Shown here piece by piece: positions 1 to 64,000 of a stretch of DNA of 64,000 nucleotides; position 1 is the first letter of the stretch, and every line of letters begins with the position of its first letter. A program made the translations under genes and the position numbers. The notes under the pieces are model-generated. The model had not been told where the DNA came from and ran no database searches. It worked only from the letters and a program-made list of their open reading frames with translations. The DNA comes from a virus, in the IMG/VR virus record IMGVR_UViG_3300016445_000001. The stretch is one strand, 5' to 3'.

Positions 1-532
1 CCGCTCGGCCGCGAGGCCGGATAGAGCTGCCCACCAGGGCGGCGCGGTATCCCCTGACTCACTCACCAGACCCGGGCAGCCGGATTTCCGAGCGGTGACC
101 ATCACGCCGCCGGCGGCCTGGGAACAGGCGGGAGTATCCCTTAGCTGGTGGCCGGTCACAGAAGCCGGACTAAGAGGCGTACATACGCCGCCAGCAGCCT
201 GGTCGGGATCAACGAGAGCAGCGAGCGCAAAGCCAACGCACCGGAGAATCCGTAGTTAGACCCAGTGGCATCGGTAGGGGCGACCCGAATCCGTTGTGAG
301 TCCCCGCGGCAGCGGTATCCGGCAGGCGGGTGGAGGCGAGGCAGCAAGTGCGCGGACATCCCGAGGTGAGGTGGCCGGGACGTGTCTGCCAGACAGCCCC
401 TGAGCCCGGACGGGCGTTGAAGGGGACCACCGGCCACCACACCACCGCAGGTGCCCTCAATTCGGGAGTGCTCCCGAACGTAGGCCCCACCGGTCGCGCC
501 GCGGCGCGGAGATTAGGAGGGCATACCGGCTC

Positions 533-970
533 TTGGCCGAGCTGGAGGAGGGCCGCAGCGGCGAGCCACGGCTCCGTAACACCGAACACGGCTGGAGCCC
601 GGACCGTCTGCGGCCCGAATTGAGGGCATCTGCAAACCGATCGACCACGACACAGACACAGGAGATGATCATGGGAATGGCAGCCACGCACGAGCTGGGC
701 CAAAACGACCTGGAGCGGCTCGTGGAATGGTTCACCTACTCCATGCCGATGGACCAGCGCCACCGCCTGATGGCCGAGATGCCGGTCCTGTACGCCAAGC
801 TGTTCCCCGGCGTGCGCCCGTCCGCGGTGACCGCAGAGGTTGCCGTCGGGATCGAGCGCGTCCGCGAGGAGCAGCGCACCAAGCGGGCAGCCCAGCTCGA
901 TGGGATGCTCGCGGCCGAGCTGTACTGCGAGGCCGAGCTGGACCCGGCTCTGCAAGAGCCACCGTTCTAG
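533..970 (+). CDS. hypothetical protein (start uncertain: TTG 533, or ATG 665/671)
   Basis: ORF track 145 aa. Leader GACACAGGAG (655-664) plus TGATCATG (666-673) favours the shorter form. GC-rich third positions. Confidence 0.5.
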   Translation: MAELEEGRSGEPRLRNTEHGWSPDRLRPELRASANRSTTTQTQEMIMGMAATHELGQNDLERLVEWFTYSMPMDQRHRLMAEMPVLYAKLFPGVRPSAVTAEVAVGIERVREEQRTKRAAQLDGMLAAELYCEAELDPALQEPPF

Positions 971-976
971 GAGCTG

Positions 977-1225
977 ATGATGACCCACACGCACTACGAG
1001 GTGCGCGCTGCTGATCACCGGCCGGGCGAGCACGTTGCCCGGACCGGTGGCAGCACCGAGAAGGAGTTCGACTACGCCTCGGGCACCCTGGCCCGGCTGG
1101 CGTCAGAGGCCGAGCCCGGCCGCACCTGGCAGGTCCGCTACCGCGGCCACCCCGGCCAGGGCAGCGAGGATCTGCTGGTGGCTGCCTGGCTGGACGGCCA
1201 GCGGATCGAGCTGAGCCACCTATGA
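977..1225 (+). CDS. hypothetical protein
   Basis: 82-aa ORF preceded by AGGAGCTGA (969-977). Its stop overlaps the next start. Confidence 0.6.
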   Translation: MMTHTHYEVRAADHRPGEHVARTGGSTEKEFDYASGTLARLASEAEPGRTWQVRYRGHPGQGSEDLLVAAWLDGQRIELSHL

Positions 1226-1524
1226 CCCTGACCAAGCGGCAGGCACCCGCCAGCCCGGCACCACGCCACCCGGCGTGGTGGACGGTCAGCACCACCTGGG
1301 ACTGGCACGGCAAGCAGCTCACCAAGGGCTGGACCGTGCGGATCAGGGACCAGCGCGGCACGCTCGGGTTCATCGAGCACGTGATCGCGCCGCCCCGCCC
1401 AGGCTCGGGCAAGCGCCTCACCAAGGAGTGGGTGACCCTGATGGGTCCGACCGGATACCGCAGCGTCACCCCCGACAAGATCACGGCGGCCTACCCGCCG
1501 ATCAAGACAAGGAAACGATCATGA
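1222..1524 (+). CDS. hypothetical protein
   Basis: 100-aa ORF with ATGA-type overlaps to both neighbours. Confidence 0.6.
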   Translation: MTLTKRQAPASPAPRHPAWWTVSTTWDWHGKQLTKGWTVRIRDQRGTLGFIEHVIAPPRPGSGKRLTKEWVTLMGPTGYRSVTPDKITAAYPPIKTRKRS

Positions 1525-1895
1525 ACACCCCCGTGGCCAACTGCATGGGCACCGGGCGCAAGTGGCGGGACGCACCGGGCCGACGCCCGGTGTGCCCGTT
1601 CTGCCGCCGCGGCCCCAAGTCGCTGGGCATGGCGCGCACGCCGCGCCGCCTCGGCGATGGCTACGCCGGCCAGGTGCCACCGCACCAGGATCTGCGGGTA
1701 GCCCCGCTGGCCGGCCTGTACCCCGTCACCAGTGACCTGGCCGCCGGCTGCACGCAGGCCGGCGAGATCGTCATCGTGACCACCGAGGGCACCAGCCGCG
1801 TGGCGGTGCCCGACCCCCGCAAGCTCCAGCTCGCGCTGGACGCTGCCACCCGGCAGCAGCGCAAGATCCGCTACCCAAGCAAGGAGACATCCTGA
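1521..1895 (+). CDS. hypothetical small Cys-containing protein
   Basis: In-frame ATG at 1521 within ORF 1275..1895, directly after the upstream stop. N-terminal C-x18-CPFC arrangement suggests a zinc ribbon. Confidence 0.55.
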   Translation: MNTPVANCMGTGRKWRDAPGRRPVCPFCRRGPKSLGMARTPRRLGDGYAGQVPPHQDLRVAPLAGLYPVTSDLAAGCTQAGEIVIVTTEGTSRVAVPDPRKLQLALDAATRQQRKIRYPSKETS

Positions 1896-2530
1896 TGACT
1901 GACAAGGAGCGCCCGGCCTGGCGGCTGGTGACCAGCTCGCCAAGCTCCACCGCGCATGAGCACAACTACGACGGCCAGACGCTGCGCCACAGCCACGAGG
2001 GCGGGCGCACTCCCCACGGCTACTTTGAGCACACCGAGGACGGCCACCCGCACGCCCACACCGAGGATGGCCCCGAGGGCTGCCACCGGTGCCAGCTCCT
2101 GCGGGACCTGGCCGGCGTGGACTGGGCAGCGATCGAGGCCGCCGCGGTGCGCGGCGGCTCCGGTGGCGTGCCGATCGAGATCGACCACGCAGAGGCCGCC
2201 CGGGTGATCCGCAACCGGCTGCGCGCCGAGCTGGGTGAGCCCGGCTGCGGCATGGGCATGCAGGTGCAGGAGCCCGAGCAGGAGGGGAGCCCCGGTCCTG
2301 GCCGGTTCGCACACCAGGCGTCCGCCCTGGCGGTCGAGCCCCGCAACGTGGAGCTGTCCGAGAGCCGGCGCATCAAGCTGCTGGCCGGCCTGCTGGGCCT
2401 GGACCCCGCCACCCGCGCCGACCTGCTGGAGCTGGTCGAGCACTGGGCGTTCAGCGGGTTCGTGGACACCGAGAAGCGGGACGCGCAGAAGATCATGATG
2501 CAGCTCTACGAGAAGGGTGGCCTGAAATAG
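1895..2530 (+). CDS. hypothetical His-rich protein
   Basis: 211-aa ORF. Its start overlaps the upstream stop. His/Glu-rich N-terminus (HEHNYDGQTLRHSHEGGRTPHGYFEHTEDGHPHAHTED). Confidence 0.6.
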   Translation: MTDKERPAWRLVTSSPSSTAHEHNYDGQTLRHSHEGGRTPHGYFEHTEDGHPHAHTEDGPEGCHRCQLLRDLAGVDWAAIEAAAVRGGSGGVPIEIDHAEAARVIRNRLRAELGEPGCGMGMQVQEPEQEGSPGPGRFAHQASALAVEPRNVELSESRRIKLLAGLLGLDPATRADLLELVEHWAFSGFVDTEKRDAQKIMMQLYEKGGLK

Positions 2531-2554
2531 TCCCCATTGTCAGTGGCCTATGTT

Positions 2555-2570
2555 AAGCTGTTGACAGAGA
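2555..2570 (+). promoter_or_regulatory. conserved 16-bp element AAGCTGTTGACAGAGA (contains TTGACA), copy 1
   Basis: Exact 16-mer also present at 7202-7217. Lies in the gap between genes ending 2530 and starting 2586. No convincing -10 at 17-18 bp here. Confidence 0.35.
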
Positions 2571-2585
2571 AGGACAAGGACCAAG

Positions 2586-2903
2586 GTGAAGATGATGACT
2601 GAGACGCAGACCCCGTGCCCGAGCGGCCACACCGCGGAGGAGCACAACGCCTACCTGGACCACCTGGCCGACGTGGTGGTGACCAGCGCGTTCCGCGCCC
2701 ACCCCGACTGCCCGGACGCAGCTATCGCCTGCGCCCTCCAGCTCGTGGACGCGCTGATGGTGCCCGCGCTGCTGGAGGAGTGCGGCCGGCCGGAAGCGTC
2801 CGACCACCCGGTGAAGATCGGGAAGTGGACGCCCGGCCTGCACGGCGACGATGACGGCCAGGCGGCCCGCGAGTTCGACCTGATCGAAAGAGGTGAGCTG
2901 TGA
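2586..2903 (+). CDS. hypothetical protein
   Basis: 105-aa ORF (GTG 2586, alternative ATG 2592). Overlaps the next start. Confidence 0.55.
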   Translation: MKMMTETQTPCPSGHTAEEHNAYLDHLADVVVTSAFRAHPDCPDAAIACALQLVDALMVPALLEECGRPEASDHPVKIGKWTPGLHGDDDGQAAREFDLIERGEL

Positions 2904-3415
2904 CCCCCGAGCAGCTCGTGCGGACCGCAGAGCGCGGCGGCCAGGTCCCCCTGGACCTGGCGCTGCGCGCCGTCCGCCAGGCCGGGAAGCACCCCGGCAT
3001 AGACGCCATGACCCACGCAGGCGACCGCCTGGTGCGCCAGCTCAGCCCGGACGCCCGCCTGGTGGTGGACGAGTCCTGCTGCATCGTGCTGGTGACGCCG
3101 GGCAGCCGGATCACCGTGAGCAACGTGGCCGACTGGCAGGAGGCCCTCGGCGAGGGCCGCCAGTTCGCCGCGATCTACGCCGAGGACGCCGAGCAGGCCC
3201 GCCGCGAGGCCAGCCTGGAGCACGGCCGGCGCTGGTGGGAGGCCCGCCGCCACATCTGGCACCTCTACAAGGCGTTCCGCACGATGGACAAAGCCGGGCA
3301 GGACGCGCTCACCGAGCGGTTCCTGGCCGACTACGACGCCAGCGACACCCAGCTCTCCATCGAGGACTGGGCACCGCACTGGGCGCTGGAGCGGACCGAT
3401 GGCCAACAAAGCTAG
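2900..3415 (+). CDS. hypothetical protein
   Basis: 171-aa ORF with a GTGA overlap to the upstream gene. Confidence 0.6.
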   Translation: MTPEQLVRTAERGGQVPLDLALRAVRQAGKHPGIDAMTHAGDRLVRQLSPDARLVVDESCCIVLVTPGSRITVSNVADWQEALGEGRQFAAIYAEDAEQARREASLEHGRRWWEARRHIWHLYKAFRTMDKAGQDALTERFLADYDASDTQLSIEDWAPHWALERTDGQQS

Positions 3416-3629
3416 CGCCCACCCCCGCGGTGAGCTGGCCAAGCTGTGGGCCATCGCGGTCCAGGCAGGATGGTCTGTCACCCGCTGCACCGGCAGCGGT
3501 CACTGGCGCTGGTCCCCGCCGCAGGGTGGCAAGCCGGTCTACACCGGCAACACCCCCGGCGAGGGCCGCGCCCACGCCAACGCGCTCGCCCGGCTGCGCC
3601 GGGCGGGCCTACGAGTGAACGGAAGATGA
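3399..3629 (+). CDS. HicA-like small protein (YcfA/HicA fold candidate)
   Basis: 76 aa. Pattern AGWSVTRCTGSGHWRWSPPQGGKPV...ALARLRRAGL resembles the HicA signature (GW..., GSxH, ...L+xxGL). Motif-level only. Confidence 0.45.
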   Translation: MANKASAHPRGELAKLWAIAVQAGWSVTRCTGSGHWRWSPPQGGKPVYTGNTPGEGRAHANALARLRRAGLRVNGR

Positions 3630-4432
3630 TCATGCAGTTCTGGCATGACAACAAGATCGAGGGCCAGTGGATCGGCGACCCCGCCGACCTGGCCAAGCAG
3701 TTCTGGCAGAGCAAGACGGTCTGGCCCGGCCGGGCCAACGACCCGAACGACCCCATGAGCACCGACGGCGCGCTGCGCCGGTGGATCTCCGACCCCGACG
3801 GGCTGAACAGCTCGTGGGATGACGCCACCGACTACGCCGCGCTGCTGGAGGTGGTCCGCCGCGCCCGGCCTACCGGGTACAGCGCCGCGCTCGGCCGGGA
3901 GATCACGGTCGGCGAGGTGGAGGACTACGTGGCCCAGGCCGCTGCCGGGCTGGAGCGCGAGCGCCACCCGCTCTACCGCATCGAGGTGCCGCCGCTGAAC
4001 CCCGGCACGCAGGAGCGGGCCGCCGCTGCTGGCCTGATGCCGCGCCCCGCGGTGGCACCCAAGGAGATCCAGCTCCTCGGGCTGGATGACGAGGAGCTGG
4101 CCAGGGCGGTGCTGGACGCCGCGGAGGCAGCCCATGACCACCGGGCCGCCACGCCGGTCCGGTCCGGTGCCGCCACGATCGCCTGGATCGTGCCGCCCGC
4201 CGTGGCGGCGCAGATGACCGAGCTGGCCCATGACGAGGTGCCGGTGCTGATCGAGCTGGACAGCTCGGGGCAGCCGGTGCCCGCTGCTGAGGGGCCGGCG
4301 TTCGACTGGCCCGAGGGCGACGATGCCACATCCCTGGACGCCGGCACGCCCGGCGTCACCCACCCGCACCGGGCCGGCGGCGAGCCGCCCAGCGATGGAG
4401 AGGAGGCACCCGGTGACAACTACATCGCCTGA
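3626..4432 (+). CDS. hypothetical protein
   Basis: In-frame ATG 3626 (or 3632) inside ORF 3446..4432, at an ATGATCATG stop-start junction with the upstream gene. Confidence 0.6.
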   Translation: MIMQFWHDNKIEGQWIGDPADLAKQFWQSKTVWPGRANDPNDPMSTDGALRRWISDPDGLNSSWDDATDYAALLEVVRRARPTGYSAALGREITVGEVEDYVAQAAAGLERERHPLYRIEVPPLNPGTQERAAAAGLMPRPAVAPKEIQLLGLDDEELARAVLDAAEAAHDHRAATPVRSGAATIAWIVPPAVAAQMTELAHDEVPVLIELDSSGQPVPAAEGPAFDWPEGDDATSLDAGTPGVTHPHRAGGEPPSDGEEAPGDNYIA

Positions 4433-4976
4433 CGTCAAGCTGGCCAACCGCTGGCACTGCGTCCACCGCGGCAACCCCGCGGCCGGGCTGCGGCATGACG
4501 AGGGCATGGGCAAGCCGCCGCGCCAGAAGTGCTCGGGCTGCGGTGGCGAGTTCGTCCACGAGCAGGGCCTGCTCGGCGTGTTCGCCTGGCGGCAGGACGG
4601 GCGCTATCCCGCGGGTGACTCCCGCGGCACGCGGCTCACCGACCGGGCCGCGCAGCGGCTCGCCGACAAGCTCAACGCCGAGGACCCCGACGGGGCACCC
4701 GCTGGCGGCTACGTCGTGCGCTGGATACCCGAGGGCATGCTGGGGGAGCCCGCCACTCCCAAGCCTGCCTGGGTCCGCGTGGAGCCCGGCTGGTGTACCT
4801 GTCACATGCCGCCCGAGAAGCACGATCGGTGGGAGATCAAGGACCCCAACGGGAACGGCAAGAACTACCTGATCTCCGACGCGGCGATCCGCACGTTCGG
4901 CCGCCGCCACATCGAGGAGCTGCTGTCCCGTGCTGTGCCGGGCGTGCCGCTGCCCGAGGAGGCGTGGCAGGTATGA
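4413..4976 (+). CDS. hypothetical Cys-containing protein
   Basis: GTG 4413 lies 6 nt after AGGAGG (4401-4406), in frame with ORF 4323..4976. Confidence 0.55.
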   Translation: MTTTSPDVKLANRWHCVHRGNPAAGLRHDEGMGKPPRQKCSGCGGEFVHEQGLLGVFAWRQDGRYPAGDSRGTRLTDRAAQRLADKLNAEDPDGAPAGGYVVRWIPEGMLGEPATPKPAWVRVEPGWCTCHMPPEKHDRWEIKDPNGNGKNYLISDAAIRTFGRRHIEELLSRAVPGVPLPEEAWQV

Positions 4977-5434
4977 CCCTCCCGCCGAGCGGCCGGACCA
5001 AGCGCACCGCCCCCGTGGACTCGGGGGAGATGGGCTGGGTGGTGACGTTCCACTACGACCGGCCGATCGGCGCGGGCCGCCCGCGCGTCACCCAGGCGCA
5101 GCACACCGTGGTGTGGTTCGCCCAGCACCGGCTGATCGCCGGCATACTGGAGATCGAGGCCGGCACGCACAACCGGATCAGCGCGGCGTTCGCCGCGATC
5201 GGCGCGGTCGCTGACATCGGCCGGCTGGAGCCCGGGGACAAGAACCGGGAACGGATGCGCAAGCAGCGCGCCGCCTCCGGGCACTGCAACATCTGCCAGG
5301 CGCAGCGGAGGCTGCGCCGGTACAGGACACTGACACTGACACAGGAGCTGATCACCGATGGGGGAACGACCCAAGGGGCCGATCGACCGGAGCTGGACCC
5401 CGCCGAGCGCGTGGCAGCAGGCGCTGCTGCGTGA
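4973..5434 (+). CDS. hypothetical protein
   Basis: ATG 4973 overlaps the upstream stop (ATGA). Its 3' end overlaps the next gene by about 77 nt. Confidence 0.45.
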   Translation: MTLPPSGRTKRTAPVDSGEMGWVVTFHYDRPIGAGRPRVTQAQHTVVWFAQHRLIAGILEIEAGTHNRISAAFAAIGAVADIGRLEPGDKNRERMRKQRAASGHCNICQAQRRLRRYRTLTLTQELITDGGTTQGADRPELDPAERVAAGAAA

Positions 5435-6362
5435 CATCATCGCGCGGCTCAACCAGCACAATGACGAGGACACCCTGCCGCGCAGCCCCCGCGGCCTGTT
5501 CTACGACCTGCGGCCCAACGGGATGGGCAACGGGCTGACCTACGTCAAGCAGCCGCAGATGTGGTGCGTCCGCGGCGAGCACGTGATCGAGGGCGAGGGC
5601 CGCTGCCAGGCGCACCGCGGGCCGAGCCGCCGCGTGGACGAGACGCACATCAGCCCCAAGCACGTGCAGGAGACGCTGGTGCTGGCCCGCCGTGCCGGGC
5701 TCGTCCGCGAGAACTGGATCGAGGACACCCGGGCACCAACACCGGACGTCCCCTACTACTCCGACAGCTATGCGGAGGATCTGGTCGATGCCCTGGTGGA
5801 CGAGATCCGCCACCCCAACATCACCTGGTCCCCGCAGAACGGCCAGGACGTCTACCTGGAGGTGCTGGTCGAGGCGGCCGGCCTGATCGGCCGCACCGCC
5901 CGCGTCTGCCGTCCCTACGGCGTGCCGGTCTACTCGGGCGGCGGGTTCGATGGGCTCAAGGGCAAGCGGGCGTTCGCCTCCCGCGCGGCCGAGCGGCAGG
6001 TGCCGACGGTGGTGCTGCGGATCTCCGACTACGACGATCACGGGCTGATGATGTCCGAGAGCACCGCGGCCGACTGCGAAGCCTGGGCGATCATGTACTA
6101 CGGCTGTGACCCGGACAAGCTGACGTTTGAGCGGATCGCGCTGACCTACGAGCAGGCCGACGCCAACGACCTGCTGGACGCCGCGGGCAAGGCCGAGGCC
6201 GACGGGCTCCCGGTGCCGGTGATGGACGCCATCCTCCGCGATGCCATCGAGGCCCGCCAGGACCCGGACATCGCCGCCCGCAACATCGAGCGCGCCGAGG
6301 AGGAGACAGCCCGGGTGACCGAGCTGGTGCTGGCCGCGCTGAACGGTGGCGAGGACGAGTGA
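5358..6362 (+). CDS. Spo11/topoisomerase VI subunit A-like protein (CAP-Tyr plus Toprim motifs)
   Basis: 334 aa. PRGLFYDL resembles the Spo11/Top6A catalytic-Tyr motif. YLEVLVEAAG supplies a Toprim-type Glu and VVLRISDYDDHG a DxD. Behind leader GACACAGGAGCTGA. Confidence 0.45.
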   Translation: MGERPKGPIDRSWTPPSAWQQALLRDIIARLNQHNDEDTLPRSPRGLFYDLRPNGMGNGLTYVKQPQMWCVRGEHVIEGEGRCQAHRGPSRRVDETHISPKHVQETLVLARRAGLVRENWIEDTRAPTPDVPYYSDSYAEDLVDALVDEIRHPNITWSPQNGQDVYLEVLVEAAGLIGRTARVCRPYGVPVYSGGGFDGLKGKRAFASRAAERQVPTVVLRISDYDDHGLMMSESTAADCEAWAIMYYGCDPDKLTFERIALTYEQADANDLLDAAGKAEADGLPVPVMDAILRDAIEARQDPDIAARNIERAEEETARVTELVLAALNGGEDE

Positions 6363-7027
6363 TCATCCTTGACGGCTGCTGCGGCGCAGGAGGAGCTGCC
6401 CGCGGCTACACCGACGCCGGGCACGAGGTGTGGGGCGTGGACAGCGAGTGGCAGCCCAACTACCTCAAGTCCGGCGCGGTCAAGGTCTGGAAGGGGGACG
6501 TCCTGCGGGCGCTGCGCGTCCGGTCGCTGATCGAGCAGGTGGGCCTGATCCACCTGAGCCCGCCGTGCCAGCGCGGCTCCAAGATGACCAACTGCCGGCC
6601 CGGCCTGGCGGCCACCTACCCGGACCTGGTGGCCGCCGTCCGCGAGGCGGCGATCGAGACGGGCCTGCCGTATGTGATCGAGCAGCCCGAGCACGGCACC
6701 CCGCTGATCAACCCCACCACCCTGTGCGGCTGGATGTTCGGCTACGAGACGTACCGCCACCGCTGCTTTGAGGCTGGCGGCGGGCTGGTCCTGGCGCAGC
6801 CCCCGCAGCCGCCTGCGGGCAGCACCGGGCTCCGGTCATGTGGCTGGCCCCACCCGGTGGCCGCGGCGCGAGCGGGGCACTGGGAGCCGGGCAAGTTCGT
6901 CTCGGTGGCCGGGCACGAGCGGGTGACGCAGACGCGGCGGGTGATGGCGATCGACTGGACCAACCGCGAGGAGCTGGCCGAGGCTGTGCCGCCCTACATG
7001 ACGCGCTGGATCGGGGAGCAGCTATGA
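6359..7027 (+). CDS. DNA (cytosine-5) methyltransferase
   Basis: Motif I ILDGCCGAGG, motif IV SPPCQ, C-terminal AEAVPPYM. 222 aa, short phage-type enzyme. Confidence 0.88.
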   Translation: MIILDGCCGAGGAARGYTDAGHEVWGVDSEWQPNYLKSGAVKVWKGDVLRALRVRSLIEQVGLIHLSPPCQRGSKMTNCRPGLAATYPDLVAAVREAAIETGLPYVIEQPEHGTPLINPTTLCGWMFGYETYRHRCFEAGGGLVLAQPPQPPAGSTGLRSCGWPHPVAAARAGHWEPGKFVSVAGHERVTQTRRVMAIDWTNREELAEAVPPYMTRWIGEQL

Positions 7028-7239
7028 GGAGACTGCGCCGGCTGCTGGACAGCCTGGCCATCATCTGGATCTTGGTCGCCGCCTACGCCACCTGGATCGG
7101 CAACGGGGCCGCGGTGGTGTGGTCCCTGGTCGCCGCGCTCGGCGCGGTGCTAGGAGCGGGCGTCTGCTACTGGCTGGAGGGCCGGAATAAAAAGGCACGG
7201 GAAGCTGTTGACAGAGACGTAGGCAATAAGCCACAATAG
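7024..7239 (+). CDS. small membrane protein (2 TM)
   Basis: ATG 7024 overlaps the methyltransferase stop. Two hydrophobic helices (IIWILVAAYATWI, VVWSLVAALGAVLGAGVCYWL). Confidence 0.6.
   Translation: MRRLRRLLDSLAIIWILVAAYATWIGNGAAVVWSLVAALGAVLGAGVCYWLEGRNKKAREAVDRDVGNKPQ
7202..7237 (+). promoter_or_regulatory. candidate promoter: AAGCTGTTGACAGAGA (copy 2), TTGACA 7208-7213, CACAAT 7232-7237
   Basis: TTGACA with an 18-bp spacer to CACAAT. Followed by GACACAGGAGCTGA and ATG 7267. Confidence 0.4.
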
Positions 7240-7266
7240 AGATAGACCAAGACACAGGAGCTGACA

Positions 7267-7479
7267 ATGGCAAGGATCACCGGCAGGGGCCACGGCGTCA
7301 AAGCCGCAGGCGTCCACCAGGTGGTTGCCACGCAGGACGAGATCGCCGCGTGGCGCAAGCGTTACCCCCGCAGGCACCCGCCCTACCGGATCGCGTGCGA
7401 CTCGTGCGGGACGCGGATGTGGCTGTCGGGCATCGGGCTCGGCGCACACCGCCGTGCATGCAAAGGGAGGCAGTCATGA
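7267..7479 (+). CDS. hypothetical small protein
   Basis: 70-aa ORF behind AGGAGCTGA (7256-7264). Confidence 0.55.
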   Translation: MARITGRGHGVKAAGVHQVVATQDEIAAWRKRYPRRHPPYRIACDSCGTRMWLSGIGLGAHRRACKGRQS

Positions 7480-7889
7480 ACCTGGACCCCTCGCTGGCGT
7501 TCACCGCGCTGCTGGACTTCTGGCCGGGCCTGACGTCCGACCAGTCCGACGCGCTGATCGCCGAGCTGGCCCCGGCCATGACCGCGGCCAACCCCAAGGA
7601 CCGCTGGACGTTCGCCAAGCGGTGGATCGAGGGCCGGCGCGAGCTGGCCGAGAACGGCGACTGCTGCTCGGAGTGCGGCGGCCACCTGGCGGTCAGCCCG
7701 GAGTCGGGCTGCTGCTGCCTGGTCTGCCCGGACTGCAAGGGCTGGGTCATGCGGGATGAGCCGGTGCATGACTTCACGATCATGCTGGCCCCGCCCATCA
7801 AGATCGCCGGCGCGGTGGTCGGCCACAGCGACGTCCGCGAGTGCCGCTGGTGCGGTCACCAGGTCCCTGCCGCGGCGGTGACGTCATGA
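7476..7889 (+). CDS. hypothetical Cys-rich protein
   Basis: ATG 7476 after GGGAGG. Cys clusters CCSECGG, CCCLVCPDC, CRWCG suggest zinc binding. Confidence 0.6.
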   Translation: MNLDPSLAFTALLDFWPGLTSDQSDALIAELAPAMTAANPKDRWTFAKRWIEGRRELAENGDCCSECGGHLAVSPESGCCCLVCPDCKGWVMRDEPVHDFTIMLAPPIKIAGAVVGHSDVRECRWCGHQVPAAAVTS

Positions 7890-8128
7890 CGCCCAAGCTC
7901 GGCGAGCAGTACCAGGCCGGGCACCTGCCCGCCGGCAGCGTGGTCACCACGAGCACCCGCGCGGAGTACGTTATCGGCCGGTCCGGGCTGTGCATGAAGT
8001 GGGAGCAGCCGATCCCCCTCTCCGACACCTGGCGGGTGACCTACGCCGGGCGGCTGCCCTACGGCATCTGGATGACGCACCGGGAGCGCGCCGAGGTGGA
8101 CGAGGCCCGGGAGAGGTGGGCGGCATGA
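7886..8128 (+). CDS. hypothetical protein
   Basis: ATG 7886 overlaps the upstream stop (ATGA). 80 aa. Confidence 0.55.
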   Translation: MTPKLGEQYQAGHLPAGSVVTTSTRAEYVIGRSGLCMKWEQPIPLSDTWRVTYAGRLPYGIWMTHRERAEVDEARERWAA

Positions 8129-8415
8129 CTGACAAGACGGTGATGGTGGCCTGCCGGCCACGCGAGCTGCGGCCCGGCATGGTCGCCGAGGCGTTCAGCG
8201 CCCGGGACGGCGGGTGGGGCCACTACGAGATCGAGAAGGTCGAGAAGCGGCCCGGCCGCCGCGAGCGCGGCCTGGAGCCTGTGCCCACCCGCTACTGGGT
8301 CTGGTACAAGGGCATCCCCGGTCGGCGCACCCTGACCCCCACGGCGACGGTGACGATCACCGCCGCCAGCTACTACAAGATCACCGAGGACCAAACCAGG
8401 GCGGGCTCTAGCTGA
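8125..8415 (+). CDS. hypothetical protein
   Basis: ATG 8125 overlaps the upstream stop. 96 aa. Stop codon lies inside the hairpin 8396-8426. Confidence 0.55.
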   Translation: MTDKTVMVACRPRELRPGMVAEAFSARDGGWGHYEIEKVEKRPGRRERGLEPVPTRYWVWYKGIPGRRTLTPTATVTITAASYYKITEDQTRAGSS

Positions 8416-8426
8416 GCCCGCCCTGG
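8396..8426 (+). terminator. stem-loop (13-bp perfect stem CCAGGGCGGGCTC / GAGCCCGCCCTGG, 5-nt loop)
   Basis: Read directly at the end of the rightward early gene string. No T-tract, as is often seen in GC-rich actinobacterial DNA. Confidence 0.55.
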
Positions 8427-8455
8427 CCTGCATTCCCCACGCCAAGAGGAGAAGC

Positions 8456-8920
8456 ATGAAGATCCGTACCCTGATCGCCGCCGTCTGCACCGGAGGCGCG
8501 CTGCTGTTTGCCGCGCCCGCGGTCGCATCGGCGGCACCGGTGGCTGGCCCGTCCAGCCACGCCACGTTCCTTGCCTCCGCGCCCGGCCGGCAGAGCTGCA
8601 CGCCGGGCGCGATCGGCACCGACGTCTACTGGCGACAGCCCGGCAGCGTCACCGTCTGGTGGAAGTCCAAGGCCACGCCGACCGACGGCTGCGCCTGGAT
8701 CGCCCCCGAGGCCCAGGACAGCGGCGGCCACGACACCTACGGTGGCAAGATCCACTATGACAACGGCGTGCAGTCCAAGGCCACCGTGTTTGACCAGGGC
8801 TACCTGGGCAAGGGCTGGGTGGTCGAGTGGACCGGCGCGAGCTGCTGGAAGCAACGGCTGTACCCCACGCAGACGGCGTGGCAGCGGCGGACCAACAGCT
8901 ACTGTTCCGGCCTGCCCTAA
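8456..8920 (+). CDS. secreted protein of unknown function (Sec signal peptide)
   Basis: MKIRTLIAAVCTGGALLFAAPAVASA|AP is a typical signal peptide. Four Cys in the mature part. RBS AGAGGAG. Bracketed by hairpins. Confidence 0.7.
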   Translation: MKIRTLIAAVCTGGALLFAAPAVASAAPVAGPSSHATFLASAPGRQSCTPGAIGTDVYWRQPGSVTVWWKSKATPTDGCAWIAPEAQDSGGHDTYGGKIHYDNGVQSKATVFDQGYLGKGWVVEWTGASCWKQRLYPTQTAWQRRTNSYCSGLP

Positions 8921-9105
8921 CCGGCCCCGCCCCGAGCGCCGCTCTCCCCCGGGAGGGCGGCGCTTGGCGTTGCCAGCAGCAGCCGGATCGCCACCCGGAA
9001 GCCGTCGGTATTGGAGATCCCCTCCTCACGGCACCTGGCCAGGAACGGCAACCACAGCTCGTCCTCGATCCGGCCCGCGCTGCGGTTGGGCGTCTCGGCC
9101 ATCAT
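8917..9105 (-). CDS. small DNA-binding-like protein (ribbon-helix-helix candidate)
   Basis: 62 aa. GRIEDELWLPFLARCREEGISNTDGFRVAIRLLL resembles the strand-helix-helix layout of CopG/Arc-type proteins. Divergent from the operator-like site at 9135-9148. Confidence 0.4.
   Translation of the reverse strand: MMAETPNRSAGRIEDELWLPFLARCREEGISNTDGFRVAIRLLLATPSAALPGESGARGGAG
8935..8964. terminator. stem-loop between convergent genes (about 12 bp, one G-U pair)
   Basis: AGCGCCGCTCTCCC..GGGAGGGCGGCGCT. Overlaps the 3' end of the minus-strand ORF 8917..9105. Confidence 0.45.
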
Positions 9106-9134
9106 CAGCTCCCCGGCGCTACAGTAGGTATGTG

Positions 9135-9148
9135 GCTGTAAGTACAGG
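9135..9148. promoter_or_regulatory. operator-like near-palindrome gCTGTAAGTACAGG
   Basis: Core TGTAAGTACA recurs at 43564-43577 and 43583-43596, and inverted at 57337-57350. Lies in the divergent intergenic region 9106-9176. Confidence 0.6.
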
Positions 9149-9176
9149 GCAGCGGGAGCCCGTGCTTCCCGGGAGC

Positions 9177-9824
9177 GTGAGCGCCGCGGACAGGGCGGTC
9201 GGCGTGGTCAGCGTCGGTGCCACCGTGGCCGCCCTGGTGCTGTCCTATCGGAACCTCCTTGACTTTGCCACGGCAACGATCTACAAGATGCCGCTGGCCC
9301 TGATCTTTCCATTGATCATTGACTCGTTCGTGGTCTACGGGGAGCTGCGCCTCTACAGCGCCACCTGGCGCAAGGAGGACAACTGGATCAAGGCCAGGAT
9401 GTGGGCGATCACCATCGGCGGGCTGGCCGCCTCAGTGCTGGCCAACGGGTGGAAGTACGAGCACTCACCAAGATCATTCTGGCTCGCTGCGGCAGCGGCC
9501 CCGCTCGCCGCAGCGATTGGCCTGGGCGTCGGGCTCGGGCTGGTGAAGCGGAACGCGCAAGGGGCTGATCACTCCAAGCAGGAACAGCAGGGCATCCCCG
9601 CTGGTGCAGCCGAGCCCCGGTCGGTGGCGGCAGCACGCCCTGTGTCCGCAGACACTAGCCCGGCCCGGCGTCCAGCCGGCAAGGCGGACCCGGACCTGGT
9701 GGCCAAGCTACTCGCCGACCGGCGCGAGGGGCTCCCCCTCGGGCGGGTGAGGGTGGTCGAGCGGCACGGCGTCACCGAGCATGCGGCGCGGACCGCGCTG
9801 CGCGAGCTGAACGGAAGCGCATGA
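9177..9824 (+). CDS. DUF2637-like integral membrane protein
   Basis: GTG 9177 after GGGAG (alternative GTG 9162). VLSYRNLLDFA...LIFPLIIDSFVVYGELRL pattern and four TM segments are typical of DUF2637 proteins of actinomycete mobile elements. Confidence 0.6.
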   Translation: MSAADRAVGVVSVGATVAALVLSYRNLLDFATATIYKMPLALIFPLIIDSFVVYGELRLYSATWRKEDNWIKARMWAITIGGLAASVLANGWKYEHSPRSFWLAAAAAPLAAAIGLGVGLGLVKRNAQGADHSKQEQQGIPAGAAEPRSVAAARPVSADTSPARRPAGKADPDLVAKLLADRREGLPLGRVRVVERHGVTEHAARTALRELNGSA

Positions 9825-10051
9825 GCGACCAGCAGGATCTCTACCTCCAGCTCAAGGAGGCCCGGCCGGCGCACCCGTGGCAGGAGCTGCACGTCAAGGA
9901 CGGCGTGTGGGAGGGCCACCGGGCGATCGTCGTTACCACCGGCCCGGATGACGCCGCTGCGGTGTTCATGTTCGACTCGGCCGGCAACCTGACGCACCTC
10001 TCGGTGGTCGAGGCCCACGGCGAGGAGGAGGCCCGCTGCGGGCCAGGCTAG
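9821..10051 (+). CDS. hypothetical protein
   Basis: 76-aa ORF with an ATGA overlap to the upstream gene. Its stop shares CTAG with the convergent gene. Confidence 0.5.
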   Translation: MSDQQDLYLQLKEARPAHPWQELHVKDGVWEGHRAIVVTTGPDDAAAVFMFDSAGNLTHLSVVEAHGEEEARCGPG

Positions 10052-10272
10052 GGATCACACATCCCGGCCTGGGCCAGCGCCCTGATCTCGGCGGGGGTGA
10101 CCGTCACCTCGCCCCCGCCGTCCAGCTCCACCGTGATGTGCCGCGGCGGCTGGCCGCCCGCCGCGTGGTGCCAGTCCATCGTCACCTCGCCCATCGACCA
10201 GTCCTGAACGTCCAGCAGGACGCGCCCCCTGCCGTGGGGAGTCTCCACGCGGTCGCCTGGCAGGAACTGCAT
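10048..10272 (-). CDS. hypothetical small protein co-transcribed with the GntR regulator
   Basis: ATG 10272 overlaps the GntR TGA by 1 nt. 74 aa (MQFLPGDRVETPHGRGRVLL...). Confidence 0.55.
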   Translation of the reverse strand: MQFLPGDRVETPHGRGRVLLDVQDWSMGEVTMDWHHAAGGQPPRHITVELDGGGEVTVTPAEIRALAQAGMCDP

Positions 10273-11012
10273 CACATCTCCAAGATCAGCCGAGCCCGGT
10301 CCCCGGGCCAGCGCGTCACCGACACGAACACCACGCCGCCAGCATGCAGCCCGGTCCGGTGCTCGACAAGCAGCGGCACCCCTGGCGGGATCTCCAGCAC
10401 GCCCGTCTCGGCGTGGTCGGGCATCCGCGTCTCGATCTCCACCGTGATCGTGTCCGGCGACTGGCCGATGCCGGACAGGTAGGGGATCGAGCCCTCGGGG
10501 ATGTCCTCGGGGTAGGCCAGCTTGGTGCCCCGGGCCAGCACCCGCGGGAACGTCCACGTGACCAGGTTGTGCGGCTTGCCGTCCACCAGCCTGAGCTGCT
10601 CGCGGGTGATCACCGGCGTGGCCATCGAGAGGCCCAGCCGCCGCGCCAGCTCGCCCGCCTCGTGGGAGCGCACCCACAGCCGCACCCCCGGGACGTGGCC
10701 CAGGTCGGCGACGTCGTGCGCCCAGGAGTCAGCACCGGGCGTGGGGGACTGGTGGTTGGCCACCCGGGAGGCCGGGCGGGTGACGTGGACCTGGAGCAGC
10801 ACCCGCGGGTCCGCCACCTGGCGGCGGGCACCTCCTGCCCCGCGCACCAGCCCCCGGTTCTCCAGGTAGCCCAGCGCCTGGCGGACGGTAGACCGGGCGA
10901 GCTGGTGCTCCCGCGCCAGATCCGCCTCCGACGGCAGCAGGTCACCCGGCTTGAGTTCACCGCTGGTGATCTGCGCCTCGATCAAAGCCGCGAGATCCGA
11001 CCACTTGGGCAT
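10272..11012 (-). CDS. GntR-family transcriptional regulator, HutC subfamily (wHTH plus UTRA-like domain)
   Basis: LPSEADLAREHQLARSTVRQALGYLENRGLV is a canonical GntR wHTH. About 170-aa C-terminal effector-type domain. GGGAGG RBS before ATG 11012. Confidence 0.88.
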   Translation of the reverse strand: MPKWSDLAALIEAQITSGELKPGDLLPSEADLAREHQLARSTVRQALGYLENRGLVRGAGGARRQVADPRVLLQVHVTRPASRVANHQSPTPGADSWAHDVADLGHVPGVRLWVRSHEAGELARRLGLSMATPVITREQLRLVDGKPHNLVTWTFPRVLARGTKLAYPEDIPEGSIPYLSGIGQSPDTITVEIETRMPDHAETGVLEIPPGVPLLVEHRTGLHAGGVVFVSVTRWPGDRARLILEM

Positions 11013-11025
11013 GGAATCCCTCCCG

Positions 11026-11049
11026 CCTGTAGGGACTTGTACGAACAGG
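11026..11049. promoter_or_regulatory. degenerate operator-like copies CCTGTAGGGACTTGTACGAACAGG
   Basis: 11036-11049 matches CCTGTACTTACAGG at 11/14 and 11026-11039 matches at 10/14. Lies in the divergent region between the GntR gene and the 11095 operon. Confidence 0.3.
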
Positions 11050-11094
11050 AAGCGTACACTGACGGTCTGACCACACACAGTGAGGGAGGCGGCG

Positions 11095-11283
11095 ATGGCA
11101 CAGCGTGACGCTGAGCTGGAGCACAACGGCCGGCACGTTACCACTCTGCGCGTGGACGCCGACGCCACCCAGGACGAGCTGCGGGACGCTGCCCAGGACT
11201 GGCTGGAGTCCGACGGCTGGGACCGGGACCGGTTCCGCGAGTTTGAGCTGGTGTCCGGGCGCACCAGGGTGAGGGCCGCCTGA
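11095..11283 (+). CDS. hypothetical small acidic protein
   Basis: ATG 11095 after GGGAGG. First gene of the operon diverging from the GntR gene. Confidence 0.55.
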   Translation: MAQRDAELEHNGRHVTTLRVDADATQDELRDAAQDWLESDGWDRDRFREFELVSGRTRVRAA

Positions 11284-11531
11284 TGGCCGGGCACCGGGCA
11301 CGTCTTGCCGACGGCACCCGCGAGCCCAGGCGGTCGGACATGCGCGCGGTGAATCGCGGAGGCCACCGCGCTCGTGTCCACGCCGAGCCGACGGCCGAGG
11401 GCCAGTTCTACGCCGCGTACAACTGGCTCACCTCGGCCGCGGCCGGGCACCCGGGCCGCGCCGACGCGCTGCACCGTGTGGCCACGCTGATGGCCAACGA
11501 GGCCGCGGGCCTGGAGAGGAGCGCGGCATGA
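11283..11531 (+). CDS. hypothetical protein
   Basis: 82-aa ORF overlapping both neighbours. Confidence 0.45.
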   Translation: MAGHRARLADGTREPRRSDMRAVNRGGHRARVHAEPTAEGQFYAAYNWLTSAAAGHPGRADALHRVATLMANEAAGLERSAA

Positions 11532-11926
11532 GCCCGCCTGCCCAGGCAGAGGTGATCGAGCTGCCCCGCCGGCCACCCGCAGAGCCCGGAAGCGGTGGGG
11601 CCAACGCGCAGGCACGCGCGCCTGCGCGCGAGGAGCGCCGGCACCTGATGCCGTCCGCCACGGCGGTGAACGGGGTGCTGGCCGGCAGCTCGGTGCTCCA
11701 CACGCCGCCCCCGGCGATCATGGCCGTGTGGGCGCAGCACTGTGCTGCGGCCCGCTACTACAACGGGTGGATCTTGCGCTGGCCGCGGTTCATCTACGGG
11801 GCCTGGCACACCTGGACGGTGGCCGCGCCCGCCTACTTCATCGTGTGGGCCACCGACTCGATGCCCAAGCTGATGGCCACCGTGGCAGTCCTCGCTCTCA
11901 CCGTGTGGCTGCTGGCCGGGAGGTGA
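11528..11926 (+). CDS. membrane protein (Spd-like candidate)
   Basis: 132 aa with C-terminal hydrophobic helices. ATGA overlap. Confidence 0.55.
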   Translation: MSPPAQAEVIELPRRPPAEPGSGGANAQARAPAREERRHLMPSATAVNGVLAGSSVLHTPPPAIMAVWAQHCAAARYYNGWILRWPRFIYGAWHTWTVAAPAYFIVWATDSMPKLMATVAVLALTVWLLAGR

Positions 11927-11927
11927 C

Positions 11928-12344
11928 ATGTCCCTGACTCCGACTGAGCTGGGCGCGCTGCTGATCGCGCTGTCGATCACCGCCTACGCGCTCGGCCGCC
12001 TGCCCAAGGCCCGCGCCGTGGCGATCTTCCTGGGCGTGGTGCTGCTCGGCCTGTCCGGCCACCTGGTCAGCATCGCCGCCAAGGGGATCACGATCTTGCA
12101 GAGCCTGGGCGGCACCGCCACCGCGTGGGCGTTCGGCGCTGCCGTGCCCGGCCTGCTGGTGGCCGTCGGCGGGTTCATCCTGATCCACGACGTGATGCCC
12201 AAGCACAGCGCCAAGCGGCGCACGTTCTGGCTGGCGCTGGCGCTCGGCGTGATCGTCGCCGCGGGAGCGTCCGGTATCCCGGCGCTGTCCAACCTGGCAC
12301 CCGCCACCCGCACCGCGGTGACGCAGACCACCTCGGCAGGCTGA
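11928..12344 (+). CDS. polytopic membrane protein (Spd-like candidate)
   Basis: 138 aa, four hydrophobic segments. Confidence 0.65.
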   Translation: MSLTPTELGALLIALSITAYALGRLPKARAVAIFLGVVLLGLSGHLVSIAAKGITILQSLGGTATAWAFGAAVPGLLVAVGGFILIHDVMPKHSAKRRTFWLALALGVIVAAGASGIPALSNLAPATRTAVTQTTSAG

Positions 12345-12345
12345 C

Positions 12346-13206
12346 ATGCAACTGCTGCTGCTGGTAGCCATCCTGTGGGCGTGCCGGGAGGCGTGGAACA
12401 CCACCCACGCCGCGGCCGGGAGAGCCCGCACCCGCGCCCGTTCGGCGGCAACAGCACGGGGTGGCCACTACAACCGGGAGGCGGTCAAGCGCCGCGCCGC
12501 CCGCCAGGCGACCGTGGGCTACTGGGCGCGGGAGGCCCGCCACGGGTTCCCCGACACCCGCCACGGGTTCCGCGCCGGGTGGTCGGACCACCAGCACTCG
12601 GTGGCCGAGCATGACCGGGACGAGGCCACCCGGGAGGCCGACCGCGAGCACGAGCGGGCGGGCTGGCGGGAGCAGGCCGCCGAGCACCGCCGCCGCCTGG
12701 AGGAGGCGGCCCGCAAGCGGCGCGAGCGCGAGAAGGACTCCACGCCAGGAGATGGCGGCGGGGGACGGCCTGACCCGCCGCCCCTCGCCGACGGCACGAC
12801 GGCAGGCGCACCACACCCACCACCGAGCAGCAACGGGAAAGGACCACCAGTGACTACACCACCAGGCGGCGGCAGCGGCAGCGGCGGCGATGGCACCTAT
12901 GACGAGACACTCGCTATCTGCAAGCGGGCGGTCGAGCTGTGCGACCAGATGGCCGCGGACATGGACCTGGGCGCGGTCAAGGCCCTCGCCGACCAGCTCG
13001 GCGCGATGGTCCCCGAGGACAAGACGACACTGGGCATGGCCGGGGAGATGGCCACCGCGGCGCACGACGTAGAGACAGCGATCCGCGAGCTGCAAGAGCG
13101 CGCCCAGGCGCTGCACGATCGGGTCGAGCAGACCTACGGCCAGGTGCAGGAGGCCAAGGACGCCAGCGGCGAGAAGCTGCCCGAGCCTGAGTTCGTGGAG
13201 CACTAG
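12346..13206 (+). CDS. membrane-anchored protein with charged, Gly/Pro-rich and helical regions
   Basis: 286 aa. N-terminal TM (LLLLVAILWAC), Arg/Glu-rich segment, Pro/Gly linker, helical C-terminus. Confidence 0.55.
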   Translation: MQLLLLVAILWACREAWNTTHAAAGRARTRARSAATARGGHYNREAVKRRAARQATVGYWAREARHGFPDTRHGFRAGWSDHQHSVAEHDRDEATREADREHERAGWREQAAEHRRRLEEAARKRREREKDSTPGDGGGGRPDPPPLADGTTAGAPHPPPSSNGKGPPVTTPPGGGSGSGGDGTYDETLAICKRAVELCDQMAADMDLGAVKALADQLGAMVPEDKTTLGMAGEMATAAHDVETAIRELQERAQALHDRVEQTYGQVQEAKDASGEKLPEPEFVEH

Positions 13207-13207
13207 C

Positions 13208-15013
13208 TTGGCCAAGGCCCCCGACCCCAACCGGCCCCGGCGTTCCAAGCCAGGGCCGGTTGTGGTCACGGGGCCGGACGCGGACAAGATCGCCAAGCAG
13301 ATCCACCGCAACACCAAGCCCGAGCTGCGCCCGTTCCGGTTCCGCTACCAGCTCGCCCCGCTTGGCTGGGCGGGCCTGGCCGCCAGCGGCCTGGTGATCA
13401 CCTGGAGCGTGGCCGCCGTGGCGGGCCTGGTGGCCGCGGGCATCACAGTGGCGGCCACCCGTCACCGCGGCGCGTTCGCCAGGCGGCACTGCCAGGCGAT
13501 GGCAGCGTGGGCCGCCTGCTGGATGTTCGTGCTGAGCGTGGCCGGCCCCGGCCCGTGGCTGGCGGCAGGGCTGCTCGGCTGGGCCATCCCGTCGGCGTTC
13601 TGGCTGCACCACTACCGGTGGCGGCCCGCCACCTCGGAAGCGGCCCGGGAGCGGACGGTCGAGGAGAAGTGGGCGCTGCTCGCCGAGCGGATGAAGTGGG
13701 CGGCCGGGCTCAAGGTAATCGGGGCCATCGAGGGCGGCGAGCAGTGGGAGATCGTCTGCAACGGCGCGGTGACCCACATCGGCAAGATCCTCACCGCCCG
13801 GGATGACATCGCCGCGGCGTTCCACGCGGCGATCACTGAGGCGTATGCCGAGCCCCACCGGGACGGCAGGAGGCACCACGGGCTGCTGACCATCCTGCGC
13901 GAGGGCACCCTGGAGAAGGTCCGCGAGTGGGACGGCGGCACCATCGACCCGGAGACAGGGCTGGCGGTGATCGGCCGGTTCCCCGACGGCAAGCCGGTCC
14001 ACGAGCGTTACCTGGGCCTGCCCGAGGACGGGGTGAAACACACGATCATCGCCGGGGCCGACGGCAGCGGCAAGACAGCGACGATCAACCTCGGCCTGTC
14101 CATCTCGGCCACGTCCGGCCTGATCGCCCCGGTGATCTTGGACCCGCAGATGGGCCAGGCGCTGCCCGACTGGCGGGATTTCGTGCCGTATGCCTGCGGC
14201 GTGGACGAGTGCATGACCTGGCTGCGCGGGCTGCACGCCGGGATGTTCGCCCGGTCGGAGATGCTCGCCAACATCGCCTGGACCGACGCCAAGGGCCGGC
14301 CGCGGCGCGGCTTCCGGTTCTTCAACCCCTACATGCTGGCCAAGCTCGGCCTGGACGTGCCGATCATCGAGATCACCATTGACGAGGCCCCGATCCTGCT
14401 GGCCGTCAAGGGAGCCTCCGCGCTGATCTTGGACATCGCCAAGCTCGGCCGCAAGGCCGGGTTCCGGCTGCGGCTGGCCGCCCAGGTGCCCAGCCTCGCC
14501 GAGCTGAAAGCGGGCGAGCTGCGCTCGATCCTCAACGGCGGGAACGTGATCTGCCACCGCACCGGCGACAAGGTGAGCAGCGGGATGCTGAACATCCCGG
14601 CCAACCCGCACGAGCTGCCCAAGCAGTTCGCCGACGGCAGCCTGACCTACGGGCTCGGGTTCGCCGGCGGCCCGGACGCGCGGCCCTCGGTGACGATGCG
14701 CTCGGACTGGGTGCCCGACCCCTACGACGTCGCCGCCACCACACCGGTCCGCCAGCCGGACGAGCTGGTGTGGGAGCGGGTGCAGCACGCGGTGGCCGCT
14801 GCCGGCCAGGTGCTGCACGAGCTGCGCGAGGCGGCCGACGTCCAGAAGCTGCACGAGCTGGAGATCCTCGCCGCGCTCCAGCGGCCGATGGGACTGGGCG
14901 AACTGATCAGCACCGTCGATGGGATGACGGTCAGCCAGGTGGCCGAGGAGGTTGGCCGGCTGCGGGATGCTGGCAAGATCCGCGGAGACGAGCTACTGGA
15001 GGCAGTGACGTGA
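13208..15013 (+). CDS. FtsK/SpoIIIE-family DNA translocase, TraB/TraSA-like
   Basis: 601 aa, TTG start. N-terminal TM helices, Walker A GADGSGKT, Walker B IIEITIDEAP, C-terminal wHTH-like segment (GELISTVDGMTVSQVAEEVGRLRDAGKI). Confidence 0.85.
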   Translation: MAKAPDPNRPRRSKPGPVVVTGPDADKIAKQIHRNTKPELRPFRFRYQLAPLGWAGLAASGLVITWSVAAVAGLVAAGITVAATRHRGAFARRHCQAMAAWAACWMFVLSVAGPGPWLAAGLLGWAIPSAFWLHHYRWRPATSEAARERTVEEKWALLAERMKWAAGLKVIGAIEGGEQWEIVCNGAVTHIGKILTARDDIAAAFHAAITEAYAEPHRDGRRHHGLLTILREGTLEKVREWDGGTIDPETGLAVIGRFPDGKPVHERYLGLPEDGVKHTIIAGADGSGKTATINLGLSISATSGLIAPVILDPQMGQALPDWRDFVPYACGVDECMTWLRGLHAGMFARSEMLANIAWTDAKGRPRRGFRFFNPYMLAKLGLDVPIIEITIDEAPILLAVKGASALILDIAKLGRKAGFRLRLAAQVPSLAELKAGELRSILNGGNVICHRTGDKVSSGMLNIPANPHELPKQFADGSLTYGLGFAGGPDARPSVTMRSDWVPDPYDVAATTPVRQPDELVWERVQHAVAAAGQVLHELREAADVQKLHELEILAALQRPMGLGELISTVDGMTVSQVAEEVGRLRDAGKIRGDELLEAVT

Positions 15014-15408
15014 GAGACATCCCGATGCACACCGGCCCGGCGCAGCAGCTCGCCAACGGCGGCCCGCGGGTCCACTGGCTGGACGAGGACCAGCGGGTGC
15101 AGGACTACGACGGCGCGCTGCCCGCCTCGCTGCGGGTGATCGTCCGCGAGGTGTTCAGCCGCTCGACCGCCGACGGAAACGGTGAGGTCTACGTGGTGTT
15201 CCAGCTCGTGGAGGAGATCGACACCGGCGAGGAGGGCAACCGCCCCGAGGTGGTCACGCTGAACAGCCACGACAAGATCCTCAACCACCTGATCGCGGAG
15301 GCCGAGCCGATGGGCTCCGATGTCCAGGCCGCGGTGGTCCACGCCTACGGCGAGGGGATCAAGACAGGCAGGCATGGAGTGGTCGATGATCGCCAGCCTC
15401 CTGGTTAG
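15010..15408 (+). CDS. hypothetical protein
   Basis: GTG 15010 overlaps the translocase stop (alternative ATG 15025). Confidence 0.5.
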   Translation: MRDIPMHTGPAQQLANGGPRVHWLDEDQRVQDYDGALPASLRVIVREVFSRSTADGNGEVYVVFQLVEEIDTGEEGNRPEVVTLNSHDKILNHLIAEAEPMGSDVQAAVVHAYGEGIKTGRHGVVDDRQPPG

Positions 15409-15781
15409 CCGGGAGACGCGGCGGCGCTACCGGCACGGGCGGCCCCGTTCCAAGCAGCGCAGCTCGCGGATCAGCAAGCGGCTCCGCGCCCGGGTGATGC
15501 GCGCCGACCGGAAGCGGTGCGTCTACTGCGGCAGCAGGCAGCAGCCACAGATCGACCACGTGATCCCGTGGATCATGGGCGGCCTGACCTGGTATCCCAA
15601 CCTGTGCGTGCTGTGCAAGGAGCACAACGGGATCAAGGGGATCTACTGGGTGAGCCCGCAGGGCAAGACGTACTACAAGCCCGCGTGGGGTGCCCGCTCT
15701 GACGTGGCGATGGCGCGGGACATCCACGCCGCGGAGATCAGGGCTCGGCTGTCTCTTGGCCGGGCGTTCCGGGCGGGGTGA
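15374..15781 (+). CDS. HNH endonuclease
   Basis: CVYCGSRQQPQIDHVIPWIMGG...NLCVLCKEHNGIK is the HNH (H-N-H, Cys4) signature. Confidence 0.85.
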   Translation: MEWSMIASLLVSRETRRRYRHGRPRSKQRSSRISKRLRARVMRADRKRCVYCGSRQQPQIDHVIPWIMGGLTWYPNLCVLCKEHNGIKGIYWVSPQGKTYYKPAWGARSDVAMARDIHAAEIRARLSLGRAFRAG

Positions 15782-15995
15782 CCGGCAGGCACCCGGTGAT
15801 CGGGTCGGCCCGCGGGTCGCGGGGCTCGGTGTGCTCCCCGTCCGGGTCGAGCTGCTCCAGCACCAGCCGGATCGGCACGTCGGTGTGCCCGCCGGCCTGG
15901 AGCGCGCTCAGCACCCTGACCGCCTCGGCCACCCGCTCGCGCTCGGGGCACTTGTCAGCAGCGGGGGGCTCCTGCTGCCGCCAGGGGAGCCTCAC
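15738..15995 (-). CDS. hypothetical protein (last gene of the lysis/late operon)
   Basis: 85 aa. GTG overlaps the endolysin TGA (GTGA). Nearly every third codon position is G/C. Overlaps the convergent HNH gene by 44 nt. Confidence 0.5.
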   Translation of the reverse strand: MRLPWRQQEPPAADKCPERERVAEAVRVLSALQAGGHTDVPIRLVLEQLDPDGEHTEPRDPRADPITGCLPVTPPGTPGQETAEP

Positions 15996-16852
15996 TCGTT
16001 GCTCGTGTAGAACACCCAGCCGACCGGCATCTTGGCGTCCTGCTCGGCGTCAAGGTCAGTCTGCGTGACGTTCTGGACCATGTGGGTCCACACGGTCAGC
16101 ACCTGGCTGTTGCGCAGCGCGGCCAGCTCCTTCATCGAGGTGGCCTGGGTGAGCACGTGCCGGTAGGGGCCGCCTGGCTTGGGCTGGGTGGTGGTGAACG
16201 GCCGGGCCACCTGGGCGGGCGCGGTGGAGTGGTGAGGCGGGCTGGCGTAGGTGAGCCCGAACATGTTCTCCAGGTCGGCCTGGCTCATGCCGTCGGCGCT
16301 GTTCAGGTCCGAGCTGCCAAACGGCGGGGTGTTGGCGTTGTCCATGAACTGGTGCGCGAACTTGCCCGGGTAAGACGGGTTGGAGCCGTAGGCGGCGACC
16401 ACCAGCCGGATGCCCTGCGGTTTCTGCGGCCACAGCGCGTTCAGGTCGGAGGTGTTGCCGTAGCCGACCACCCGCCGCTTGTCACCCAGCCACCGGGCCA
16501 GCTCCTCGTACTGGGCGTTGATCGCGGCGGACTGGTTGCCGCCGATCTGCCCGCCCGCGGACTCCACGTCGATCATCACGGTGAGCTTGGGGTCCGGGTG
16601 GCCCACCCGCTGCATCAGCAGCCCGGCCCCGTTGAAGCCCGGCCGGTAGAAGTAGTAGACCATGAAGCCCCACAGCTTGCCGCTGTGAACCGCGCCGCGA
16701 GCCCAGGCCAGGTTCTGCGGGAAATGATGGTCCTCGTAGCTGCCATCGTTGGACCGGAAGCACAGGAACTGGTGCGGATACCTGTTGTCTACCGGGATCT
16801 GAAACTCGCTGACGTCCGACCAGAGCGTGTCAACCACAGCGGCTCCCGCCAC
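15992..16852 (-). CDS. endolysin, GH25-like (TIM-barrel lysozyme-type) with C-terminal extra domain
   Basis: WSDVSEFQ...FLCFRSNDGSYEDHHF...MVYYFYRPG...MIDVES pattern resembles GH25/DUF1906-type muramidases. Sits after the tail genes next to small membrane proteins. Confidence 0.6.
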   Translation of the reverse strand: MAGAAVVDTLWSDVSEFQIPVDNRYPHQFLCFRSNDGSYEDHHFPQNLAWARGAVHSGKLWGFMVYYFYRPGFNGAGLLMQRVGHPDPKLTVMIDVESAGGQIGGNQSAAINAQYEELARWLGDKRRVVGYGNTSDLNALWPQKPQGIRLVVAAYGSNPSYPGKFAHQFMDNANTPPFGSSDLNSADGMSQADLENMFGLTYASPPHHSTAPAQVARPFTTTQPKPGGPYRHVLTQATSMKELAALRNSQVLTVWTHMVQNVTQTDLDAEQDAKMPVGWVFYTSNE

Positions 16853-16894
16853 CCAGGCGGGGACTGGCTTGGCTTGCCGCCCAGTATTGCACCG

Positions 16895-17056
16895 TCACCG
16901 GCCTGTGTTACAGCCCACCACGATCAAATGCTCGGTGACCGCCAGGTGACAGACCTGCATCCGCAGCACGTGGACGTCATCGAGGAGCGACCAGATCACG
17001 ATCGCCTGGAGCACGCACGCGGTGGCGACCGCGCAGAAGATCAGCACCACCGCCAC
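16895..17056 (-). CDS. small single-TM protein (holin-like candidate, start uncertain)
   Basis: GTG 17056 inside ORF 16895..17167. Hydrophobic AVVLIFCAVATACVLQAIVIW. No clear RBS. Confidence 0.3.
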   Translation of the reverse strand: MAVVLIFCAVATACVLQAIVIWSLLDDVHVLRMQVCHLAVTEHLIVVGCNTGR

Positions 17057-17073
17057 CCAGGCCCAGCCCGGGA

Positions 17074-17370
17074 TCAGTGATAGGACTTGAGATGCAGGAA
17101 CGCGATCACGGCGGTGGTGAGCAGGGGCAGCACCAGGCTCCCGATGAAGATCATTACCAGCGCCCACGTGCGCTCCCTCCTTGACGCCTCCGCGCCCGCC
17201 TCGGACTTGCCCGCCGACTCCAGCGCGGTGATCCGGGCGGACAGCGCCTCGTGCTCCTGCTCAGCACCGCGCAGCCCCTCCAGCTCGTGCTCGGCGTTGC
17301 CGAGCCGCCGATCGTTCTCGCGCTGGGTGGCGTCGAACAGATCCCGGGTGACCGGGCTGCCGTTGGTCAT
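17074..17370 (-). CDS. coiled-coil protein with C-terminal TM anchor (lysis-associated candidate)
   Basis: 98 aa. Helical charged N-terminus, then TWALVMIFIGSLVLPLLTTAVIAFL. Immediately upstream of the endolysin. Confidence 0.5.
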   Translation of the reverse strand: MTNGSPVTRDLFDATQRENDRRLGNAEHELEGLRGAEQEHEALSARITALESAGKSEAGAEASRRERTWALVMIFIGSLVLPLLTTAVIAFLHLKSYH

Positions 17371-17675
17371 ATCGGGCCAATGACCTGCTTGATGTTGACC
17401 AGGTAGTCATGCGCCCCGGTCGGCTGCGGGTAGCCAGCAGGGGGCAGCCCGTTGTAGATGATCGCCCGCGCGGCCATCCCGTCGGCGTAGGCGCTGCGCA
17501 GGAACGTGACATCCTGGGCGGTGAAGCCCATCGCCTCCAGCGTCGGATCGTCCTGGGCGGCCAGCCAGTTCTGGAAGTTGGACATATCATCCATCGCCTG
17601 CCGCCACCGCAGGAAGATGTCCTGGGTGCGGTTCATGATGTTGGGCTGGCTGGCGTTGTCAGCAAACATGATCAT
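17367..17675 (-). CDS. hypothetical protein
   Basis: ATG 17675 at a TGATCATG junction with the fibre gene stop. 102 aa. Confidence 0.55.
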   Translation of the reverse strand: MIMFADNASQPNIMNRTQDIFLRWRQAMDDMSNFQNWLAAQDDPTLEAMGFTAQDVTFLRSAYADGMAARAIIYNGLPPAGYPQPTGAHDYLVNIKQVIGPI

Positions 17676-19987
17676 CCAATCTGCGTGAGGGACATCCGCG
17701 AGCCCGAGAAGATCCGGGTATTGGTGCCCGAGCTGGTGCCCTGCGCCCACCAGAACTGGACCGGGCCGGCCACCGAGCCCATGAACACGGTGCCGACGAT
17801 CTGGAAGCCCCACGCCGGGTTGGCGGTGCCGTTGGTGTAGGCGATCTTGGTGGGCGCGATGTAGGACGTCTCGTTGTAGACCGGGGCGTTGGAGGTGTTC
17901 ATGTAGACCGGGACGAGCCAGTCGATCTCGGTGCCGCTCGGGCTCACCATCGTGAACTTGAGATTGGAGCCGCCGCTGGCCGCGCCGCTGTAAAAGATCA
18001 CCATGTCCAGGTCGTAGATCGCGTTGGCCAGGCAGTTGATCGACAGGTACGGGTCCGCGGCCAGGGTGGTGGTGGACGCCCGCCCGTAGCTGGTCGCGCC
18101 GGACGGCGCGTAGCCCGCCATCGTCATCAGGTTGAGCCCGTTGCCGTAGATCGCTGGCGTGTTGCCGGTCGGCACCGACTGGAGCAGCAGCGCGGAGGCG
18201 ACGTCGGTGGAGAGCGTCTTGGGCGAGGTGAGCTGGAGCTGCTCAGCAGCGGGGGCCTGCACCTGTCCCGGTGCGCTCTCCCCGGCCTGGCCCTGGAGCT
18301 TGATGGTGGTGTTGTTGAACACCTCAAACCCGGCCGGGCACGCCAGGCCCAGCAACGGGTCTGTGCTGGCGAGCCCGCACAGCGAGGCGACCAGGCTGTT
18401 TCCGGTCGGGGTGAAGGTGAGCCGCAGCCATCCCGGCTGCCCGTAGGCCCCGACGTGGCCACCGGACGGGCCGGCCCCGCCACCGCCGCCGTAGCCGCCG
18501 CCGACGTCCCCGGAGTCGTTCAGCGAGCCGCCGCCGAAGCCGTTGCCCCCGGAGCCGCCACCCGGCACGGCGGACGCGCCGTAGCCGGTGTTCGGCGCAT
18601 TGTTGCCAGACGCCGACGGGCCGGCCGAGCCGCCCCCGCCACCGCCGTGACCGGATGGGCCGCCGTTGACCGTCGGCGCATAGCCGAGCCCGCCCGGGTG
18701 GTGGGTGGTGTTGGTCGAGTAGACCGGCGTGGCGTGGCTGCCGGTAGTGAGCCCGCCGCGCCCGCCGTTGGCCACCAGGCTGACCGCATCGCCGGGGAAC
18801 ACGATCTGCCCGCCGTTACCGCCGTTGACGCTGCCGAGGATGCCCTGCCCGCCAGGTGACCCGATCGTGAAGGCGTACCCGCGGCCGGGGGTCACGGCCA
18901 GGCTGGGCTCCAGGCTGTACTCACCGCCGTCACCTCCGCCGGCCTTGGTGGTGGAGGTGCCGTAGGCCCCGCCGCCACCGGGGGCCAGGCCCTCGGTCCG
19001 CACCGTGGTGACGCCGGGCGGGGCGATCCAGGTGCCGCTGGCGTAGAAGGTCTGCGTCGTGGTGCCGCCCTGGCTGTAGGCGTAGATGCCACCCGTGGTC
19101 CCCGAGATCAGCAGGTTGGAGGCGTTGATCGTGGTGCCGTTGATCGTCAGCCCGTTGATCGTCATGCCGTCGATCGCGCCCGCGGCGACCAGCCCGGCGA
19201 CGATCTGGTTGCCCGCGATCAGGTCGGAGGTGATCGAGCTGGCGACGATCGCATTGTGGCCGAACTGGTAGGGCAGCCACGCGGTCCCGTTCCATTGGTT
19301 CATCACGTAGCCGTTGGTCGCGTCGAACCACAGGTCGCCCGGGTTGGGCGCACCGGGCGGGTTGGGTCCGATGGCCACGTTGACGCCACCGGGCGTGGCG
19401 ATCTGGAAGGTGACCATGCCCGGGGTGATCGAGGACGGCGGGATCTGGTCCACCACGCCCTGAGCTATCGCGGACATGTAGTCCGACGTCGGCCCCTGCA
19501 TGCCGGCCTGGTTGGTGACGATGAACAGGACGTAGTAGAGCGTGTCCGGGGTGAGCCCGGTGATCTGCCGGGTGCCCGCGGTGCCCATCAGGAACTGGAG
19601 CGTGGCCGAGCCCGGGATGAAATTGGCCTGGGTCGAGCAGTGGACTTGGACGCCGGCGAAGTCGGCCAGCGGCGGGGAGCCGTCGGACATGTTGCCGTCC
19701 CAGCTCACGTTCAGCCCGTTGACCGCGGGGTAGAGCACCGGGTCCGACGGCTGCGGGGGCGTGCTGCCGGTGAGCTGGAGGTGGGCGAACGTGCCGTCGG
19801 CCTGGAGCCCGAGGATGATCTGCGGGTTGCCGTTGGCGTCGTTGATCGTCAGCGCGCCGTTCTCGATCGAGGACTGGTCGAGCTGGGTGCTGTTCGCGCC
19901 GCGCTCCAGCATGGTGATCCGCCGCTGGAGCGTGGCCAGCTCGCGGGACAGCCGCAGCATCTCGGTGCCCAGGTTCGGTGTCGTCAC
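17672..19987 (-). CDS. minor tail / tail fibre protein with FN3-like and glycine-rich domains
   Basis: 771 aa, GTG overlaps the upstream TGA. N-terminal coiled coil, FN3-like segment (LNVSWDG...LTPDTLYYVLFIV), long Gly-rich tract (GGGGGGSAG...GGYGGGGGAG). Confidence 0.75.
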   Translation of the reverse strand: MTTPNLGTEMLRLSRELATLQRRITMLERGANSTQLDQSSIENGALTINDANGNPQIILGLQADGTFAHLQLTGSTPPQPSDPVLYPAVNGLNVSWDGNMSDGSPPLADFAGVQVHCSTQANFIPGSATLQFLMGTAGTRQITGLTPDTLYYVLFIVTNQAGMQGPTSDYMSAIAQGVVDQIPPSSITPGMVTFQIATPGGVNVAIGPNPPGAPNPGDLWFDATNGYVMNQWNGTAWLPYQFGHNAIVASSITSDLIAGNQIVAGLVAAGAIDGMTINGLTINGTTINASNLLISGTTGGIYAYSQGGTTTQTFYASGTWIAPPGVTTVRTEGLAPGGGGAYGTSTTKAGGGDGGEYSLEPSLAVTPGRGYAFTIGSPGGQGILGSVNGGNGGQIVFPGDAVSLVANGGRGGLTTGSHATPVYSTNTTHHPGGLGYAPTVNGGPSGHGGGGGGSAGPSASGNNAPNTGYGASAVPGGGSGGNGFGGGSLNDSGDVGGGYGGGGGAGPSGGHVGAYGQPGWLRLTFTPTGNSLVASLCGLASTDPLLGLACPAGFEVFNNTTIKLQGQAGESAPGQVQAPAAEQLQLTSPKTLSTDVASALLLQSVPTGNTPAIYGNGLNLMTMAGYAPSGATSYGRASTTTLAADPYLSINCLANAIYDLDMVIFYSGAASGGSNLKFTMVSPSGTEIDWLVPVYMNTSNAPVYNETSYIAPTKIAYTNGTANPAWGFQIVGTVFMGSVAGPVQFWWAQGTSSGTNTRIFSGSRMSLTQIG

Positions 19988-21684
19988 ATCGTCCCCGCCT
20001 GCCCGCTCTGCGCCAGGTAGGTGAAGCTGTCCGACCTGGCGCACGTGAGCGTGATGATGTCCTCCTGCGGGTTCTGGCTCATGGAGGTGATCCGGCACCA
20101 GATCCCGGCGTTGCGCCACCCGGTGGCCATCGTGACCAAAATGTCATCGCCGCACCTGAACGAGCCAAAGGGCGCGTTCGGGTGGTTCTTCACCACCACC
20201 GTCTGCGGCGTGTCGATGGCGATCCGGCTGGTGAGGATCGCCTGCGCCCGGGACTGGAGCCGGGCCTGGGTGCGGATGGTCTGGTCGGTGTAGACGAACA
20301 CCCGGCGCAGCGTGTTGTTGGGCGTGCCGATCTGGGCGCGGACCTGGAGGCTGCCCTGCCCCGCGCCGAGCCCAACCACCTCGTTGGCGTAGACCGAGCC
20401 GTCCCGGCTGCCCTGCACGGGCACCGTGATGTTCTCCCCCTCGGCGAACCGCAGCGACGTCTGCCGGACGCCGATCCGCGGGACGCCGAAGTGCAGCGCG
20501 TGCTTGACGCCCTGCCGGGTGGCGTCGGTCCATGTGTGCTGCTCGTAGAAGTCGAACACCGCCTCGGTGGCGATGTTGCCGATCTCCTGGCCGATGTCTG
20601 TGCTGTTCCACCAGTCGAGGACGAACGGGGTGGGCACGTTGGAGCCCGGCCCGCCCTGGATCACCTTGGTGCCCGCGTTGTGGTCGCCGCGGATCGCCGA
20701 CCCGAGGGTGAACACGTTCTTGCTGATCTTGGAGATCGAGTACCAGTTGTTGCTGTCGGCCAGGTTGACCTGGCTGGAGGTGGTGAATCCGGTGGGGTTG
20801 TTGACGGTGATCGTGGTCGAGCCGTCCCTGGCCCGCACCGCCAGGTTGGTGCTCATGAACTGGTTGGACTGGAGCTGCGCGCCGAGCAGCACGCCCGCCT
20901 TGGTGGCATCGAGGACCAGTCCGATGTTGCCGCCCGGCTGGGCCTGCACCCAGGCCCACAGCATCCGCACCACGTCCAGCGCGTCGATCTGCACCTGGCT
21001 GTAGTTGGAGCCCTCGTAGATGATCCCGTTGGCGTAGCCGACGAATCCGGTGAAGGTCGGCGTCCAGGCCGGCCCGTTGTAGGTGGAGGCGGTGAGGATG
21101 CCGCCGAACTTGATCTCGCTGTTCTCCTCCAGGTAGCACGCGGTCTGCCACTCGGTGGGCAGCGGGTTGCCGGTGGAGTCGAGCAGCTCCCGCCGTGGCG
21201 GCTGCACCTGGCAGGAGAACGTGTCCGGCTGGTCCAGGTTCCAGGTGATGTTGGGCTGCTGGATGGCCCGCAGGTCCCGGGTGATCCACGCGCCGGTGAT
21301 CAGGTTCTGGAGGTGCATCCTCGGCATGGTGGGGTTGATGAACGCCTGCGGCGCGGCGCGGGCGTAGAACGCCGGGGTAGGCGCGGGCGCGGTGCCCTTG
21401 ACCACCAGCAGGCCCTCCCACGCGCCCGCTGCCTCGCGGGTGGCGAGGGCGAACGCCTGGGACACGGTGAAGCTGTAGCCGGGGATGTCATCGACCGCGG
21501 CGGCGGTGTCGAACGTGCTGGGCGTCTCGGCGACCGCCAGGCCCCCGGTGTTCTGGTCATCGAGCGCCGCGGCGTCATCGAACACCTGGATCAGGTTGGG
21601 GCTGGAGACAGCCAGGCCGCCCTGGTCCGACGCTGCCGCGCTGTCGGTCAGCGTGATGTTGTGGTAGCCGCCGCCGTCGGGCAT
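19984..21684 (-). CDS. minor tail protein
   Basis: 566 aa in the tail gene string. Start overlaps the stop of the giant gene. Confidence 0.65.
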   Translation of the reverse strand: MPDGGGYHNITLTDSAAASDQGGLAVSSPNLIQVFDDAAALDDQNTGGLAVAETPSTFDTAAAVDDIPGYSFTVSQAFALATREAAGAWEGLLVVKGTAPAPTPAFYARAAPQAFINPTMPRMHLQNLITGAWITRDLRAIQQPNITWNLDQPDTFSCQVQPPRRELLDSTGNPLPTEWQTACYLEENSEIKFGGILTASTYNGPAWTPTFTGFVGYANGIIYEGSNYSQVQIDALDVVRMLWAWVQAQPGGNIGLVLDATKAGVLLGAQLQSNQFMSTNLAVRARDGSTTITVNNPTGFTTSSQVNLADSNNWYSISKISKNVFTLGSAIRGDHNAGTKVIQGGPGSNVPTPFVLDWWNSTDIGQEIGNIATEAVFDFYEQHTWTDATRQGVKHALHFGVPRIGVRQTSLRFAEGENITVPVQGSRDGSVYANEVVGLGAGQGSLQVRAQIGTPNNTLRRVFVYTDQTIRTQARLQSRAQAILTSRIAIDTPQTVVVKNHPNAPFGSFRCGDDILVTMATGWRNAGIWCRITSMSQNPQEDIITLTCARSDSFTYLAQSGQAGTM

Positions 21685-24600
21685 CAGTACACCGGCTGCT
21701 GCCCGACGAACGCCCGGACCGTCTCAGTCGCGGTGTCCACCTCGGACCACACGTCGTAGGTCTGGCCCGCCTGCAACGGCACCAGGCCCCCGCTGCTGGC
21801 CGGGCCAACCGAGCACTGCGCGATGAAGCCCTTGTAACGCCCGGTGGGCGGCAGCCACACGGCGTCAAACCAGGTGACCGGCTCGGCGGGGGCCTGCTCG
21901 TTCATCGAGGACAGCGGCACGGCGAACCGCACCGGGTAGGGGGCAACCGTCGGATCGTCTACCTCGCCGCCGAGATCGGAGTCCCACTTGACGTTGATCA
22001 TCTGCTGGCTGACAGCAGCGATCGGCTTGAAGGCGGCCATGATCACCCTCCACTGTGCCTGGGCAAGGACGGCAGCCCAGCGGGGAGGGCTGCTAACAGC
22101 CTGCCACCGGGATGCGGCCGGTGCCACGGTCCAGGTGCGCAGAGCTGGGCGCGCGAGCAGCGCGGTGCCGCCGCTGCCCGCCCGCCAGGCCGGGCTGTCC
22201 CCGTTGGGGTGCCAGGCGGGCTCTCCCGCGCCGGGCTCGGCGGCGGGCTCGGCGGGCTCGGCGTGCCAGCGTGCGCCCGCTGCTGTGGCGCTCCACCGGG
22301 CCGGGCCGGGGGTGGCCCGCCAAGCCAGCACCCCCGGCCCGGCTGTCCATGTGGGCGATGGGACGAGCGCGGCCGGGACGGCTGCGAAATCGTCCACCGC
22401 GGCGGCCTGGTCGCCGCTGAACGTGTCCAGCGCGGCCTGCACCACAAGGCTGTCACTGGCTGCTGCACGGTCCTGACTGCCTGTCACTGCCGACGCGCTG
22501 AGAGCCTCTGTGACGGCTCCGGTGTCGGGGAGGTGCGGCTGTGCCGAGATGGCCTCTGTGAGCGCCTCAGCCGCCGTGCCCGCGTCCGCCAGGCCCAGTT
22601 GCGCGGAGACGCCCTCCGCGTCCGCGGCTGCCGCGGAATCGGCCAGGGCGACCGCCTCGCCGACGGCGACCGCGATACCGTCGGCAGCACCAGCCAGGTC
22701 GGGGACGCCCGTGGAGGCGGCCGGCACCAGTGTCTCCGCAACAGCCCCCATGTCGGCGGCCTGGCTGGCCACACCGACCCCGAGGTTGGCCACGCCCGAG
22801 CCCGCGTCCGGGTAGGCCACCTGAGCGCCGACCACCACCGTGAGAGAATCGGCGGCACCGGCCTGGTCGCCGGCAGGTGCCGTTACCGCTGCTGTCGCTG
22901 CATCTGTCGCGCCCGCCTGCTCGGCCGCTGGGACGGTAGCTGCCACGGCTAGCAGGTCGGTTGCCCCCGGCTGATCAGCCAGCGTCACCGCAGCGCCGAC
23001 CACGACGCTGAGGGTGTCGGCAGCGCCAGCCTGGTCGGTGGCCCCGGACGCCACTACCGCCGTGAGGGCGTCCGCCGCGGCGGCCTGGTCACCGGCCGGG
23101 CTGGACACGCCCGCTGCTAGCTGCTCGCCAGCTCCTGCCTGTTCGGCGAAAGCGACCGCCTCGCCCACCACCGGGCTGATAGCGTCTGCGGCACTGCCCT
23201 GGTCGGTGAGGCTGACCGTGGCCGTCGGCGCAAGCAGGTCGGCCGCGGCCCCCGCATCACCGGCCGGGGCAGCTACGGTCACGGTGCTAGCGTCGGTAGC
23301 TGCTGCGCTGTCGCCGAGCCCCACCGGAGCGCCCAGTGCGAGCCCGTCGGCCGCAGCACCAGCGTCCGGCAGCGGGAGCGTCCGGGCTGGCGTGTTCAGC
23401 GCGTCCAGCGCCGTCCCCGCCTCGGCCAGCGGCGTGGCAGCAGACACGGCCGGTGTATCTGCTGCCGCCGCGGAGTCCACGAGCGCCACGGTGACTGTGA
23501 CCGCGAGCTGCTCGGCAGCAGCGGCCAGCTCGGGCAGCGGCGCGGCGACCGCGGTGAGCTGAGCGGAGATCCCGTCGGCGGCTGCGGCCCGCTCACCCAC
23601 CGGCACAGCAGCAGAGACGCCCTGCTGATCGGCCCCGGCTGCGGTGTCGGGAAGTGCGGCGGCCACAGTGACCGCGAGCTGCTCGGCCGCGCCCGCCTGG
23701 TCACCCAGCAGGGTGTTGCTGCCCTGCGCAACGGCCAGGGTGTCGGCACCGCCCGCCGTCTCGGGCAGGCCCAGCACCTCGGCGGGCAGCGGCAGCGCGT
23801 CCGCGCCGGCCGCCTGCTCGGGCAGCGGTACGCTGGCGCTCGCCACCGACGCCTCTGCGCTTGCGCCAGCCTCGGCGAGCTGCGCGGTAGCGTTCGCCGA
23901 CCTGCTGTCTGCCGCCGCAGCGGCGTCGGTAACAGCCAGGTTGGCCGCCACCACCGTGGCCTCTGCTGCCGCAGCAGCATCTGCGAGAGTAACCGCGGCA
24001 GTGACGGCCACCTGGTCGGCCCCGGCCGCCTGGTCGGGCACCGGCATCGCCTGGGCCGGGACGGCGAGCGCGTCGGCACCGGCCGCGGCATCGGCCGGGA
24101 CCAGCGTCTGCGCCGGGACGGCGAGGACGTCAGTGGCACCGCCGGCGTCGGCCGGGGTGATCACCGTGAGCGGCGCGGCCAGCGGGAACGTGTAGACCAC
24201 CACGTACCACTGGGCGCTGGTGATCGTGGCGGCGAAGTTCTGCGCCACGCCGTTGGTGCCCGTGCCGAGCTGGTCGAACGCCGCGCTGTTGTAGGGGTTG
24301 ACCCCGGAGTGGTAGGTGGTCACCAGGCTGAACGGCGCGGTGATCGCCGGTGCGCCGCCCGCGTTGGCGTTGGCCAGCAGCGCCACGCACATCTCACTAT
24401 CGGCGCGCGGGGTGAAGCCCCGGGCCGGCGCGGTGCTGCTGCCGTTGCCGATCGAGCTGATGATGTCCACGGCCCCGACGCCGGGCACGTCGATCAGCAG
24501 GATCTCCACGTTGCCGGTGGAGGCGGCCGACGTCGCGGTGAGCGTGTCCGAGGTGCCCAGCGCCGCCGTCGGCCCGCCGCCAGGCCCGCCCGTGGCACCC

Positions 24601-27341
24601 GGCGACCTAAACCAGTAGGACATCGGCACGGCGACCTGCGCCGCGGTGTCCTGGGTGTAGACGTTGCCCTTGCTGTCGGTCAGCGCCGAGATCGTGCAGG
24701 AGGTGTTCTGCGTGGTGATCAGCACCAGCAGCGTGTCCCCGGCACCGGTGGGCGTGCTGACCGCGGCGGTGCGGCTGGAGCCCGCGCCGGTGGTGAGCCC
24801 GGTGGCCGCCTGGTAAGGCGCGATGCTGACCGAGAGCGCCTCGGCCGCGGCGGCCTGGTCGGCCTGGGCGACCGGCTGCGCGCCGCTGACCGCCTCCGCG
24901 TCGGCGGCTGCCGCCTGCTCGGCGAGTGCCAGCGTGACCGCCTGCGTGGCCGCCTCCACCGCGGCGGCGCGCTCGGCGACCGGGACGGCAGCGGAGATCC
25001 CCTCCTGTTCCGCAGCTCCTGCCTGGTCGGCGAGCGCCACGGTCTGGCCGACCACAACAGACAGCGCCTCCACCGCGGCAGCCCGGTCCGGCACGGGGAC
25101 GGCAGCGGATGCCGCGAGCTGCTCAGCAGCTCCTGCCTGCTCGGGCAGCGGAACAGCAGCAGCGACCCCCTGCTGATCCGCTGCGGCGGCGGCGTCGGCC
25201 TGGGCCACGACGGTCGGCGGCACGCCGGTGGTGAAGGTGATCACGCCGCCGTCGTTGGCCGCGGCGGCGGACACGCTGCCCGAGAACGTCTGCGAGGCGG
25301 TGCTGGCCCCCGGCAGGATGTACGCCGTGGTCAGGACCGGGGCTGTGCTCTCGTTCTGGATCAGGGTCCAAGACAGCCCGGTGGGCAGGTTGGAGCCCGC
25401 GAAGTTGACCGCGCCGACGCAGATTTCACCCGGCGCAGACAGCGCGCCGGTCGCCAGCGAGAACGTGGAGCTGCTGGAGCTGCCCGCCCCGGCCGGGTGC
25501 TGGTCCACCGCGGCCATCTTGGGGATACCGAGGACCGTCACCCGGATGGTCTGCGTGACCGCTGGCGTGACCGTGATGCTGTCGGAGGTGGTGAGCGGCG
25601 TCGGGCTGGCCCCGGTGTAGGCGAAGCACGCCGGCCGGATGACGTGCGAGGCGACGTCCACCGTGTAGGCGTTGAGCTTGGTGTCGGTCACCGTGCTGAC
25701 CACCGCGGTGGCCGAGCCGCTGCCGACGCAGACCAGCACCCCATCGCCGGGGGTCAGGGCGGCGGTGATCGGGACGGCCAGCGATGCGACGTTGCCCGAG
25801 CTGGCAGCCTGGCCGAGGATGTAGGGCGCACCCGCCACGGCGAGCTGCTCGGCCGCGGCTGCGGCGTCGGCCTGGGCCACCGGCACCTGCGGGGTGGGCG
25901 AGAAGAACCACGCGCCGAGCCGGTAGGCCCCGGTGTTCTGGTTGGAGGTGGCCTGCTGGTTGACGCCCGCCGTGCCGGGGCCGAGCGCCTGCGCGCTCAC
26001 CAGCAGGTAGGGGCTGTTGGTGCCGGGCTGCTCGGTGAGCACCATCAGCGGCTGCATCGGCGCGTTGATCTCGCAGAATCCGGTGGCGCTGGAGGAGAAT
26101 CCCGCCACCGCCACCATCAGCTCACCGTCGGCGGTGGGCGCAGTGGCGGTGGAGGCACCGGTGGGGCCGGTCGCGCCGACCACGGCGACCGACTTGTCCA
26201 GCGGCCCGTACCAGGACGGCACGTCGAACAGCGAGGCGTAGACGATCGTGTTGCCGCCGCCGACCACCACGGTGAGGGTGATCACGTCGGAGATGCCCAG
26301 CGCCGCGGACGGGCCGCCGCCTGGGCCACCGGTCGCGCCGTCACAGCGCCAGCCGTAGATGATCGGCGTGTTGGTGCTGTTCCAGTAGAAGTCCTGCACC
26401 CAGGTGTTGCCCTGTGTGTCAGTGATCGAGCTGATCGTCAGGGGGCTGGCGTTCGCCTCCGCGGCGATCAGCAGCGTGTCCCCCGCATTGGTGGCCTGGG
26501 ACGGGCTGAACGTCCGGGCGGTGGTGGTGTCGGCCGGGCCAAGCCGGGTGCCGCACAGGACGGGCAGGGCGTAGTCGGCCATGTCCACCGCGGCGGCGCG
26601 GTCGGCCAGCGGGAGCGTCTTGGCCGTGATCGCCAGCGCGTCGGCAGCACCGGCCCGGTCCGCCTCAGCGACCGCGGAGGTGGGGGACTGGAACAGCCAC
26701 ACGCCCAGCGACTGGGTGGCCGCGGTGCCGACGGTGACGGTGAAGGTCTGCGCCACGCCGCCCGTGCCGGTGCCGAGCTGCACCCAGCCCAGCGACGTCT
26801 CGTTGCCGGTGCCCGCGTAGGCGTCGGCCGCTGCTGCCCCGGTGGGCGCGGTGAAGGTGGGGGCACCGCCTGCTGACTGGCCGGTGTAGGCGATGATCGC
26901 CAGCTCGTTGTCCGCCGCGGGCGTGCCGCTCACTGAGTTAGTCAGCGCCGCGGTGCCCAGGTGGACCGGCGTTACCGCCTTGTCGAACGCGCCCGCGCCG
27001 GTGAGCTTGGCCCCCTGGAGCACGTAGACGGCGCTGGTCGAGCTGGTGGTGACCGTGATCGTGTCGGTGGTGGTGAGCGCGGCGGTTGCGCCGCCGCCCG
27101 ATCCCCCGGTGGCTCCCGGGGAGCGGAACATGTACGTCTGCGGGCTGGTCCCCTGGCTGGCGTCCAGCGTGTAGACGTTGCCCTTGGAGTCAGTGCAGGC
27201 GGTGGCTGAGCCGCTGTTGCTGTTGTTGGTGACCAGCACCAACAGCGTGTCGCCCGCGGCCGACGCCGTGGCAACCGTCATCGCCCGGGACGTGACGGTG
27301 CCAGTGACGGTCGCGCTGGCAATCAGTACCGGCGCGGGCAC
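21684..27341 (-). CDS. giant (1885 aa) Ala-rich modular tail-associated protein
   Basis: Four paralogous modules of about 200 aa (GDTLLVLVTNN..., GDTLLIAAEAN..., GDGVLVCVGSG..., GDTLLVLITTQ...). Separated by degenerate Ala/Asp/Glu repeat tracts, then Trp-periodic repeats and a C-terminal globular part. Confidence 0.75.
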   Translation of the reverse strand: MPAPVLIASATVTGTVTSRAMTVATASAAGDTLLVLVTNNSNSGSATACTDSKGNVYTLDASQGTSPQTYMFRSPGATGGSGGGATAALTTTDTITVTTSSTSAVYVLQGAKLTGAGAFDKAVTPVHLGTAALTNSVSGTPAADNELAIIAYTGQSAGGAPTFTAPTGAAAADAYAGTGNETSLGWVQLGTGTGGVAQTFTVTVGTAATQSLGVWLFQSPTSAVAEADRAGAADALAITAKTLPLADRAAAVDMADYALPVLCGTRLGPADTTTARTFSPSQATNAGDTLLIAAEANASPLTISSITDTQGNTWVQDFYWNSTNTPIIYGWRCDGATGGPGGGPSAALGISDVITLTVVVGGGNTIVYASLFDVPSWYGPLDKSVAVVGATGPTGASTATAPTADGELMVAVAGFSSSATGFCEINAPMQPLMVLTEQPGTNSPYLLVSAQALGPGTAGVNQQATSNQNTGAYRLGAWFFSPTPQVPVAQADAAAAAEQLAVAGAPYILGQAASSGNVASLAVPITAALTPGDGVLVCVGSGSATAVVSTVTDTKLNAYTVDVASHVIRPACFAYTGASPTPLTTSDSITVTPAVTQTIRVTVLGIPKMAAVDQHPAGAGSSSSSTFSLATGALSAPGEICVGAVNFAGSNLPTGLSWTLIQNESTAPVLTTAYILPGASTASQTFSGSVSAAAANDGGVITFTTGVPPTVVAQADAAAAADQQGVAAAVPLPEQAGAAEQLAASAAVPVPDRAAAVEALSVVVGQTVALADQAGAAEQEGISAAVPVAERAAAVEAATQAVTLALAEQAAAADAEAVSGAQPVAQADQAAAAEALSVSIAPYQAATGLTTGAGSSRTAAVSTPTGAGDTLLVLITTQNTSCTISALTDSKGNVYTQDTAAQVAVPMSYWFRSPGATGGPGGGPTAALGTSDTLTATSAASTGNVEILLIDVPGVGAVDIISSIGNGSSTAPARGFTPRADSEMCVALLANANAGGAPAITAPFSLVTTYHSGVNPYNSAAFDQLGTGTNGVAQNFAATITSAQWYVVVYTFPLAAPLTVITPADAGGATDVLAVPAQTLVPADAAAGADALAVPAQAMPVPDQAAGADQVAVTAAVTLADAAAAAEATVVAANLAVTDAAAAADSRSANATAQLAEAGASAEASVASASVPLPEQAAGADALPLPAEVLGLPETAGGADTLAVAQGSNTLLGDQAGAAEQLAVTVAAALPDTAAGADQQGVSAAVPVGERAAAADGISAQLTAVAAPLPELAAAAEQLAVTVTVALVDSAAAADTPAVSAATPLAEAGTALDALNTPARTLPLPDAGAAADGLALGAPVGLGDSAAATDASTVTVAAPAGDAGAAADLLAPTATVSLTDQGSAADAISPVVGEAVAFAEQAGAGEQLAAGVSSPAGDQAAAADALTAVVASGATDQAGAADTLSVVVGAAVTLADQPGATDLLAVAATVPAAEQAGATDAATAAVTAPAGDQAGAADSLTVVVGAQVAYPDAGSGVANLGVGVASQAADMGAVAETLVPAASTGVPDLAGAADGIAVAVGEAVALADSAAAADAEGVSAQLGLADAGTAAEALTEAISAQPHLPDTGAVTEALSASAVTGSQDRAAASDSLVVQAALDTFSGDQAAAVDDFAAVPAALVPSPTWTAGPGVLAWRATPGPARWSATAAGARWHAEPAEPAAEPGAGEPAWHPNGDSPAWRAGSGGTALLARPALRTWTVAPAASRWQAVSSPPRWAAVLAQAQWRVIMAAFKPIAAVSQQMINVKWDSDLGGEVDDPTVAPYPVRFAVPLSSMNEQAPAEPVTWFDAVWLPPTGRYKGFIAQCSVGPASSGGLVPLQAGQTYDVWSEVDTATETVRAFVGQQPVY

Positions 27342-27354
27342 AGCTCACGCCGGG

Positions 27355-28050
27355 CTAGCTGACGGTGCCGGACCCCGAGGGGTAGCCGAAGCTGATCGTC
27401 TCGGTTGCCGTCCAGGTCTGGCCGCTGGCCTTGGTGCCCTGCGAGCTGACACCGCGGTTGAAGAACGTGCCGCCCGTGGTGGCGTTGGACACGCTGTCTG
27501 CGGTGCCTGCGTCAGTGCCGAACTCCTGCCAGGCGAAGTTGGCGACCGCCGTGCCGAACACCGAGCTGAACACCAGCGTCGGTGGCGTGGCCGCGGTGCT
27601 GATCGTCGGGGCTCCGCTGACCAGCTTGAAGTAGCTGGTCGTGCTCGCCGCGCCGGTGTCGCCGACCAGGGTGGTCTGGCTGAACGCCGCCGCGGTGGTG
27701 GAGGTGCCGACGCCGATCCGGCCGTTGGTCGCGCTGAACTTGGGCGACATGGTGGTGCCCGCCACGCCGCCGAGCAGGGCTATCCACCCGTTCTGCACGA
27801 TCATGTTGCAGTCGTAGTCGGTGGTGTCACCCCAGCCCGGGGTGGGCGTCACGCCGACGGCGGCGAACCGCCTGGGCGTGAGCAGGGTGCCCGGCGCGTA
27901 GCGCGCCGCCGCGTAGCGGGTCTGGTCCTCATCGAACCGCTGCACCCGGAAATCGGTGTGGACGCCAGCGGCGTCTGCGTGCGGGGCTCCGACCCCGACC
28001 AGCAGATGCTCGCTCGCGCTCGCGGAGTCTGGCCCTCTCGACATGATCAT
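27355..28050 (-). CDS. minor tail protein (function unknown)
   Basis: ATG 28050/28044 at GAAAGGAAATGATCATG. 231 aa, Thr/Ser/Gly-rich. Confidence 0.6.
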   Translation of the reverse strand: MIMSRGPDSASASEHLLVGVGAPHADAAGVHTDFRVQRFDEDQTRYAAARYAPGTLLTPRRFAAVGVTPTPGWGDTTDYDCNMIVQNGWIALLGGVAGTTMSPKFSATNGRIGVGTSTTAAAFSQTTLVGDTGAASTTSYFKLVSGAPTISTAATPPTLVFSSVFGTAVANFAWQEFGTDAGTADSVSNATTGGTFFNRGVSSQGTKASGQTWTATETISFGYPSGSGTVS

Positions 28051-28060
28051 TTCCTTTCGG

Positions 28061-29026
28061 TTATGCGACCGCTGCCTGCTGCTGGAAGGTGGCGACAACG
28101 CTGGTCACGGTCCCCTCGTCGGCGCTCATGACGCCCGTCTGAGTGGCCCGCGTCTGTGCGAACTGGAAGGTCTGTGTCGTGCCGCGGATCGAGGCGGGGA
28201 TGGCGACCGACCCGCCGCCGCCCGTGGTGTGCCGCCAGGGGCCTTGCGCGGACTGGATCGAGATCAGCGTCTGCGGGAAGCTCACCGTCGGCGCGGTCAC
28301 CGAGCTGCCGATCACCGGCCAGATGTTGGACCGCGCCCAGCCGGACACCCACAGGATCTCGTTGACCAGCCAGAGGATGATCATCCTGGTGGCCCAGCTC
28401 GGGATCGGCACCGCCCAGGTGGCACCGGGCGGCCACTGGATGGTTGAGCCCGAGGTGTTCCAGTTGGTGGCGCTGGCCGGGCCGGCGGCTGCCATCTGCA
28501 CGGTCTGCGTCTGCGGGATGGACACCTGGCGGACGTCGTTGATCATCGCCTGGGTGATCGCCGAGGTGGACGCAGGGACGTCGATCCGGGCCAGGGGGAT
28601 GCAGCTCTGCCCGGCCGGCGGAACGGTCGAGCCCGCGGCCACGCCGCTGATCACCCGGGGGAACAGGATCTGCCCGCTGGCCGGGTTGCCCCACGGGGAG
28701 CCGCTCCAGGTCGGGTCCTCCGCGCGGACCACCACCATGTCCGAGCGCGGGCTGCCCGCCGTGGCGGCGATCGTCAGCGTGGTGTCGTTGCCGACGTTCC
28801 ACCCGTGGTAGCTGCCCTGGTAGGGGGCCTCCGCTCCTGATACCACCACCTGGCCGGGGGTGATGACGATCCCGGCCGTCGGCGTCGGCGTGGTGGCCTG
28901 CACCTGGCAGTCCAGGTGGCCGACCACGCCCTGCGCGCCCATCGTCGCGGCGCTCAGCATCATCCGGGCGTAGGCGGCATCGACCATGTTGCCGTCCACG
29001 GCCCAAACAGCAGTTTGAAAAGTCAT
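28061..29026 (-). CDS. minor tail protein
   Basis: 321 aa. First tail gene after the Dit gene and the HNH insertion. Confidence 0.65.
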   Translation of the reverse strand: MTFQTAVWAVDGNMVDAAYARMMLSAATMGAQGVVGHLDCQVQATTPTPTAGIVITPGQVVVSGAEAPYQGSYHGWNVGNDTTLTIAATAGSPRSDMVVVRAEDPTWSGSPWGNPASGQILFPRVISGVAAGSTVPPAGQSCIPLARIDVPASTSAITQAMINDVRQVSIPQTQTVQMAAAGPASATNWNTSGSTIQWPPGATWAVPIPSWATRMIILWLVNEILWVSGWARSNIWPVIGSSVTAPTVSFPQTLISIQSAQGPWRHTTGGGGSVAIPASIRGTTQTFQFAQTRATQTGVMSADEGTVTSVVATFQQQAAVA

Positions 29027-29058
29027 AGTTCACCTGCATAAATGTGACGTGAACGTGC

Positions 29059-29556
29059 ATGTACTATACTGCCCACGTGAGGGAAAGATGGAAGCCGGTC
29101 AACGGTCACAACAGGCGCTATGAGATCAGCAACTTCGGGCGCGTGCGCTCCTGGGTTGCTAAGGGGGTTGACCTGCCGCTCATCATGACCACCCAGCACG
29201 ACCAGCGAGGCAGGCCCCAGGTCAACCTGAGCATCGCCGGGCGGCCCAAGACCATCCGGGTCGCGCTGCTGGTCGCCCGGCACTTCCTGCCACCCCCCGG
29301 CCCTGGCCTGGAGGTCTGCCACAACGACGGCGACCAGTGGAACTGCCGGGCCGACAACCTCCGGTACGACACACACAGCGCCAACATCCTCGATGCAGTG
29401 CGGCACGGAACGCACCGGAGCGTTAGCAGGGACACCTGCCTCAAGAAGAACCACCCGCTGGACGGGCGGAAGACTGATTGGAAGACCGGCCGGATCGTCC
29501 GGTACTGCAAGACGTGCAACCGGAAGCGGGAAGCAGCGCGGCGCGCAACTAGCTGA
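29059..29556 (+). CDS. free-standing HNH homing endonuclease (NUMOD4-like N-terminus plus HNH_3-type core)
   Basis: ERWKPVNGHNRRYEISNFGRVRS (NUMOD4 pattern) and VCHNDGDQWNCRADNLRYDTHSAN (HNH). Opposite strand to the tail operon. Visibly AT-richer 5' flank. Confidence 0.85.
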   Translation: MYYTAHVRERWKPVNGHNRRYEISNFGRVRSWVAKGVDLPLIMTTQHDQRGRPQVNLSIAGRPKTIRVALLVARHFLPPPGPGLEVCHNDGDQWNCRADNLRYDTHSANILDAVRHGTHRSVSRDTCLKKNHPLDGRKTDWKTGRIVRYCKTCNRKREAARRATS

Positions 29557-29557
29557 C

Positions 29558-30490
29558 CTAGGCATAACTTCCCCCGATCGCTGGCCAGGCGTTGCGCCAC
29601 TTGATCTGGCAGGTGGCCGTGCCGGTGTAGTCGGTGCCGGTGAGGCGGACCACGGTCGCGCCCTGCGGCAGTCCGAGGGAGATCATCGGGCTGCCGTTCA
29701 GCAGCCCGGCCACGCTGGCGGTGCCGATCAGCGCGGTGCGCGCCCACGGCCGGGTGTCGAGCACCAGGGACTGGCCAGCAGGGAGCACCCCCTGGTAGCT
29801 GATGGCGATGGCGGTGTTGACGTAGGCGATGCCGGGGAAGCTGATCGGCCCGTTGAAGGTGATCACCGGCCAGGTGGCGATCGGCCCGCTGTTGACCAGC
29901 GCGTTCTGCTGGTAGTTCAGGTAGGCGGACGCCCACTGGAACGGCGGGGTGACCGGGAACGTGAAGGTGCCCAGGTAGGACGGCACACTGGTGAGGGTGA
30001 GGATGCTCTCGGTGTCGGCGTACCAGTTGCAGTCGGCGGCCTGGAACTGGGCGCTGAACGGGACCGCGCCCTGGTTGGCGGTGCCGTAGGTGGGCTGGAT
30101 CTTGCGCCCGCGCCCGTAAGCCACCCGGACCACGTTGGACACCGGGTAGTAGGCGCGGAGCTTCTGCATCTGCCCGTTGACCATCCGGGCGGCCGGGTCG
30201 AGCCACTTGCCGGCTAGCTGGCTGAACGCATCGAGCGCGGCCTTGCCGTTGGCGTTGGCGTAGGCGACCCCGGTCTGCGTGACCACCATCCCGGGCAGGG
30301 TGTCCACACCGAACAGCACGCCGTCATGCCCGACTACCGGGGTGTCCTGGGTGGTCATCGAGCCGGTGTCGGCGAGGGTGTTCTGCACCAGGCAGGTGGT
30401 GCCGTAGCCGTAGACCACGGTGTTCGGGTCACCGCCTGGCATGTCGGTGCCGATGCTGTACTGGCCGAGGGCCAGCACCGGGTCAGCCAT
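29558..30490 (-). CDS. distal tail protein (Dit) candidate
   Basis: 310 aa, immediately downstream of the tape measure gene with overlapping start and stop. Confidence 0.6.
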   Translation of the reverse strand: MADPVLALGQYSIGTDMPGGDPNTVVYGYGTTCLVQNTLADTGSMTTQDTPVVGHDGVLFGVDTLPGMVVTQTGVAYANANGKAALDAFSQLAGKWLDPAARMVNGQMQKLRAYYPVSNVVRVAYGRGRKIQPTYGTANQGAVPFSAQFQAADCNWYADTESILTLTSVPSYLGTFTFPVTPPFQWASAYLNYQQNALVNSGPIATWPVITFNGPISFPGIAYVNTAIAISYQGVLPAGQSLVLDTRPWARTALIGTASVAGLLNGSPMISLGLPQGATVVRLTGTDYTGTATCQIKWRNAWPAIGGSYA

Positions 30491-33400
30491 CAGCTCACCC
30501 CCGTGTATGCCTGCTGCCGGCTCACCCGCAGCATCCAGCTCAGCTCTTGCAGCGCCTGGGTGACGGTGGTGCCCTCGGGCAGCGTCAGGTGGACGTCACG
30601 CAGCAGCGAGTGCCCGCCACCGCCCTGCTTGGAGAGCTGGTGGGCGGCCTCGGCCATCGCCACGAACGCGGAGGACTGCACCGGGTTGAGCACGGCCTCG
30701 GGCCGGCCGGTGGCGTTGGCGTTGACGTTGAGCCCCGGCAGCAGCCACCCGCCGCTGTCCATGAACCGCTGGTAGGCCCCGGAGGTGTAGGTGGTCCAGG
30801 GGGAGAACCCGCCGGCCGCGCGCCACTTGGCCACCGCGGCGCGGGCGTTGTTGAGCGGGTTGAGCAGCGCCTGGTTGATGCCGAACTGCGGCTCGCTGTT
30901 GCCCGGGGTGATCTGCCACAGCCCCCAGCCGGTGGTGGCGTAGGGCTGCCCCTGCTGGATCGCGCCGGGCCGGAACCCGGCCTCGGCACCGGTGATCGCC
31001 GCGGCGATGTGGGCGACCATCCCGCCAGGCCCGCCGGCCTGCATCCAGTAGCCCTCGATCTGCCGCAGGTTCTGCGGGCCGAGCCCAACACCGCCGAGCC
31101 CGCCTGGCGGGATGCCAGTGCCCATCAGCGGCATGCCGTGCAGCGGCATCAGCGTCGGCCCCTTGACGCCCTCGGGGCCGCCCTGGCTGATCACCTGGGT
31201 GGGGGTGCGGATGATCGCCACGTGGCCAGGCGGCGGGCCGCCGCCCGCGGAGACGTAGAACGCCAGGCCGCCCGGCACCGGGCCGGACCGCTTGGCCCAG
31301 GCGTATTGCGCCTCGGACGTCCGCGGCGGGTGGATGCCGAAGTGGTTGTAGACGTCCTCCACGAACCCCGAGCAGTCATCGCCGCTCAGTGAGGTGCCGC
31401 CCCACGTGTAGGGGATCTTGCCGAGGTAGCTCATGGCGAACTTGACGATCGCGTTGCCGTCGGCACCCATCCCGCCGTGCCCGATCAGCCACTTGACCGC
31501 ATCGGCGACCGCGGTCTTGCCCATCCCCATCAGCATTTGGGCCATCTCGGCGGTGGCCCCGCCGACCAGGTTGGTGCCGAGCATGTTCATGATCGCGTTG
31601 GTCAGCGCGGCGGTGTTGCCGGTGGCGACCGCGGCGGTGATCTTGCCGACGTCCTCGGCCTTGTGCCACAGCCCGGAGAAGAAATGCCCGATGCCGCCGA
31701 GCAGGCCCGGCCCGTGCTGGCCCACGTTGTGCGCCGGCCGCTGGGCGTACCGGGCGGACGGGTCGAGCGCGCCGAACCGGCCGCCGGCCTGGTAGCCCGG
31801 CACGCCGACCGCGCGGAACACGTCGGCGAGCATGCCGCTGTGCTCCTTGGACACCACCGTCTCGCCGGACTCCAGCAGCGCCGGGTGCCGGTCGCCGCCG
31901 CCGTAGCCGGGGAGCCGCCCGCCGCGGGCCAGGCCCATCGGGTGGACCGCGCCGATCGGCCTGCCGAGCCCGAGCTTGGAGGTGATCCAGTCGAATGCTG
32001 AGATCAGCCCGTCCAGCACGTGGTCAATCACGAACTTGACCGGGCTGGCTACCACGTTCTCGATGTCCTGCCAGTGCTGCCCGATCCAGCGGACCGCCGT
32101 GCCGAACGCATTGGGCAGATCCTGGGTGAACACCTGCTCCATCGGCTGCACGATGTTGTTGTCGATGAAGTTCCACGCCGCCTGAGCTGCGCCGGTGATG
32201 TCATCCCACGCCTGTTTCCAGTGGTCGCGCACGAACTCGACCGCCAGCCGGATCAGCGTCAGGCCGGGCACCAGCCACTGCCCCCACCCGTGGGTGAGGA
32301 AGTTCCAGGCGTCCATCGTCCAGCTCTTGATGTCGTTCCACACCTGGTGCCAGTGGGTGGACAGGAAGCCGATCACGGCGATCAGCCCGAGCACCGCGGT
32401 GCCTACCGGGTCGATGGCTGCCGCCACGGCGATCAGCACCGGGATCAGCAGGTGGAAGTGAGCCATCCAGGTGACGACAGCAGCGACTACCCCGACCACC
32501 CAGCCGATCAGCTTGGCGAGCAGGACCACCAGCGGGGCGAGGGCATCGAGGATCGCCACCAGGGCGGTGGCGAGCCCGGCCGCGAACATCTGCGCCAGCA
32601 CGTTGATCACGGGCACGAGCTGCTGGACGATCTTGAGGAGCGGAGGCAGCAGCGCCTCGGTGACCTTGACCAGCGGCGGGACCAGCGCCGACACCACCCG
32701 GACCAAGATCATCACAGCGCCGTCAGCGAGGGCACCGATCATCCGCATCAGCGGCGGGATGAACGGCGCGAGCTGGGTCACCAGGGCATTGATCAGGTTG
32801 GCCAGCGGCCGGGCCAGGGACTCCAGGGCATCCGCAAAGACGTTCCAGATGGTGCCGCTGTTCTCCAGCACGTTGAACACGCTGGCCAGCACCTTGGCCA
32901 GGGCACCAAAGGTGGGGGCAAGATCGGCGATCAGGTGGGCGACCGGGATCAGCATGGACATCAGATCCTGCAAGATCGCCCCGGCCAGCTCGGCGAGGAT
33001 CTTGCCCACCAGCAGCAGCGGCGGCTCAAGGATCTTGATGGTCTGCGCAAAGGCGACGATCACCGGGGCCAGCGCCCGCGCCATGATCGCGCCTACCCGG
33101 CCGAGGAGGACCAGGATGCCGCCGAGCGCCTGGAACAGCGCCTTGAGAACGGTCATCGAGGGACCGACGGCAGGGGCCATCACGGCGAAGAACCGCCCGA
33201 TGGACTGGCCGAGCCCGCCCAGGATTCCGGCGAACTCGTGCATAAAGGGCAGGCTGGCCTTGGTGATCGTGGTCAGCCCCGGCAGGATGTTCTTGACCAG
33301 CAGCAGCAGCCCGGTGGTGAGCTGAGCGAACCCCGGCCCGCTGATCCTGGCCAGGTTGCCCAGCAGCGGCAGGATGGCCCGGATGCCACCGGTCAGCGCC

Positions 33401-34329
33401 CGCACAAACGGCTCGACCACGGTCATGGACTGCTGGAAGAACTTGCGCAGCGGGCCGAACAGGGACTCGACCATCGGGACGATCTGGCGCAGCGGCTTGG
33501 CCAGCATCGGCAGCAGGGAGCCGGTGAAGTTCTGCCAGTCGTTTTGCAGCCCGGTGATCGAGCGGAACACCGACGCGCCACCCGGCGCGGACCGCTGGGC
33601 GAACTGCATCGCGCCCTGCATCTGCCGCTGGGCCTGCTGGCGCTGCTGCGGGGTGACCGCCATCTGCATGGCGTTCTGTGCCTGCTGGTACGCCTGGAGC
33701 GCCGGCCCGAGGTTCTGGCTGATCGCCTGGCTGCCCAGGAACCCGGCACCCGCCAGCCCGGCCGCGCCGCCGCCCGCCACGCCGAGCACGCCGCCGAGCG
33801 CGGGCAGCAGGGAGCTGGCCGCTGCGCCGCCGCCGATCCACATCGCCGGGGTGGCCCCCATGCCCAGGAACCCAGGACCGGCCGCGCTGGCGGTCTGCCC
33901 GGCCGCCCCGGGAGCCGCGCCAGCGGCCCCGCCGCCTCCTCCTCCTCCGAACAGGCCGCCGATCATGCCGGGGATGCCCGCTGCCCCGCGCAGCATGCCG
34001 CTGCCGCCGAGCATGCCGGCCAGGACACCGCCGCGGCGGCGCACGTCGTTGGTGAGCTGCTCGTCCAGGCGGCGGTAGGAGTCGCGGATACGGCCGAACG
34101 CCGACTCGTCCACCCGCGGGGTGATCTTCACCTCGCGCTCGTGGGCTACCTCGTCCAGCTTGGCGTCAGCGGCGGCGACGTCGCCGGGCGGGACTTCCGG
34201 CTCGATCTTGGCGGTGCGTGTCTTGGCCGCAGCGTCACCGGCCGTGGAGGCAGCCTTGAGCTTACGGTAGAACTCGCTGTCCTCCAGGTCGAGGCGAGCG
34301 ACGATGGTGCCTGCGTCAAAGGCCATCAC
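30490..34329 (-). CDS. tape measure protein with NlpC/P60-like and lytic transglycosylase-like C-terminal domains
   Basis: 1279 aa with a central run of hydrophobic/helical repeats. YTWGGTSLSGDDCSGFV...GHVAI (NlpC/P60) and GWGLWQITPGN (SLT-like). Confidence 0.9.
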   Translation of the reverse strand: MMAFDAGTIVARLDLEDSEFYRKLKAASTAGDAAAKTRTAKIEPEVPPGDVAAADAKLDEVAHEREVKITPRVDESAFGRIRDSYRRLDEQLTNDVRRRGGVLAGMLGGSGMLRGAAGIPGMIGGLFGGGGGGGAAGAAPGAAGQTASAAGPGFLGMGATPAMWIGGGAAASSLLPALGGVLGVAGGGAAGLAGAGFLGSQAISQNLGPALQAYQQAQNAMQMAVTPQQRQQAQRQMQGAMQFAQRSAPGGASVFRSITGLQNDWQNFTGSLLPMLAKPLRQIVPMVESLFGPLRKFFQQSMTVVEPFVRALTGGIRAILPLLGNLARISGPGFAQLTTGLLLLVKNILPGLTTITKASLPFMHEFAGILGGLGQSIGRFFAVMAPAVGPSMTVLKALFQALGGILVLLGRVGAIMARALAPVIVAFAQTIKILEPPLLLVGKILAELAGAILQDLMSMLIPVAHLIADLAPTFGALAKVLASVFNVLENSGTIWNVFADALESLARPLANLINALVTQLAPFIPPLMRMIGALADGAVMILVRVVSALVPPLVKVTEALLPPLLKIVQQLVPVINVLAQMFAAGLATALVAILDALAPLVVLLAKLIGWVVGVVAAVVTWMAHFHLLIPVLIAVAAAIDPVGTAVLGLIAVIGFLSTHWHQVWNDIKSWTMDAWNFLTHGWGQWLVPGLTLIRLAVEFVRDHWKQAWDDITGAAQAAWNFIDNNIVQPMEQVFTQDLPNAFGTAVRWIGQHWQDIENVVASPVKFVIDHVLDGLISAFDWITSKLGLGRPIGAVHPMGLARGGRLPGYGGGDRHPALLESGETVVSKEHSGMLADVFRAVGVPGYQAGGRFGALDPSARYAQRPAHNVGQHGPGLLGGIGHFFSGLWHKAEDVGKITAAVATGNTAALTNAIMNMLGTNLVGGATAEMAQMLMGMGKTAVADAVKWLIGHGGMGADGNAIVKFAMSYLGKIPYTWGGTSLSGDDCSGFVEDVYNHFGIHPPRTSEAQYAWAKRSGPVPGGLAFYVSAGGGPPPGHVAIIRTPTQVISQGGPEGVKGPTLMPLHGMPLMGTGIPPGGLGGVGLGPQNLRQIEGYWMQAGGPGGMVAHIAAAITGAEAGFRPGAIQQGQPYATTGWGLWQITPGNSEPQFGINQALLNPLNNARAAVAKWRAAGGFSPWTTYTSGAYQRFMDSGGWLLPGLNVNANATGRPEAVLNPVQSSAFVAMAEAAHQLSKQGGGGHSLLRDVHLTLPEGTTVTQALQELSWMLRVSRQQAYTGVS

Positions 34330-35059
34330 TCACCTCCCCGCTGCCGCTGTGCGTCCAGCTCGGCGCGCATCGCGCCCAGGTCGATCACGTCCGCTCCAGC
34401 AGCGGCTGTCCGCTGCTGCGGGCCGCCCGCGCTCGCGGCGGGGAACTCGCCCTCCTCCGGGCGGCTGATCGTGCCGTCCTGCTCCAGCCCGTCCAGGTAG
34501 GCGCGCTGGAGATCCCATCCCAGGTCGTCCCACTCATCGCGGCTGAGGTTGAAGTACCGGCGAGCGAGGTACAGCTCTACCCGGCGCGAGCGGACGGCAG
34601 CGTGATCACTGCCTCCGTCCCAGCGCCGGTCCCGGCTTCCGGGTTGACCACCTCCTGCTGGAGCCAGGCGTAAAACTTCACGCGCACGCGCATCGGCAGC
34701 AGCAGGAGCTGCGCCTTGGTCGGGTGGCCACCGCACAGCCCGGCGAACAGCTCCGCGGTGCCAGCCATGAACTCCACGAACTTGTCCCCGGTCAGCCCCG
34801 ACACGGCCTCCAGCATCTGCTCGGCGGTGACGTCGCCGCCGTCGGTGGGCAGCCCGGACTTCTGCGCCTCCTGGTAGAGGTTCTTGAGCCCGTCTAGGAA
34901 CGCGCCGATCGCCGCGTCCGACGGCTCGGTGATGACGCCCTTGGCGCTGTATAGCTCCTTGGGCCATCCGGGCACTCTCTTGTTGCCCTCACCAGGCAAC
35001 TTGCCGGTGAAATCCCAGTCGAGAGACTCAACAACTGCGCTGGCATCAAAGGCGGGCAT
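34326..35059 (-). CDS. tail assembly chaperone, predicted -1 frameshift product (G-T type)
   Basis: The -1 frame (ORF 34326..34967) stays open across the end of the G ORF and ends overlapping the tape measure start. Slippery heptamer not confidently identified. Confidence 0.5.
34577..35059 (-). CDS. tail assembly chaperone (G-type)
   Basis: 160 aa between the major tail and tape measure genes. Confidence 0.7.
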   Translation of the reverse strand: MPAFDASAVVESLDWDFTGKLPGEGNKRVPGWPKELYSAKGVITEPSDAAIGAFLDGLKNLYQEAQKSGLPTDGGDVTAEQMLEAVSGLTGDKFVEFMAGTAELFAGLCGGHPTKAQLLLLPMRVRVKFYAWLQQEVVNPEAGTGAGTEAVITLPSARAG

Positions 35060-35071
35060 GCGCGGCTCCTA

Positions 35072-35680
35072 CTAGCTGGTGGCGACGGCGGTCAGGTCGG
35101 TCCAACTGATCTGGTTGAACGGGCACGTGGCGTTGAGGGTGAGCGGGTACAGCCGCTGCTGCGCGGCGCGGCGGTAGGCGGTCTGCACCTGGCCGGCGGC
35201 CATCACCTGCGGGATGGACAGCACCCGGGCGTAGCCCTGCTGATTGCGGCCGATCACCGCGCAGGCCATCGAGGCAAAGTTGGTGGAGAGCGTCAGCACC
35301 GACTTGCCTGGCTGGCCCGCGCCGGCCGGGGTGACGGCGATCGAGCCGCCGTTGCCCCACGCCATGTTGACGTTGGTCAGCGTCTCCTCCGACAGCGAGC
35401 ACGTGACCTGGAGCGTGGCCGTGTTGACGATCACAGCAACGGGGGTCGGCTGCTCCTCGATGTTCAGATCCTGCGTGCTCGGGTTGAAGGTGACCGTCAG
35501 GCCCGCCTCGGTCGCGCCCACGTATGCCCAGCCCAGCCCGGTCCAGGCAGACGCAACCCCGAGGTTCTGGTCTGACGGCACAGTGGTGCCAGGGATGGCC
35601 GTGAACAGGATGCCCACGCCGTAGAGCACGTTCTGTGTGGTGTAGTTCGGCGGGGTGTAGACAAGCGGCGGACCGGCCAT
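35072..35680 (-). CDS. major tail protein
   Basis: 202 aa directly upstream of the chaperone pair. Composition typical of siphovirus tube proteins. Confidence 0.7.
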   Translation of the reverse strand: MAGPPLVYTPPNYTTQNVLYGVGILFTAIPGTTVPSDQNLGVASAWTGLGWAYVGATEAGLTVTFNPSTQDLNIEEQPTPVAVIVNTATLQVTCSLSEETLTNVNMAWGNGGSIAVTPAGAGQPGKSVLTLSTNFASMACAVIGRNQQGYARVLSIPQVMAAGQVQTAYRRAAQQRLYPLTLNATCPFNQISWTDLTAVATS

Positions 35681-35681
35681 C

Positions 35682-36041
35682 TCAGCTCTCGCTCTCCTGC
35701 TGCGTTAGGGTGACGCCCGCCTCGGCGGCAGCCTGCACAATCGCGGGCACTATCGAGGCGGGCACCGTGGTGGGGTCGGTGGTGACCGTGACGCCGCCGT
35801 AGGTGAACGCGGCATGCGGCTCCTCCACCGTCATCTGCACCGCCCCGGCTGCAACCGCGGCGGCATCGCGGGCGGCGACCAGCTCGCCGAGCTGCACCTG
35901 CTGGTCGGTGGTGAGCCCTGTCTTGCCCGCTACGCGGGGCTCCTCCTGAGCCGGCGCAGCAGGAGGCGGGGCCTGCTGCTGTGCTGCTGGCGCGGGCGCG
36001 GCTGGCGGCGCTGCTGCCGCTGCCGCTGGCTGCTCAGTCAT
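35682..36041 (-). CDS. hypothetical structural-region protein (Ala/Pro-rich N-terminus)
   Basis: 119-aa ORF in the head-tail joining block. Confidence 0.55.
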   Translation of the reverse strand: MTEQPAAAAAAPPAAPAPAAQQQAPPPAAPAQEEPRVAGKTGLTTDQQVQLGELVAARDAAAVAAGAVQMTVEEPHAAFTYGGVTVTTDPTTVPASIVPAIVQAAAEAGVTLTQQESES

Positions 36042-36049
36042 CGGTCCTC

Positions 36050-36538
36050 CTACGGGGCGACGGGGATCAGGGAGTAGGCCCGCAGCGCGAGCGTCGTGGT
36101 GGTGGTGAAGTCCACAACCACGCAGCCCTGCGCGGACTGGGTGAGTGCCTGGGTGTTGACCGCCCCGGCGTAGGTGATCTGCGTGGGGGCCTGCTGGTTA
36201 AAGGTCGCCGGGGACCACGGGCCGAGCCAGCCCGAGGTGTTGGCGGCGATCGAGCCCGTCTCGGTGGTCGCCGGAAGCACCTGGTTGATCGAGCCCACCA
36301 GGTCGCCGACCAGGGCCTGCCACACGCCGGCCGCGGTCGCGCCGCAGGCAAAGGCGAGGATCACGCTGCCGGGGGTCGGGTTGGGGATCTGCACGCCGCC
36401 CTGGCCGGACCAGGCGGTGATCGCGCTCGGTGAGCCCAGGTCGTAGCCCGGCGAGGCGGCGGTCACCCACAGCCCACCGGACAGCGCCGCAAGGTTGAGG
36501 GGGATCGGCTGGAGGGTGACCCGTGGTCCGACTGGCAT
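36050..36538 (-). CDS. hypothetical structural-region protein
   Basis: 162-aa ORF in the head-tail joining block. Confidence 0.55.
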   Translation of the reverse strand: MPVGPRVTLQPIPLNLAALSGGLWVTAASPGYDLGSPSAITAWSGQGGVQIPNPTPGSVILAFACGATAAGVWQALVGDLVGSINQVLPATTETGSIAANTSGWLGPWSPATFNQQAPTQITYAGAVNTQALTQSAQGCVVVDFTTTTTLALRAYSLIPVAP

Positions 36539-36539
36539 G

Positions 36540-36950
36540 TCAGGCTCCCGTCACGAGGACGTAGTTGCAGGTGAACTCGGTGCGGCGGTCGGCCGGGTCG
36601 AACGGCAGCGGGGACGGGCCACTGCCCGACCGGTTGGCGGCCAGCAGCCACACGCCGTCTACCTGCACCGGGAACAGCGCGCGGGTGATCAGCCGGTCCA
36701 TGAGCTGGGCCTGCTCCTCGGCCTCCAGCGGGGAGTCAGCCGGGCCGCGCACCCGGATCTGGAATGCGGAGGCGTCGGAGGCGGGCTCCTCGGTGGTGAA
36801 CCCGGGGCCACCGCCACCGGTGATGATCACGGCGCGCTCGGGCTCGTCCGGCACGTAGGGACCGGGGAACACCGGGTAACCCAGCTCCTGCCGGGTGTCC
36901 CAGCCCTGCTCGGACAGCCAGTCGATAACCACCTGGGTGAGCGCGGTCAT
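36540..36950 (-). CDS. tail terminator / neck protein candidate
   Basis: 136 aa. Called from position and size. Pattern ...AVIITGGGG...FQIRVRG... is typical of neck proteins. Confidence 0.45.
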   Translation of the reverse strand: MTALTQVVIDWLSEQGWDTRQELGYPVFPGPYVPDEPERAVIITGGGGPGFTTEEPASDASAFQIRVRGPADSPLEAEEQAQLMDRLITRALFPVQVDGVWLLAANRSGSGPSPLPFDPADRRTEFTCNYVLVTGA

Positions 36951-37468
36951 GCGCGCCTCGCCGGTGGCAGGCCCATCCGGCCGCGGACGGTGTTGTGCCA
37001 GTAGATCCAGCCCTTGAGGTTCTGCATGCCCGGCCGGTCCAGCCGCAGCGCGGCCTTGACGCGCAGCTCGGCCTGGGTGAGCCGGTGCCGCTTGGGCGGC
37101 CGGTCGTAGACCAGCTCGCTACCGCGGCGCACCTCGGGGTGCCCGGAGTGCATCAGGTCGCCGAACTCCCACGGCGCGGCCAGCTCGGCCGCGTCGGACA
37201 GGTGCTCCATCGACCGCTCCATCTCGCGCTGGCCGCCGTCATCGAGGACGGTGTGCGCGATCACCGTGAGGTAGTCCCGGTAGTGGTCGAACAGCGGGCG
37301 CTCCAGGTACTTGGGGCCGCCGCCGCGCGGGTGGTGCAGGTCCAGCCGCTCGTGCTGGTAGTGGGCGTAGACCTGATCGACCGTCACGCTGCCGTGCAGG
37401 CCGCCCTTGCCCGCGCCGGTGCGGTGGATCAGCTCCTCGATCCGGTCGTGGAAGGTCGAGACAGGCAT
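36947..37468 (-). CDS. head-tail adaptor candidate
   Basis: 173 aa with overlapping starts and stops in the connector block. Confidence 0.4.
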   Translation of the reverse strand: MPVSTFHDRIEELIHRTGAGKGGLHGSVTVDQVYAHYQHERLDLHHPRGGGPKYLERPLFDHYRDYLTVIAHTVLDDGGQREMERSMEHLSDAAELAAPWEFGDLMHSGHPEVRRGSELVYDRPPKRHRLTQAELRVKAALRLDRPGMQNLKGWIYWHNTVRGRMGLPPARRA

Positions 37469-38013
37469 CAGTACGGCCCCCAGTCATCGAGCAGCCGGGA
37501 GCGGCCGAGCATGTCGGGCGGGGTGCTCGGCATCAGGTAGCCGGTGGAGGGGTCGTAGCGGGTGTTGCTGTCGTCGGGGGTGAAGATGTTGGGAATCTGG
37601 TTGATCACCCTGGCAGCGGGGGCCAGCTCCTCCTCGGCTCCGACGGTGCCGGGCGCGGCGAAGTCCACGCTGATCACGCCCTGGCGGATGTCATCGAGCA
37701 CCTTGGTCGCCGCGGTGTACCGCAAGACGATCGGGTGGTTCGGCCCCATCTCCTTCTGCTTGCTGTAGTAGGTGGTCGCCCACCAGGCAGCCAGGTCCAG
37801 GGTCAGGTCCGCGATCATCGGCGGGAACGTGTCCGCGCTCGGGTCGTACACCTCGCCGGTGTAGGCGGTCACCCGGCCGGTCGCCGCGCGCAGCGCCAGG
37901 CCGAGCTGCTCGTCCGAGAGCTGGGCAGCGGTGCCCGTGCCGGCGTCGGTGCTGTCGAGCACCAGGCGCAGGTCATCGGTGGTCGCGTAGTAGACCGCTG
38001 CCGGGGTGGTCAA
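37468..38013 (-). CDS. head-tail connector (gp6-like) candidate
   Basis: 181 aa. N-terminal YATTDDLRLVL...EQLGLALRAATGRVTAYTG resembles gp6-like connector proteins. Confidence 0.5.
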   Translation of the reverse strand: MTTPAAVYYATTDDLRLVLDSTDAGTGTAAQLSDEQLGLALRAATGRVTAYTGEVYDPSADTFPPMIADLTLDLAAWWATTYYSKQKEMGPNHPIVLRYTAATKVLDDIRQGVISVDFAAPGTVGAEEELAPAARVINQIPNIFTPDDSNTRYDPSTGYLMPSTPPDMLGRSRLLDDWGPY

Positions 38014-38210
38014 ACGTCCTCCTCCACGGGCTCCACGTCCTCCGAGCCGCCGATCATCTGGCTGGCGAGGGGCTCCAGCGCGGCACCGTAGGCGGCCTCC
38101 AGCGCCGAGCCCGCGGGGACGTCCACGACGGTGCCGGCGGGCACGTGGGTGACCACGCCGTCCCAGGACACGTTGACGTCCTGGGTGACCATCCGCGGGT
38201 TTGCAGCCAT
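38010..38210 (-). CDS. hypothetical small protein
   Basis: 66-aa ORF. Confidence 0.5.
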   Translation of the reverse strand: MAANPRMVTQDVNVSWDGVVTHVPAGTVVDVPAGSALEAAYGAALEPLASQMIGGSEDVEPVEEDV

Positions 38211-38219
38211 GCCGGCCTC

Positions 38220-38492
38220 CTAGTTGTGCAGGCCGGCGTGGCCCACCGTGTCCTGCCCGTCCACGAACGGGCGCAGGTTGCCGGCCCCGATCAGCGCGTA
38301 CAGCGGGCCAGCCGGGTCGAGCATGATCACCTGGTTGGGGATCAGGGTGATCGGCATCAGCGGGCCACCCGTGGTAGGTGCGGACCCGAACCCGGCCGCG
38401 CCGCCCGTGCCGGGCTCGCCCGCCACGACGGTCGCCGCAGCACCAGGCGGCACTACCACCTGGGTGGTCACCACGTAGCGGTTGAGGGCCAT
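38220..38492 (-). CDS. hypothetical protein
   Basis: ATG 38492 at a TGATCATG junction with the upstream stop. 90 aa. Confidence 0.5.
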   Translation of the reverse strand: MALNRYVVTTQVVVPPGAAATVVAGEPGTGGAAGFGSAPTTGGPLMPITLIPNQVIMLDPAGPLYALIGAGNLRPFVDGQDTVGHAGLHN

Positions 38493-38494
38493 GA

Positions 38495-38905
38495 TCAGAA
38501 TCCGTAGGGTGCGGCGGGCAGGATGACGTCGCCCGCGTAGGTGGGGTTGATGGCGAGCTGGCCGAACGTCGCGCCGGTCAGGTGGCCGCGGACGGCGGCG
38601 CTGACCGGGATCGAGGTGGCCGAGCCGGTGGCCGTGACGGTCAGCACCTCGGTGAGCTGGCCGGTGTCGTAGAGGACCAGCATCCCCGCGGTGAAGCTCG
38701 CGCCGCCCGACGCCACGGTGATCGCTGTCCCGCCCGCTGCCAGCGCGCCGCTCGCGGTGCCGGTGGGGGCCACCGGGGACAGCGTGTAGTACCACTCGCA
38801 CGCCGAGCAGCGGTAGCTGGTCGCGCCGTCGATCGCCACGAACCGCCGCGGCAGGTGGCAGCGCGGGCAGGTCAGTATGAGCGCCTGCGGGACGGCGACG
38901 GCCAT
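38495..38905 (-). CDS. hypothetical protein with N-terminal zinc-ribbon-like motif
   Basis: CPRC...x16...CSAC at the N-terminus. 136 aa. Confidence 0.5.
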   Translation of the reverse strand: MAVAVPQALILTCPRCHLPRRFVAIDGATSYRCSACEWYYTLSPVAPTGTASGALAAGGTAITVASGGASFTAGMLVLYDTGQLTEVLTVTATGSATSIPVSAAVRGHLTGATFGQLAINPTYAGDVILPAAPYGF

Positions 38906-38908
38906 TGG

Positions 38909-39361
38909 TTACCTCGCTCCTGCTCGTGCAGGCGCACGTGCAGCACGGGCAGCGCGCGGCGGGATGTCCTCCGCGTCCACCTCGGCGGGCACGCCCTGCC
39001 CGGCTGTCTCGTCACCGGGCGCGGGCTCGTTCGCCTCGGGCGGCTCCAGCACCTGGACGGTGGAGCTGCCGGGCGGGTCCGGCCGTGCGCCCTGCGGCGG
39101 GCCTGGCCTGCCGATCACCTGGCCGGTGCGCGGGTTGACCGCGATGCCGAACAGTTGCTTGGGGTGGACGCGCGGCAGCGGGTCGCCGGACTCCTTGGCC
39201 GGGCGGATCATCGCCATCGCCCGGCGTGGCGGCCGGAACAGGTCGGCGGTGTCATCGTCCAGCTCGACCGTTTCGCCGGCCATCACCAGGTCGCACTCCT
39301 TGTTGGCGTCACCCTTGCGGGGCACCGAGAGGTTGACCACTGCCTGGTAGAGAGACATCAC
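38909..39361 (-). CDS. hypothetical protein
   Basis: 150-aa ORF downstream of the capsid gene, overlapping its stop. Confidence 0.5.
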   Translation of the reverse strand: MMSLYQAVVNLSVPRKGDANKECDLVMAGETVELDDDTADLFRPPRRAMAMIRPAKESGDPLPRVHPKQLFGIAVNPRTGQVIGRPGPPQGARPDPPGSSTVQVLEPPEANEPAPGDETAGQGVPAEVDAEDIPPRAARAARAPARAGAR

Positions 39362-40269
39362 ACCCCCGACAGCAGGACGATCGCCAGGGGCTGGTCCAGC
39401 CCGAGGGCGGCTGCCCGCTGAGTGTCGGACCGGAACGTCTTGCGGGGCTCGTCCCGGTAGAGGGGGCCTGCCATGAACGGCAGCTCGTCCGCGTAGAACC
39501 CGCAGCGGTTGCGCTGCATGACGATCGCGTTGCCCGCGGGGATCTGGCGGCTGACCATCACATCGAGGGTGAGGATCTTCTGCGGGAGCGTGCCGGTGTA
39601 GAGCAGGTTCTCGCTGGCGATGTCACCCACGTAGGGAGCCGCGAACGTGTTGCTTTGCAGCAGCGTGTTCTTGGTCCCGTGGTTGATGATCAAGGTGTCG
39701 GCCTCAAAGCCGAGCCACTGCGTCAGCCCCGACGGGGAGAACGTGGCGGCGTTCTCCACCAGGTAGCACGCCTGTGCCAGGTCGGCCCGGATCGTCGCGC
39801 CCGCGCTCGCCCAGGTGTTGGCGACGGCGAGGGTCTGGATCGAGGCGTTGGCCACCACCGCGCTGTAAAAGGCGGTGTTCCACGAGTAGACCATCGTGTT
39901 CTTGACCTGGAGGAGCTGCCTCGTCACCGGGTCGATGGTCTGCCGGCGGCGCATCTCGTCCGACACCATGATCGCCATCGCGCGCTCGTGGCTGAACACC
40001 ACGCGCGGGATGCCGATGGACGTCGGCACGATCGGCACCTCGGCGAACTCGGCGCGGATCTCGGGGAAGTCATCGGCGTAGAGCGGAGTGGATTCGGCGT
40101 ACCGGACCGCGCCGCTCGGGGTGTTCCCGCCATCGCGCAGCACAGAGTCGATCACGAACTCGTTCTGCGTGATGTCGAGAATGAGCTGCGGAATGACCAG
40201 CGGGTCTTTCAGCAGCTCGTTGACGGTAACTCTCGGGCCATCGCTGTACCCGCGTGCGGCGACCGGCAT
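39358..40269 (-). CDS. major capsid protein
   Basis: 303 aa behind GAGGAGCTGA. Lies after the protease/scaffold and decoration genes. Length and composition fit an HK97-fold capsid protein. Confidence 0.75.
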   Translation of the reverse strand: MPVAARGYSDGPRVTVNELLKDPLVIPQLILDITQNEFVIDSVLRDGGNTPSGAVRYAESTPLYADDFPEIRAEFAEVPIVPTSIGIPRVVFSHERAMAIMVSDEMRRRQTIDPVTRQLLQVKNTMVYSWNTAFYSAVVANASIQTLAVANTWASAGATIRADLAQACYLVENAATFSPSGLTQWLGFEADTLIINHGTKNTLLQSNTFAAPYVGDIASENLLYTGTLPQKILTLDVMVSRQIPAGNAIVMQRNRCGFYADELPFMAGPLYRDEPRKTFRSDTQRAAALGLDQPLAIVLLSGV

Positions 40270-40282
40270 CGGTCAGCTCCTC

Positions 40283-40777
40283 TCAGAAGATCCTGGCCCG
40301 GCCCAGGAAGAACGACGATGCTCCGATGCCGCCGATCGGCTGGGTGAGCTGGCCGGCAGCCACGCCTCCGGGGTGTGTGCAGCGGCCGATAACCTGGCCG
40401 AACGTGCCCGCGCCGACCGTGACCACGGTGCCGTTGGCCCCGGCGATCAGCAGCGTGCCCGGGACCACCGCGCCGGCGTACCAGACCCAAATGTCAACGG
40501 GGCCGTGGTAGACGGCGGTGAAGTCATCGAGCACCGAGATGTCAAGCTGCGGCTCGCCGTAGGTGTTGGTTGGCGGCGGGATCTGGCTGGCCAGCACGTT
40601 GGCGTCCTTGGCCGCCACGCCCAGCACGTTGCTCGACCCAGCCGCGCAGGGCTTCACCGTCAAGTCGGTGGTGCCTGCGGTCTGCGTCGTGTTCTCGACA
40701 AGCTGGCCGCCGAAAGTCAGCGCGCTGACCTGGTAGCTAGCCGGTCCCTGCTTGTAGTGCGGGAGAACCGCGGTCAC
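40283..40777 (-). CDS. head decoration protein candidate (DUF2190-like)
   Basis: 164 aa. Pattern NVLGVAAKDA...GAVVPGTLLIAGANGTVV...GQVIGRC resembles DUF2190 capsid-cement proteins. Confidence 0.5.
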   Translation of the reverse strand: MTAVLPHYKQGPASYQVSALTFGGQLVENTTQTAGTTDLTVKPCAAGSSNVLGVAAKDANVLASQIPPPTNTYGEPQLDISVLDDFTAVYHGPVDIWVWYAGAVVPGTLLIAGANGTVVTVGAGTFGQVIGRCTHPGGVAAGQLTQPIGGIGASSFFLGRARIF

Positions 40778-40788
40778 GGCTGAACCTC

Positions 40789-40989
40789 CTAGTTGCTGTT
40801 GGTCACGGCGGTTGCCTCGCCGAGGGTGTCTCGGAACGCGGTCACCCGGGCGGTGCCACCCGCCGTGGTGACCGCGCTCAGCTCAGCGGCGGACAGCTCG
40901 ACCACCGTCCCGGCGACCAGGGTGCGGGCCGGGTTGGGGCCGGACGCGGGGATGGTCACCGTCTTGGTGATCACCTGGCGGGCCATCAC
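40789..40989 (-). CDS. hypothetical small protein
   Basis: 66-aa ORF. Confidence 0.45.
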   Translation of the reverse strand: MMARQVITKTVTIPASGPNPARTLVAGTVVELSAAELSAVTTAGGTARVTAFRDTLGEATAVTNSN

Positions 40990-42233
40990 TGGGTCCTGAT
41001 CTGGAACAGTTGCGCCCTGGCCCGCCGCAGCACGTCGTTGCGGGCCTCCTCGGCGGCGGTGTCACCCTCGGGCTCGTCCATCTCCGAGCCCAGCTCCACG
41101 CCGATGCCGAGCTGCTGGCCGAGCTTCTGGTACTCGGCGAGGATGCGGCGGACGATCTGCCCGGCGTCCACGCTCTTGCCGTTGGCCAGGTCCACCACGT
41201 GGCCTGCGCCCTCCAGCAGCGGCTGCGCCAGGTCGGCGATGAACGGCGGGGTGCCCGCGCCGACCAGCTTGCGGCGCTCGTTCTGCCACCGCTCGTTGTC
41301 GAGCTGGGCGGTGATGATGCCGAGCTGCCGGGCGTTCTCGTCCACGCCGGCCTGGGCCAGCTCGATCGCCATCGCGGTGCCGTCGGCCGGGTTGGACAGG
41401 CCCGCTCCTGCTGTAGCGGGGGCTCCCTGCTGTTGCTGGCCGCCCTCCTGCGCGTCCAGCTCGGCCTCCAGCGCGGCCAGATCCTCGTCAGACATGGCGT
41501 CAATCGCGGCGGCGATCTGGTCCAGCTCGGCGTCCTCGTCACCGGCCGGCGGGGCCGGGGGCGTAGCCGGGTCGCCGTTCAGCGCGCCCGCCGCACCTTG
41601 GGTGATCCCGGTGCCGCCGCCCGCCTCCAGCAGCGCGGCCAGCTTGTCCGGGTCAAGATCGAGCAGCTTGGCCAGCTTGTCCTGCTGGTCTGCGGTCAGC
41701 TCTGGCATGACATCTCCTGTGAATTGGGCACCGGACAGGTCGAAAGTGATCGACACGTCATTGGCTGCGGCGACGGCTTCCCAGCCGCCCATGCCGGGGA
41801 TTCGGGGGTCGAGCGTGCAGAGCACGTGCTGCACCGCGCGGGGGAAGAACTTGCCGTCGGACCGGTCGAACTGCTCCACGATCCGGGCGGATACGCCGAC
41901 GCCGGGGTTATCCTCCAGCACCGCCTGCCCCCTGCTGGTGGGCACCACCTCGATGTAGAGCCCGTCATCGCCGAGGGTCATGTCTGTGATCTGGCCCCCG
42001 GTGCGCTCCACGTCGTTGGTGTGCTTGTTGTCCGCACCGGCGAGCTGGAATGGCACCTGGTCGTAGGCGCTGGCCTTGAAGCTGTTCACCAGGTCGGCCA
42101 GGTAGCCGCGGGTGAACTTGAGCACCCGGCCCTGGTAGTTGATCTCCCCGATGGGCAGCAGCCGCTTCCGCCACCGGCCGCCGGCCTGCTTGGCCTTGGC
42201 CCCGGTGAACGGGGTGAGGACTGCGATGCTCAC
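40986..42233 (-). CDS. capsid maturation protease / scaffolding protein (Mu protein I-like) candidate
   Basis: 415 aa. N-terminal LLPIGEINYQGRVLKFTRGYLADLVNSF...VPFQLAGADNKH resembles Mu-I-type proteases. Acidic coiled-coil C-terminal half is typical of scaffolds. Confidence 0.55.
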   Translation of the reverse strand: MSIAVLTPFTGAKAKQAGGRWRKRLLPIGEINYQGRVLKFTRGYLADLVNSFKASAYDQVPFQLAGADNKHTNDVERTGGQITDMTLGDDGLYIEVVPTSRGQAVLEDNPGVGVSARIVEQFDRSDGKFFPRAVQHVLCTLDPRIPGMGGWEAVAAANDVSITFDLSGAQFTGDVMPELTADQQDKLAKLLDLDPDKLAALLEAGGGTGITQGAAGALNGDPATPPAPPAGDEDAELDQIAAAIDAMSDEDLAALEAELDAQEGGQQQQGAPATAGAGLSNPADGTAMAIELAQAGVDENARQLGIITAQLDNERWQNERRKLVGAGTPPFIADLAQPLLEGAGHVVDLANGKSVDAGQIVRRILAEYQKLGQQLGIGVELGSEMDEPEGDTAAEEARNDVLRRARAQLFQIRTQ

Positions 42234-43462
42234 GAGCTGGCCTTGGCCGCCATGTTCTCGGCCCGCTTGGCGAACGCGAGCGCCCGGTCTGGCGGGAAGC
42301 CGCGGGCGATCAGCTTCTTGCGGATCGCCTCACCCTTGGCCCCGAGCCCGTTGCTGTTGCCGCTGTCGCCGTTGGCCCCGCTGGTGGTCCGCGGCCCGTC
42401 CCCGCTGCCGTTGGACGGCGTGGCCAGCGCGCGGATCGCCGGGATGCCGAGCCGGCGCATCAGGTCAGACTGCGCGGGCGGCGGCTGGAGCGGCTCACCG
42501 CGGACCACGCGGTCAGCGGTGGGCCGGTGCTGCGGGGTGAGCGCGCCGCGGTTGTGGACGCCGATCAGCTCCAGCAGCGCGCCGCGCTGGCGGGCGTGCG
42601 GCTGGTAGTCCTGGCCAGCCCGGGAGGCTCGCCACCCACCGTCATCGCCGTGCCGGATGCGGCCGATCTCGCCGCCGCCGCGGCGGTGCCGGACCACGGC
42701 CGAGCCGTCCTCGGGATCGCGGCTGATCACCAGGTCGTAGGGGCTGGTGACGGGCAGGATCGTGTCCACGGTGAACTCCAGGGCTGGGCCGGTGTTGGAC
42801 GCGGCCCACGACTGCTTGAGGGCCTTGGACTTGCCGAACCGGGAGGCGGTGCGGCGCAACAGCCGGGCCACCGCGGCCCGCCGTGCCGGGGACTTCACCC
42901 GGCCGATCGCCTGGCGGGCCTTGTCCCACTGCCGCGGGGAAGTGACCGGGAACCCGTGCGGGGCTCCGGGGCTCGGCGGTGCGATGGCCAGGCCGCGCTT
43001 GAATGCGGACGCCCGGCCGCCCTTTGTCTCCGACGCCGGCCCCTTGGCGAGCAGGATCTCCAGCAGCGGGTGCCCGTTGCTGAGCCGCCAGGCACCCTCG
43101 CCCTTGACGATCTCGCTGCCCTGCACGGCTGAGGCGGCGGCCTTGCGCACGTGGGTGATCTCGGCGGCCAGGCCGCCTTTCATCAGCACCTTGCCGATGT
43201 TGTGGTCGTAAACGCCGCGGACCGTGGTGCCGCTCGGGGTGCGCCCTTCCACCACCTGCTTGTGCAGGCTGACGGCGTTGCCGCGGGCCAGCCAGTTGCG
43301 CTTGGCGGTCGCTGATGCTGTGTCGTGGGCCTTGGCGCTGGCCGCTGCTTTGGTGGCGGCAGACCAGTGGTCGCCGTCACCGCCTCGGTGGCCTGCGTCC
43401 CACGCCGCCCAGTCCAGGTCGATCACCCTGGAGGACGTCACATCCCCGCCTCCGGTCGCCAT
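42230..43462 (-). CDS. hypothetical protein (first gene after the tandem operator-like sites)
   Basis: 410-aa ORF. Alternative GTG start at 43441 lies behind GGAGG. Confidence 0.55.
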   Translation of the reverse strand: MATGGGDVTSSRVIDLDWAAWDAGHRGGDGDHWSAATKAAASAKAHDTASATAKRNWLARGNAVSLHKQVVEGRTPSGTTVRGVYDHNIGKVLMKGGLAAEITHVRKAAASAVQGSEIVKGEGAWRLSNGHPLLEILLAKGPASETKGGRASAFKRGLAIAPPSPGAPHGFPVTSPRQWDKARQAIGRVKSPARRAAVARLLRRTASRFGKSKALKQSWAASNTGPALEFTVDTILPVTSPYDLVISRDPEDGSAVVRHRRGGGEIGRIRHGDDGGWRASRAGQDYQPHARQRGALLELIGVHNRGALTPQHRPTADRVVRGEPLQPPPAQSDLMRRLGIPAIRALATPSNGSGDGPRTTSGANGDSGNSNGLGAKGEAIRKKLIARGFPPDRALAFAKRAENMAAKASS

Positions 43463-43563
43463 TCAGGGACCGGCGCACGCGGGGACTTGCGCGCCGACTC
43501 GTCTAGCTCGGCATGCTACGCGCTGTTTTCGTGGTGCGGAAAGGGCAGGGCGAGAATTGAGTG

Positions 43564-43596
43564 CCTGTAAGTACAGGTGAGGACTGTAAGTACAGG
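43564..43596. promoter_or_regulatory. two tandem operator-like sites CCTGTAAGTACAGGTG / aCTGTAAGTACAGGTG (19-bp register)
   Basis: Read directly at 43564-43577 and 43583-43596, in the 138-bp gap upstream of gene 42230..43462. Confidence 0.6.
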
Positions 43597-43600
43597 TGTC

Positions 43601-44086
43601 CTATTCGTCTTGCAGCGGGATCTCGGGCGGCGGTGCGATGCCCTTGGCCGCCATCGCGCTGGACATACCGGAGTAGTCCGTTGCGAGGTTGGCATAGACG
43701 CTGTAGAGGAGGGTGATGAACACGCCAACCACCAGCCAAAAGTCCTGATGCCAGAAGAACAGCCAGACGATCACCGGGAAGTTCAGCAGCCAGTAGAGGA
43801 CGCCGATCCGGTGGACGTGGAACTGGGTGTCGGGGTCTGTCTCCAGCTTGGCCACGGTGGCGCGGCGCTGCTCCAGGGTCGGGATGCGCGGCTTGACCAG
43901 CATCTGGTAGGCCACGCTGATCAGCGCCACGCCGGCGATGCAGGCGACCACCAGGCCCGCGGTGCGCCCGGCGTCCTTGTCGGTGACCGCGGCGGCGACC
44001 AGGAACCCCAGCAGCGCGTAGCGCAGCCAGTGGGTCCTGATCACCGCCCGGACGGTGGACGGGCGCTCAGCCGATGGGCTGGCCAT
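43601..44086 (-). CDS. polytopic membrane protein
   Basis: 161 aa, four hydrophobic helices. Confidence 0.65.
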   Translation of the reverse strand: MASPSAERPSTVRAVIRTHWLRYALLGFLVAAAVTDKDAGRTAGLVVACIAGVALISVAYQMLVKPRIPTLEQRRATVAKLETDPDTQFHVHRIGVLYWLLNFPVIVWLFFWHQDFWLVVGVFITLLYSVYANLATDYSGMSSAMAAKGIAPPPEIPLQDE

Positions 44087-45026
44087 CGTTCATCTGCTCG
44101 GCGATCCCGGGCTCGGGGTCCTCGGGCTCGGGGTCCTGAATGGCGACCGCCTCGCGGTGCCACTCACCAGGCCCGGCCCACTGGACCGTGCCGTCATCTG
44201 TGGTCGTTGCCATCGCCTTGATCCGCTCCTCAACATGCGGGGGCCAGTAGCCGTTGCCGGTGGCGAAATGGTAGGCACCGCCGATCGCGCGGGTGTAGGC
44301 CCCAACCTTCTCAACGTCCTCGGGGGTGTCGAGTATTGCCACCGGGTCGATGTCAATCCGGCCCATGTCGTCATCGTGAAAGACGCCCAGGTGGAACGTC
44401 TCACGCTCCAGCGCCGGGCGGAACTCAGCGAGCGCCCGGTCCATCGCCGCGTTGAACTCTGCCTCGGTGGCGTGCTCGGGCACGCTGATGGTGTGCATGC
44501 CGCGCGGCTTGACGCTGATCGCGTACTTGTCGGCGTTGTGGGCCAGGAACTCGCCGCTGTGGCTGTCGATCGTGGCCCCGCCCCAGCTCTGTTGCGCCTC
44601 GGTGAACGCGCGGTGCTTGATCTCGGCCCAGTGCTGGTCCATGCCGGTGATCGGTGAGGCGTCCCTCTTGCTGCGGTCGATCCAGGCGTTGCCGAGCGCG
44701 GCCAGGTGCTGGAACTCAGCCGAGGACACCGGGCGGCTGTTGCCGCGGTTGCCCTCCTCGCCGATCTCGGGATAGTGCCGGTGCGCCGGCCCGGGGGTCG
44801 GGCCGAGCTGCGGGGTGACGGCGTGCTCGGCACCGGTGCCGGGGATCTTGGTCCACCGGCCCTTGTCGTCGCGGAGCTGGAAGGGGTTGAACACCAGCTC
44901 GATCAGGTTGGCGATTACGTCGCCGGCGTGGTCGGCGGTCAGTGGCGGGTCCGCGCTGCCGTGCGCGAGCACCGCGCCGGGCGGGCCGAGCGGCCCGGAA
45001 TAGTCAGGCGGGAGCCGGACGGTCAT
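44067..45026 (-). CDS. hypothetical protein carrying the short R/D-x-G-R-W linker motif
   Basis: ATG 45026 overlaps the upstream TGA. 319 aa. FNPFQLRDDKGRWTKIPG near the N-terminus, GIAEQ near the C-terminus. Confidence 0.55.
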   Translation of the reverse strand: MTVRLPPDYSGPLGPPGAVLAHGSADPPLTADHAGDVIANLIELVFNPFQLRDDKGRWTKIPGTGAEHAVTPQLGPTPGPAHRHYPEIGEEGNRGNSRPVSSAEFQHLAALGNAWIDRSKRDASPITGMDQHWAEIKHRAFTEAQQSWGGATIDSHSGEFLAHNADKYAISVKPRGMHTISVPEHATEAEFNAAMDRALAEFRPALERETFHLGVFHDDDMGRIDIDPVAILDTPEDVEKVGAYTRAIGGAYHFATGNGYWPPHVEERIKAMATTTDDGTVQWAGPGEWHREAVAIQDPEPEDPEPGIAEQMNDGQPIG

Positions 45027-47905
45027 GCTGCCTCCTGCCACCGTTTCTTGAGATGGCTCATGATGTAGTCCCCCCACCACTTGGCTGGCGGCCGGGGGTG
45101 GCTGGACATCGTGTATTCCTTCCACAGCTCGGCCTCAAGCTCCAGCGGGTCGGTGACCGCGTAGGCCGACACCTGCCGCTTGATCGTGTCCTCGTGCTCG
45201 ATCACCCAGGAGCCTGGGTCGGGGGTCTGGCGGCCTGAGATCGGGTCCTTGAAGGTGTCCGGGGGCTTGACGCCGAGCACCTTGGCCAGGCCGGCCCAGG
45301 AGTCGTTGAGGGCCTGCTGCGGGATGCGGTCAACCACCACGTGGCCCATCTCGTGCGCCACCGTGGTGTCCGCCAGGTTGTACTGCGGATCGCTGGGCGT
45401 CCACCAGCCGCGGGCCTCTACCCGTTTCTTCTCGCGGTCGGACCAGCCACCGGTGAGGACGTTGCTCACGTTCGGCGACACCTCGATCTGGTCGCCGCCT
45501 TGGGTGAGCGTGACGCCCATCACGCCCTTGTTGCCCTCGTACCCCTCGGGCTTCTCGATGCGGATCACCTGGTGCCCGGCGATCTTGGGGATGAACCTGG
45601 ACTGGAGATCGAGGCTGTGCTGGATCTCGGCGATGGCCGCCTGGGCCTGCGCCGGCGGCGGGATCATCCCGGGCAGCACCATCGACACGTCGCCGTAGTG
45701 GCGGCCCGCGGCTGGTGCGGGCACAGCCGGGGGAGCTGGCGCTAGCGGTGCTGGCAGCGGCGTGGGCTCGGGTGCCGGGGGAGCTGGAGCTGGCCGCGGG
45801 CGGGGAGCCCGTACTGTCGCCTTGTCCTTGCGGACCACCAGGACACCGGCGTTCGGCTTGGCATCGTCCTCGTAGATCGCCGGGCCGTTGGGGTCGCGCA
45901 CCACGATGTGGACCCGCTTGCCCCGGTGCCGGACCGACGTCACCTCCATCATGAACGGGCCGATGCCCAGCCGCCCGAACTTGATCCAGTCGCCGCGCTT
46001 GAGCGTGGTGGCCCTGGCCCTGACCGGCTCCTGCTGCGTCACCCAGTCGGGCGGCCGGTCGATGCTGCCCTCCTCGTAGCCCGTATCCCTCATCACCACC
46101 TGGCGATCTTGGACGTGCGCCATCGCCCAGTCGCCGTAGAACTTGGCCGCGGGCCGCGGGTGGCTGGAGGTGGTGTATTCACACCACAGCTCGGCCTGCA
46201 TCTCGGCGAAATTGGTGGTGCTGTACTCCGAGATGTGCGGGGTGATCTCCTCGGCGTAGCCGACGGTCCAGCTCGGGTCGGTGCGCCACTGCCGGGTCAC
46301 CGGGTCCAGCGTCCGGCCTGGCGGGGGGATACCCATGATCTTGGCCAACTCGGGCCACATCGCGTCCATCTCGGCGGGGTCGATGTGGTCGGCCACGACG
46401 TGCCCCACCTCGTGAGACACGGTGCGGTCGGCGAGGCTGACGCCCGGGTCTGACGGCACCCACCACTGCTTTTTGATCTCCGCGGCCAGCTCCTCCTTGG
46501 AGTGGCCGCCGTTGAGCGCGTCAGCGGCGATTGGGGCTATGTCGATGATGTCCCCGTTGGCCAGGGTCACGCCGAACGTCAGCTCGTTGGCATCAGGGAT
46601 GTGCTGCCGTATCTCCACGTCCTGGCCTGCGGCGATGTGCGGCACATACTTGGCCTGCCGATCCAGCCCGGCCTGGATCTCGGCGGTAGCAGCGCGCACC
46701 TGCTCCTCGCTGGCGAACCCGCGGGGCAGGGTGCTGTGGACGCCGGGGTGCGGCTGGTCGAACACCTGCTGCGCGCCGGGCGCGAACCCGGGGAACGCCT
46801 CGCCGGCGACCTTGCCGATCTTGTGGAACGCCGAGCCCAGCGAGGGCTCGGCCCCTCCGGTGCCCTTGATCCACTTGCCACCAGGCCCGCGGGCCTCGTG
46901 CATCCAGGCGTCGTGCCAGGCGAGCAGGAGGATCTGCTCGGCGATCCCCGCACCCTCCACCAGCTTGGTGTTGCCGAGCCCGCGCCCGCCGACGCCCATG
47001 CCCAGCGCGAACCGCTTGGCGTACTCCACCGCGAGATGCACGGGCAGGTCGATCCGCTGCACCTCAACCTGGCTGGACGGCCACTGCCCATTGGCGATCT
47101 TGAGTGCGGCGTCCGCGGCCTGCCGGTGGTGGCCGTCCAAGATGTAGTTCTCCCGGGTGGCCCACAGCGGCTCGGACAGCATGTGGAGGACTTTGGGGTT
47201 GCCTGCCCTGGCGGCGCGGTAGATCCCGGCCACGCTGGTGGCGGTGAGCTGGGTCTGCGTGGCGCGCAGCTCGGACACCGGCACCTGCTCGTTGGTGACC
47301 TGGATTCCGTCGGTGTGGAGCTGGCGGCGGAACTCAGGGTCCAGCTCGATGAACCGGTTGGCCCCGCCGGCCAGGACGGCGGCCTCACTGCCTGGCTGGG
47401 CCGGACCGGAGAGCTGCGGCATGTCCTGCCGCGGAGTGCCGATCGTCTGCTCGTTGAACAGCCGGGTGCCCTTGACGCTGATGTTGGCCAGGTCCCACTT
47501 GGGCTCTGCGCCGGTGCGCTTCATCTCGGCATCGCCCTGGCGGTTGATCTCGTCCATCAGGCCGGGCACCTCGTGGACGCCGTTGAGCCGGACGTGCTGC
47601 CCCGCGGCCATCAGCTCGACCGCGCGCTTCATGTCGCCGCGGACGTCGATCGGGTCGGCGGCGGTGCCTGCCGCTACTCCTTCCGGCCTGCCGGGCCGGT
47701 TCAGCGCCTCGTGCCCGGCAGCCGGTGTCATCGAGGGCCGGTAGACGTCCTCGCCGGCGAACCGGCCGCGGTAGGCGTGGCTCTCCGGGCCGGCCGCGCC
47801 GGGCAGGCTCTCGCCGTGGGTCCACCGGCCGCGGGTGTCCCGCATCTCGTGCTGCCAGAACGCGAGCAGGATCTGCTCAGCTATTCCCGGGCTGCCCACC
47901 GGCAC
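45023..47905 (-). CDS. polyvalent-type protein: ParB/Srx-like domain plus two HExxH metallopeptidase-like modules
   Basis: 960 aa. YILDGHHRQ (aa 255-263). Duplicated modules of about 180 aa with HEVGH (aa 498-502) and HEMGH (aa 851-855). Pro-rich linker. Confidence 0.7.
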   Translation of the reverse strand: MPVGSPGIAEQILLAFWQHEMRDTRGRWTHGESLPGAAGPESHAYRGRFAGEDVYRPSMTPAAGHEALNRPGRPEGVAAGTAADPIDVRGDMKRAVELMAAGQHVRLNGVHEVPGLMDEINRQGDAEMKRTGAEPKWDLANISVKGTRLFNEQTIGTPRQDMPQLSGPAQPGSEAAVLAGGANRFIELDPEFRRQLHTDGIQVTNEQVPVSELRATQTQLTATSVAGIYRAARAGNPKVLHMLSEPLWATRENYILDGHHRQAADAALKIANGQWPSSQVEVQRIDLPVHLAVEYAKRFALGMGVGGRGLGNTKLVEGAGIAEQILLLAWHDAWMHEARGPGGKWIKGTGGAEPSLGSAFHKIGKVAGEAFPGFAPGAQQVFDQPHPGVHSTLPRGFASEEQVRAATAEIQAGLDRQAKYVPHIAAGQDVEIRQHIPDANELTFGVTLANGDIIDIAPIAADALNGGHSKEELAAEIKKQWWVPSDPGVSLADRTVSHEVGHVVADHIDPAEMDAMWPELAKIMGIPPPGRTLDPVTRQWRTDPSWTVGYAEEITPHISEYSTTNFAEMQAELWCEYTTSSHPRPAAKFYGDWAMAHVQDRQVVMRDTGYEEGSIDRPPDWVTQQEPVRARATTLKRGDWIKFGRLGIGPFMMEVTSVRHRGKRVHIVVRDPNGPAIYEDDAKPNAGVLVVRKDKATVRAPRPRPAPAPPAPEPTPLPAPLAPAPPAVPAPAAGRHYGDVSMVLPGMIPPPAQAQAAIAEIQHSLDLQSRFIPKIAGHQVIRIEKPEGYEGNKGVMGVTLTQGGDQIEVSPNVSNVLTGGWSDREKKRVEARGWWTPSDPQYNLADTTVAHEMGHVVVDRIPQQALNDSWAGLAKVLGVKPPDTFKDPISGRQTPDPGSWVIEHEDTIKRQVSAYAVTDPLELEAELWKEYTMSSHPRPPAKWWGDYIMSHLKKRWQEAA

Positions 47906-48035
47906 CTGCCGCTACAGCCTGGTCCACCAGCATGGTGGCCCCGCGCACCGCCTTGACCGGATCTTTCACGCCGGCCTGCTGGAGCCACGCGGCCATCGCG
48001 CCGATCGCCTGCACCCTGATCGCCGGGTCCAGCAT

Positions 48036-50393
48036 CTAGCTCAGCTTCGCAATCATGTCCACCAGCTCCTGAATGAGAGGGGGGCCAGCTCCTGCGGCGA
48101 GCGCGGGGACGGCGGGCAGGCCGACCGCGAGCAGCAGGCACGCGATCACCGTGCCGCCGACGATGATCCCGGCGTGGATGGCGAACGCCTTGCGGCGGCG
48201 CTTCCGGTCCTCCTCTGTCTCGGCCTCGGCCCGCTGGTCGTGCTCCTTGCGCACCTGCGCCAGCACGCCCTTGGTGTGGGTGATGATCCGCTGCTCGGCG
48301 TCCTCCTTGGTCACCGCCTTGGCCTGGATCTGAGCGATCTGCGCCATGAACTCGTGGCGCTGGGCCTCCAGCCGCACCTCCAGCTCGTGCTGGGTGATGT
48401 GCGCCTCGCCGGTGATCTGCTCGCGGTAGCCGGACACCTGGGCGACCATGCCGCTGCCGTACCTGGCGATCTGCTTGGGGGCCTTGTCGCCGCGCGGCAG
48501 GGTGGCGAACCGCGGGGCCGGGGTCGCTGGCTTAGGCCCGCTGCCGCCCTTGATCCACTGCCCTTTTGGGCCGCGTGTCTCATGCAGCCACGCCGCCGCC
48601 GCTCCCATCCCCTCGGCCAGCTCGACCGCCGTGCCGGGCTCGTTGGCCAGGCGGGCCTGCGCGAGCTGCCCGCGGAGCGTGGCGATCTGCGCCCGCACTG
48701 AGGCGATCTTGGCGCGCAGCGCCGCCCGGCTCGCCGAGCTGGTGCTGGCCTTTTTGGCGGTGCTCGCCGTCTTGCTGCTGGCCTTGGCGGCGGTGGACGT
48801 CTTTTTGGCCGCGGCGGCCTTGGTGGACGCCTTGCTCGCGGCTGTCTTGGTGGCCCCGGATGCGGTGGTGCCACGGGCGGCGGCGAGCTGGGACCGCAGC
48901 GTGGCCAGCTCGGACCGCAGGCCGGTGATCTGCGCGCGGATCTTGGCCACCGCCTGGCGGTCGCCAGCCTTGTCCTTGCGGGCGGCGACCTGCTGGGCCT
49001 CGCGCTTGCGCTGGGCCTGTGCCTGAGAGCCAGCTCCCTGCTGAGTAGCGAACCGGCCCCCAGGCCCGTGGTAGGGATTGTAGAAATCCAGCGTCCGGGT
49101 GGCCAGCCCGAGCACGGCATCAAGATCATCCCAGTCCGGGCTCGCGCCGGTGGCCAGCTCGATCAGCGTCTCGGCGATCTCCCACGGCTCCCCGGTGTTG
49201 GTGATCGACTCGGTGACGCTGCCAACGCCGAGCAGGTCGCCGGCCTTGTGCAGGTGACTGGCCACCCGGCCAGCGCCGTGCTGCATCTCGTGCAGCCGCT
49301 TCATCAGCTTGGTGTTCCACGCCACCCGCTCGACCGCATCCCTGACCAGCCCGTGGCCGCCGCTCTCCTTGGGCGCGGTCAGGTGGTCCCGTGTCTCCCG
49401 GTAGTGCCGGGCGCTCGTCTCCAGCGGCATGCCCGCACCTGCGGCTGCGGCCTCGGTGGCCCCGCCTAGCCACTCGCCGCCCTTGCCGCGCTTCTCCAGC
49501 GGGTTGAACGCCAGCTCCAGCGCGCCGGTGCTGCTGGAGTGGGCGTGGGCGCGGGCCTGGCGGGCAAGCTCGCTCGCCTCGGCCCGGCCGGCGGCAGCCC
49601 GCACCTCGGGATGCACGTGGCCGCCGCCGCGCATCCACTTGCGGATCGCGCCGCGGGCGATGGCGTAAGCCTTACCCGGCTCCATGCCGCGCTTTTCGAT
49701 CAGCGCCTTGACGATCTGCTGGAGATAGTCGGTGTGGCCCATGCCCTTGACGTCGTATAGGCCCGGACCACCGGGGCGTCCCCGGGGAGCGGGAGTCCGC
49801 TCCAGCATCGCGGTCCGGGCCGACAGCAGGATGCCTCCGCTGCTGTTGGACAGTGAGGCGTTGAGCTGCGCCTTGGTCGGTGCCCCTCCGGGCGGCCCCT
49901 GCACCGGCACCGGCTGGTCCGAGCCGCGCTGCTCCACGCTGGCCGGGCTGGAGCCGCTGCCGTTGCTGCCGGGCGGCTGCGGCGGCACGGACCCGTTGCC
50001 ACCGGGGGCCTGCTGCTGTTTGGCGGCCTGCTGGGCCTGCTGCCGGGCCTTGACCGCATCGCGGAGCTGGTTGTTGCGGGCGTGCGCGTCCTCGATGTCC
50101 TGCACCGCCAGGCGGTGCCGGTGGACCTGCCCCATGTGGTGCTTGGCGAGCGCGTGCCCCTCGTCATCCTTGATCCCGTGCCGGACCAGGTTGCGCGGGG
50201 TGAGCACCTCCATCGCGGCATCGAGGTGCCGTTTCGCGCCCTCGGTCGAGCCGTGCTCCAGCACCTTGGCGGCATCGCGGACGTGCGCGCCGGCCACCGT
50301 CTCGGGGTGATCACCGTCGATGGTGTTGGCGGTCGCGCGCATCTGCCGAGCAGCGGTTTGCTTCATCGGCGTGAGCGCGACTGGACGCGCCAT
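48036..50393 (-). CDS. large coiled-coil / low-complexity protein with C-terminal TM helix (virion-internal or ejection protein candidate)
   Basis: 785 aa. Ala/Lys/Thr/Ser-rich tract, heptad-like helices, three copies of the short G-x-W/F linker motif, C-terminal IIVGGTVIACLLLAVGL. Confidence 0.6.
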   Translation of the reverse strand: MARPVALTPMKQTAARQMRATANTIDGDHPETVAGAHVRDAAKVLEHGSTEGAKRHLDAAMEVLTPRNLVRHGIKDDEGHALAKHHMGQVHRHRLAVQDIEDAHARNNQLRDAVKARQQAQQAAKQQQAPGGNGSVPPQPPGSNGSGSSPASVEQRGSDQPVPVQGPPGGAPTKAQLNASLSNSSGGILLSARTAMLERTPAPRGRPGGPGLYDVKGMGHTDYLQQIVKALIEKRGMEPGKAYAIARGAIRKWMRGGGHVHPEVRAAAGRAEASELARQARAHAHSSSTGALELAFNPLEKRGKGGEWLGGATEAAAAGAGMPLETSARHYRETRDHLTAPKESGGHGLVRDAVERVAWNTKLMKRLHEMQHGAGRVASHLHKAGDLLGVGSVTESITNTGEPWEIAETLIELATGASPDWDDLDAVLGLATRTLDFYNPYHGPGGRFATQQGAGSQAQAQRKREAQQVAARKDKAGDRQAVAKIRAQITGLRSELATLRSQLAAARGTTASGATKTAASKASTKAAAAKKTSTAAKASSKTASTAKKASTSSASRAALRAKIASVRAQIATLRGQLAQARLANEPGTAVELAEGMGAAAAWLHETRGPKGQWIKGGSGPKPATPAPRFATLPRGDKAPKQIARYGSGMVAQVSGYREQITGEAHITQHELEVRLEAQRHEFMAQIAQIQAKAVTKEDAEQRIITHTKGVLAQVRKEHDQRAEAETEEDRKRRRKAFAIHAGIIVGGTVIACLLLAVGLPAVPALAAGAGPPLIQELVDMIAKLS

Positions 50394-50481
50394 TCCCCGC
50401 CTCCAGGCAGTGCGCTGGGCGGGGAAGCCAGCTAGGAGCTACTGATGCCGAACAGGCCCAGTATGCCCCGCCAGAGGCGGG

Positions 50482-51078
50482 TCAGGAAGGGACCGACGGG
50501 TCTGCACCGCCGTTGCCGGTCACCGTGGTGGTGCCGTCGCCACCGCCCGCGTCCGGTGTCACCGGGCCGTCAGTCGGCGTGGTGCCGCCGTTGCCCGTGG
50601 TGCCGTTGCCGGTGGCCGGCGGCTGCGCGGTGGGGTCCGGGGCCGGCCCGGGGTCAGGCACCGGCGCGATCGGGGCCGCTGGCACCGTCTGGCTGACCAC
50701 GCCCTGCATCGTGGTGTCGGCACCCTGGAGGCTGGCCAGCGCGGTGTTGGCCGCGGTGAAGTCCAGCGGCTGGTTGGCGGCCTGCGCAGCCTGCGCCTGG
50801 GTGATCCAGTTGCCCAGCACCGTCGCGGCGCTGTTCACATGGTCGGCTACCGCCTGCATCGCGGAGCCAAGATCGTTGAGCTGCGCCTGCTCGGCGGCAA
50901 AGTCGGTCATGTCCTGTTCCTTTAGGTCGGCAATCGCGGCGAGGATCTCGCGCTTCATCTCTGCCAGGGCTGCCGGGAGCACCTGGTCGGCCGTCACCAC
51001 GCTAGGCGGGGTGGTGGACAGGTCGATGATCAGGAACTGATCGCCGCTGGCGTCGGTCACGGGCACCGACGCTAGCAC
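50482..51078 (-). CDS. hypothetical protein with Pro/Gly/Thr-rich C-terminus
   Basis: 198 aa. GC3 favours this frame across the 77-nt overlap with the MuF gene. Confidence 0.5.
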   Translation of the reverse strand: MLASVPVTDASGDQFLIIDLSTTPPSVVTADQVLPAALAEMKREILAAIADLKEQDMTDFAAEQAQLNDLGSAMQAVADHVNSAATVLGNWITQAQAAQAANQPLDFTAANTALASLQGADTTMQGVVSQTVPAAPIAPVPDPGPAPDPTAQPPATGNGTTGNGGTTPTDGPVTPDAGGGDGTTTVTGNGGADPSVPS

Positions 51079-51709
51079 CGCCGACCAGCGCCGCGCCAGG
51101 GAACGGCGGGCCTGGCTCGCACCTGCATGACGGGTGGACGGCTCCGGGGTAACCGATCGGCGGCATCTGGTCGGCGCGGAAGTTGCGCCCGTTGGCCAGC
51201 CAGCACTCCAGGCTCGTCTTGGCGTCGATGTGGGCGTACCAGCCGAGCAGCAGCCCGTGCTCGCTGGCGGCGTTGTCCACCGCGGCGGCGGCGTTCTCGC
51301 GTGCCCAGTTGGCGGCCAGGTGCTGGCCGTAGTAGCGGGCCTCCCGTGCTATCCCCCGGGTGAGCGCATCGCCGAGCGGCTCGCCGTGGGCCTGCGCCTG
51401 CGCCAGGTCGGTGGTGATCCGCCTGGCTGCGGCGATCACGAACTGCACCCGGCGCATCAGGTTCAGCCGGGCCACCGTGGCGGTCGCCGGGCCGTAGAAC
51501 CCGGCCGGGGCCGGGGTCATGCGGAACACCACCCGCAGCGCGGCCTCCATCGCCTCGCGGCGGATCTTGAGGTAGGCCAGCAGCGGGATCAGGGTGGCCA
51601 TCGCGCCGGACACCAGCGCGCCGCCGGCGAGTATCGCGGCGAGGGCGTTGGCCAGCCGCTGCTGCGGTGACTGCTGAGGTGGCGGCTGCTGCGGTGGCGG
51701 TGTGGTCAC
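51002..51709 (-). CDS. MuF-like (SPP1 gp7 family) minor capsid protein
   Basis: GTG 51709 overlaps the upstream TGA. Hallmark C-terminal motif HIDAKTSLECWLANGR...PGAVHPSCRC. Confidence 0.8.
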   Translation of the reverse strand: MTTPPPQQPPPQQSPQQRLANALAAILAGGALVSGAMATLIPLLAYLKIRREAMEAALRVVFRMTPAPAGFYGPATATVARLNLMRRVQFVIAAARRITTDLAQAQAHGEPLGDALTRGIAREARYYGQHLAANWARENAAAAVDNAASEHGLLLGWYAHIDAKTSLECWLANGRNFRADQMPPIGYPGAVHPSCRCEPGPPFPGAALVGGASVGARDRRQRRSVPDHRPVHHPA

Positions 51710-52032
51710 TTGGCCGGCGGCTCGGGCAGCGGCACATCCACGGTCGCCTTGCCGCCCTGGATCGGGGTGAGCGCGGTCTGGATCGGCAGCAGGTCCGGCC
51801 GGTGGGTGTGCGGTGCCAGGTAGGCCGCGGCGGTGTGCATCAGCCAGGCCACGCCCATCGGCAGGAACGCCAGCAGCGGGCCGGGGATGCCGTCGTGCCA
51901 GGCCGGTATCCAGTACGTCAGGCCCCACACGATCAGGCCGGTGATGATGCCGGCCCAGCTCCCGATGGCGACCTTGGTTTCGACCAGGCTGTTGGGCGGC
52001 AGGAGGCTGCCGAGCGGATCGGGTGCGGTCAT
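51706..52032 (-). CDS. small membrane protein (2-3 TM)
   Basis: 108 aa between the portal and MuF genes. Hydrophobic WAGIITGLIVWGL and LLAFLPMGVAWLM. Confidence 0.6.
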   Translation of the reverse strand: MTAPDPLGSLLPPNSLVETKVAIGSWAGIITGLIVWGLTYWIPAWHDGIPGPLLAFLPMGVAWLMHTAAAYLAPHTHRPDLLPIQTALTPIQGGKATVDVPLPEPPAK

Positions 52033-53639
52033 GCCATCCTCCCCGGAGGTGGGGTCATCGGCGGCCCGCCAGGTGGCCGCGGCGGCTGGGCCTGCTGGCC
52101 GAGCCCGGGAGCTGGCGGGGTTGTGGGCAGGCCGCCGCCAGGGCGAGGCGGCGGCCCGCCGGCACGGGCGGCGGCTGCCTGGGCCATGCCCAGGCCCGCA
52201 GACGCCATCCCGTTGAGCGCGCCGAGAGTCCCGGCCGCCTGCTGCGGCATGCCGGGCGGCGCGCTAGCCATGAGCTGCTCGGCGCGCTGGTTGGCGGTGG
52301 ACACCAGCGCCTGGTGTACCTGGTCCACATCGAGCTGGAGGATGGACGCCATCCGCTCGGTGATCAGGTCGAGCACGGTCAGGGGGATGTGCAGCGCCGG
52401 TGCGGCGCAGAGCTGGCCGAACAGCGTGAGGAGCGCCTGGATCTGCTCGTCTTGCAGCGGGCCGAACTTCCACGTCGGGTAGGCGGCGTTCACGCCGTAG
52501 TTGAGCATGATCAGCGGCCGGATCACGTCGTAGCTGATCGACTCGGCCATCTCCTTGGCCACCGCCTGGCGGCTCTTGAGGTAGAACGACGATTGATCCT
52601 GGCTGAGCGCGTAGGAGCCCCTGCCCCCGGTAGCCGAACCGGTGAGCGCCATGAACCCAGCCAGGACGCTGTGAGTCTGCCAGCTCTCCAGCCAGCCCAT
52701 CGCGGTCTGGAAGAACTCCCCGCCGTTGCTCGCGCCCTGGAGCACGTCGAACGCCTTCTGCCCCGTCTCCGGGTGGACCAGGCCGACCACGCCACTGCTC
52801 TTGAGCGAGGCGATGTCATCGGCGCGGGTGTTGGCCTCGGTGGGGTCGTTGCCGTAGACGATCGTGCGCGGCAGGGCGGTGTTCTCTAGGAAGTTGTACC
52901 AGAGAAAAAGGAGCTTCATCTTGGTCTGGTAGCACCAGTAGCTGATGTCCATTTCTGAGACACCGCTCATTGGCTCGCGGTGCTTGCCATTCACGTGGAC
53001 AAAGGACCGGATCTGCGGGATGTCCACATAACCGGGCACCTGCTGGTGCTTGCTGATCGTGTTGAGCTGGCCGCCAAACAGCCACACCTGCTGCCGGAAC
53101 CCATTCTTGGCACCGGTGCGGGCGCGATAGCGCGCCTGGCATGTCGCCGTCGGCCGGTAGGCGATCTTGTCATAGATCACCCGGCCGTCGGCATCGCGGA
53201 TCTTCCAGACCTTCTCAAAAAACGACTTGCGGTAAATCTGCGCGCTGGTGATCTGCCCGACGATCTCCGATATGGGCGTCTGCATTCCGCCCTCGGTGTC
53301 GGGGGTCATCAGCACCGACTGCACGAACTCGGCCTCGCCCTTGTCGTCTTTGGCCGGCACAATCGAGTAGTCCGCCTCGCGGATAGGCAGGGTGAGCACC
53401 ATCTCGACCGCGGAGCAGATCCCGTCCCGGCGAAACATCGCTTTCATGTCCCGGGTGGTCCACTCGCCGTAGTCGAATACGTCGCCCGCGCCGAAGTAGC
53501 CGAACAGCCGCTGCCCCATGTCGAACTGGGTGCCCAGCTCCTGGCCGAGCAGGTCCCGACGGGTCGCCTTTTTCAGGTCGGGGAATTGCAGGAGCCGCGC
53601 GGGCTCGCGCTCTGCCGCCGCCGCCATGATCACCGCCAT
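52029..53639 (-). CDS. portal protein
   Basis: 536 aa directly after the large terminase. Start region GTGATCATG embeds the TerL stop (alternative ATG 53627). Confidence 0.8.
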   Translation of the reverse strand: MAVIMAAAAEREPARLLQFPDLKKATRRDLLGQELGTQFDMGQRLFGYFGAGDVFDYGEWTTRDMKAMFRRDGICSAVEMVLTLPIREADYSIVPAKDDKGEAEFVQSVLMTPDTEGGMQTPISEIVGQITSAQIYRKSFFEKVWKIRDADGRVIYDKIAYRPTATCQARYRARTGAKNGFRQQVWLFGGQLNTISKHQQVPGYVDIPQIRSFVHVNGKHREPMSGVSEMDISYWCYQTKMKLLFLWYNFLENTALPRTIVYGNDPTEANTRADDIASLKSSGVVGLVHPETGQKAFDVLQGASNGGEFFQTAMGWLESWQTHSVLAGFMALTGSATGGRGSYALSQDQSSFYLKSRQAVAKEMAESISYDVIRPLIMLNYGVNAAYPTWKFGPLQDEQIQALLTLFGQLCAAPALHIPLTVLDLITERMASILQLDVDQVHQALVSTANQRAEQLMASAPPGMPQQAAGTLGALNGMASAGLGMAQAAAARAGGPPPRPGGGLPTTPPAPGLGQQAQPPRPPGGPPMTPPPGRMA

Positions 53640-55258
53640 GCTCGGACGTTGGCCCTCTCGGGCTGCCGGTCACCTGCCTGGGTGTCATCGGCGGGGGCGA
53701 AGCTGTCCAGGCTCCAATCGGTCCTAGCGTAGGCCCCGCCGTGCGGCTCGGCCAGCCTGCGGGCCGCCTGGCTGTAGCGCGGCTCGCCGACCAGGGCCAG
53801 CTCCTTCTGCGCCGCCCACTGCACCGGGGTGGCGTGCGCCGGCGGCCCGAACACCTTCTTGAGGAACGGGCTCAGCGCCCACACCAGCGAGTCCAGCCGG
53901 TCCGGCGACCGCTCGCCCGCCGCGCCGGTGAACGTCGCCATCTGGTCCTCCAGCTCGGGCATGTCCCGGTCTGGCACCAGGTGCTTGTTGCGGTCCTCGC
54001 GGGTCAGGTGGCAGTGCCGGACCAGGCCACCGTGCTGCTCGTACAGCGCGGACACCGGCTCGGCGCGGGTCCGCTTGGCCTGGCTGGCGTGGATCACCCG
54101 GTAGCGGACGCTGACCTTCATCTGCCGCACCACCTGGTCGAACGTGGCCTTGAGCCACGCGCCGCCGTGGTTCTTCTCGATGATCAGCTCGACCGGGCAG
54201 CCGGGGAACTCGCGCTCCAGCGCCAGCGCCCGCCTGATCACCCGGGTGGCGAACGGCACCGGGGCCTCCTGGCCGCCCCAGTTCTCCATCACCCACAGCG
54301 GCCACGGGTCCTCGGGCATGCCGAGCCCGGCCACCGTGTACGCCTGCTCGTCCGACGTCTCGCCGCCGTCGGAAGGGTCCACGCCGATCGTGATCTGGCG
54401 CAGCGCGGTGGGCAGCACCGGCACCCGGATCGAGTCGAGCAGCGAGCGCGTCCACAGGGCGTTGGCCACGTCATCGAGCAGCTCGCCCTCCAGCTCTTGC
54501 AGCTCCAGGCGGGTGCCCTGAGCTGCGCCAACGACGGCGCGCATGAACTCGGCGGACAGGTTGGCCGCATTGTCCACCGTGCGGAGCCGGCGGACAATGA
54601 CGCCGCCCTCGCCGGGGTCGTTGCGGATCAGCGCCCGGACCAGCTTGCGCGCCGGGCGGCTGGCCTTGGGCGTGCCGGTGGCGATGATCCGGCTGATGCC
54701 CTCGCGGACCGCGTAGCGCAGCGACTCGTTCCAGGCCGTCTCCCACTTCTCCCACAGCCCGATCTCGTCCGCCCAGGCCCCGCGGAGGTTGCGGCCCTGG
54801 ATGCGCAGCCCGCCCTCGGCCGCGGAGTCGATGTAGATCACGATCCCCGACCGCATCACCACCTGGCCGTAGGTCCGCCAGGCGTGGGCGACCAGCTTGG
54901 ACCGGCCGTCGCGCACCTCGGCCATCGAGGTGCCCAGCGCCCGCAGGATGCCCGCCTTGCCCTCCACGCACTTGGTCCAGGCGTCGGCGAACGTCGGGGC
55001 TATGATCCCGTACTCACCGCCCTGCGGGTCCGGGTCATCCTGCACCCACTCGGCCATCCCCTGGCTGCCCGCCCGCGTCTTGCCGCTGCCGCGCCCGCCC
55101 TGGAAGTAGGTCACCCGCCACGTCTCGGACAGCGCCGGCAGGAACTGCTCGGGGCGTCCCCTGCGGCCCTGCCGGTCGCCCATCCGCCACCGCAGCCGCG
55201 GGTCGGAGTAGCCGCCCTTCTCCCGGCCGCGGTAGACGCCGCGCAGCGGGTCAGGCAT
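53630..55258 (-). CDS. terminase large subunit
   Basis: Walker A GGRGSGKT, Walker B-like GAWADE, C-terminal nuclease-type acidic motifs (GVDPSDGG). 542 aa. Confidence 0.9.
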   Translation of the reverse strand: MPDPLRGVYRGREKGGYSDPRLRWRMGDRQGRRGRPEQFLPALSETWRVTYFQGGRGSGKTRAGSQGMAEWVQDDPDPQGGEYGIIAPTFADAWTKCVEGKAGILRALGTSMAEVRDGRSKLVAHAWRTYGQVVMRSGIVIYIDSAAEGGLRIQGRNLRGAWADEIGLWEKWETAWNESLRYAVREGISRIIATGTPKASRPARKLVRALIRNDPGEGGVIVRRLRTVDNAANLSAEFMRAVVGAAQGTRLELQELEGELLDDVANALWTRSLLDSIRVPVLPTALRQITIGVDPSDGGETSDEQAYTVAGLGMPEDPWPLWVMENWGGQEAPVPFATRVIRRALALEREFPGCPVELIIEKNHGGAWLKATFDQVVRQMKVSVRYRVIHASQAKRTRAEPVSALYEQHGGLVRHCHLTREDRNKHLVPDRDMPELEDQMATFTGAAGERSPDRLDSLVWALSPFLKKVFGPPAHATPVQWAAQKELALVGEPRYSQAARRLAEPHGGAYARTDWSLDSFAPADDTQAGDRQPERANVRAWR

Positions 55259-55968
55259 CAGCTCGCCCGGGTCAGCTCGCGGTGCAGGGTCTGCCGGGCC
55301 GTCTCCTGCTCGACCAGGCCCAGGCCCATCCCGGCGAGCACCACGTCCAGCGCCCGCTCGATCCGGCCGATCTGCTCCTCGGTGATCTGCGCCAGCCGCG
55401 CCTCGATGCCCAGCTTGATGATCCCCATGTAGAGCTTGGCCAGCCGCTCGATCGCCCGCTCGTACAGCAGCACCTCGGCGCGGAGCTGCTCACCCACCCG
55501 GTCGTGCGCGTACCTGGTCCGCTCCTGGGACAGCAGGTAGGCGACGATCTCCTGCATGATCTTTTTCCACTCGGCCATCTCGCCCGCCAGGCCGAGCAGC
55601 TCGGTCAGCGGGTTGGCCACGGGAGCCGGGGCCAGCAGCCGGTCCCCGTGCTCGCTCATGATCTGCACCATCCGGTCCATCACGCGGCCCTCAACCACGC
55701 TGCGGGCCGCGCCGCGGGACATCCCCGAGCCCAGGTTCGCGCCGTGCGTCTTGCAGGCCGGCGGGCTGGTGCCCTTCACCGCGTACTGGCGGCAGCCGCT
55801 GCTGTTGCGGCAGCGGCGGATGCCGGTGATCTCCTCGGCCTCCTCCAGGTTCTCGTCCGGCACGTGGTGCAGGCAGAACCCGAGCCCGTCGATCTCGTGG
55901 TTGCCGCAGCCGTCGGGCCAGCCGCACATCAGGATGCCCTCGCCAGGCACGACAGCGCGCATGATCAC
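55258..55968 (-). CDS. terminase small subunit candidate (Cys-rich N-terminus)
   Basis: 236 aa immediately upstream of TerL, overlapping its start. Call is positional only. Confidence 0.45.
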   Translation of the reverse strand: MIMRAVVPGEGILMCGWPDGCGNHEIDGLGFCLHHVPDENLEEAEEITGIRRCRNSSGCRQYAVKGTSPPACKTHGANLGSGMSRGAARSVVEGRVMDRMVQIMSEHGDRLLAPAPVANPLTELLGLAGEMAEWKKIMQEIVAYLLSQERTRYAHDRVGEQLRAEVLLYERAIERLAKLYMGIIKLGIEARLAQITEEQIGRIERALDVVLAGMGLGLVEQETARQTLHRELTRAS

Positions 55969-56026
55969 TCCCGGTTAGGGATGGCCCGGCTCCAGTCCCC
56001 GCTGTTCCAGCGCCGGGCCATCCCGG

Positions 56027-57268
56027 CTACTGGCTGCCGCCGTACTGCTGCGCCGCGTCGGCAGCGGCGGCCCGCATCCCCGCGGGAGCCCAGCGGGCGA
56101 TGTCCGCGATGCCCGCCGAGCACATCCCGGCGATCTGCTCCAGCGCGGCCTTGGGGTCGGCCTCGGGGTCGGTCGCCGCGGCGTAGATCAGCTCCAGCAG
56201 CGCGGCTCCCCTGCTGACCGCGGCCGGCGCGGTCGGCGGCAGCACCGGGCTCTCGTTGGACGTCGGCTGCGCCACCGGCGTCAGGCCCGGCGCAGGGGGT
56301 GCCCAGGCGACCGGTGGCTCCGGTGCGGGAGGTGGCGGCGGCGGTGGGGGAGCACCGTCGCCGCCGCCTGCCGCGGGTGGTGGGCCGTCGGTCGGGGCAG
56401 GCGGGCCAGCGTCGGGCGGGGCATCGGGCGGTGCTGGCGGTGCAACCGTCCCGCCGTTTCCGTTGGAAGTTCCATCGCCAGTGCCAACGTCAGTTGGGGG
56501 TGCCTGGTCCACCGGCTCGGGCATCGGCACCGGCTGGTCCGGGGGCTCGGGCGCAACCGGCGCGGGCGGCGGCCCGGTGTCCGGTGGCGGCGTGGTGTCC
56601 ACCGGGGCCGGTGGCTGGTCCGGCGTGGTGGTCCCGTCGCCGCCGTCCGTAGGCTGGGCGGGTGGCTGATCGACAGGAACGTCCGGGGGCTGCGGAGCCG
56701 GCTGGTCTGGAGGAGCTGACGGCGGCGCTGCCGGATCTGGAGGCGGCCCGTCGGAAGGAGGCGGACCCGCGTCTGGCGGCGCTGGCGGCTGATCTGGCGG
56801 CGCGGGGGCTGCCCCCGGGTCTGGTGCAGGCGTCGGCGCAGGTGGAGCCCCACCCTGATCCGCTGGCGGACCTGCGTCTGAGGGGGGAGCTGCGTCAGGA
56901 GGTGCGGGCGCATCTGGCGGTGACGTGCCCGGGTCTGTCGTTGCGCCCGGGTCTGCTGGCGGCGCTGTCGGATCTCCAGTTGGAGGGGCAGCCGGGTCCG
57001 CTGGTGCGGGGCCTGCCGTCGGGTCTGTAGGCGCTGCGTCCGGTGGAGGCTGATCTGGCGGCGTGGTCCCATCGCCTGGCGCTGGCTGCCCGCCGTCAGG
57101 AGCTGGAGCGGTGGGGTCAGCGCCGGGATCAGGGGCTGGAGCCGTGCCAGTGCCCGCATCCGGGGGTGCCGCGTCAGGAGGTGCCGCGTCAGGCGGCCCA
57201 GCGTCCGGCGTGACCGGAGCGTTCGGATCGGTCGGGTCGGCCGGTGCGGCCGGGTCCGGTGTCGTCAT
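56027..57268 (-). CDS. Pro/Ala/Asp-rich low-complexity protein with small helical C-terminal domain
   Basis: 413 aa. About 330 aa of PPDA/PAPD-type low complexity, then LLELIYAAATDPEADPKAALEQIAGMCSAGIADIARW. Confidence 0.6.
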   Translation of the reverse strand: MTTPDPAAPADPTDPNAPVTPDAGPPDAAPPDAAPPDAGTGTAPAPDPGADPTAPAPDGGQPAPGDGTTPPDQPPPDAAPTDPTAGPAPADPAAPPTGDPTAPPADPGATTDPGTSPPDAPAPPDAAPPSDAGPPADQGGAPPAPTPAPDPGAAPAPPDQPPAPPDAGPPPSDGPPPDPAAPPSAPPDQPAPQPPDVPVDQPPAQPTDGGDGTTTPDQPPAPVDTTPPPDTGPPPAPVAPEPPDQPVPMPEPVDQAPPTDVGTGDGTSNGNGGTVAPPAPPDAPPDAGPPAPTDGPPPAAGGGDGAPPPPPPPPAPEPPVAWAPPAPGLTPVAQPTSNESPVLPPTAPAAVSRGAALLELIYAAATDPEADPKAALEQIAGMCSAGIADIARWAPAGMRAAAADAAQQYGGSQ

Positions 57269-57336
57269 GGCAAGCTCCCCGGGCTAGCTCGTGGGCCAGG
57301 CTACAGGGCCTGGTGACGGTGTTGCCAGCGGGGAGT

Positions 57337-57350
57337 GTTGTACTTACAGT
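57337..57350. promoter_or_regulatory. operator-like site, inverted orientation (gTTGTACTTACAGt)
   Basis: Core TGTACTTACA is the reverse complement of TGTAAGTACA. About 70 nt upstream of ATG 57268. A CTACAGG half-site lies at 57301-57307. Confidence 0.5.
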
Positions 57351-57357
57351 GACGGGA

Positions 57358-57391
57358 ACGGGCGGCCCCCTGCATGCTGAGGGCCGCCCGT
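57358..57391 (-). terminator. stem-loop (11-bp stem ACGGGCGGCCC / GGGCCGCCCGT, 12-nt loop)
   Basis: Read directly, between gene 57523..57933 and the operator-like site. Confidence 0.45.
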
Positions 57392-57522
57392 GGGGGGGCT
57401 TCCACGCTAACACCAGCGGGGCCGTCTTGTAATTACCCGGGTGTCAGCCGCGCGTGGTAGGACGGGCTGACCGCACCCCGAGGGCCACCTCGCGCTGGCG
57501 GCCAGCCCGCCGTGTACTGACA

Positions 57523-57933
57523 CTACGGCGGGACCAGTTCCCACGCACCACCCGCGGTAAACACCAGCTCGCGCCCCGTGTCAGTGGCGCGCAGGATCTG
57601 GCCGGGCTGGGCGTCGGTCGAGTCGAGCGCCGCCTGCGCCAGGTAGGCGTCCGGGCACAGCCACACCTGGTGCGCCGCCTTGATGTCATCGAGCTGCTCG
57701 CGGAGGGACCGCAGCTCGCGGTCGGCCGCCGCGATCAGCAGCTCGGTCAGGTTCGCCAGGTTGTAGGCGACCGCATCGCGCAGGATCTCCGGGCTCAGCC
57801 GGGCCGTTTCCTGCCGCCAGGCGGCACAGATGGCGGCGTAGGACCGCGGGTCAGGACCGGGCACTGAGGGCCTGCCTGCGCCGGTGCTGGTGGAGGAGCT
57901 TGGACGGGGACCGGTGCCGGTGCAGGCGGCCAC
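57523..57933 (-). CDS. hypothetical protein (start uncertain)
   Basis: 136-aa ORF. Confidence 0.45.
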   Translation of the reverse strand: MAACTGTGPRPSSSTSTGAGRPSVPGPDPRSYAAICAAWRQETARLSPEILRDAVAYNLANLTELLIAAADRELRSLREQLDDIKAAHQVWLCPDAYLAQAALDSTDAQPGQILRATDTGRELVFTAGGAWELVPP

Positions 57934-57969
57934 AGCGCCAGAGGCGGCCAGCGCGCCGGTAGCGCGGGG

Positions 57970-58326
57970 TCAATGCGGCCGGTCCAGATGCACCGCGCCG
58001 TGCTGGCTGTTCAGCGCCGCGCGCTCGGCCGCGGAGGCGGGCTGGATGAACCCACCGGTGCGCAGGTCGATCGGCTCGGTGTGCGTCCAGCAGACCGGCG
58101 CGGCCACCCCGATCGTCATGATCCGGCTCCACGCCACCGCCAGCGCCGGGAACCCGGGCAGGTCGAGCTGCACCGTCAGCTCGCCCTCTCCTGATGACTC
58201 ATGGGCCTGGATCTCGGGCTGGGCCTTGAGCAGGCCCTGGTGCTTGGCCGCGCCCGCGCACACCAGGCAGAACCCGAGCGTGCCCGGGGCAGGGTGCGGG
58301 CCGGTGACCGTGACAAAGCCGGGCAT
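57970..58326 (-). CDS. hypothetical protein
   Basis: 118-aa ORF. Confidence 0.5.
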   Translation of the reverse strand: MPGFVTVTGPHPAPGTLGFCLVCAGAAKHQGLLKAQPEIQAHESSGEGELTVQLDLPGFPALAVAWSRIMTIGVAAPVCWTHTEPIDLRTGGFIQPASAAERAALNSQHGAVHLDRPH

Positions 58327-58336
58327 GGCCGGGAGC

Positions 58337-58480
58337 TTACTCCAGCCGCAGCCGGATCAGCAGCACGAGGGCCGCGCCACCGGTGAGGGCGGCCGGGAGG
58401 AGATCGCCGGCCGCGTACAGCGCCAGGCAGGCCACGCCCAGCAGGATCGCCGCGGTCTGCACCGCCCGGTAGGGGATCAC
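58337..58480 (-). CDS. small 2-TM membrane protein (47 aa, below the ORF-track size cut-off)
   Basis: My own translation: VIPYRAVQTAAILLGVACLALYAAGDLLPAALTGGAALVLLIRLRLE. GTG overlaps the upstream TGA (GTGA). G/C third positions. Confidence 0.4.
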   Translation of the reverse strand: MIPYRAVQTAAILLGVACLALYAAGDLLPAALTGGAALVLLIRLRLE

Positions 58481-58752
58481 GGCGGGGACGGCGGGCAGGC
58501 GCAGCCGGGCTCGTGGACCAGGATGCCGAGGGGGGACCGGTAGCAGGGCGGCACCGGCGCGGTCTGCCGCAGGGGCTGGCGGTGCAGGAACGCCGCGAAC
58601 TGCTCGACCGCATCCAGGTCCGCGTCAGTGGGCACCCGGCCCCGGGTCGTGACGCAGATCGCGCCGCGGGACATCAGGTCCGCGGCCCGGTCCCACCGGC
58701 GCTGCTCGTCCGCGGTGGGCTCAGCGGGAGGGCGGGCGCGGCGTCTGGCCAT
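58477..58752 (-). CDS. hypothetical protein
   Basis: 91-aa ORF. Confidence 0.45.
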   Translation of the reverse strand: MARRRARPPAEPTADEQRRWDRAADLMSRGAICVTTRGRVPTDADLDAVEQFAAFLHRQPLRQTAPVPPCYRSPLGILVHEPGCACPPSPP

Positions 58753-59404
58753 GCCTCCAGCCTAGCGGCGGGTGGGGGAGCTGGAAATCGCAGTGCCAGC
58801 AGCGGACCACGATCTGGTAGCGCCAGAGGTGCTTGAGGCGGCGGGTGTAGGTCCGGGTCAGGAGGTGAGATCCCTGGTCACAGGTAGGGAAACAGGAAGG
58901 GCCGGAAATGGTGCCAGTGTGTGAGCGGGGGGTGGGTGGTAGCGGGGCTCGGCCGGGGGGCACCGTGGTGGAGCCGCGCTGAGATCGCTCGATCTCCGCG
59001 ATGCGGAGGGCGACCTGTGCCGCGCGCTCGCTGACCACCCGCCTGAGCACCGGTCGCTGAGCACCATCCAGGGTGGTGCTGAGCGACCGGTCCTGAGCGC
59101 CTGAGCCACCCCCCAGGGTGGTGACCTGCCACAGGCCGGCAAGGTCACCAGTAGGCACGAACAGCTCACCATCCAGCAGCGCACCAGGTGGGGGCAGTTC
59201 CTGCTGATTCGCAGGTACTGGTCGCCATTCCTGCACATCGCCCAGTGGCAGTGGTGACCAGCGTTCTTGCTGGTCAGGCGCGTATATACGCACCTGTTGA
59301 CAGTCGCCTCTATATCGCCTGTGTGCAGCGATCATGCCGATCACGCTGCCAGCAGCGCCGCCAAACAGCGCCGCCAGCAGCGTGATCACAGCATCAGGCT
59401 GCAT
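58721..59404 (-). CDS. hypothetical protein with N-terminal TM helix
   Basis: ATG 59404. AVITLLAALFGGAAGSVIGMIAA is hydrophobic. 227 aa. Confidence 0.5.
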   Translation of the reverse strand: MQPDAVITLLAALFGGAAGSVIGMIAAHRRYRGDCQQVRIYAPDQQERWSPLPLGDVQEWRPVPANQQELPPPGALLDGELFVPTGDLAGLWQVTTLGGGSGAQDRSLSTTLDGAQRPVLRRVVSERAAQVALRIAEIERSQRGSTTVPPGRAPLPPTPRSHTGTISGPSCFPTCDQGSHLLTRTYTRRLKHLWRYQIVVRCWHCDFQLPHPPLGWRHGQTPRPPSR

Positions 59405-60056
59405 CGCCGCCAGGCGGGGTGGTTGCAGCATCCGCCACGGCGGACCACCAGCGCGCCCGCGCAGCGCCGTCTACAGCGGGCGGCTGCTGCTGATCGGCCG
59501 CGCCGTAGAAGGTGACCGGCACCGGTGGTGTGGTTGCCTCCGCGGGCTCGTTCTCGCCGAGCCAGCCCTGCTCCTCGGCGATGGCCATCGCGCGCTGCTG
59601 TGCCTCGCTGCGCACCGCCTCGTCTGTGGCCTGGTCGGCCGCGGCGAGGAGCTGCCCGAGCGGGCGCAGCACGCCGAGCGCCTCGGCGAGCTGGCCCTCC
59701 ATGCGGCCGAGCCTGGCGAACAGCGCCGGCAGCAGCGCCTGGTCGCTGCCAGTTGCAGCGGGCACCTGCTGCTGAGCTGCGGGTGGCGGCTGCTGTTCCG
59801 ATGGTGCCGGCGCGGCTGGCGGCGCTGAGCGGCCCTCTGACGCGCGCCAGCGTTCCGCCAGCTCGTAGCACGCGGTGGTGATGGTCTGCTGGTCAGCGCC
59901 CTGCTCGACCATGGTGGAGACGAGCCACGAGGTGACCCGATCCACGCTGGACACCCTGTCCCGGGCACCCTTGCTGGACTTCCACACGCCCGCTACCTGG
60001 CCCAACGTCCCGGGAGCGCCACTCTGCGTGTCCAGCCATGCACCGAACGTTGTCAC
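59394..60056 (-). CDS. hypothetical protein
   Basis: 220 aa. GTG 60056 lies 7 nt after AGGAGG. Confidence 0.6.
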   Translation of the reverse strand: MTTFGAWLDTQSGAPGTLGQVAGVWKSSKGARDRVSSVDRVTSWLVSTMVEQGADQQTITTACYELAERWRASEGRSAPPAAPAPSEQQPPPAAQQQVPAATGSDQALLPALFARLGRMEGQLAEALGVLRPLGQLLAAADQATDEAVRSEAQQRAMAIAEEQGWLGENEPAEATTPPVPVTFYGAADQQQPPAVDGAARARWWSAVADAATTPPGGDAA

Positions 60057-60262
60057 TGGGCACCTCCTGCTGTGCGCGTGGGCGCGGAGCGCCGAACTGA
60101 CCTGCTCAAACGACTATCCTGCATCTCGATCTTCTCCTTGTCCTTCATCCATGGCTGTAGGTGGAAAGGGTGGGTTTGCCGCATGACTGTTCTATACGTT
60201 TACCCCTCTATCTCTCGTATGCGCGGATGTTGCTGCGTTTCCACCTATTCCACCTAGTGGTA

Positions 60263-60352
60263 GATCGGCTCCTGTGCAGATCCTCGCAAATCCTCGTAGA
60301 TCCGCAGATCCTCGCAGATTCACGTAGATCCCATTCTAGGCAGATCCTCGGA
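60263..60352. repeat. phased array of about 8 short direct repeats, consensus GATCCTCG(C/T)A (iteron-like)
   Basis: Units: GATCGGCTCCTGTGCA, GATCCTCGCA, AATCCTCGTA, GATCCGCA, GATCCTCGCA, GATTCACGTA, GATCCCATTCTAGGCA, GATCCTCGGA. In the 301-bp AT-richer gap 60057-60357. Confidence 0.65.
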
Positions 60353-60357
60353 CATCT

Positions 60358-61938
60358 TCACGTGCCTGGCCACCTGTCTGGAATCCCGTCTTTCAGCTCA
60401 AACCCAGTGAACCACACGTGGTTCTCGTCACCGACCGACTGCACACCGGGCACCATGGCCAGGGTGGCGTAGAACTGCCTGCGCATCAGCAGCGGGGTGT
60501 CGCGCTCGGCCCTCCCCCAGTCCACGTAGCTCTGGTAGCACTCAGACCCGCTCACCCGCGGTCCCGCGCCGTTGGGCACGGTCATCTCGGCGAGCCACTG
60601 CGCGGCGCTGTTCTGCTCGGCGGCGTAGGCGGCTGTCTTGGCTTCCACGAGCCCAGGCTTGACCAGCAGCCCGGCACCGCCGTCCGCCATGGCTGCGGCG
60701 CAGCCCCACATCATCAGCGAGAGGATGCCGTCCCGCTCCTGATCCAGAATCCGCCGCACCATGGCCGGGTCCCGCAGCTCCTCGGGGATGGTCGGACCCA
60801 TCGGGATCACGATGATCCGCCGGCGCAAAGCTGGGTCCAGGTGCAGCAGCGAGGGCATCTCGTTGTTGGCGATGAAGATCACCCAGCTCACCATGGTGTC
60901 GGTCATCGTCTTGTCGTAGAGCAGCTCGACCGCCAGCGACTCCTCGCCGGTGAGCCGCTTGAGCTGCATCTCGTCTATCAGCAGGTGCGCCGCCGTCTCG
61001 CTGATCACGATCAGCCGCTTGCCGCGCATCGTCGCCTCGTGCCGCGGGTGCCGGGCACCATGGCGGCCTGGCGCAGACACCAGCGCAGGCTGCGCCTGGT
61101 AGGCGAGCTGCTGGCCAAGCACTGTTGACAGCACCCGCAGCAGCGCGCTCTTGCCGTTGGCCGTGGGGCCGGTCAGGAAGAACACGAGCTGGAGCGGGTT
61201 GCTGCCCAGCAGCGAATACCCGAGGGCCTTGACCAGATACCAGTAGACGTCCTCCACGCCGCCGACCGAGCGGCGCAGCATCGAGGCGTACATCGGGCAG
61301 CCCTCGTCCGGCCGCTGTGACCATGGCCGCGGGCTCGCAGCCACCAGGTAGGACATCCTGGCCTTGGGGTGGTGCGGCCACACGCTCACGCCGTTGGACG
61401 GCAGCAGCTCGATGATCCCGGCGTCGGTGTTCAGGTGCTCGGGGTAGCGGTCGGCCATGGCATCGGGGCCAACACCGCAGACGTCCATCATGTAGGAGCG
61501 GAGGGCGGCGAGCCCGGCAGCGCCGCGGATCTTCGCGCCGTACTTCACCATGGGCTCCCACCCGCGGATCTTGATCTCAGCGGCCACCGCGCGCCTGATC
61601 ACGTCGTTGCCAGCGCCCGGCCGCGCAGCCATCACCTGGGCGCGGATGTGCTCATGCACGGCCACCAGGAGCTGCTCGTACCAGTGGGTGAAGCCGATGA
61701 TCACCCTGCCGACCTGGTTGCTGTTGTCAGGCCGGTGGTGCTTGCCGTCCCACAGGAACCACTGCTTGTCACCGGGCACGTAGGCCATCTCGTCAGGGCG
61801 GATCTGGTGGTGGATCAGCTCGGCCGCGGTGCGGTCATCTGTCGGGAGGTTGGCCATGGTGGCGGCCTCTGCGAGGGTGCCGCCGTCCCAAAACCCGAGC
61901 CAGCGCCAGGTCCCGGGCTCACCCCTGGATACGGCCAT
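60358..61938 (-). CDS. D5/P4-type primase-helicase (superfamily 3 NTPase)
   Basis: Walker A LTGPTANGKS, Walker B RLIVISE, and a D5_N-like region upstream. 526 aa (alternative start ATG near 61857). Confidence 0.8.
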   Translation of the reverse strand: MAVSRGEPGTWRWLGFWDGGTLAEAATMANLPTDDRTAAELIHHQIRPDEMAYVPGDKQWFLWDGKHHRPDNSNQVGRVIIGFTHWYEQLLVAVHEHIRAQVMAARPGAGNDVIRRAVAAEIKIRGWEPMVKYGAKIRGAAGLAALRSYMMDVCGVGPDAMADRYPEHLNTDAGIIELLPSNGVSVWPHHPKARMSYLVAASPRPWSQRPDEGCPMYASMLRRSVGGVEDVYWYLVKALGYSLLGSNPLQLVFFLTGPTANGKSALLRVLSTVLGQQLAYQAQPALVSAPGRHGARHPRHEATMRGKRLIVISETAAHLLIDEMQLKRLTGEESLAVELLYDKTMTDTMVSWVIFIANNEMPSLLHLDPALRRRIIVIPMGPTIPEELRDPAMVRRILDQERDGILSLMMWGCAAAMADGGAGLLVKPGLVEAKTAAYAAEQNSAAQWLAEMTVPNGAGPRVSGSECYQSYVDWGRAERDTPLLMRRQFYATLAMVPGVQSVGDENHVWFTGFELKDGIPDRWPGT

Positions 61939-62071
61939 GGCTGCACCAGCGGGTAATTTCAGCTACCATCAGCATCGGTTGGTGATCCTTCCGTCTAGGT
62001 CCGCATCTTCATCGGTGGAAAGCCTCGCGCCTGGGTCATCGTCCACGACTGCCTCCGCAACCGCAGTCACG

Positions 62072-62098
62072 CCAGCCCCCGTCCGACCGGGGGTCTGG
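62072..62098 (-). other. stem-loop with hexaloop GUCGGA (minus-strand sense)
   Basis: CCAGCCCCCG tccgac CGGGGGtCTGG. About 10 bp with one bulge. Confidence 0.4.
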
Positions 62099-62127
62099 CA
62101 CTTCTAATTCCAAGATCAAAAGCTCGC

Positions 62128-62168
62128 CTGCGGGGTAAGGCGTAGGTCCGACCCTACGCCTGCCGCAG
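62128..62168 (-). terminator. compound stem-loop (8-bp inner plus 6-bp outer stem) with the same hexaloop, followed by a T-run on the minus strand
   Basis: CTGCGG..GGCGTAGG tccgac CCTACGCC..CCGCAG. Minus-strand downstream sequence is GCGAGCTTTTGATCTT. Begins 10 nt after the stop at 62178. Confidence 0.5.
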
Positions 62169-62177
62169 CTTGATCCG

Positions 62178-62351
62178 TCACCTCCTGGGCGAGTATCTGC
62201 AACCCTCACCATGGCTGATCTCAGCCTCCTGTTCACCTGATCCCTCGCGGCCCTCCGCGGGCACCACCATGGGCTGCTCGCAGCCGGCGCAGACGTACTC
62301 GCCCGGCAGGCCGGGGACCGTTTCCTTGAGCCTGAATCTCGACACAGCCAT
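62178..62351 (-). CDS. small Cys-containing protein (57 aa)
   Basis: ATG 62351 behind AGGAGCTGA, in frame with the tail of ORF 62178..62792. Confidence 0.45.
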   Translation of the reverse strand: MAVSRFRLKETVPGLPGEYVCAGCEQPMVVPAEGREGSGEQEAEISHGEGCRYSPRR

Positions 62352-62353
62352 GG

Positions 62354-62845
62354 TCAGCTCCTGGCGCAGTCTGCACAGATGTGCTTGCCCTCGTCCGGCG
62401 ACCACGCGATGTAGTCGCCGGCCTCCCACCTTAGCCCGCAGCACGGGCAGACACCGCCCCACCGCGAGATCCGCAGCGGGCCGACGTCCGAGCTGACCGA
62501 CTCCTCGGCAAGCTCGGCCATCTGCTCGTGCCAGTCGGGCTCGATGGTGTCGATGCGCAGCACGTTCATCTGCGGCGCGGGCTCGATTCCGGCCATCCGG
62601 CAGTAGTGGCACCAGATGATCACCTGCACCGGCTTGCCCGGGTTGCAGCCCTCGCAGTAGGCCATGGGTCCGGCGTGCTCGCCGACTGGGCAGCCGAGCC
62701 ACCACACCACCGCCGCGGGCCTGCCGCAGCGGCCATCCCCTCCTATCCGGTCGCACGTGGGCGGCACCACCCACCGGCCGCCGACATAGCACTCCCCGGT
62801 GACGCGCTCGATGCCGCCGATCAGGTCCGGGTCAAGCTCAGCCAT
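62354..62845 (-). CDS. Cys-rich protein, paralogue of 62995..63417
   Basis: 163 aa. Shared block W.LGCPVGEHAGPMAYC versus WTIGCTVGEHVGPLEYC. Additional CPCC and CADC motifs. Confidence 0.6.
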   Translation of the reverse strand: MAELDPDLIGGIERVTGECYVGGRWVVPPTCDRIGGDGRCGRPAAVVWWLGCPVGEHAGPMAYCEGCNPGKPVQVIIWCHYCRMAGIEPAPQMNVLRIDTIEPDWHEQMAELAEESVSSDVGPLRISRWGGVCPCCGLRWEAGDYIAWSPDEGKHICADCARS

Positions 62846-63002
62846 GGCTGGGCTCCGGTATAGGCGTGATCAGGGCCAGTGACCTGCCCCCGCTGGTGAG
62901 CCTGGTGGTCCGGCCGATCCCTGTCTCAGCGATGGCCAGCACCAGCGCGGTGAGCAGTTCTGTGCCGCTCAGCGGGCCGATGTCCACCTCCCGGTCATCC
63001 AT
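62838..63002 (-). CDS. small ORF (54 aa) bridging the two paralogues
   Basis: My own translation: MDDREVDIGPLSGTELLTALVLAIAETGIGR... Its start overlaps the upstream stop and its stop overlaps the downstream start. Confidence 0.35.
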   Translation of the reverse strand: MDDREVDIGPLSGTELLTALVLAIAETGIGRTTRLTSGGRSLALITPIPEPSHG

Positions 63003-63417
63003 GGCTCTCGTCCTCAGCAGCGGGCCACACCTGGCGCAGCGCCCACTCCACGTCGGTGTCCGACCCGAGCGCCCACGGGTTGGGCAGCGGGCTCCCGTCA
63101 GGGCGGGTGCGGTTGAACACCCGGATGCGCGCGTGGACGCCGAGCTTCACGCACTGGCCGCAGACCATGGCGAACGGTCCCGCCCGCACAGCCTTGGCGG
63201 CGTGGATCGAGCAATACTCCAGCGGGCCGACGTGCTCGCCGACGGTGCAGCCGATCGTCCACACCTCGGTGACTTCCATGGGGCAGTTGACACCCGCGCC
63301 GTCGATCAGGTCGGCGCAGACGCCCATCAGCTCAGCCTTGCCCGCGCGGTCAGCAGCGGGCCTCTCCCCCAGTCCTGGCGGCGGTGCCAGGGGGTCCGGG
63401 CGCTCCTCGTCCTCCAT
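62995..63417 (-). CDS. Cys-rich protein, paralogue of 62354..62845
   Basis: ATG 63417 lies 8 nt after GGAGG, in frame with ORF 62995..63990. 140 aa. Confidence 0.55.
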   Translation of the reverse strand: MEDEERPDPLAPPPGLGERPAADRAGKAELMGVCADLIDGAGVNCPMEVTEVWTIGCTVGEHVGPLEYCSIHAAKAVRAGPFAMVCGQCVKLGVHARIRVFNRTRPDGSPLPNPWALGSDTDVEWALRQVWPAAEDESHG

Positions 63418-63419
63418 GG

Positions 63420-63692
63420 TCAAGCCTCCGCGGCGCGCGTCAGCGGGGCGTCGGTCGCGTAGATGTGGCCGCCGCCTGGCTGCGGGGTGGTCGCCATGGT
63501 GCGCGCGGACGTCTGCTGGCCGCGGACCTGCTCGATGGTCCAGCGCCCGTCCAGGGTGATGGTGTCGGGGAAGCCGCAGCCGCTGCACACCCGCAGCACC
63601 ACCGTCTTGGGCAGCACCATCCCGGGCATCAGCGGCGTCAGGTGCCAGACGTCCACGAGTGAGTAGCCATGGTGGTGCTTGCGCATGATCAT
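63420..63692 (-). CDS. hypothetical protein
   Basis: 90 aa. ATG 63692 at a TGATCATG junction with the upstream stop. Confidence 0.5.
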   Translation of the reverse strand: MIMRKHHHGYSLVDVWHLTPLMPGMVLPKTVVLRVCSGCGFPDTITLDGRWTIEQVRGQQTSARTMATTPQPGGGHIYATDAPLTRAAEA

Positions 63693-64000
63693 CGCCTGCC
63701 GTAGATCGACTGGTCCCAGGCCGCCTCACCATCGCGCCGGGCTCGGCGGACAAACTCCCGGGCCGAGGTGATGGTGCGGTCCACCTCGGCGCGGCTAAAC
63801 CCTCGCATGTCGGTGGCAGCGAGCACCAGCTCCAGCTCGCCCATGGCCACCCGGTAGCCCTCCGCGTTGTCCGGCAGCCTGCGGAACAGCGAGCACGCCA
63901 GCCGGTGCAGCGTGGTGTTGCGCGAGCCGCGCTCCAGCCCGGTCTGCTTGAGCTGCTCCACGTCCGGCAGCGGGACGCCCGTCTTGCCATGGTCGGTGCC
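63689..64000 (-). CDS. C-terminal part of a replication protein with PriCT-like domain (partial, continues past the window end)
   Basis: Frame stays open to position 64000. ERGSRNTTLHRLACSLFRR...FSRAEVDRTITSA resembles the GxRN...L primase C-terminal (PriCT) motif. Confidence 0.45.
   Translation of the reverse strand, partial: GTDHGKTGVPLPDVEQLKQTGLERGSRNTTLHRLACSLFRRLPDNAEGYRVAMGELELVLAATDMRGFSRAEVDRTITSAREFVRRARRDGEAAWDQSIYGRR

What the first reader, a model, noticed from the sequence alone, without database searches (positions are those of the whole stretch)
45023..47905. Polyvalent-type virion-module protein: ParB/Srx-like domain plus duplicated HExxH metallopeptidase-like modules
Between the MuF gene and the capsid protease lies a 960-aa protein with a ParB/sulfiredoxin-type DGHHR motif (nt about 47137-47123). 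It also has two paralogous modules of about 180 aa, each carrying HE(V/M)GH (nt about 46414-46400 and 45355-45341) and a conserved E(L)W.EYT.SSHPRP tail. A Pro-rich linker joins them. Multi-domain proteins combining ParB-like and metallopeptidase domains next to MuF/portal genes are known as polyvalent proteins. They are thought to be packaged and injected to counter host defences. This domain combination with an internal duplication looks unusual.
Basis: partly seen in the sequence, partly recalled or inferred. Interest (0 to 1): 0.65.

Follow-up and report, generated by a model that had tools for sequence, protein, structure and literature searches.

The report
Phage polyvalent head protein, ParB-like plus two zincins
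This 960-residue phage head-module gene really does join a ParB/sulfiredoxin-like domain to two lethal-factor-like zinc-peptidase modules. That makes it a new example of the already described "polyvalent" proteins that phages are thought to pack into the capsid and inject. A short conserved peptide tag marks three of its module starts and those of its neighbours.

Summary
Window 45023-47905 (- strand) is a 960-aa ORF. DGHHR, HEVGH, HEMGH, both ELW.EYT.SSHPRP tails and a 44%-Pro linker sit at the stated coordinates.

- **Peptidase modules.** The two HExxH modules are true paralogues (41% identity, E 1e-50). A confident model (pLDDT 88.6) matches anthrax lethal factor and phage "MuF-like minor capsid/lethal factor" proteins. 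HExGH plus a downstream Glu are invariant across the family.
- **N-terminal module.** The model is moderate. Eight of its ten best PDB matches, including the top eight, are ParB/Srx proteins. It fails Pfam ParBc and ddrB-ParB, so it is a separate clade. This clade also occurs as a 149-aa Kuttervirus/Limestone protein annotated "structural".
- **Context.** Relatives carry the same N-module fused to DUF7178, alpha/beta-hydrolase, Arr ADP-ribosyltransferase or PI3/4-kinase domains. All lie in a conserved slot: TerL, Mu-type portal, MuF, [variable genes], scaffold, capsid.
- **Verdict.** This is a polyvalent protein in the sense of Iyer et al. 2017.

Corrections:
- No capsid protease was found next to it.
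- MuF is not adjacent.
- The two peptidase modules are not each other's closest relatives, which fits accretion rather than a recent tandem duplication.

New here: a ~20-25-aa motif (W/F..E.R...G.W) precedes three of its four modules and those in the two flanking genes. I read it as a capsid-targeting or processing tag. Function remains untested.

The parts
45023..47905 (-). Whole gene: 960-aa polyvalent protein. Order: J-tag, ParB/Srx-like N-module, J-tag, zincin M1, small unassigned segment, Pro-rich linker, zincin M2.
   Evidence: ORF list and translation. Homologues and conserved synteny.
47813..47881 (-). J1 junction/tag motif, aa 9-31 (AEQILLAFWQHEMRDTRGRWTHG).
   Evidence: Motif HMM hit, E 7.9e-11, in a six-frame scan of the window. 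Low pLDDT, so probably a linear motif in a disordered stretch.
47654..47812 (-). Gly/Pro/Ala-rich linker, aa 32-84, predicted disordered.
   Evidence: pLDDT below 50 over residues 1-79.
47456..47653 (-). N-module subdomain A, aa 85-150. It carries conserved DPIDV.GDM..AV.LM and HVRL residues; its function is unknown.
   Evidence: pLDDT about 65-90. Many invariant columns in alignment A4.
46991..47353 (-). ParB/sulfiredoxin-like core, aa 185-305. LRATQ is at aa 213-217 and DGHHR at aa 257-261 (nt 47137-47123).
   Evidence: Eight of the ten best PDB Foldseek matches, including the top eight, are ParB/Srx proteins. D257-R261 are invariant. hhalign to the 149-aa Kuttervirus protein gives prob 98.4, E 6e-15. 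phrog_2859 hit, 3e-13.
46856..46927 (-). J2 junction/tag motif, aa 327-350 (LLAWHDAWMHEARGPGGKWIKGTG).
   Evidence: Motif HMM hit, E 4.1e-9.
46103..46726 (-). M1, a lethal-factor-like zincin module, aa 394-601. HEVGH is at nt 46414-46400. The invariant Glu568 is at nt 46204-46202. The tail reads ELWCEYTTSSHPRP.
   Evidence: M-family HMM hit, 1.3e-64. Model pLDDT 88.6. Foldseek against PDB and BFVD. Invariant H, E, G, H, E.
45806..46099 (-). Unassigned segment, aa 603-700. It looks like a small beta-rich domain by eye. Apart from the 98%-identical P0001, the only hits among the fetched proteins are weak and compositionally biased.
   Evidence: No Pfam hit below E 1 (one hit at E 2.6). In a local phmmer search the clear hit is P0001; the rest (P0045 at 8.6e-8, others at 6e-4 or weaker) carry high composition bias. 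This segment was not modelled.
45704..45811 (-). Pro-rich linker, aa 699-734, 44% Pro.
   Evidence: Direct reading of the translation.
45041..45700 (-). M2, the second zincin module, aa 736-955. HEMGH is at nt 45355-45341. The invariant Glu922 is at nt 45142-45140. The tail reads ELWKEYTMSSHPRP. No J-tag precedes it.
   Evidence: M-family HMM hit, 2e-68. 41% identical to M1, E 1e-50. It keeps all invariant residues of the family.
48036..50393 (-). Upstream neighbour, a 785-aa unknown protein. It carries two significant J motifs (nt 49523-49458 and 48596-48543), an Ala/Lys/Ser/Thr-rich low-complexity stretch and a hydrophobic C-terminal segment.
   Evidence: Translation. Motif HMM hits, 4.4e-5 and 8.9e-7. 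No family hit.
44067..45125 (-). Downstream neighbour. The ORF is 352 aa, but the likely start is the internal ATG giving MTVRLPP. It has a J motif near its N-terminus (nt 44891-44838, FNPFQLRDDKGRWTKIPG). It is not a recognisable protease.
   Evidence: Translation. Motif HMM hit, 2.9e-5. No family hit.

Best explanation
The gene encodes a polyvalent virion cargo protein of a ~70% G+C phage. The host is probably an actinobacterium, inferred from composition and from the one related genome hit. The head module is SPP1/Mu-like.

Shown here:
- The protein is a chain of cassettes. One is a ParB/sulfiredoxin-fold module of a clade not covered by Pfam. Two are lethal-factor-like zincin modules with intact HExGH...E sites.
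- Relatives swap in other enzyme cassettes at the same genomic slot between portal/MuF and scaffold/capsid.
- The N-module and M1, and the modules of the two flanking genes, start with a conserved ~20-25-aa peptide (hydrophobic helix, then [WF]-x-[HP]-E-x-R-[DG]-x-x-G-x-W, then a Gly-rich linker). M2 has none.

Inferred:
- The protein is loaded into the procapsid, with the J peptide acting as the address or docking tag. This would parallel the T4 capsid-targeting sequence, or replace a covalent MuF fusion.
- One or both zincin modules then cut the disordered linkers, so the cassettes are freed inside the head or after ejection.
- The ParB/Srx-like module is injected with the DNA. There it binds or hydrolyses a nucleotide, or nicks or binds DNA, to protect or jump-start the incoming genome or to damage host or rival DNA.
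- The zincins may also cleave host targets.
For: - **Domain folds.** M1 model pLDDT 88.6, pTM 0.87. Top PDB matches are anthrax lethal factor (prob 0.85-0.96), then aminopeptidases, aureolysin, MMPs and Zmp1. BFVD matches include 'Minor capsid protein', 'Lethal factor', 'Metalloprotease' and 'MuF-like minor capsid protein [Mycobacterium phage Rope]', E 1.6e-7 to 5e-4, TMq 0.40-0.57.
- **Zincin topology.** N-terminal helix, three strands, an HExxH helix (aa 111-126 of the model) and a later Glu-bearing helix at 186-199. This matches the zincin core described in PMC5512222. Invariant residues are H, E, G, H and Glu188.
- **N-module.** Eight of the ten best PDB hits, including the top eight, are ParB/Srx. 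DGHHR is invariant and sits at a strand-to-helix junction.
- **Virion link.** The core is homologous to a 149-aa Ackermannviridae protein. One record annotates it 'unknown structural protein [Dickeya virus Limestone]'. The LIMEstone1 virion proteome lists 12 such proteins found by mass spectrometry (PMC3296691). The same family lies inside a Ralstonia phage 'DarB-like antirestriction protein'.
- **Modularity.** The N-module is fused to DUF7178, Abhydrolase_8, Arr-ms and PI3_PI4_kinase. The M family (283 cluster representatives at E<=1e-3) co-occurs with Phage_Mu_F, ADPrib_exo_Tox, NUDIX, Arr-ms and DUF4314.
- **A zincin is always present.** All 17 homologues found (16 distinct from this phage's own protein) carry at least one HExxH.
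- **Synteny.** Conserved in six loci.
- **J motif.** All 5 significant hits in the 64-kb six-frame scan fall in three adjacent genes; the next best hit has E 0.067. The pattern repeats in L001-L006. There are 108 instances in 64 of 171 proteins, and the first one lies within 60 aa of the N-terminus in 51 of those 64. The motif subtype tracks the downstream module: W.HE...WTHG precedes 13 of 15 N-modules.
Against: - No experimental datum exists for this protein or any close relative. Packaging, cleavage and injection are all inferred from position and analogy.
- Foldseek E-values against PDB are modest (1e-2 for M1, 3e-3 for N). The N-module model has mean pLDDT 58.
- The N-module fails every curated ParB profile. 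It shows no similarity to P1 DdrB.
- J motifs accompany only 41 of 134 near-full M domains. M-type zincins are absent from loci L002, L003 and L005, which still have J motifs. So a strict 'M cuts J' pairing is not supported. Those loci do carry a second HExxH type.
- M2 has no J motif.
- The 'structural protein' label for the Kuttervirus homologue is an annotation transfer. I could not map it to a specific LIMEstone1 ORF.
Confidence: 0.55

Rival explanations
1. It is a head morphogenesis or maturation protein rather than an injected effector. On this view the zincin modules serve as the capsid-maturation protease of a phage that lacks a canonical prohead protease. They would trim scaffold, MuF or the other J-tagged proteins, and the protein's job would end at assembly.
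For: No S78/U35/S49-type prohead protease was detected anywhere in the head module. Structural neighbours in BFVD include a protein annotated 'Capsid maturation protease [Mycobacterium phage Indlulamithi]' and several 'head morphogenesis' proteins. All 17 homologues found carry some HExxH domain.
Against: The head module has a separate scaffold gene and a 303-aa capsid protein. From general knowledge, this is the SPP1/P22-style layout, which needs no protease. M-type modules are missing from sister phages with the same capsid genes. The slot is hypervariable and filled with ADP-ribosyltransferase, hydrolase and kinase domains. That fits accessory effectors better than core assembly.
Confidence: 0.15
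2. It is a MuF-type polymorphic toxin relative. The cassettes would be toxins released or delivered against competing bacteria, for example from a prophage, rather than aids to the phage's own infection.
For: MuF-associated toxins include metallopeptidase domains in about 20% of cases, as well as ADP-ribosyltransferases (PMC5576092). Relatives here carry Arr-ms and ADPrib_exo_Tox domains.
Against: There is no MuF domain in this polypeptide. No obvious small immunity gene follows it; the next gene is another J-tagged protein. The lineage was found in metagenomic viral contigs of about 80 kb. It was not found as a prophage in 185,579 representative genomes; only distant hits of 36% identity or less appeared.
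Confidence: 0.08
3. The ParB-like call is a false positive. On this view the N-module is an unrelated alpha/beta domain, and DGHHR is a coincidental or different catalytic motif, such as a His-based phosphoesterase.
For: There are no curated ParB profile hits. The model's mean pLDDT is 58. Only about 100-120 residues align, at TMq about 0.2. The best profile hit to PDB, 1vk1, has E 0.96.
Against: The top eight PDB matches belong to a single superfamily, with probabilities from 0.47 to 1.00, and Noc follows at rank 10. Unrelated folds appear from rank 11 on, all at prob <=0.06. The motif position (strand, then D-G-x-H-R, then helix) is the ParB/Srx phosphate-binding signature. Another annotator independently labelled a member of the same family 'ParB domain-containing protein' (Vibrio phage GR28A).
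Confidence: 0.12

Closest known systems
Polyvalent proteins of phages and conjugative elements (Iyer, Burroughs, Anand, de Souza, Aravind 2017, J Bacteriol; PMC5512222)
   Same: It is a multi-cassette protein encoded among late/virion genes near portal and MuF. A zincin-like MPTase acts as hub domain, here in two copies. A ParB/Srx-superfamily domain is present. Relatives swap in ART, kinase and hydrolase domains. The closest solved structure for the MPTase is anthrax lethal factor, as in that paper.
   Different: The ParB-like module is not the DdrB-like clade defined there. Neither the M-type zincin family nor the N-module has a curated profile. The regular J peptide at cassette starts is not mentioned in the parts of the paper I searched.
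Phage P1 DdrB (dar antirestriction operon; ddrB-ParB PF18763 plus a C-terminal metallopeptidase)
   Same: The overall logic is the same: a ~1000-aa head-associated protein with an N-terminal ParB-superfamily domain and an HExxH peptidase. It is reported as processed before packaging (PMC5512222).
   Different: There is no detectable sequence relation. hhalign of the N-module profile against DdrB gives prob 0.2, and the M profile gives prob 1.8. DdrB hits PF18763 at 2e-39, whereas the target does not hit it at all. The target has two peptidase modules, and the head module is of a different type.
Ackermannviridae 149-aa protein (e.g. Salmonella phage rabagast gp59, CBA120 orf137; phrog_2859)
   Same: It is homologous to the ParB-like core (aa ~154-300), sharing MPQ, LR.TQ and DG.HR motifs. 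hhalign gives prob 98.4, E 6e-15. One record annotates it as a structural (virion) protein.
   Different: It is a stand-alone single domain in large myoviruses of Gammaproteobacteria. It has DGSHR instead of DGHHR, no J motif, no N-terminal subdomain and no peptidase.
Anthrax lethal factor / Zmp1-type gluzincins (MEROPS M34 and relatives)
   Same: This is the best structural match for M1. The HExxH helix is followed by a later Glu-bearing helix.
   Different: Sequence identity is 10-14%, TM about 0.4 and E about 1e-2. The module is much smaller (~210 aa), and the Glu lies about 66 residues after HExxH. It has the family-specific GWWVP.D and ELW.EYT.S..PRP motifs. Substrate and activity are unknown.
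T4 capsid-targeting sequence on internal proteins, and encapsulin cargo-loading peptides
   Same: These are functional analogies for the J motif. Each is a short, transferable peptide at the end of otherwise unrelated cargo proteins encoded next to capsid genes.
   Different: This is purely an analogy. There is no sequence similarity and no evidence here of binding or cleavage. J also occurs internally, at cassette junctions.

Membership tests
Polyvalent proteins (Iyer et al. 2017) | Two or more unrelated effector-type domains in one polypeptide. | tested here: met
   A ParB/Srx-like module plus two zincin modules. An extra subdomain and a middle segment remain unassigned.
Polyvalent proteins (Iyer et al. 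2017) | Encoded by a phage or mobile element among late/virion genes (portal, MuF). | tested here: met
   The gene order is TerL, Mu-type portal, MuF-like, 785-aa gene, target, then scaffold and major capsid. The same order holds in six related loci.
Polyvalent proteins (Iyer et al. 2017) | Domain shuffling among orthologous positions, with MPTase as hub. | tested here: met
   The N-module is fused to DUF7178, Abhydrolase_8, Arr-ms and PI3_PI4_kinase. All 17 homologues found carry an HExxH. The M family is linked to MuF, ART and NUDIX domains.
Polyvalent proteins (Iyer et al. 2017) | Packaged in the virion and delivered into the host at infection. | not testable with these tools
   Only indirect evidence is available: the annotation of a distant single-domain homologue as a virion protein.
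ParB/sulfiredoxin superfamily | [quoted passage not shown] | tested here: met
   Eight of the ten best PDB Foldseek matches, including the top eight, are ParB/Srx (prob up to 1.00, E 3e-3). The model is only of moderate confidence.
ParB/sulfiredoxin superfamily | A conserved Arg in a Gly-x-x-Arg-type motif at the strand-to-helix active-site pocket. | tested here: met
   DGHHR is invariant in 11 sequences. It lies between strand 254-257 and helix 259-271 of the model. The pocket geometry was not inspected.
ParB/sulfiredoxin superfamily | Nucleotide binding/hydrolysis or DNase activity. | not testable with these tools
   This needs biochemistry.
ddrB-ParB (Pfam PF18763) / ParBc (PF02195) | A match to the curated family profile. 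| tested here: not met
   No hit at E<=1 for the whole protein, or at E<=10 for aa 136-312. The positive control, P1 DdrB, hits PF18763 at 2e-39. hhalign to DdrB gives prob 0.2.
Zincin-like metallopeptidases (MPTase of polyvalent proteins; gluzincin type) | An HExxH motif on a helix plus a downstream Glu on a second helix, following an N-terminal helix and a three-stranded sheet. | tested here: met
   The model's element order is H20-38, E49-52, E65-68, E73-76, H111-126 (HEVGH) and H186-199 (Glu188). H, E, G, H and E188 are invariant in 49 sequences, which include both M1 and M2.
Zincin-like metallopeptidases (MPTase of polyvalent proteins; gluzincin type) | Structural similarity to solved zincins. 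| tested here: met
   Lethal factor gives prob 0.85-0.96, E 1e-2 to 6e-2. Further zincins follow down the list. Ten BFVD matches have E<=1e-3, and most carry peptidase, MuF or head-morphogenesis names. A sequence-only PDB profile search was not significant (E about 1).
Zincin-like metallopeptidases (MPTase of polyvalent proteins; gluzincin type) | Zinc binding and peptidase activity. | not testable with these tools
   This needs biochemistry.
MuF polymorphic toxins (Jamet et al. 2017) | An N-terminal MuF domain in the same polypeptide. | tested here: not met
   There is no Phage_Mu_F hit in the target. MuF is a separate gene at 51002-51928.

The most novel reading that the evidence does not exclude
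The J motif ([WF]-x-[HP]-E-x-R-[DG]-x-x-G-x-W, after a short hydrophobic helix) would be a portable capsid-cargo address tag, a cleavage signal, or both. Any enzyme cassette carrying it would be loaded into the procapsid of this phage lineage. 'Polyvalent' proteins here would then simply be strings of J-tagged cassettes that embedded lethal-factor-like zincins cut apart. That would be a phage counterpart of encapsulin cargo-loading peptides, and a rule-based way to read, or to engineer, what a phage injects.
Probability: 0.3. Interest if true: 0.75.

Novelty: new variant of a known kind. Interest (0 to 1): 0.5.

Why it matters
Polyvalent proteins are a large and almost entirely uncharacterised arsenal that phages are thought to inject ahead of, or along with, their DNA. 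This locus offers three things.

1. **A clean natural series.** The head module stays the same while the cargo slot varies among ParB-like, zincin, Arr-type ADP-ribosyltransferase, alpha/beta-hydrolase and PI3/4-kinase-like cassettes.
2. **Two uncurated domain families.** One is a lethal-factor-like zincin with 283 cluster representatives at 50% identity. The other is a ParB/Srx clade shared with Ackermannviridae virion-annotated proteins. Both could be added to annotation resources.
3. **A conserved peptide at cassette starts.** This makes the question of how cargo gets into the head and is released directly testable by mutagenesis and virion proteomics.

If the tag idea holds, it also gives a handle for loading chosen proteins into phage capsids.

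Tried and rejected
- **Curated profiles.** Pfam, NCBIfam and PHROGs on the whole protein and on sub-segments gave nothing useful. The exceptions were phrog_2859 (unknown function) and a sub-threshold UreF hit, which I regard as spurious.
- **PDB by sequence.** The single-sequence search found nothing. The profile searches gave only E of about 1, to 1vk1, myroilysin and MMP-2. These are suggestive but not evidence.
- **P1 DdrB.** A direct profile comparison showed no relation. I therefore dropped the idea that this is a DdrB orthologue.
- **Isolated phages.** Megablast of the gene against isolated phages found no match. tblastn of two J-motif peptides against them also found none.
- **Third homologue search.** Run with the N-module profile, it added only two proteins.
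- **Representative genomes.** The scan for prophage copies found only distant relatives of 36% identity or less, so the host remains unidentified.
- **M cuts J.** I considered that the M-type zincin specifically cleaves J motifs. I weakened this because J occurs in loci without M-type modules and most M domains lack a nearby J.
- **Recent tandem duplication of M.** Rejected, because each copy has closer relatives elsewhere.
- **Literature on the J motif.** Searches found nothing. This does not prove that it is undescribed.

Full report

Yes. Window 45023-47905 on the minus strand is an uninterrupted 960-codon ORF starting with GTG. I recomputed every motif position:
- DGHHR: aa 257-261, nt 47137-47123
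- HEVGH: aa 498-502, nt 46414-46400
- HEMGH: aa 851-855, nt 45355-45341
- ELW.EYT: aa 572-578 and 926-932
- SSHPRP: aa 580-585 and 934-939

A linker of 36 residues with 44% Pro (aa 699-734) precedes the second module. The two HExxH modules align at 41% identity over 191 residues, E 1e-50, so the repeat is not a chance pair of HExxH motifs.

The ORF is a genuine gene. One metagenomic protein is 98% identical. Sixteen more share 48-62% identity over part of it. The window has ~70% G+C throughout, so long spurious ORFs are common. The homologues and conserved synteny are what establish that this one is coding.

**2. Surroundings**

On the same strand, from upstream to downstream:
- large terminase, 53630-55258
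- Mu-type portal, 52029-53639 (Portal_Mu, 7e-33)
- weak MuF/SPP1-gp7-like ORF, 51002-51928
- 785-aa unknown protein, 48036-50393
- the target
- four unknown ORFs: 44067-45125, 43601-44086, 42230-43462, 40986-42233
- scaffold, 40283-40777 (phrog_673)
- major capsid protein, 39358-40269 (phrog_1650, 1e-70)

MuF is one gene further away. I found no prohead protease with Pfam, PHROGs, NCBIfam or PDB sequence search. A separate scaffold gene with a 303-aa capsid protein is the SPP1/P22-style layout, which does not need a protease; that last point is general knowledge, not tested here.

Elsewhere the window has a 1279-aa protein with NlpC/P60 and SLT_3 domains, which I take to be the tape measure, and a D5_N/DUF5906 primase-helicase. 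So this is a phage or prophage.

The gene has no near match among 50,697 isolated phage records. In 185,579 representative genomes only distant relatives appeared; the best was 36% identical, in an Actinomycetota MAG. Twelve IMG/VR contigs carry the N-module. The lineage is known only from metagenomes, with contigs of up to about 80 kb.

**3. The HExxH modules**

An exhaustive profile search with the two copies found 283 cluster representatives at E<=1e-3 and 104 at E<=1e-10. Most matches sit at the C-terminal end of proteins of 400-2700 aa. Some are stand-alone proteins of about 245-316 aa.

Across 49 and 68 aligned members the invariant columns are H, E, G, H of HExGH and a Glu about 66 residues downstream (E..AELW). 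W, P and R of the tail are nearly invariant. Both M1 and M2 keep all of them, so both look catalytically competent.

An AlphaFold model of M1 with a 49-sequence alignment is confident: pLDDT 88.6, pTM 0.87. Its element order matches the zincin core as described in PMC5512222: an N-terminal helix, three strands, a helix bearing HEVGH and a later helix bearing the Glu.

Foldseek results:
- Against PDB, anthrax lethal factor comes first (prob 0.85-0.96, E 1e-2 to 6e-2). It is followed by puromycin-sensitive aminopeptidase, aureolysin, LTA4 hydrolase, MMPs and Zmp1.
- Against BFVD, ten matches have E<=1e-3 (best 1.6e-7, TMq up to 0.57). Their names include "Minor capsid protein", "Lethal factor", "Metalloprotease", "MuF-like minor capsid protein [Mycobacterium phage Rope]" and "Phage head morphogenesis domain".

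Lethal factor (4dv8) is also the structure to which Iyer et al. tied the MPTase of polyvalent proteins. Sequence-only searches are not significant: no Pfam hit, and a PDB profile E of about 1. The call therefore rests on fold plus invariant residues.

I conclude that M1 and M2 are lethal-factor-like zincin modules of the polyvalent/MuF-associated kind. They belong to a family that has no curated profile.

**4. Is it a duplication?**

M1 and M2 are paralogues but not each other's nearest relatives. M1 is 51% identical to the stand-alone protein P0018. M2 is 46-48% identical to modules in P0026, P0028 and P0029. M1 and M2 share only 41%. This fits two already diverged cassettes joined in one gene, or an old duplication followed by spread. 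It does not fit a recent tandem duplication.

Among the 171 proteins fetched by that point, only the 98%-identical P0001 and one other (P0130) have two copies. For the class as a whole, multiple MPTases in one protein are documented: about 8% of MPTase-bearing polyvalent proteins.

**5. The N-terminal module**

Residues 17-350 form the unit shared by all 17 first-round homologues. D257-G-H-H-R261 and about 100 other positions are invariant in 11 sequences.

Curated profiles do not recognise it. There is no ParBc, ParBc_2 or ddrB-ParB hit, even at permissive thresholds. P1 DdrB, used as a positive control, hits PF18763 at 2e-39. Profile comparison with DdrB is null.

The AlphaFold model, built from only 11 sequences, is moderate. 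Mean pLDDT is 58, with about 65-90 for aa 85-150 and 190-300. The ends, the linkers and aa 151-187 are below 50.

Even so, the top eight PDB matches are all ParB/Srx: pNOB8-type ParB N-domain (prob 0.99-1.00, E 3e-3 to 2e-2) and human sulfiredoxin (prob 0.47-0.82). Atu1540, labelled only by name, follows at rank 9, and Noc at rank 10. Unrelated folds begin at rank 11, all at prob <=0.06. DGHHR lies between a strand (254-257) and a helix (259-271), which is the position of the GxxR phosphate-binding motif of this superfamily.

The core (aa ~154-300) is homologous to a 149-aa protein conserved in Ackermannviridae (hhalign prob 98.4, E 6e-15). They share MPQ, LR.TQ and DG(S/H)HR. Annotations of that protein and its relatives vary:
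- "unknown structural protein [Dickeya virus Limestone]". The LIMEstone1 virion proteome lists 12 unknown structural proteins found by mass spectrometry, one of 17.3 kDa (PMC3296691). Mapping the homologue to that ORF is my inference.
- "ParB domain-containing protein" in a Vibrio phage.
- Part of a "DarB-like antirestriction protein" in a Ralstonia phage.

I conclude that the module has a ParB/Srx-superfamily fold, at moderate confidence. It is a clade distinct from DdrB-ParB, with circumstantial links to virions and to anti-restriction-type giant proteins.

**6. Class assignment**

The same N-module is fused in other phages to DUF7178, Abhydrolase_8, Arr-ms (rifampin-type ADP-ribosyltransferase) and a PI3/PI4-kinase-like domain. 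The M family co-occurs with Phage_Mu_F, ADPrib_exo_Tox, NUDIX, Arr-ms, DUF4314, GNAT and others.

All 17 homologues found carry at least one HExxH. It is either the M type or a second "AFEV.EHE..HGV" type.

In six related loci the slot is the same: TerL, Portal_Mu, MuF, a variable number of unknown or cassette genes, a conserved ~400-aa protein, scaffold and capsid. Even a stand-alone M protein (P0024) occupies this slot.

These are the defining traits of polyvalent proteins as laid out by Iyer et al. 2017. That paper explicitly lists MPTase fused to "a distinct ParB domain".

**7. The junction (J) motif**

The N-module and M1 each begin with a ~20-25-aa peptide:
- AEQILLAFWQHEMRDTRGRWTHG, aa 9-31
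- LLAWHDAWMHEARGPGGKWIKGTG, aa 327-350

Across the fetched proteins, an HMM built from 92 distinct instances shows E(-2) in 86 of 92 and W(+6) in 89 of 92. R(0) and G(+4) were fixed by the pattern used to collect the instances. A hydrophobic or aromatic stretch precedes the motif and a Gly-rich linker follows it.

In a six-frame scan of the whole 64-kb window, the five significant hits (E 8e-11 to 4e-5) all lie on the minus strand in three adjacent genes. Two are in the 785-aa protein, two in the target and one near the N-terminus of the downstream gene. The next best hit has E 0.067. The same restriction to genes between MuF and scaffold holds in L001-L006.

Among 171 fetched proteins there are 108 instances in 64 proteins. 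In 51 of those 64 the first instance lies within 60 residues of the N-terminus. Multi-cassette proteins have up to five, spaced at cassette boundaries.

The subtype follows the downstream cassette. W.HE...G.WTHG precedes 13 of 15 N-modules, while F(N/D)P.E.RD..GRW dominates before other cassettes. The motif therefore belongs to the start of a cassette, not to the end of the previous one. AlphaFold gives it low confidence, as expected for a linear motif.

M2 is the exception. It is joined by the unassigned segment and the Pro-rich linker, with no J motif.

I found no mention of such a motif in the polyvalent or MuF-toxin papers, or in two further literature searches. It has no match in isolated phages by tblastn.

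**8. How it most likely works**

Shown: the cassette architecture, the folds, the intact catalytic motifs, the conserved slot and the J motif.

Inferred:
1. The protein is incorporated into procapsids. The J peptide would be a docking or address signal for a head component such as portal, MuF, scaffold or the conserved ~400-aa protein.
2. The zincin modules cleave the disordered linkers, as proposed for P1 DdrB and other polyvalent proteins. This frees the cassettes in the head or after ejection.
3. The ParB/Srx-like cassette acts early on nucleotides or DNA, through NTP-regulated binding or nicking, for protection, replication start or attack.
4. The zincins may have host targets as well.

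Arguments against a strict "M cuts J" model:
- Loci L002, L003 and L005 have J motifs but no M-type module, although they do have the second HExxH type.
- Only 41 of 134 near-full M domains have a J within 250 residues upstream.

I put about 0.8 on the identity (a polyvalent head-slot protein with ParB/Srx-like and two LF-like zincin cassettes). I put about 0.55 on the whole statement including packaging, processing and injection.

**9. Rivals**

- A morphogenetic or maturation protease role (0.15). This fits the lack of a canonical protease and some BFVD names. It fits poorly with the hypervariable slot and the scaffold-type head.
- A MuF-type polymorphic toxin (0.08). The polypeptide has no MuF domain, there is no obvious immunity gene and no prophage copies were found.
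- The ParB call is wrong (0.12). The evidence is weak but concordant.

**10. Novelty and score**

The class is known, and the ParB-plus-MPTase theme is published.

What is new:
- two uncurated domain families
- a ParB/Srx clade distinct from DdrB-ParB
- a previously unnoticed (as far as I could find) cassette-start motif shared by three adjacent head-slot genes

I rate it a new variant of a known kind, with interest 0.5. The motif hypothesis would deserve about 0.75 if shown.

Noticed in passing
window 47912-48035 (- strand): A 41-codon ATG ORF (MLDPAIRVQAIGAMAAWLQQAGVKDPVKAVRGATMLVDQAV) fills the gap between the 785-aa gene and the target. It is in frame with the target and separated from it by a single TAG. 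It may be a small gene, since related loci have small ORFs of 41-78 codons in the same module, or it may be nothing. No clear Shine-Dalgarno sequence is visible before the target's GTG.
   Followed up: partly
window 48036-50393 (- strand): The 785-aa upstream protein has no family hit. It has two significant J motifs, a third degenerate one (DFYNPYHGPGGRFATQQG), a long Ala/Lys/Ser/Thr-rich low-complexity stretch and a hydrophobic, transmembrane-like C-terminal segment. It may be another head-internal or ejection protein.
   Followed up: partly
window 40986-45125 (- strand): Four consecutive ORFs (352, 161, 410 and 415 aa) between the target and the scaffold gene have no Pfam, PHROGs or NCBIfam hit. 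The 415-aa ORF occupies the position of a conserved ~400-aa protein in all related loci. No prohead protease is recognisable in the head module.
   Followed up: partly
L005 8481-11794: In this related contig the polyvalent gene is called as two genes: 516 aa with PI3_PI4_kinase, and 597 aa. The N-module HMM match and its J motif start about 130 nt upstream of the second gene's called start. This suggests a frameshift, a sequencing error or a recent gene fission at a cassette boundary.
   Followed up: no
window 21684-27341 (- strand): A 1885-aa ORF with no Pfam hit lies downstream of the probable tape-measure gene. That gene (30490-34329, 1279 aa) carries NlpC/P60 and SLT_3 domains. The giant ORF is probably a tail or host-recognition protein.
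   Followed up: no
window 8508-11615 and 60358-61938: A DUF2637 protein (8508-9824, + strand) and a GntR/UTRA regulator (10272-11615, - strand) lie at one side of the window. A D5_N/DUF5906 primase-helicase lies at the other. I did not resolve whether the window is a free phage genome or an integrated element.
   Followed up: no
P0003-P0017 (homologues), e.g. P0012 aa ~1035-1055: A second, different HExxH domain type (consensus AFEV.EHE..HGV.P.G) sits at the C-terminal end of most N-module polyproteins that lack the M-type module. I did not model it or classify it.
   Followed up: no
L024 3938-4387 (Salmonella phage rabagast gp59) and one search hits: The stand-alone 149-aa homologue of the ParB-like core is conserved in 409 isolated phage records, including Ackermannviridae and Vibrio, Aeromonas, Ralstonia and Pseudomonas phages. 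It is annotated inconsistently as hypothetical, structural protein, cytidyltransferase, ParB domain protein, or part of a DarB-like antirestriction protein.
   Followed up: partly
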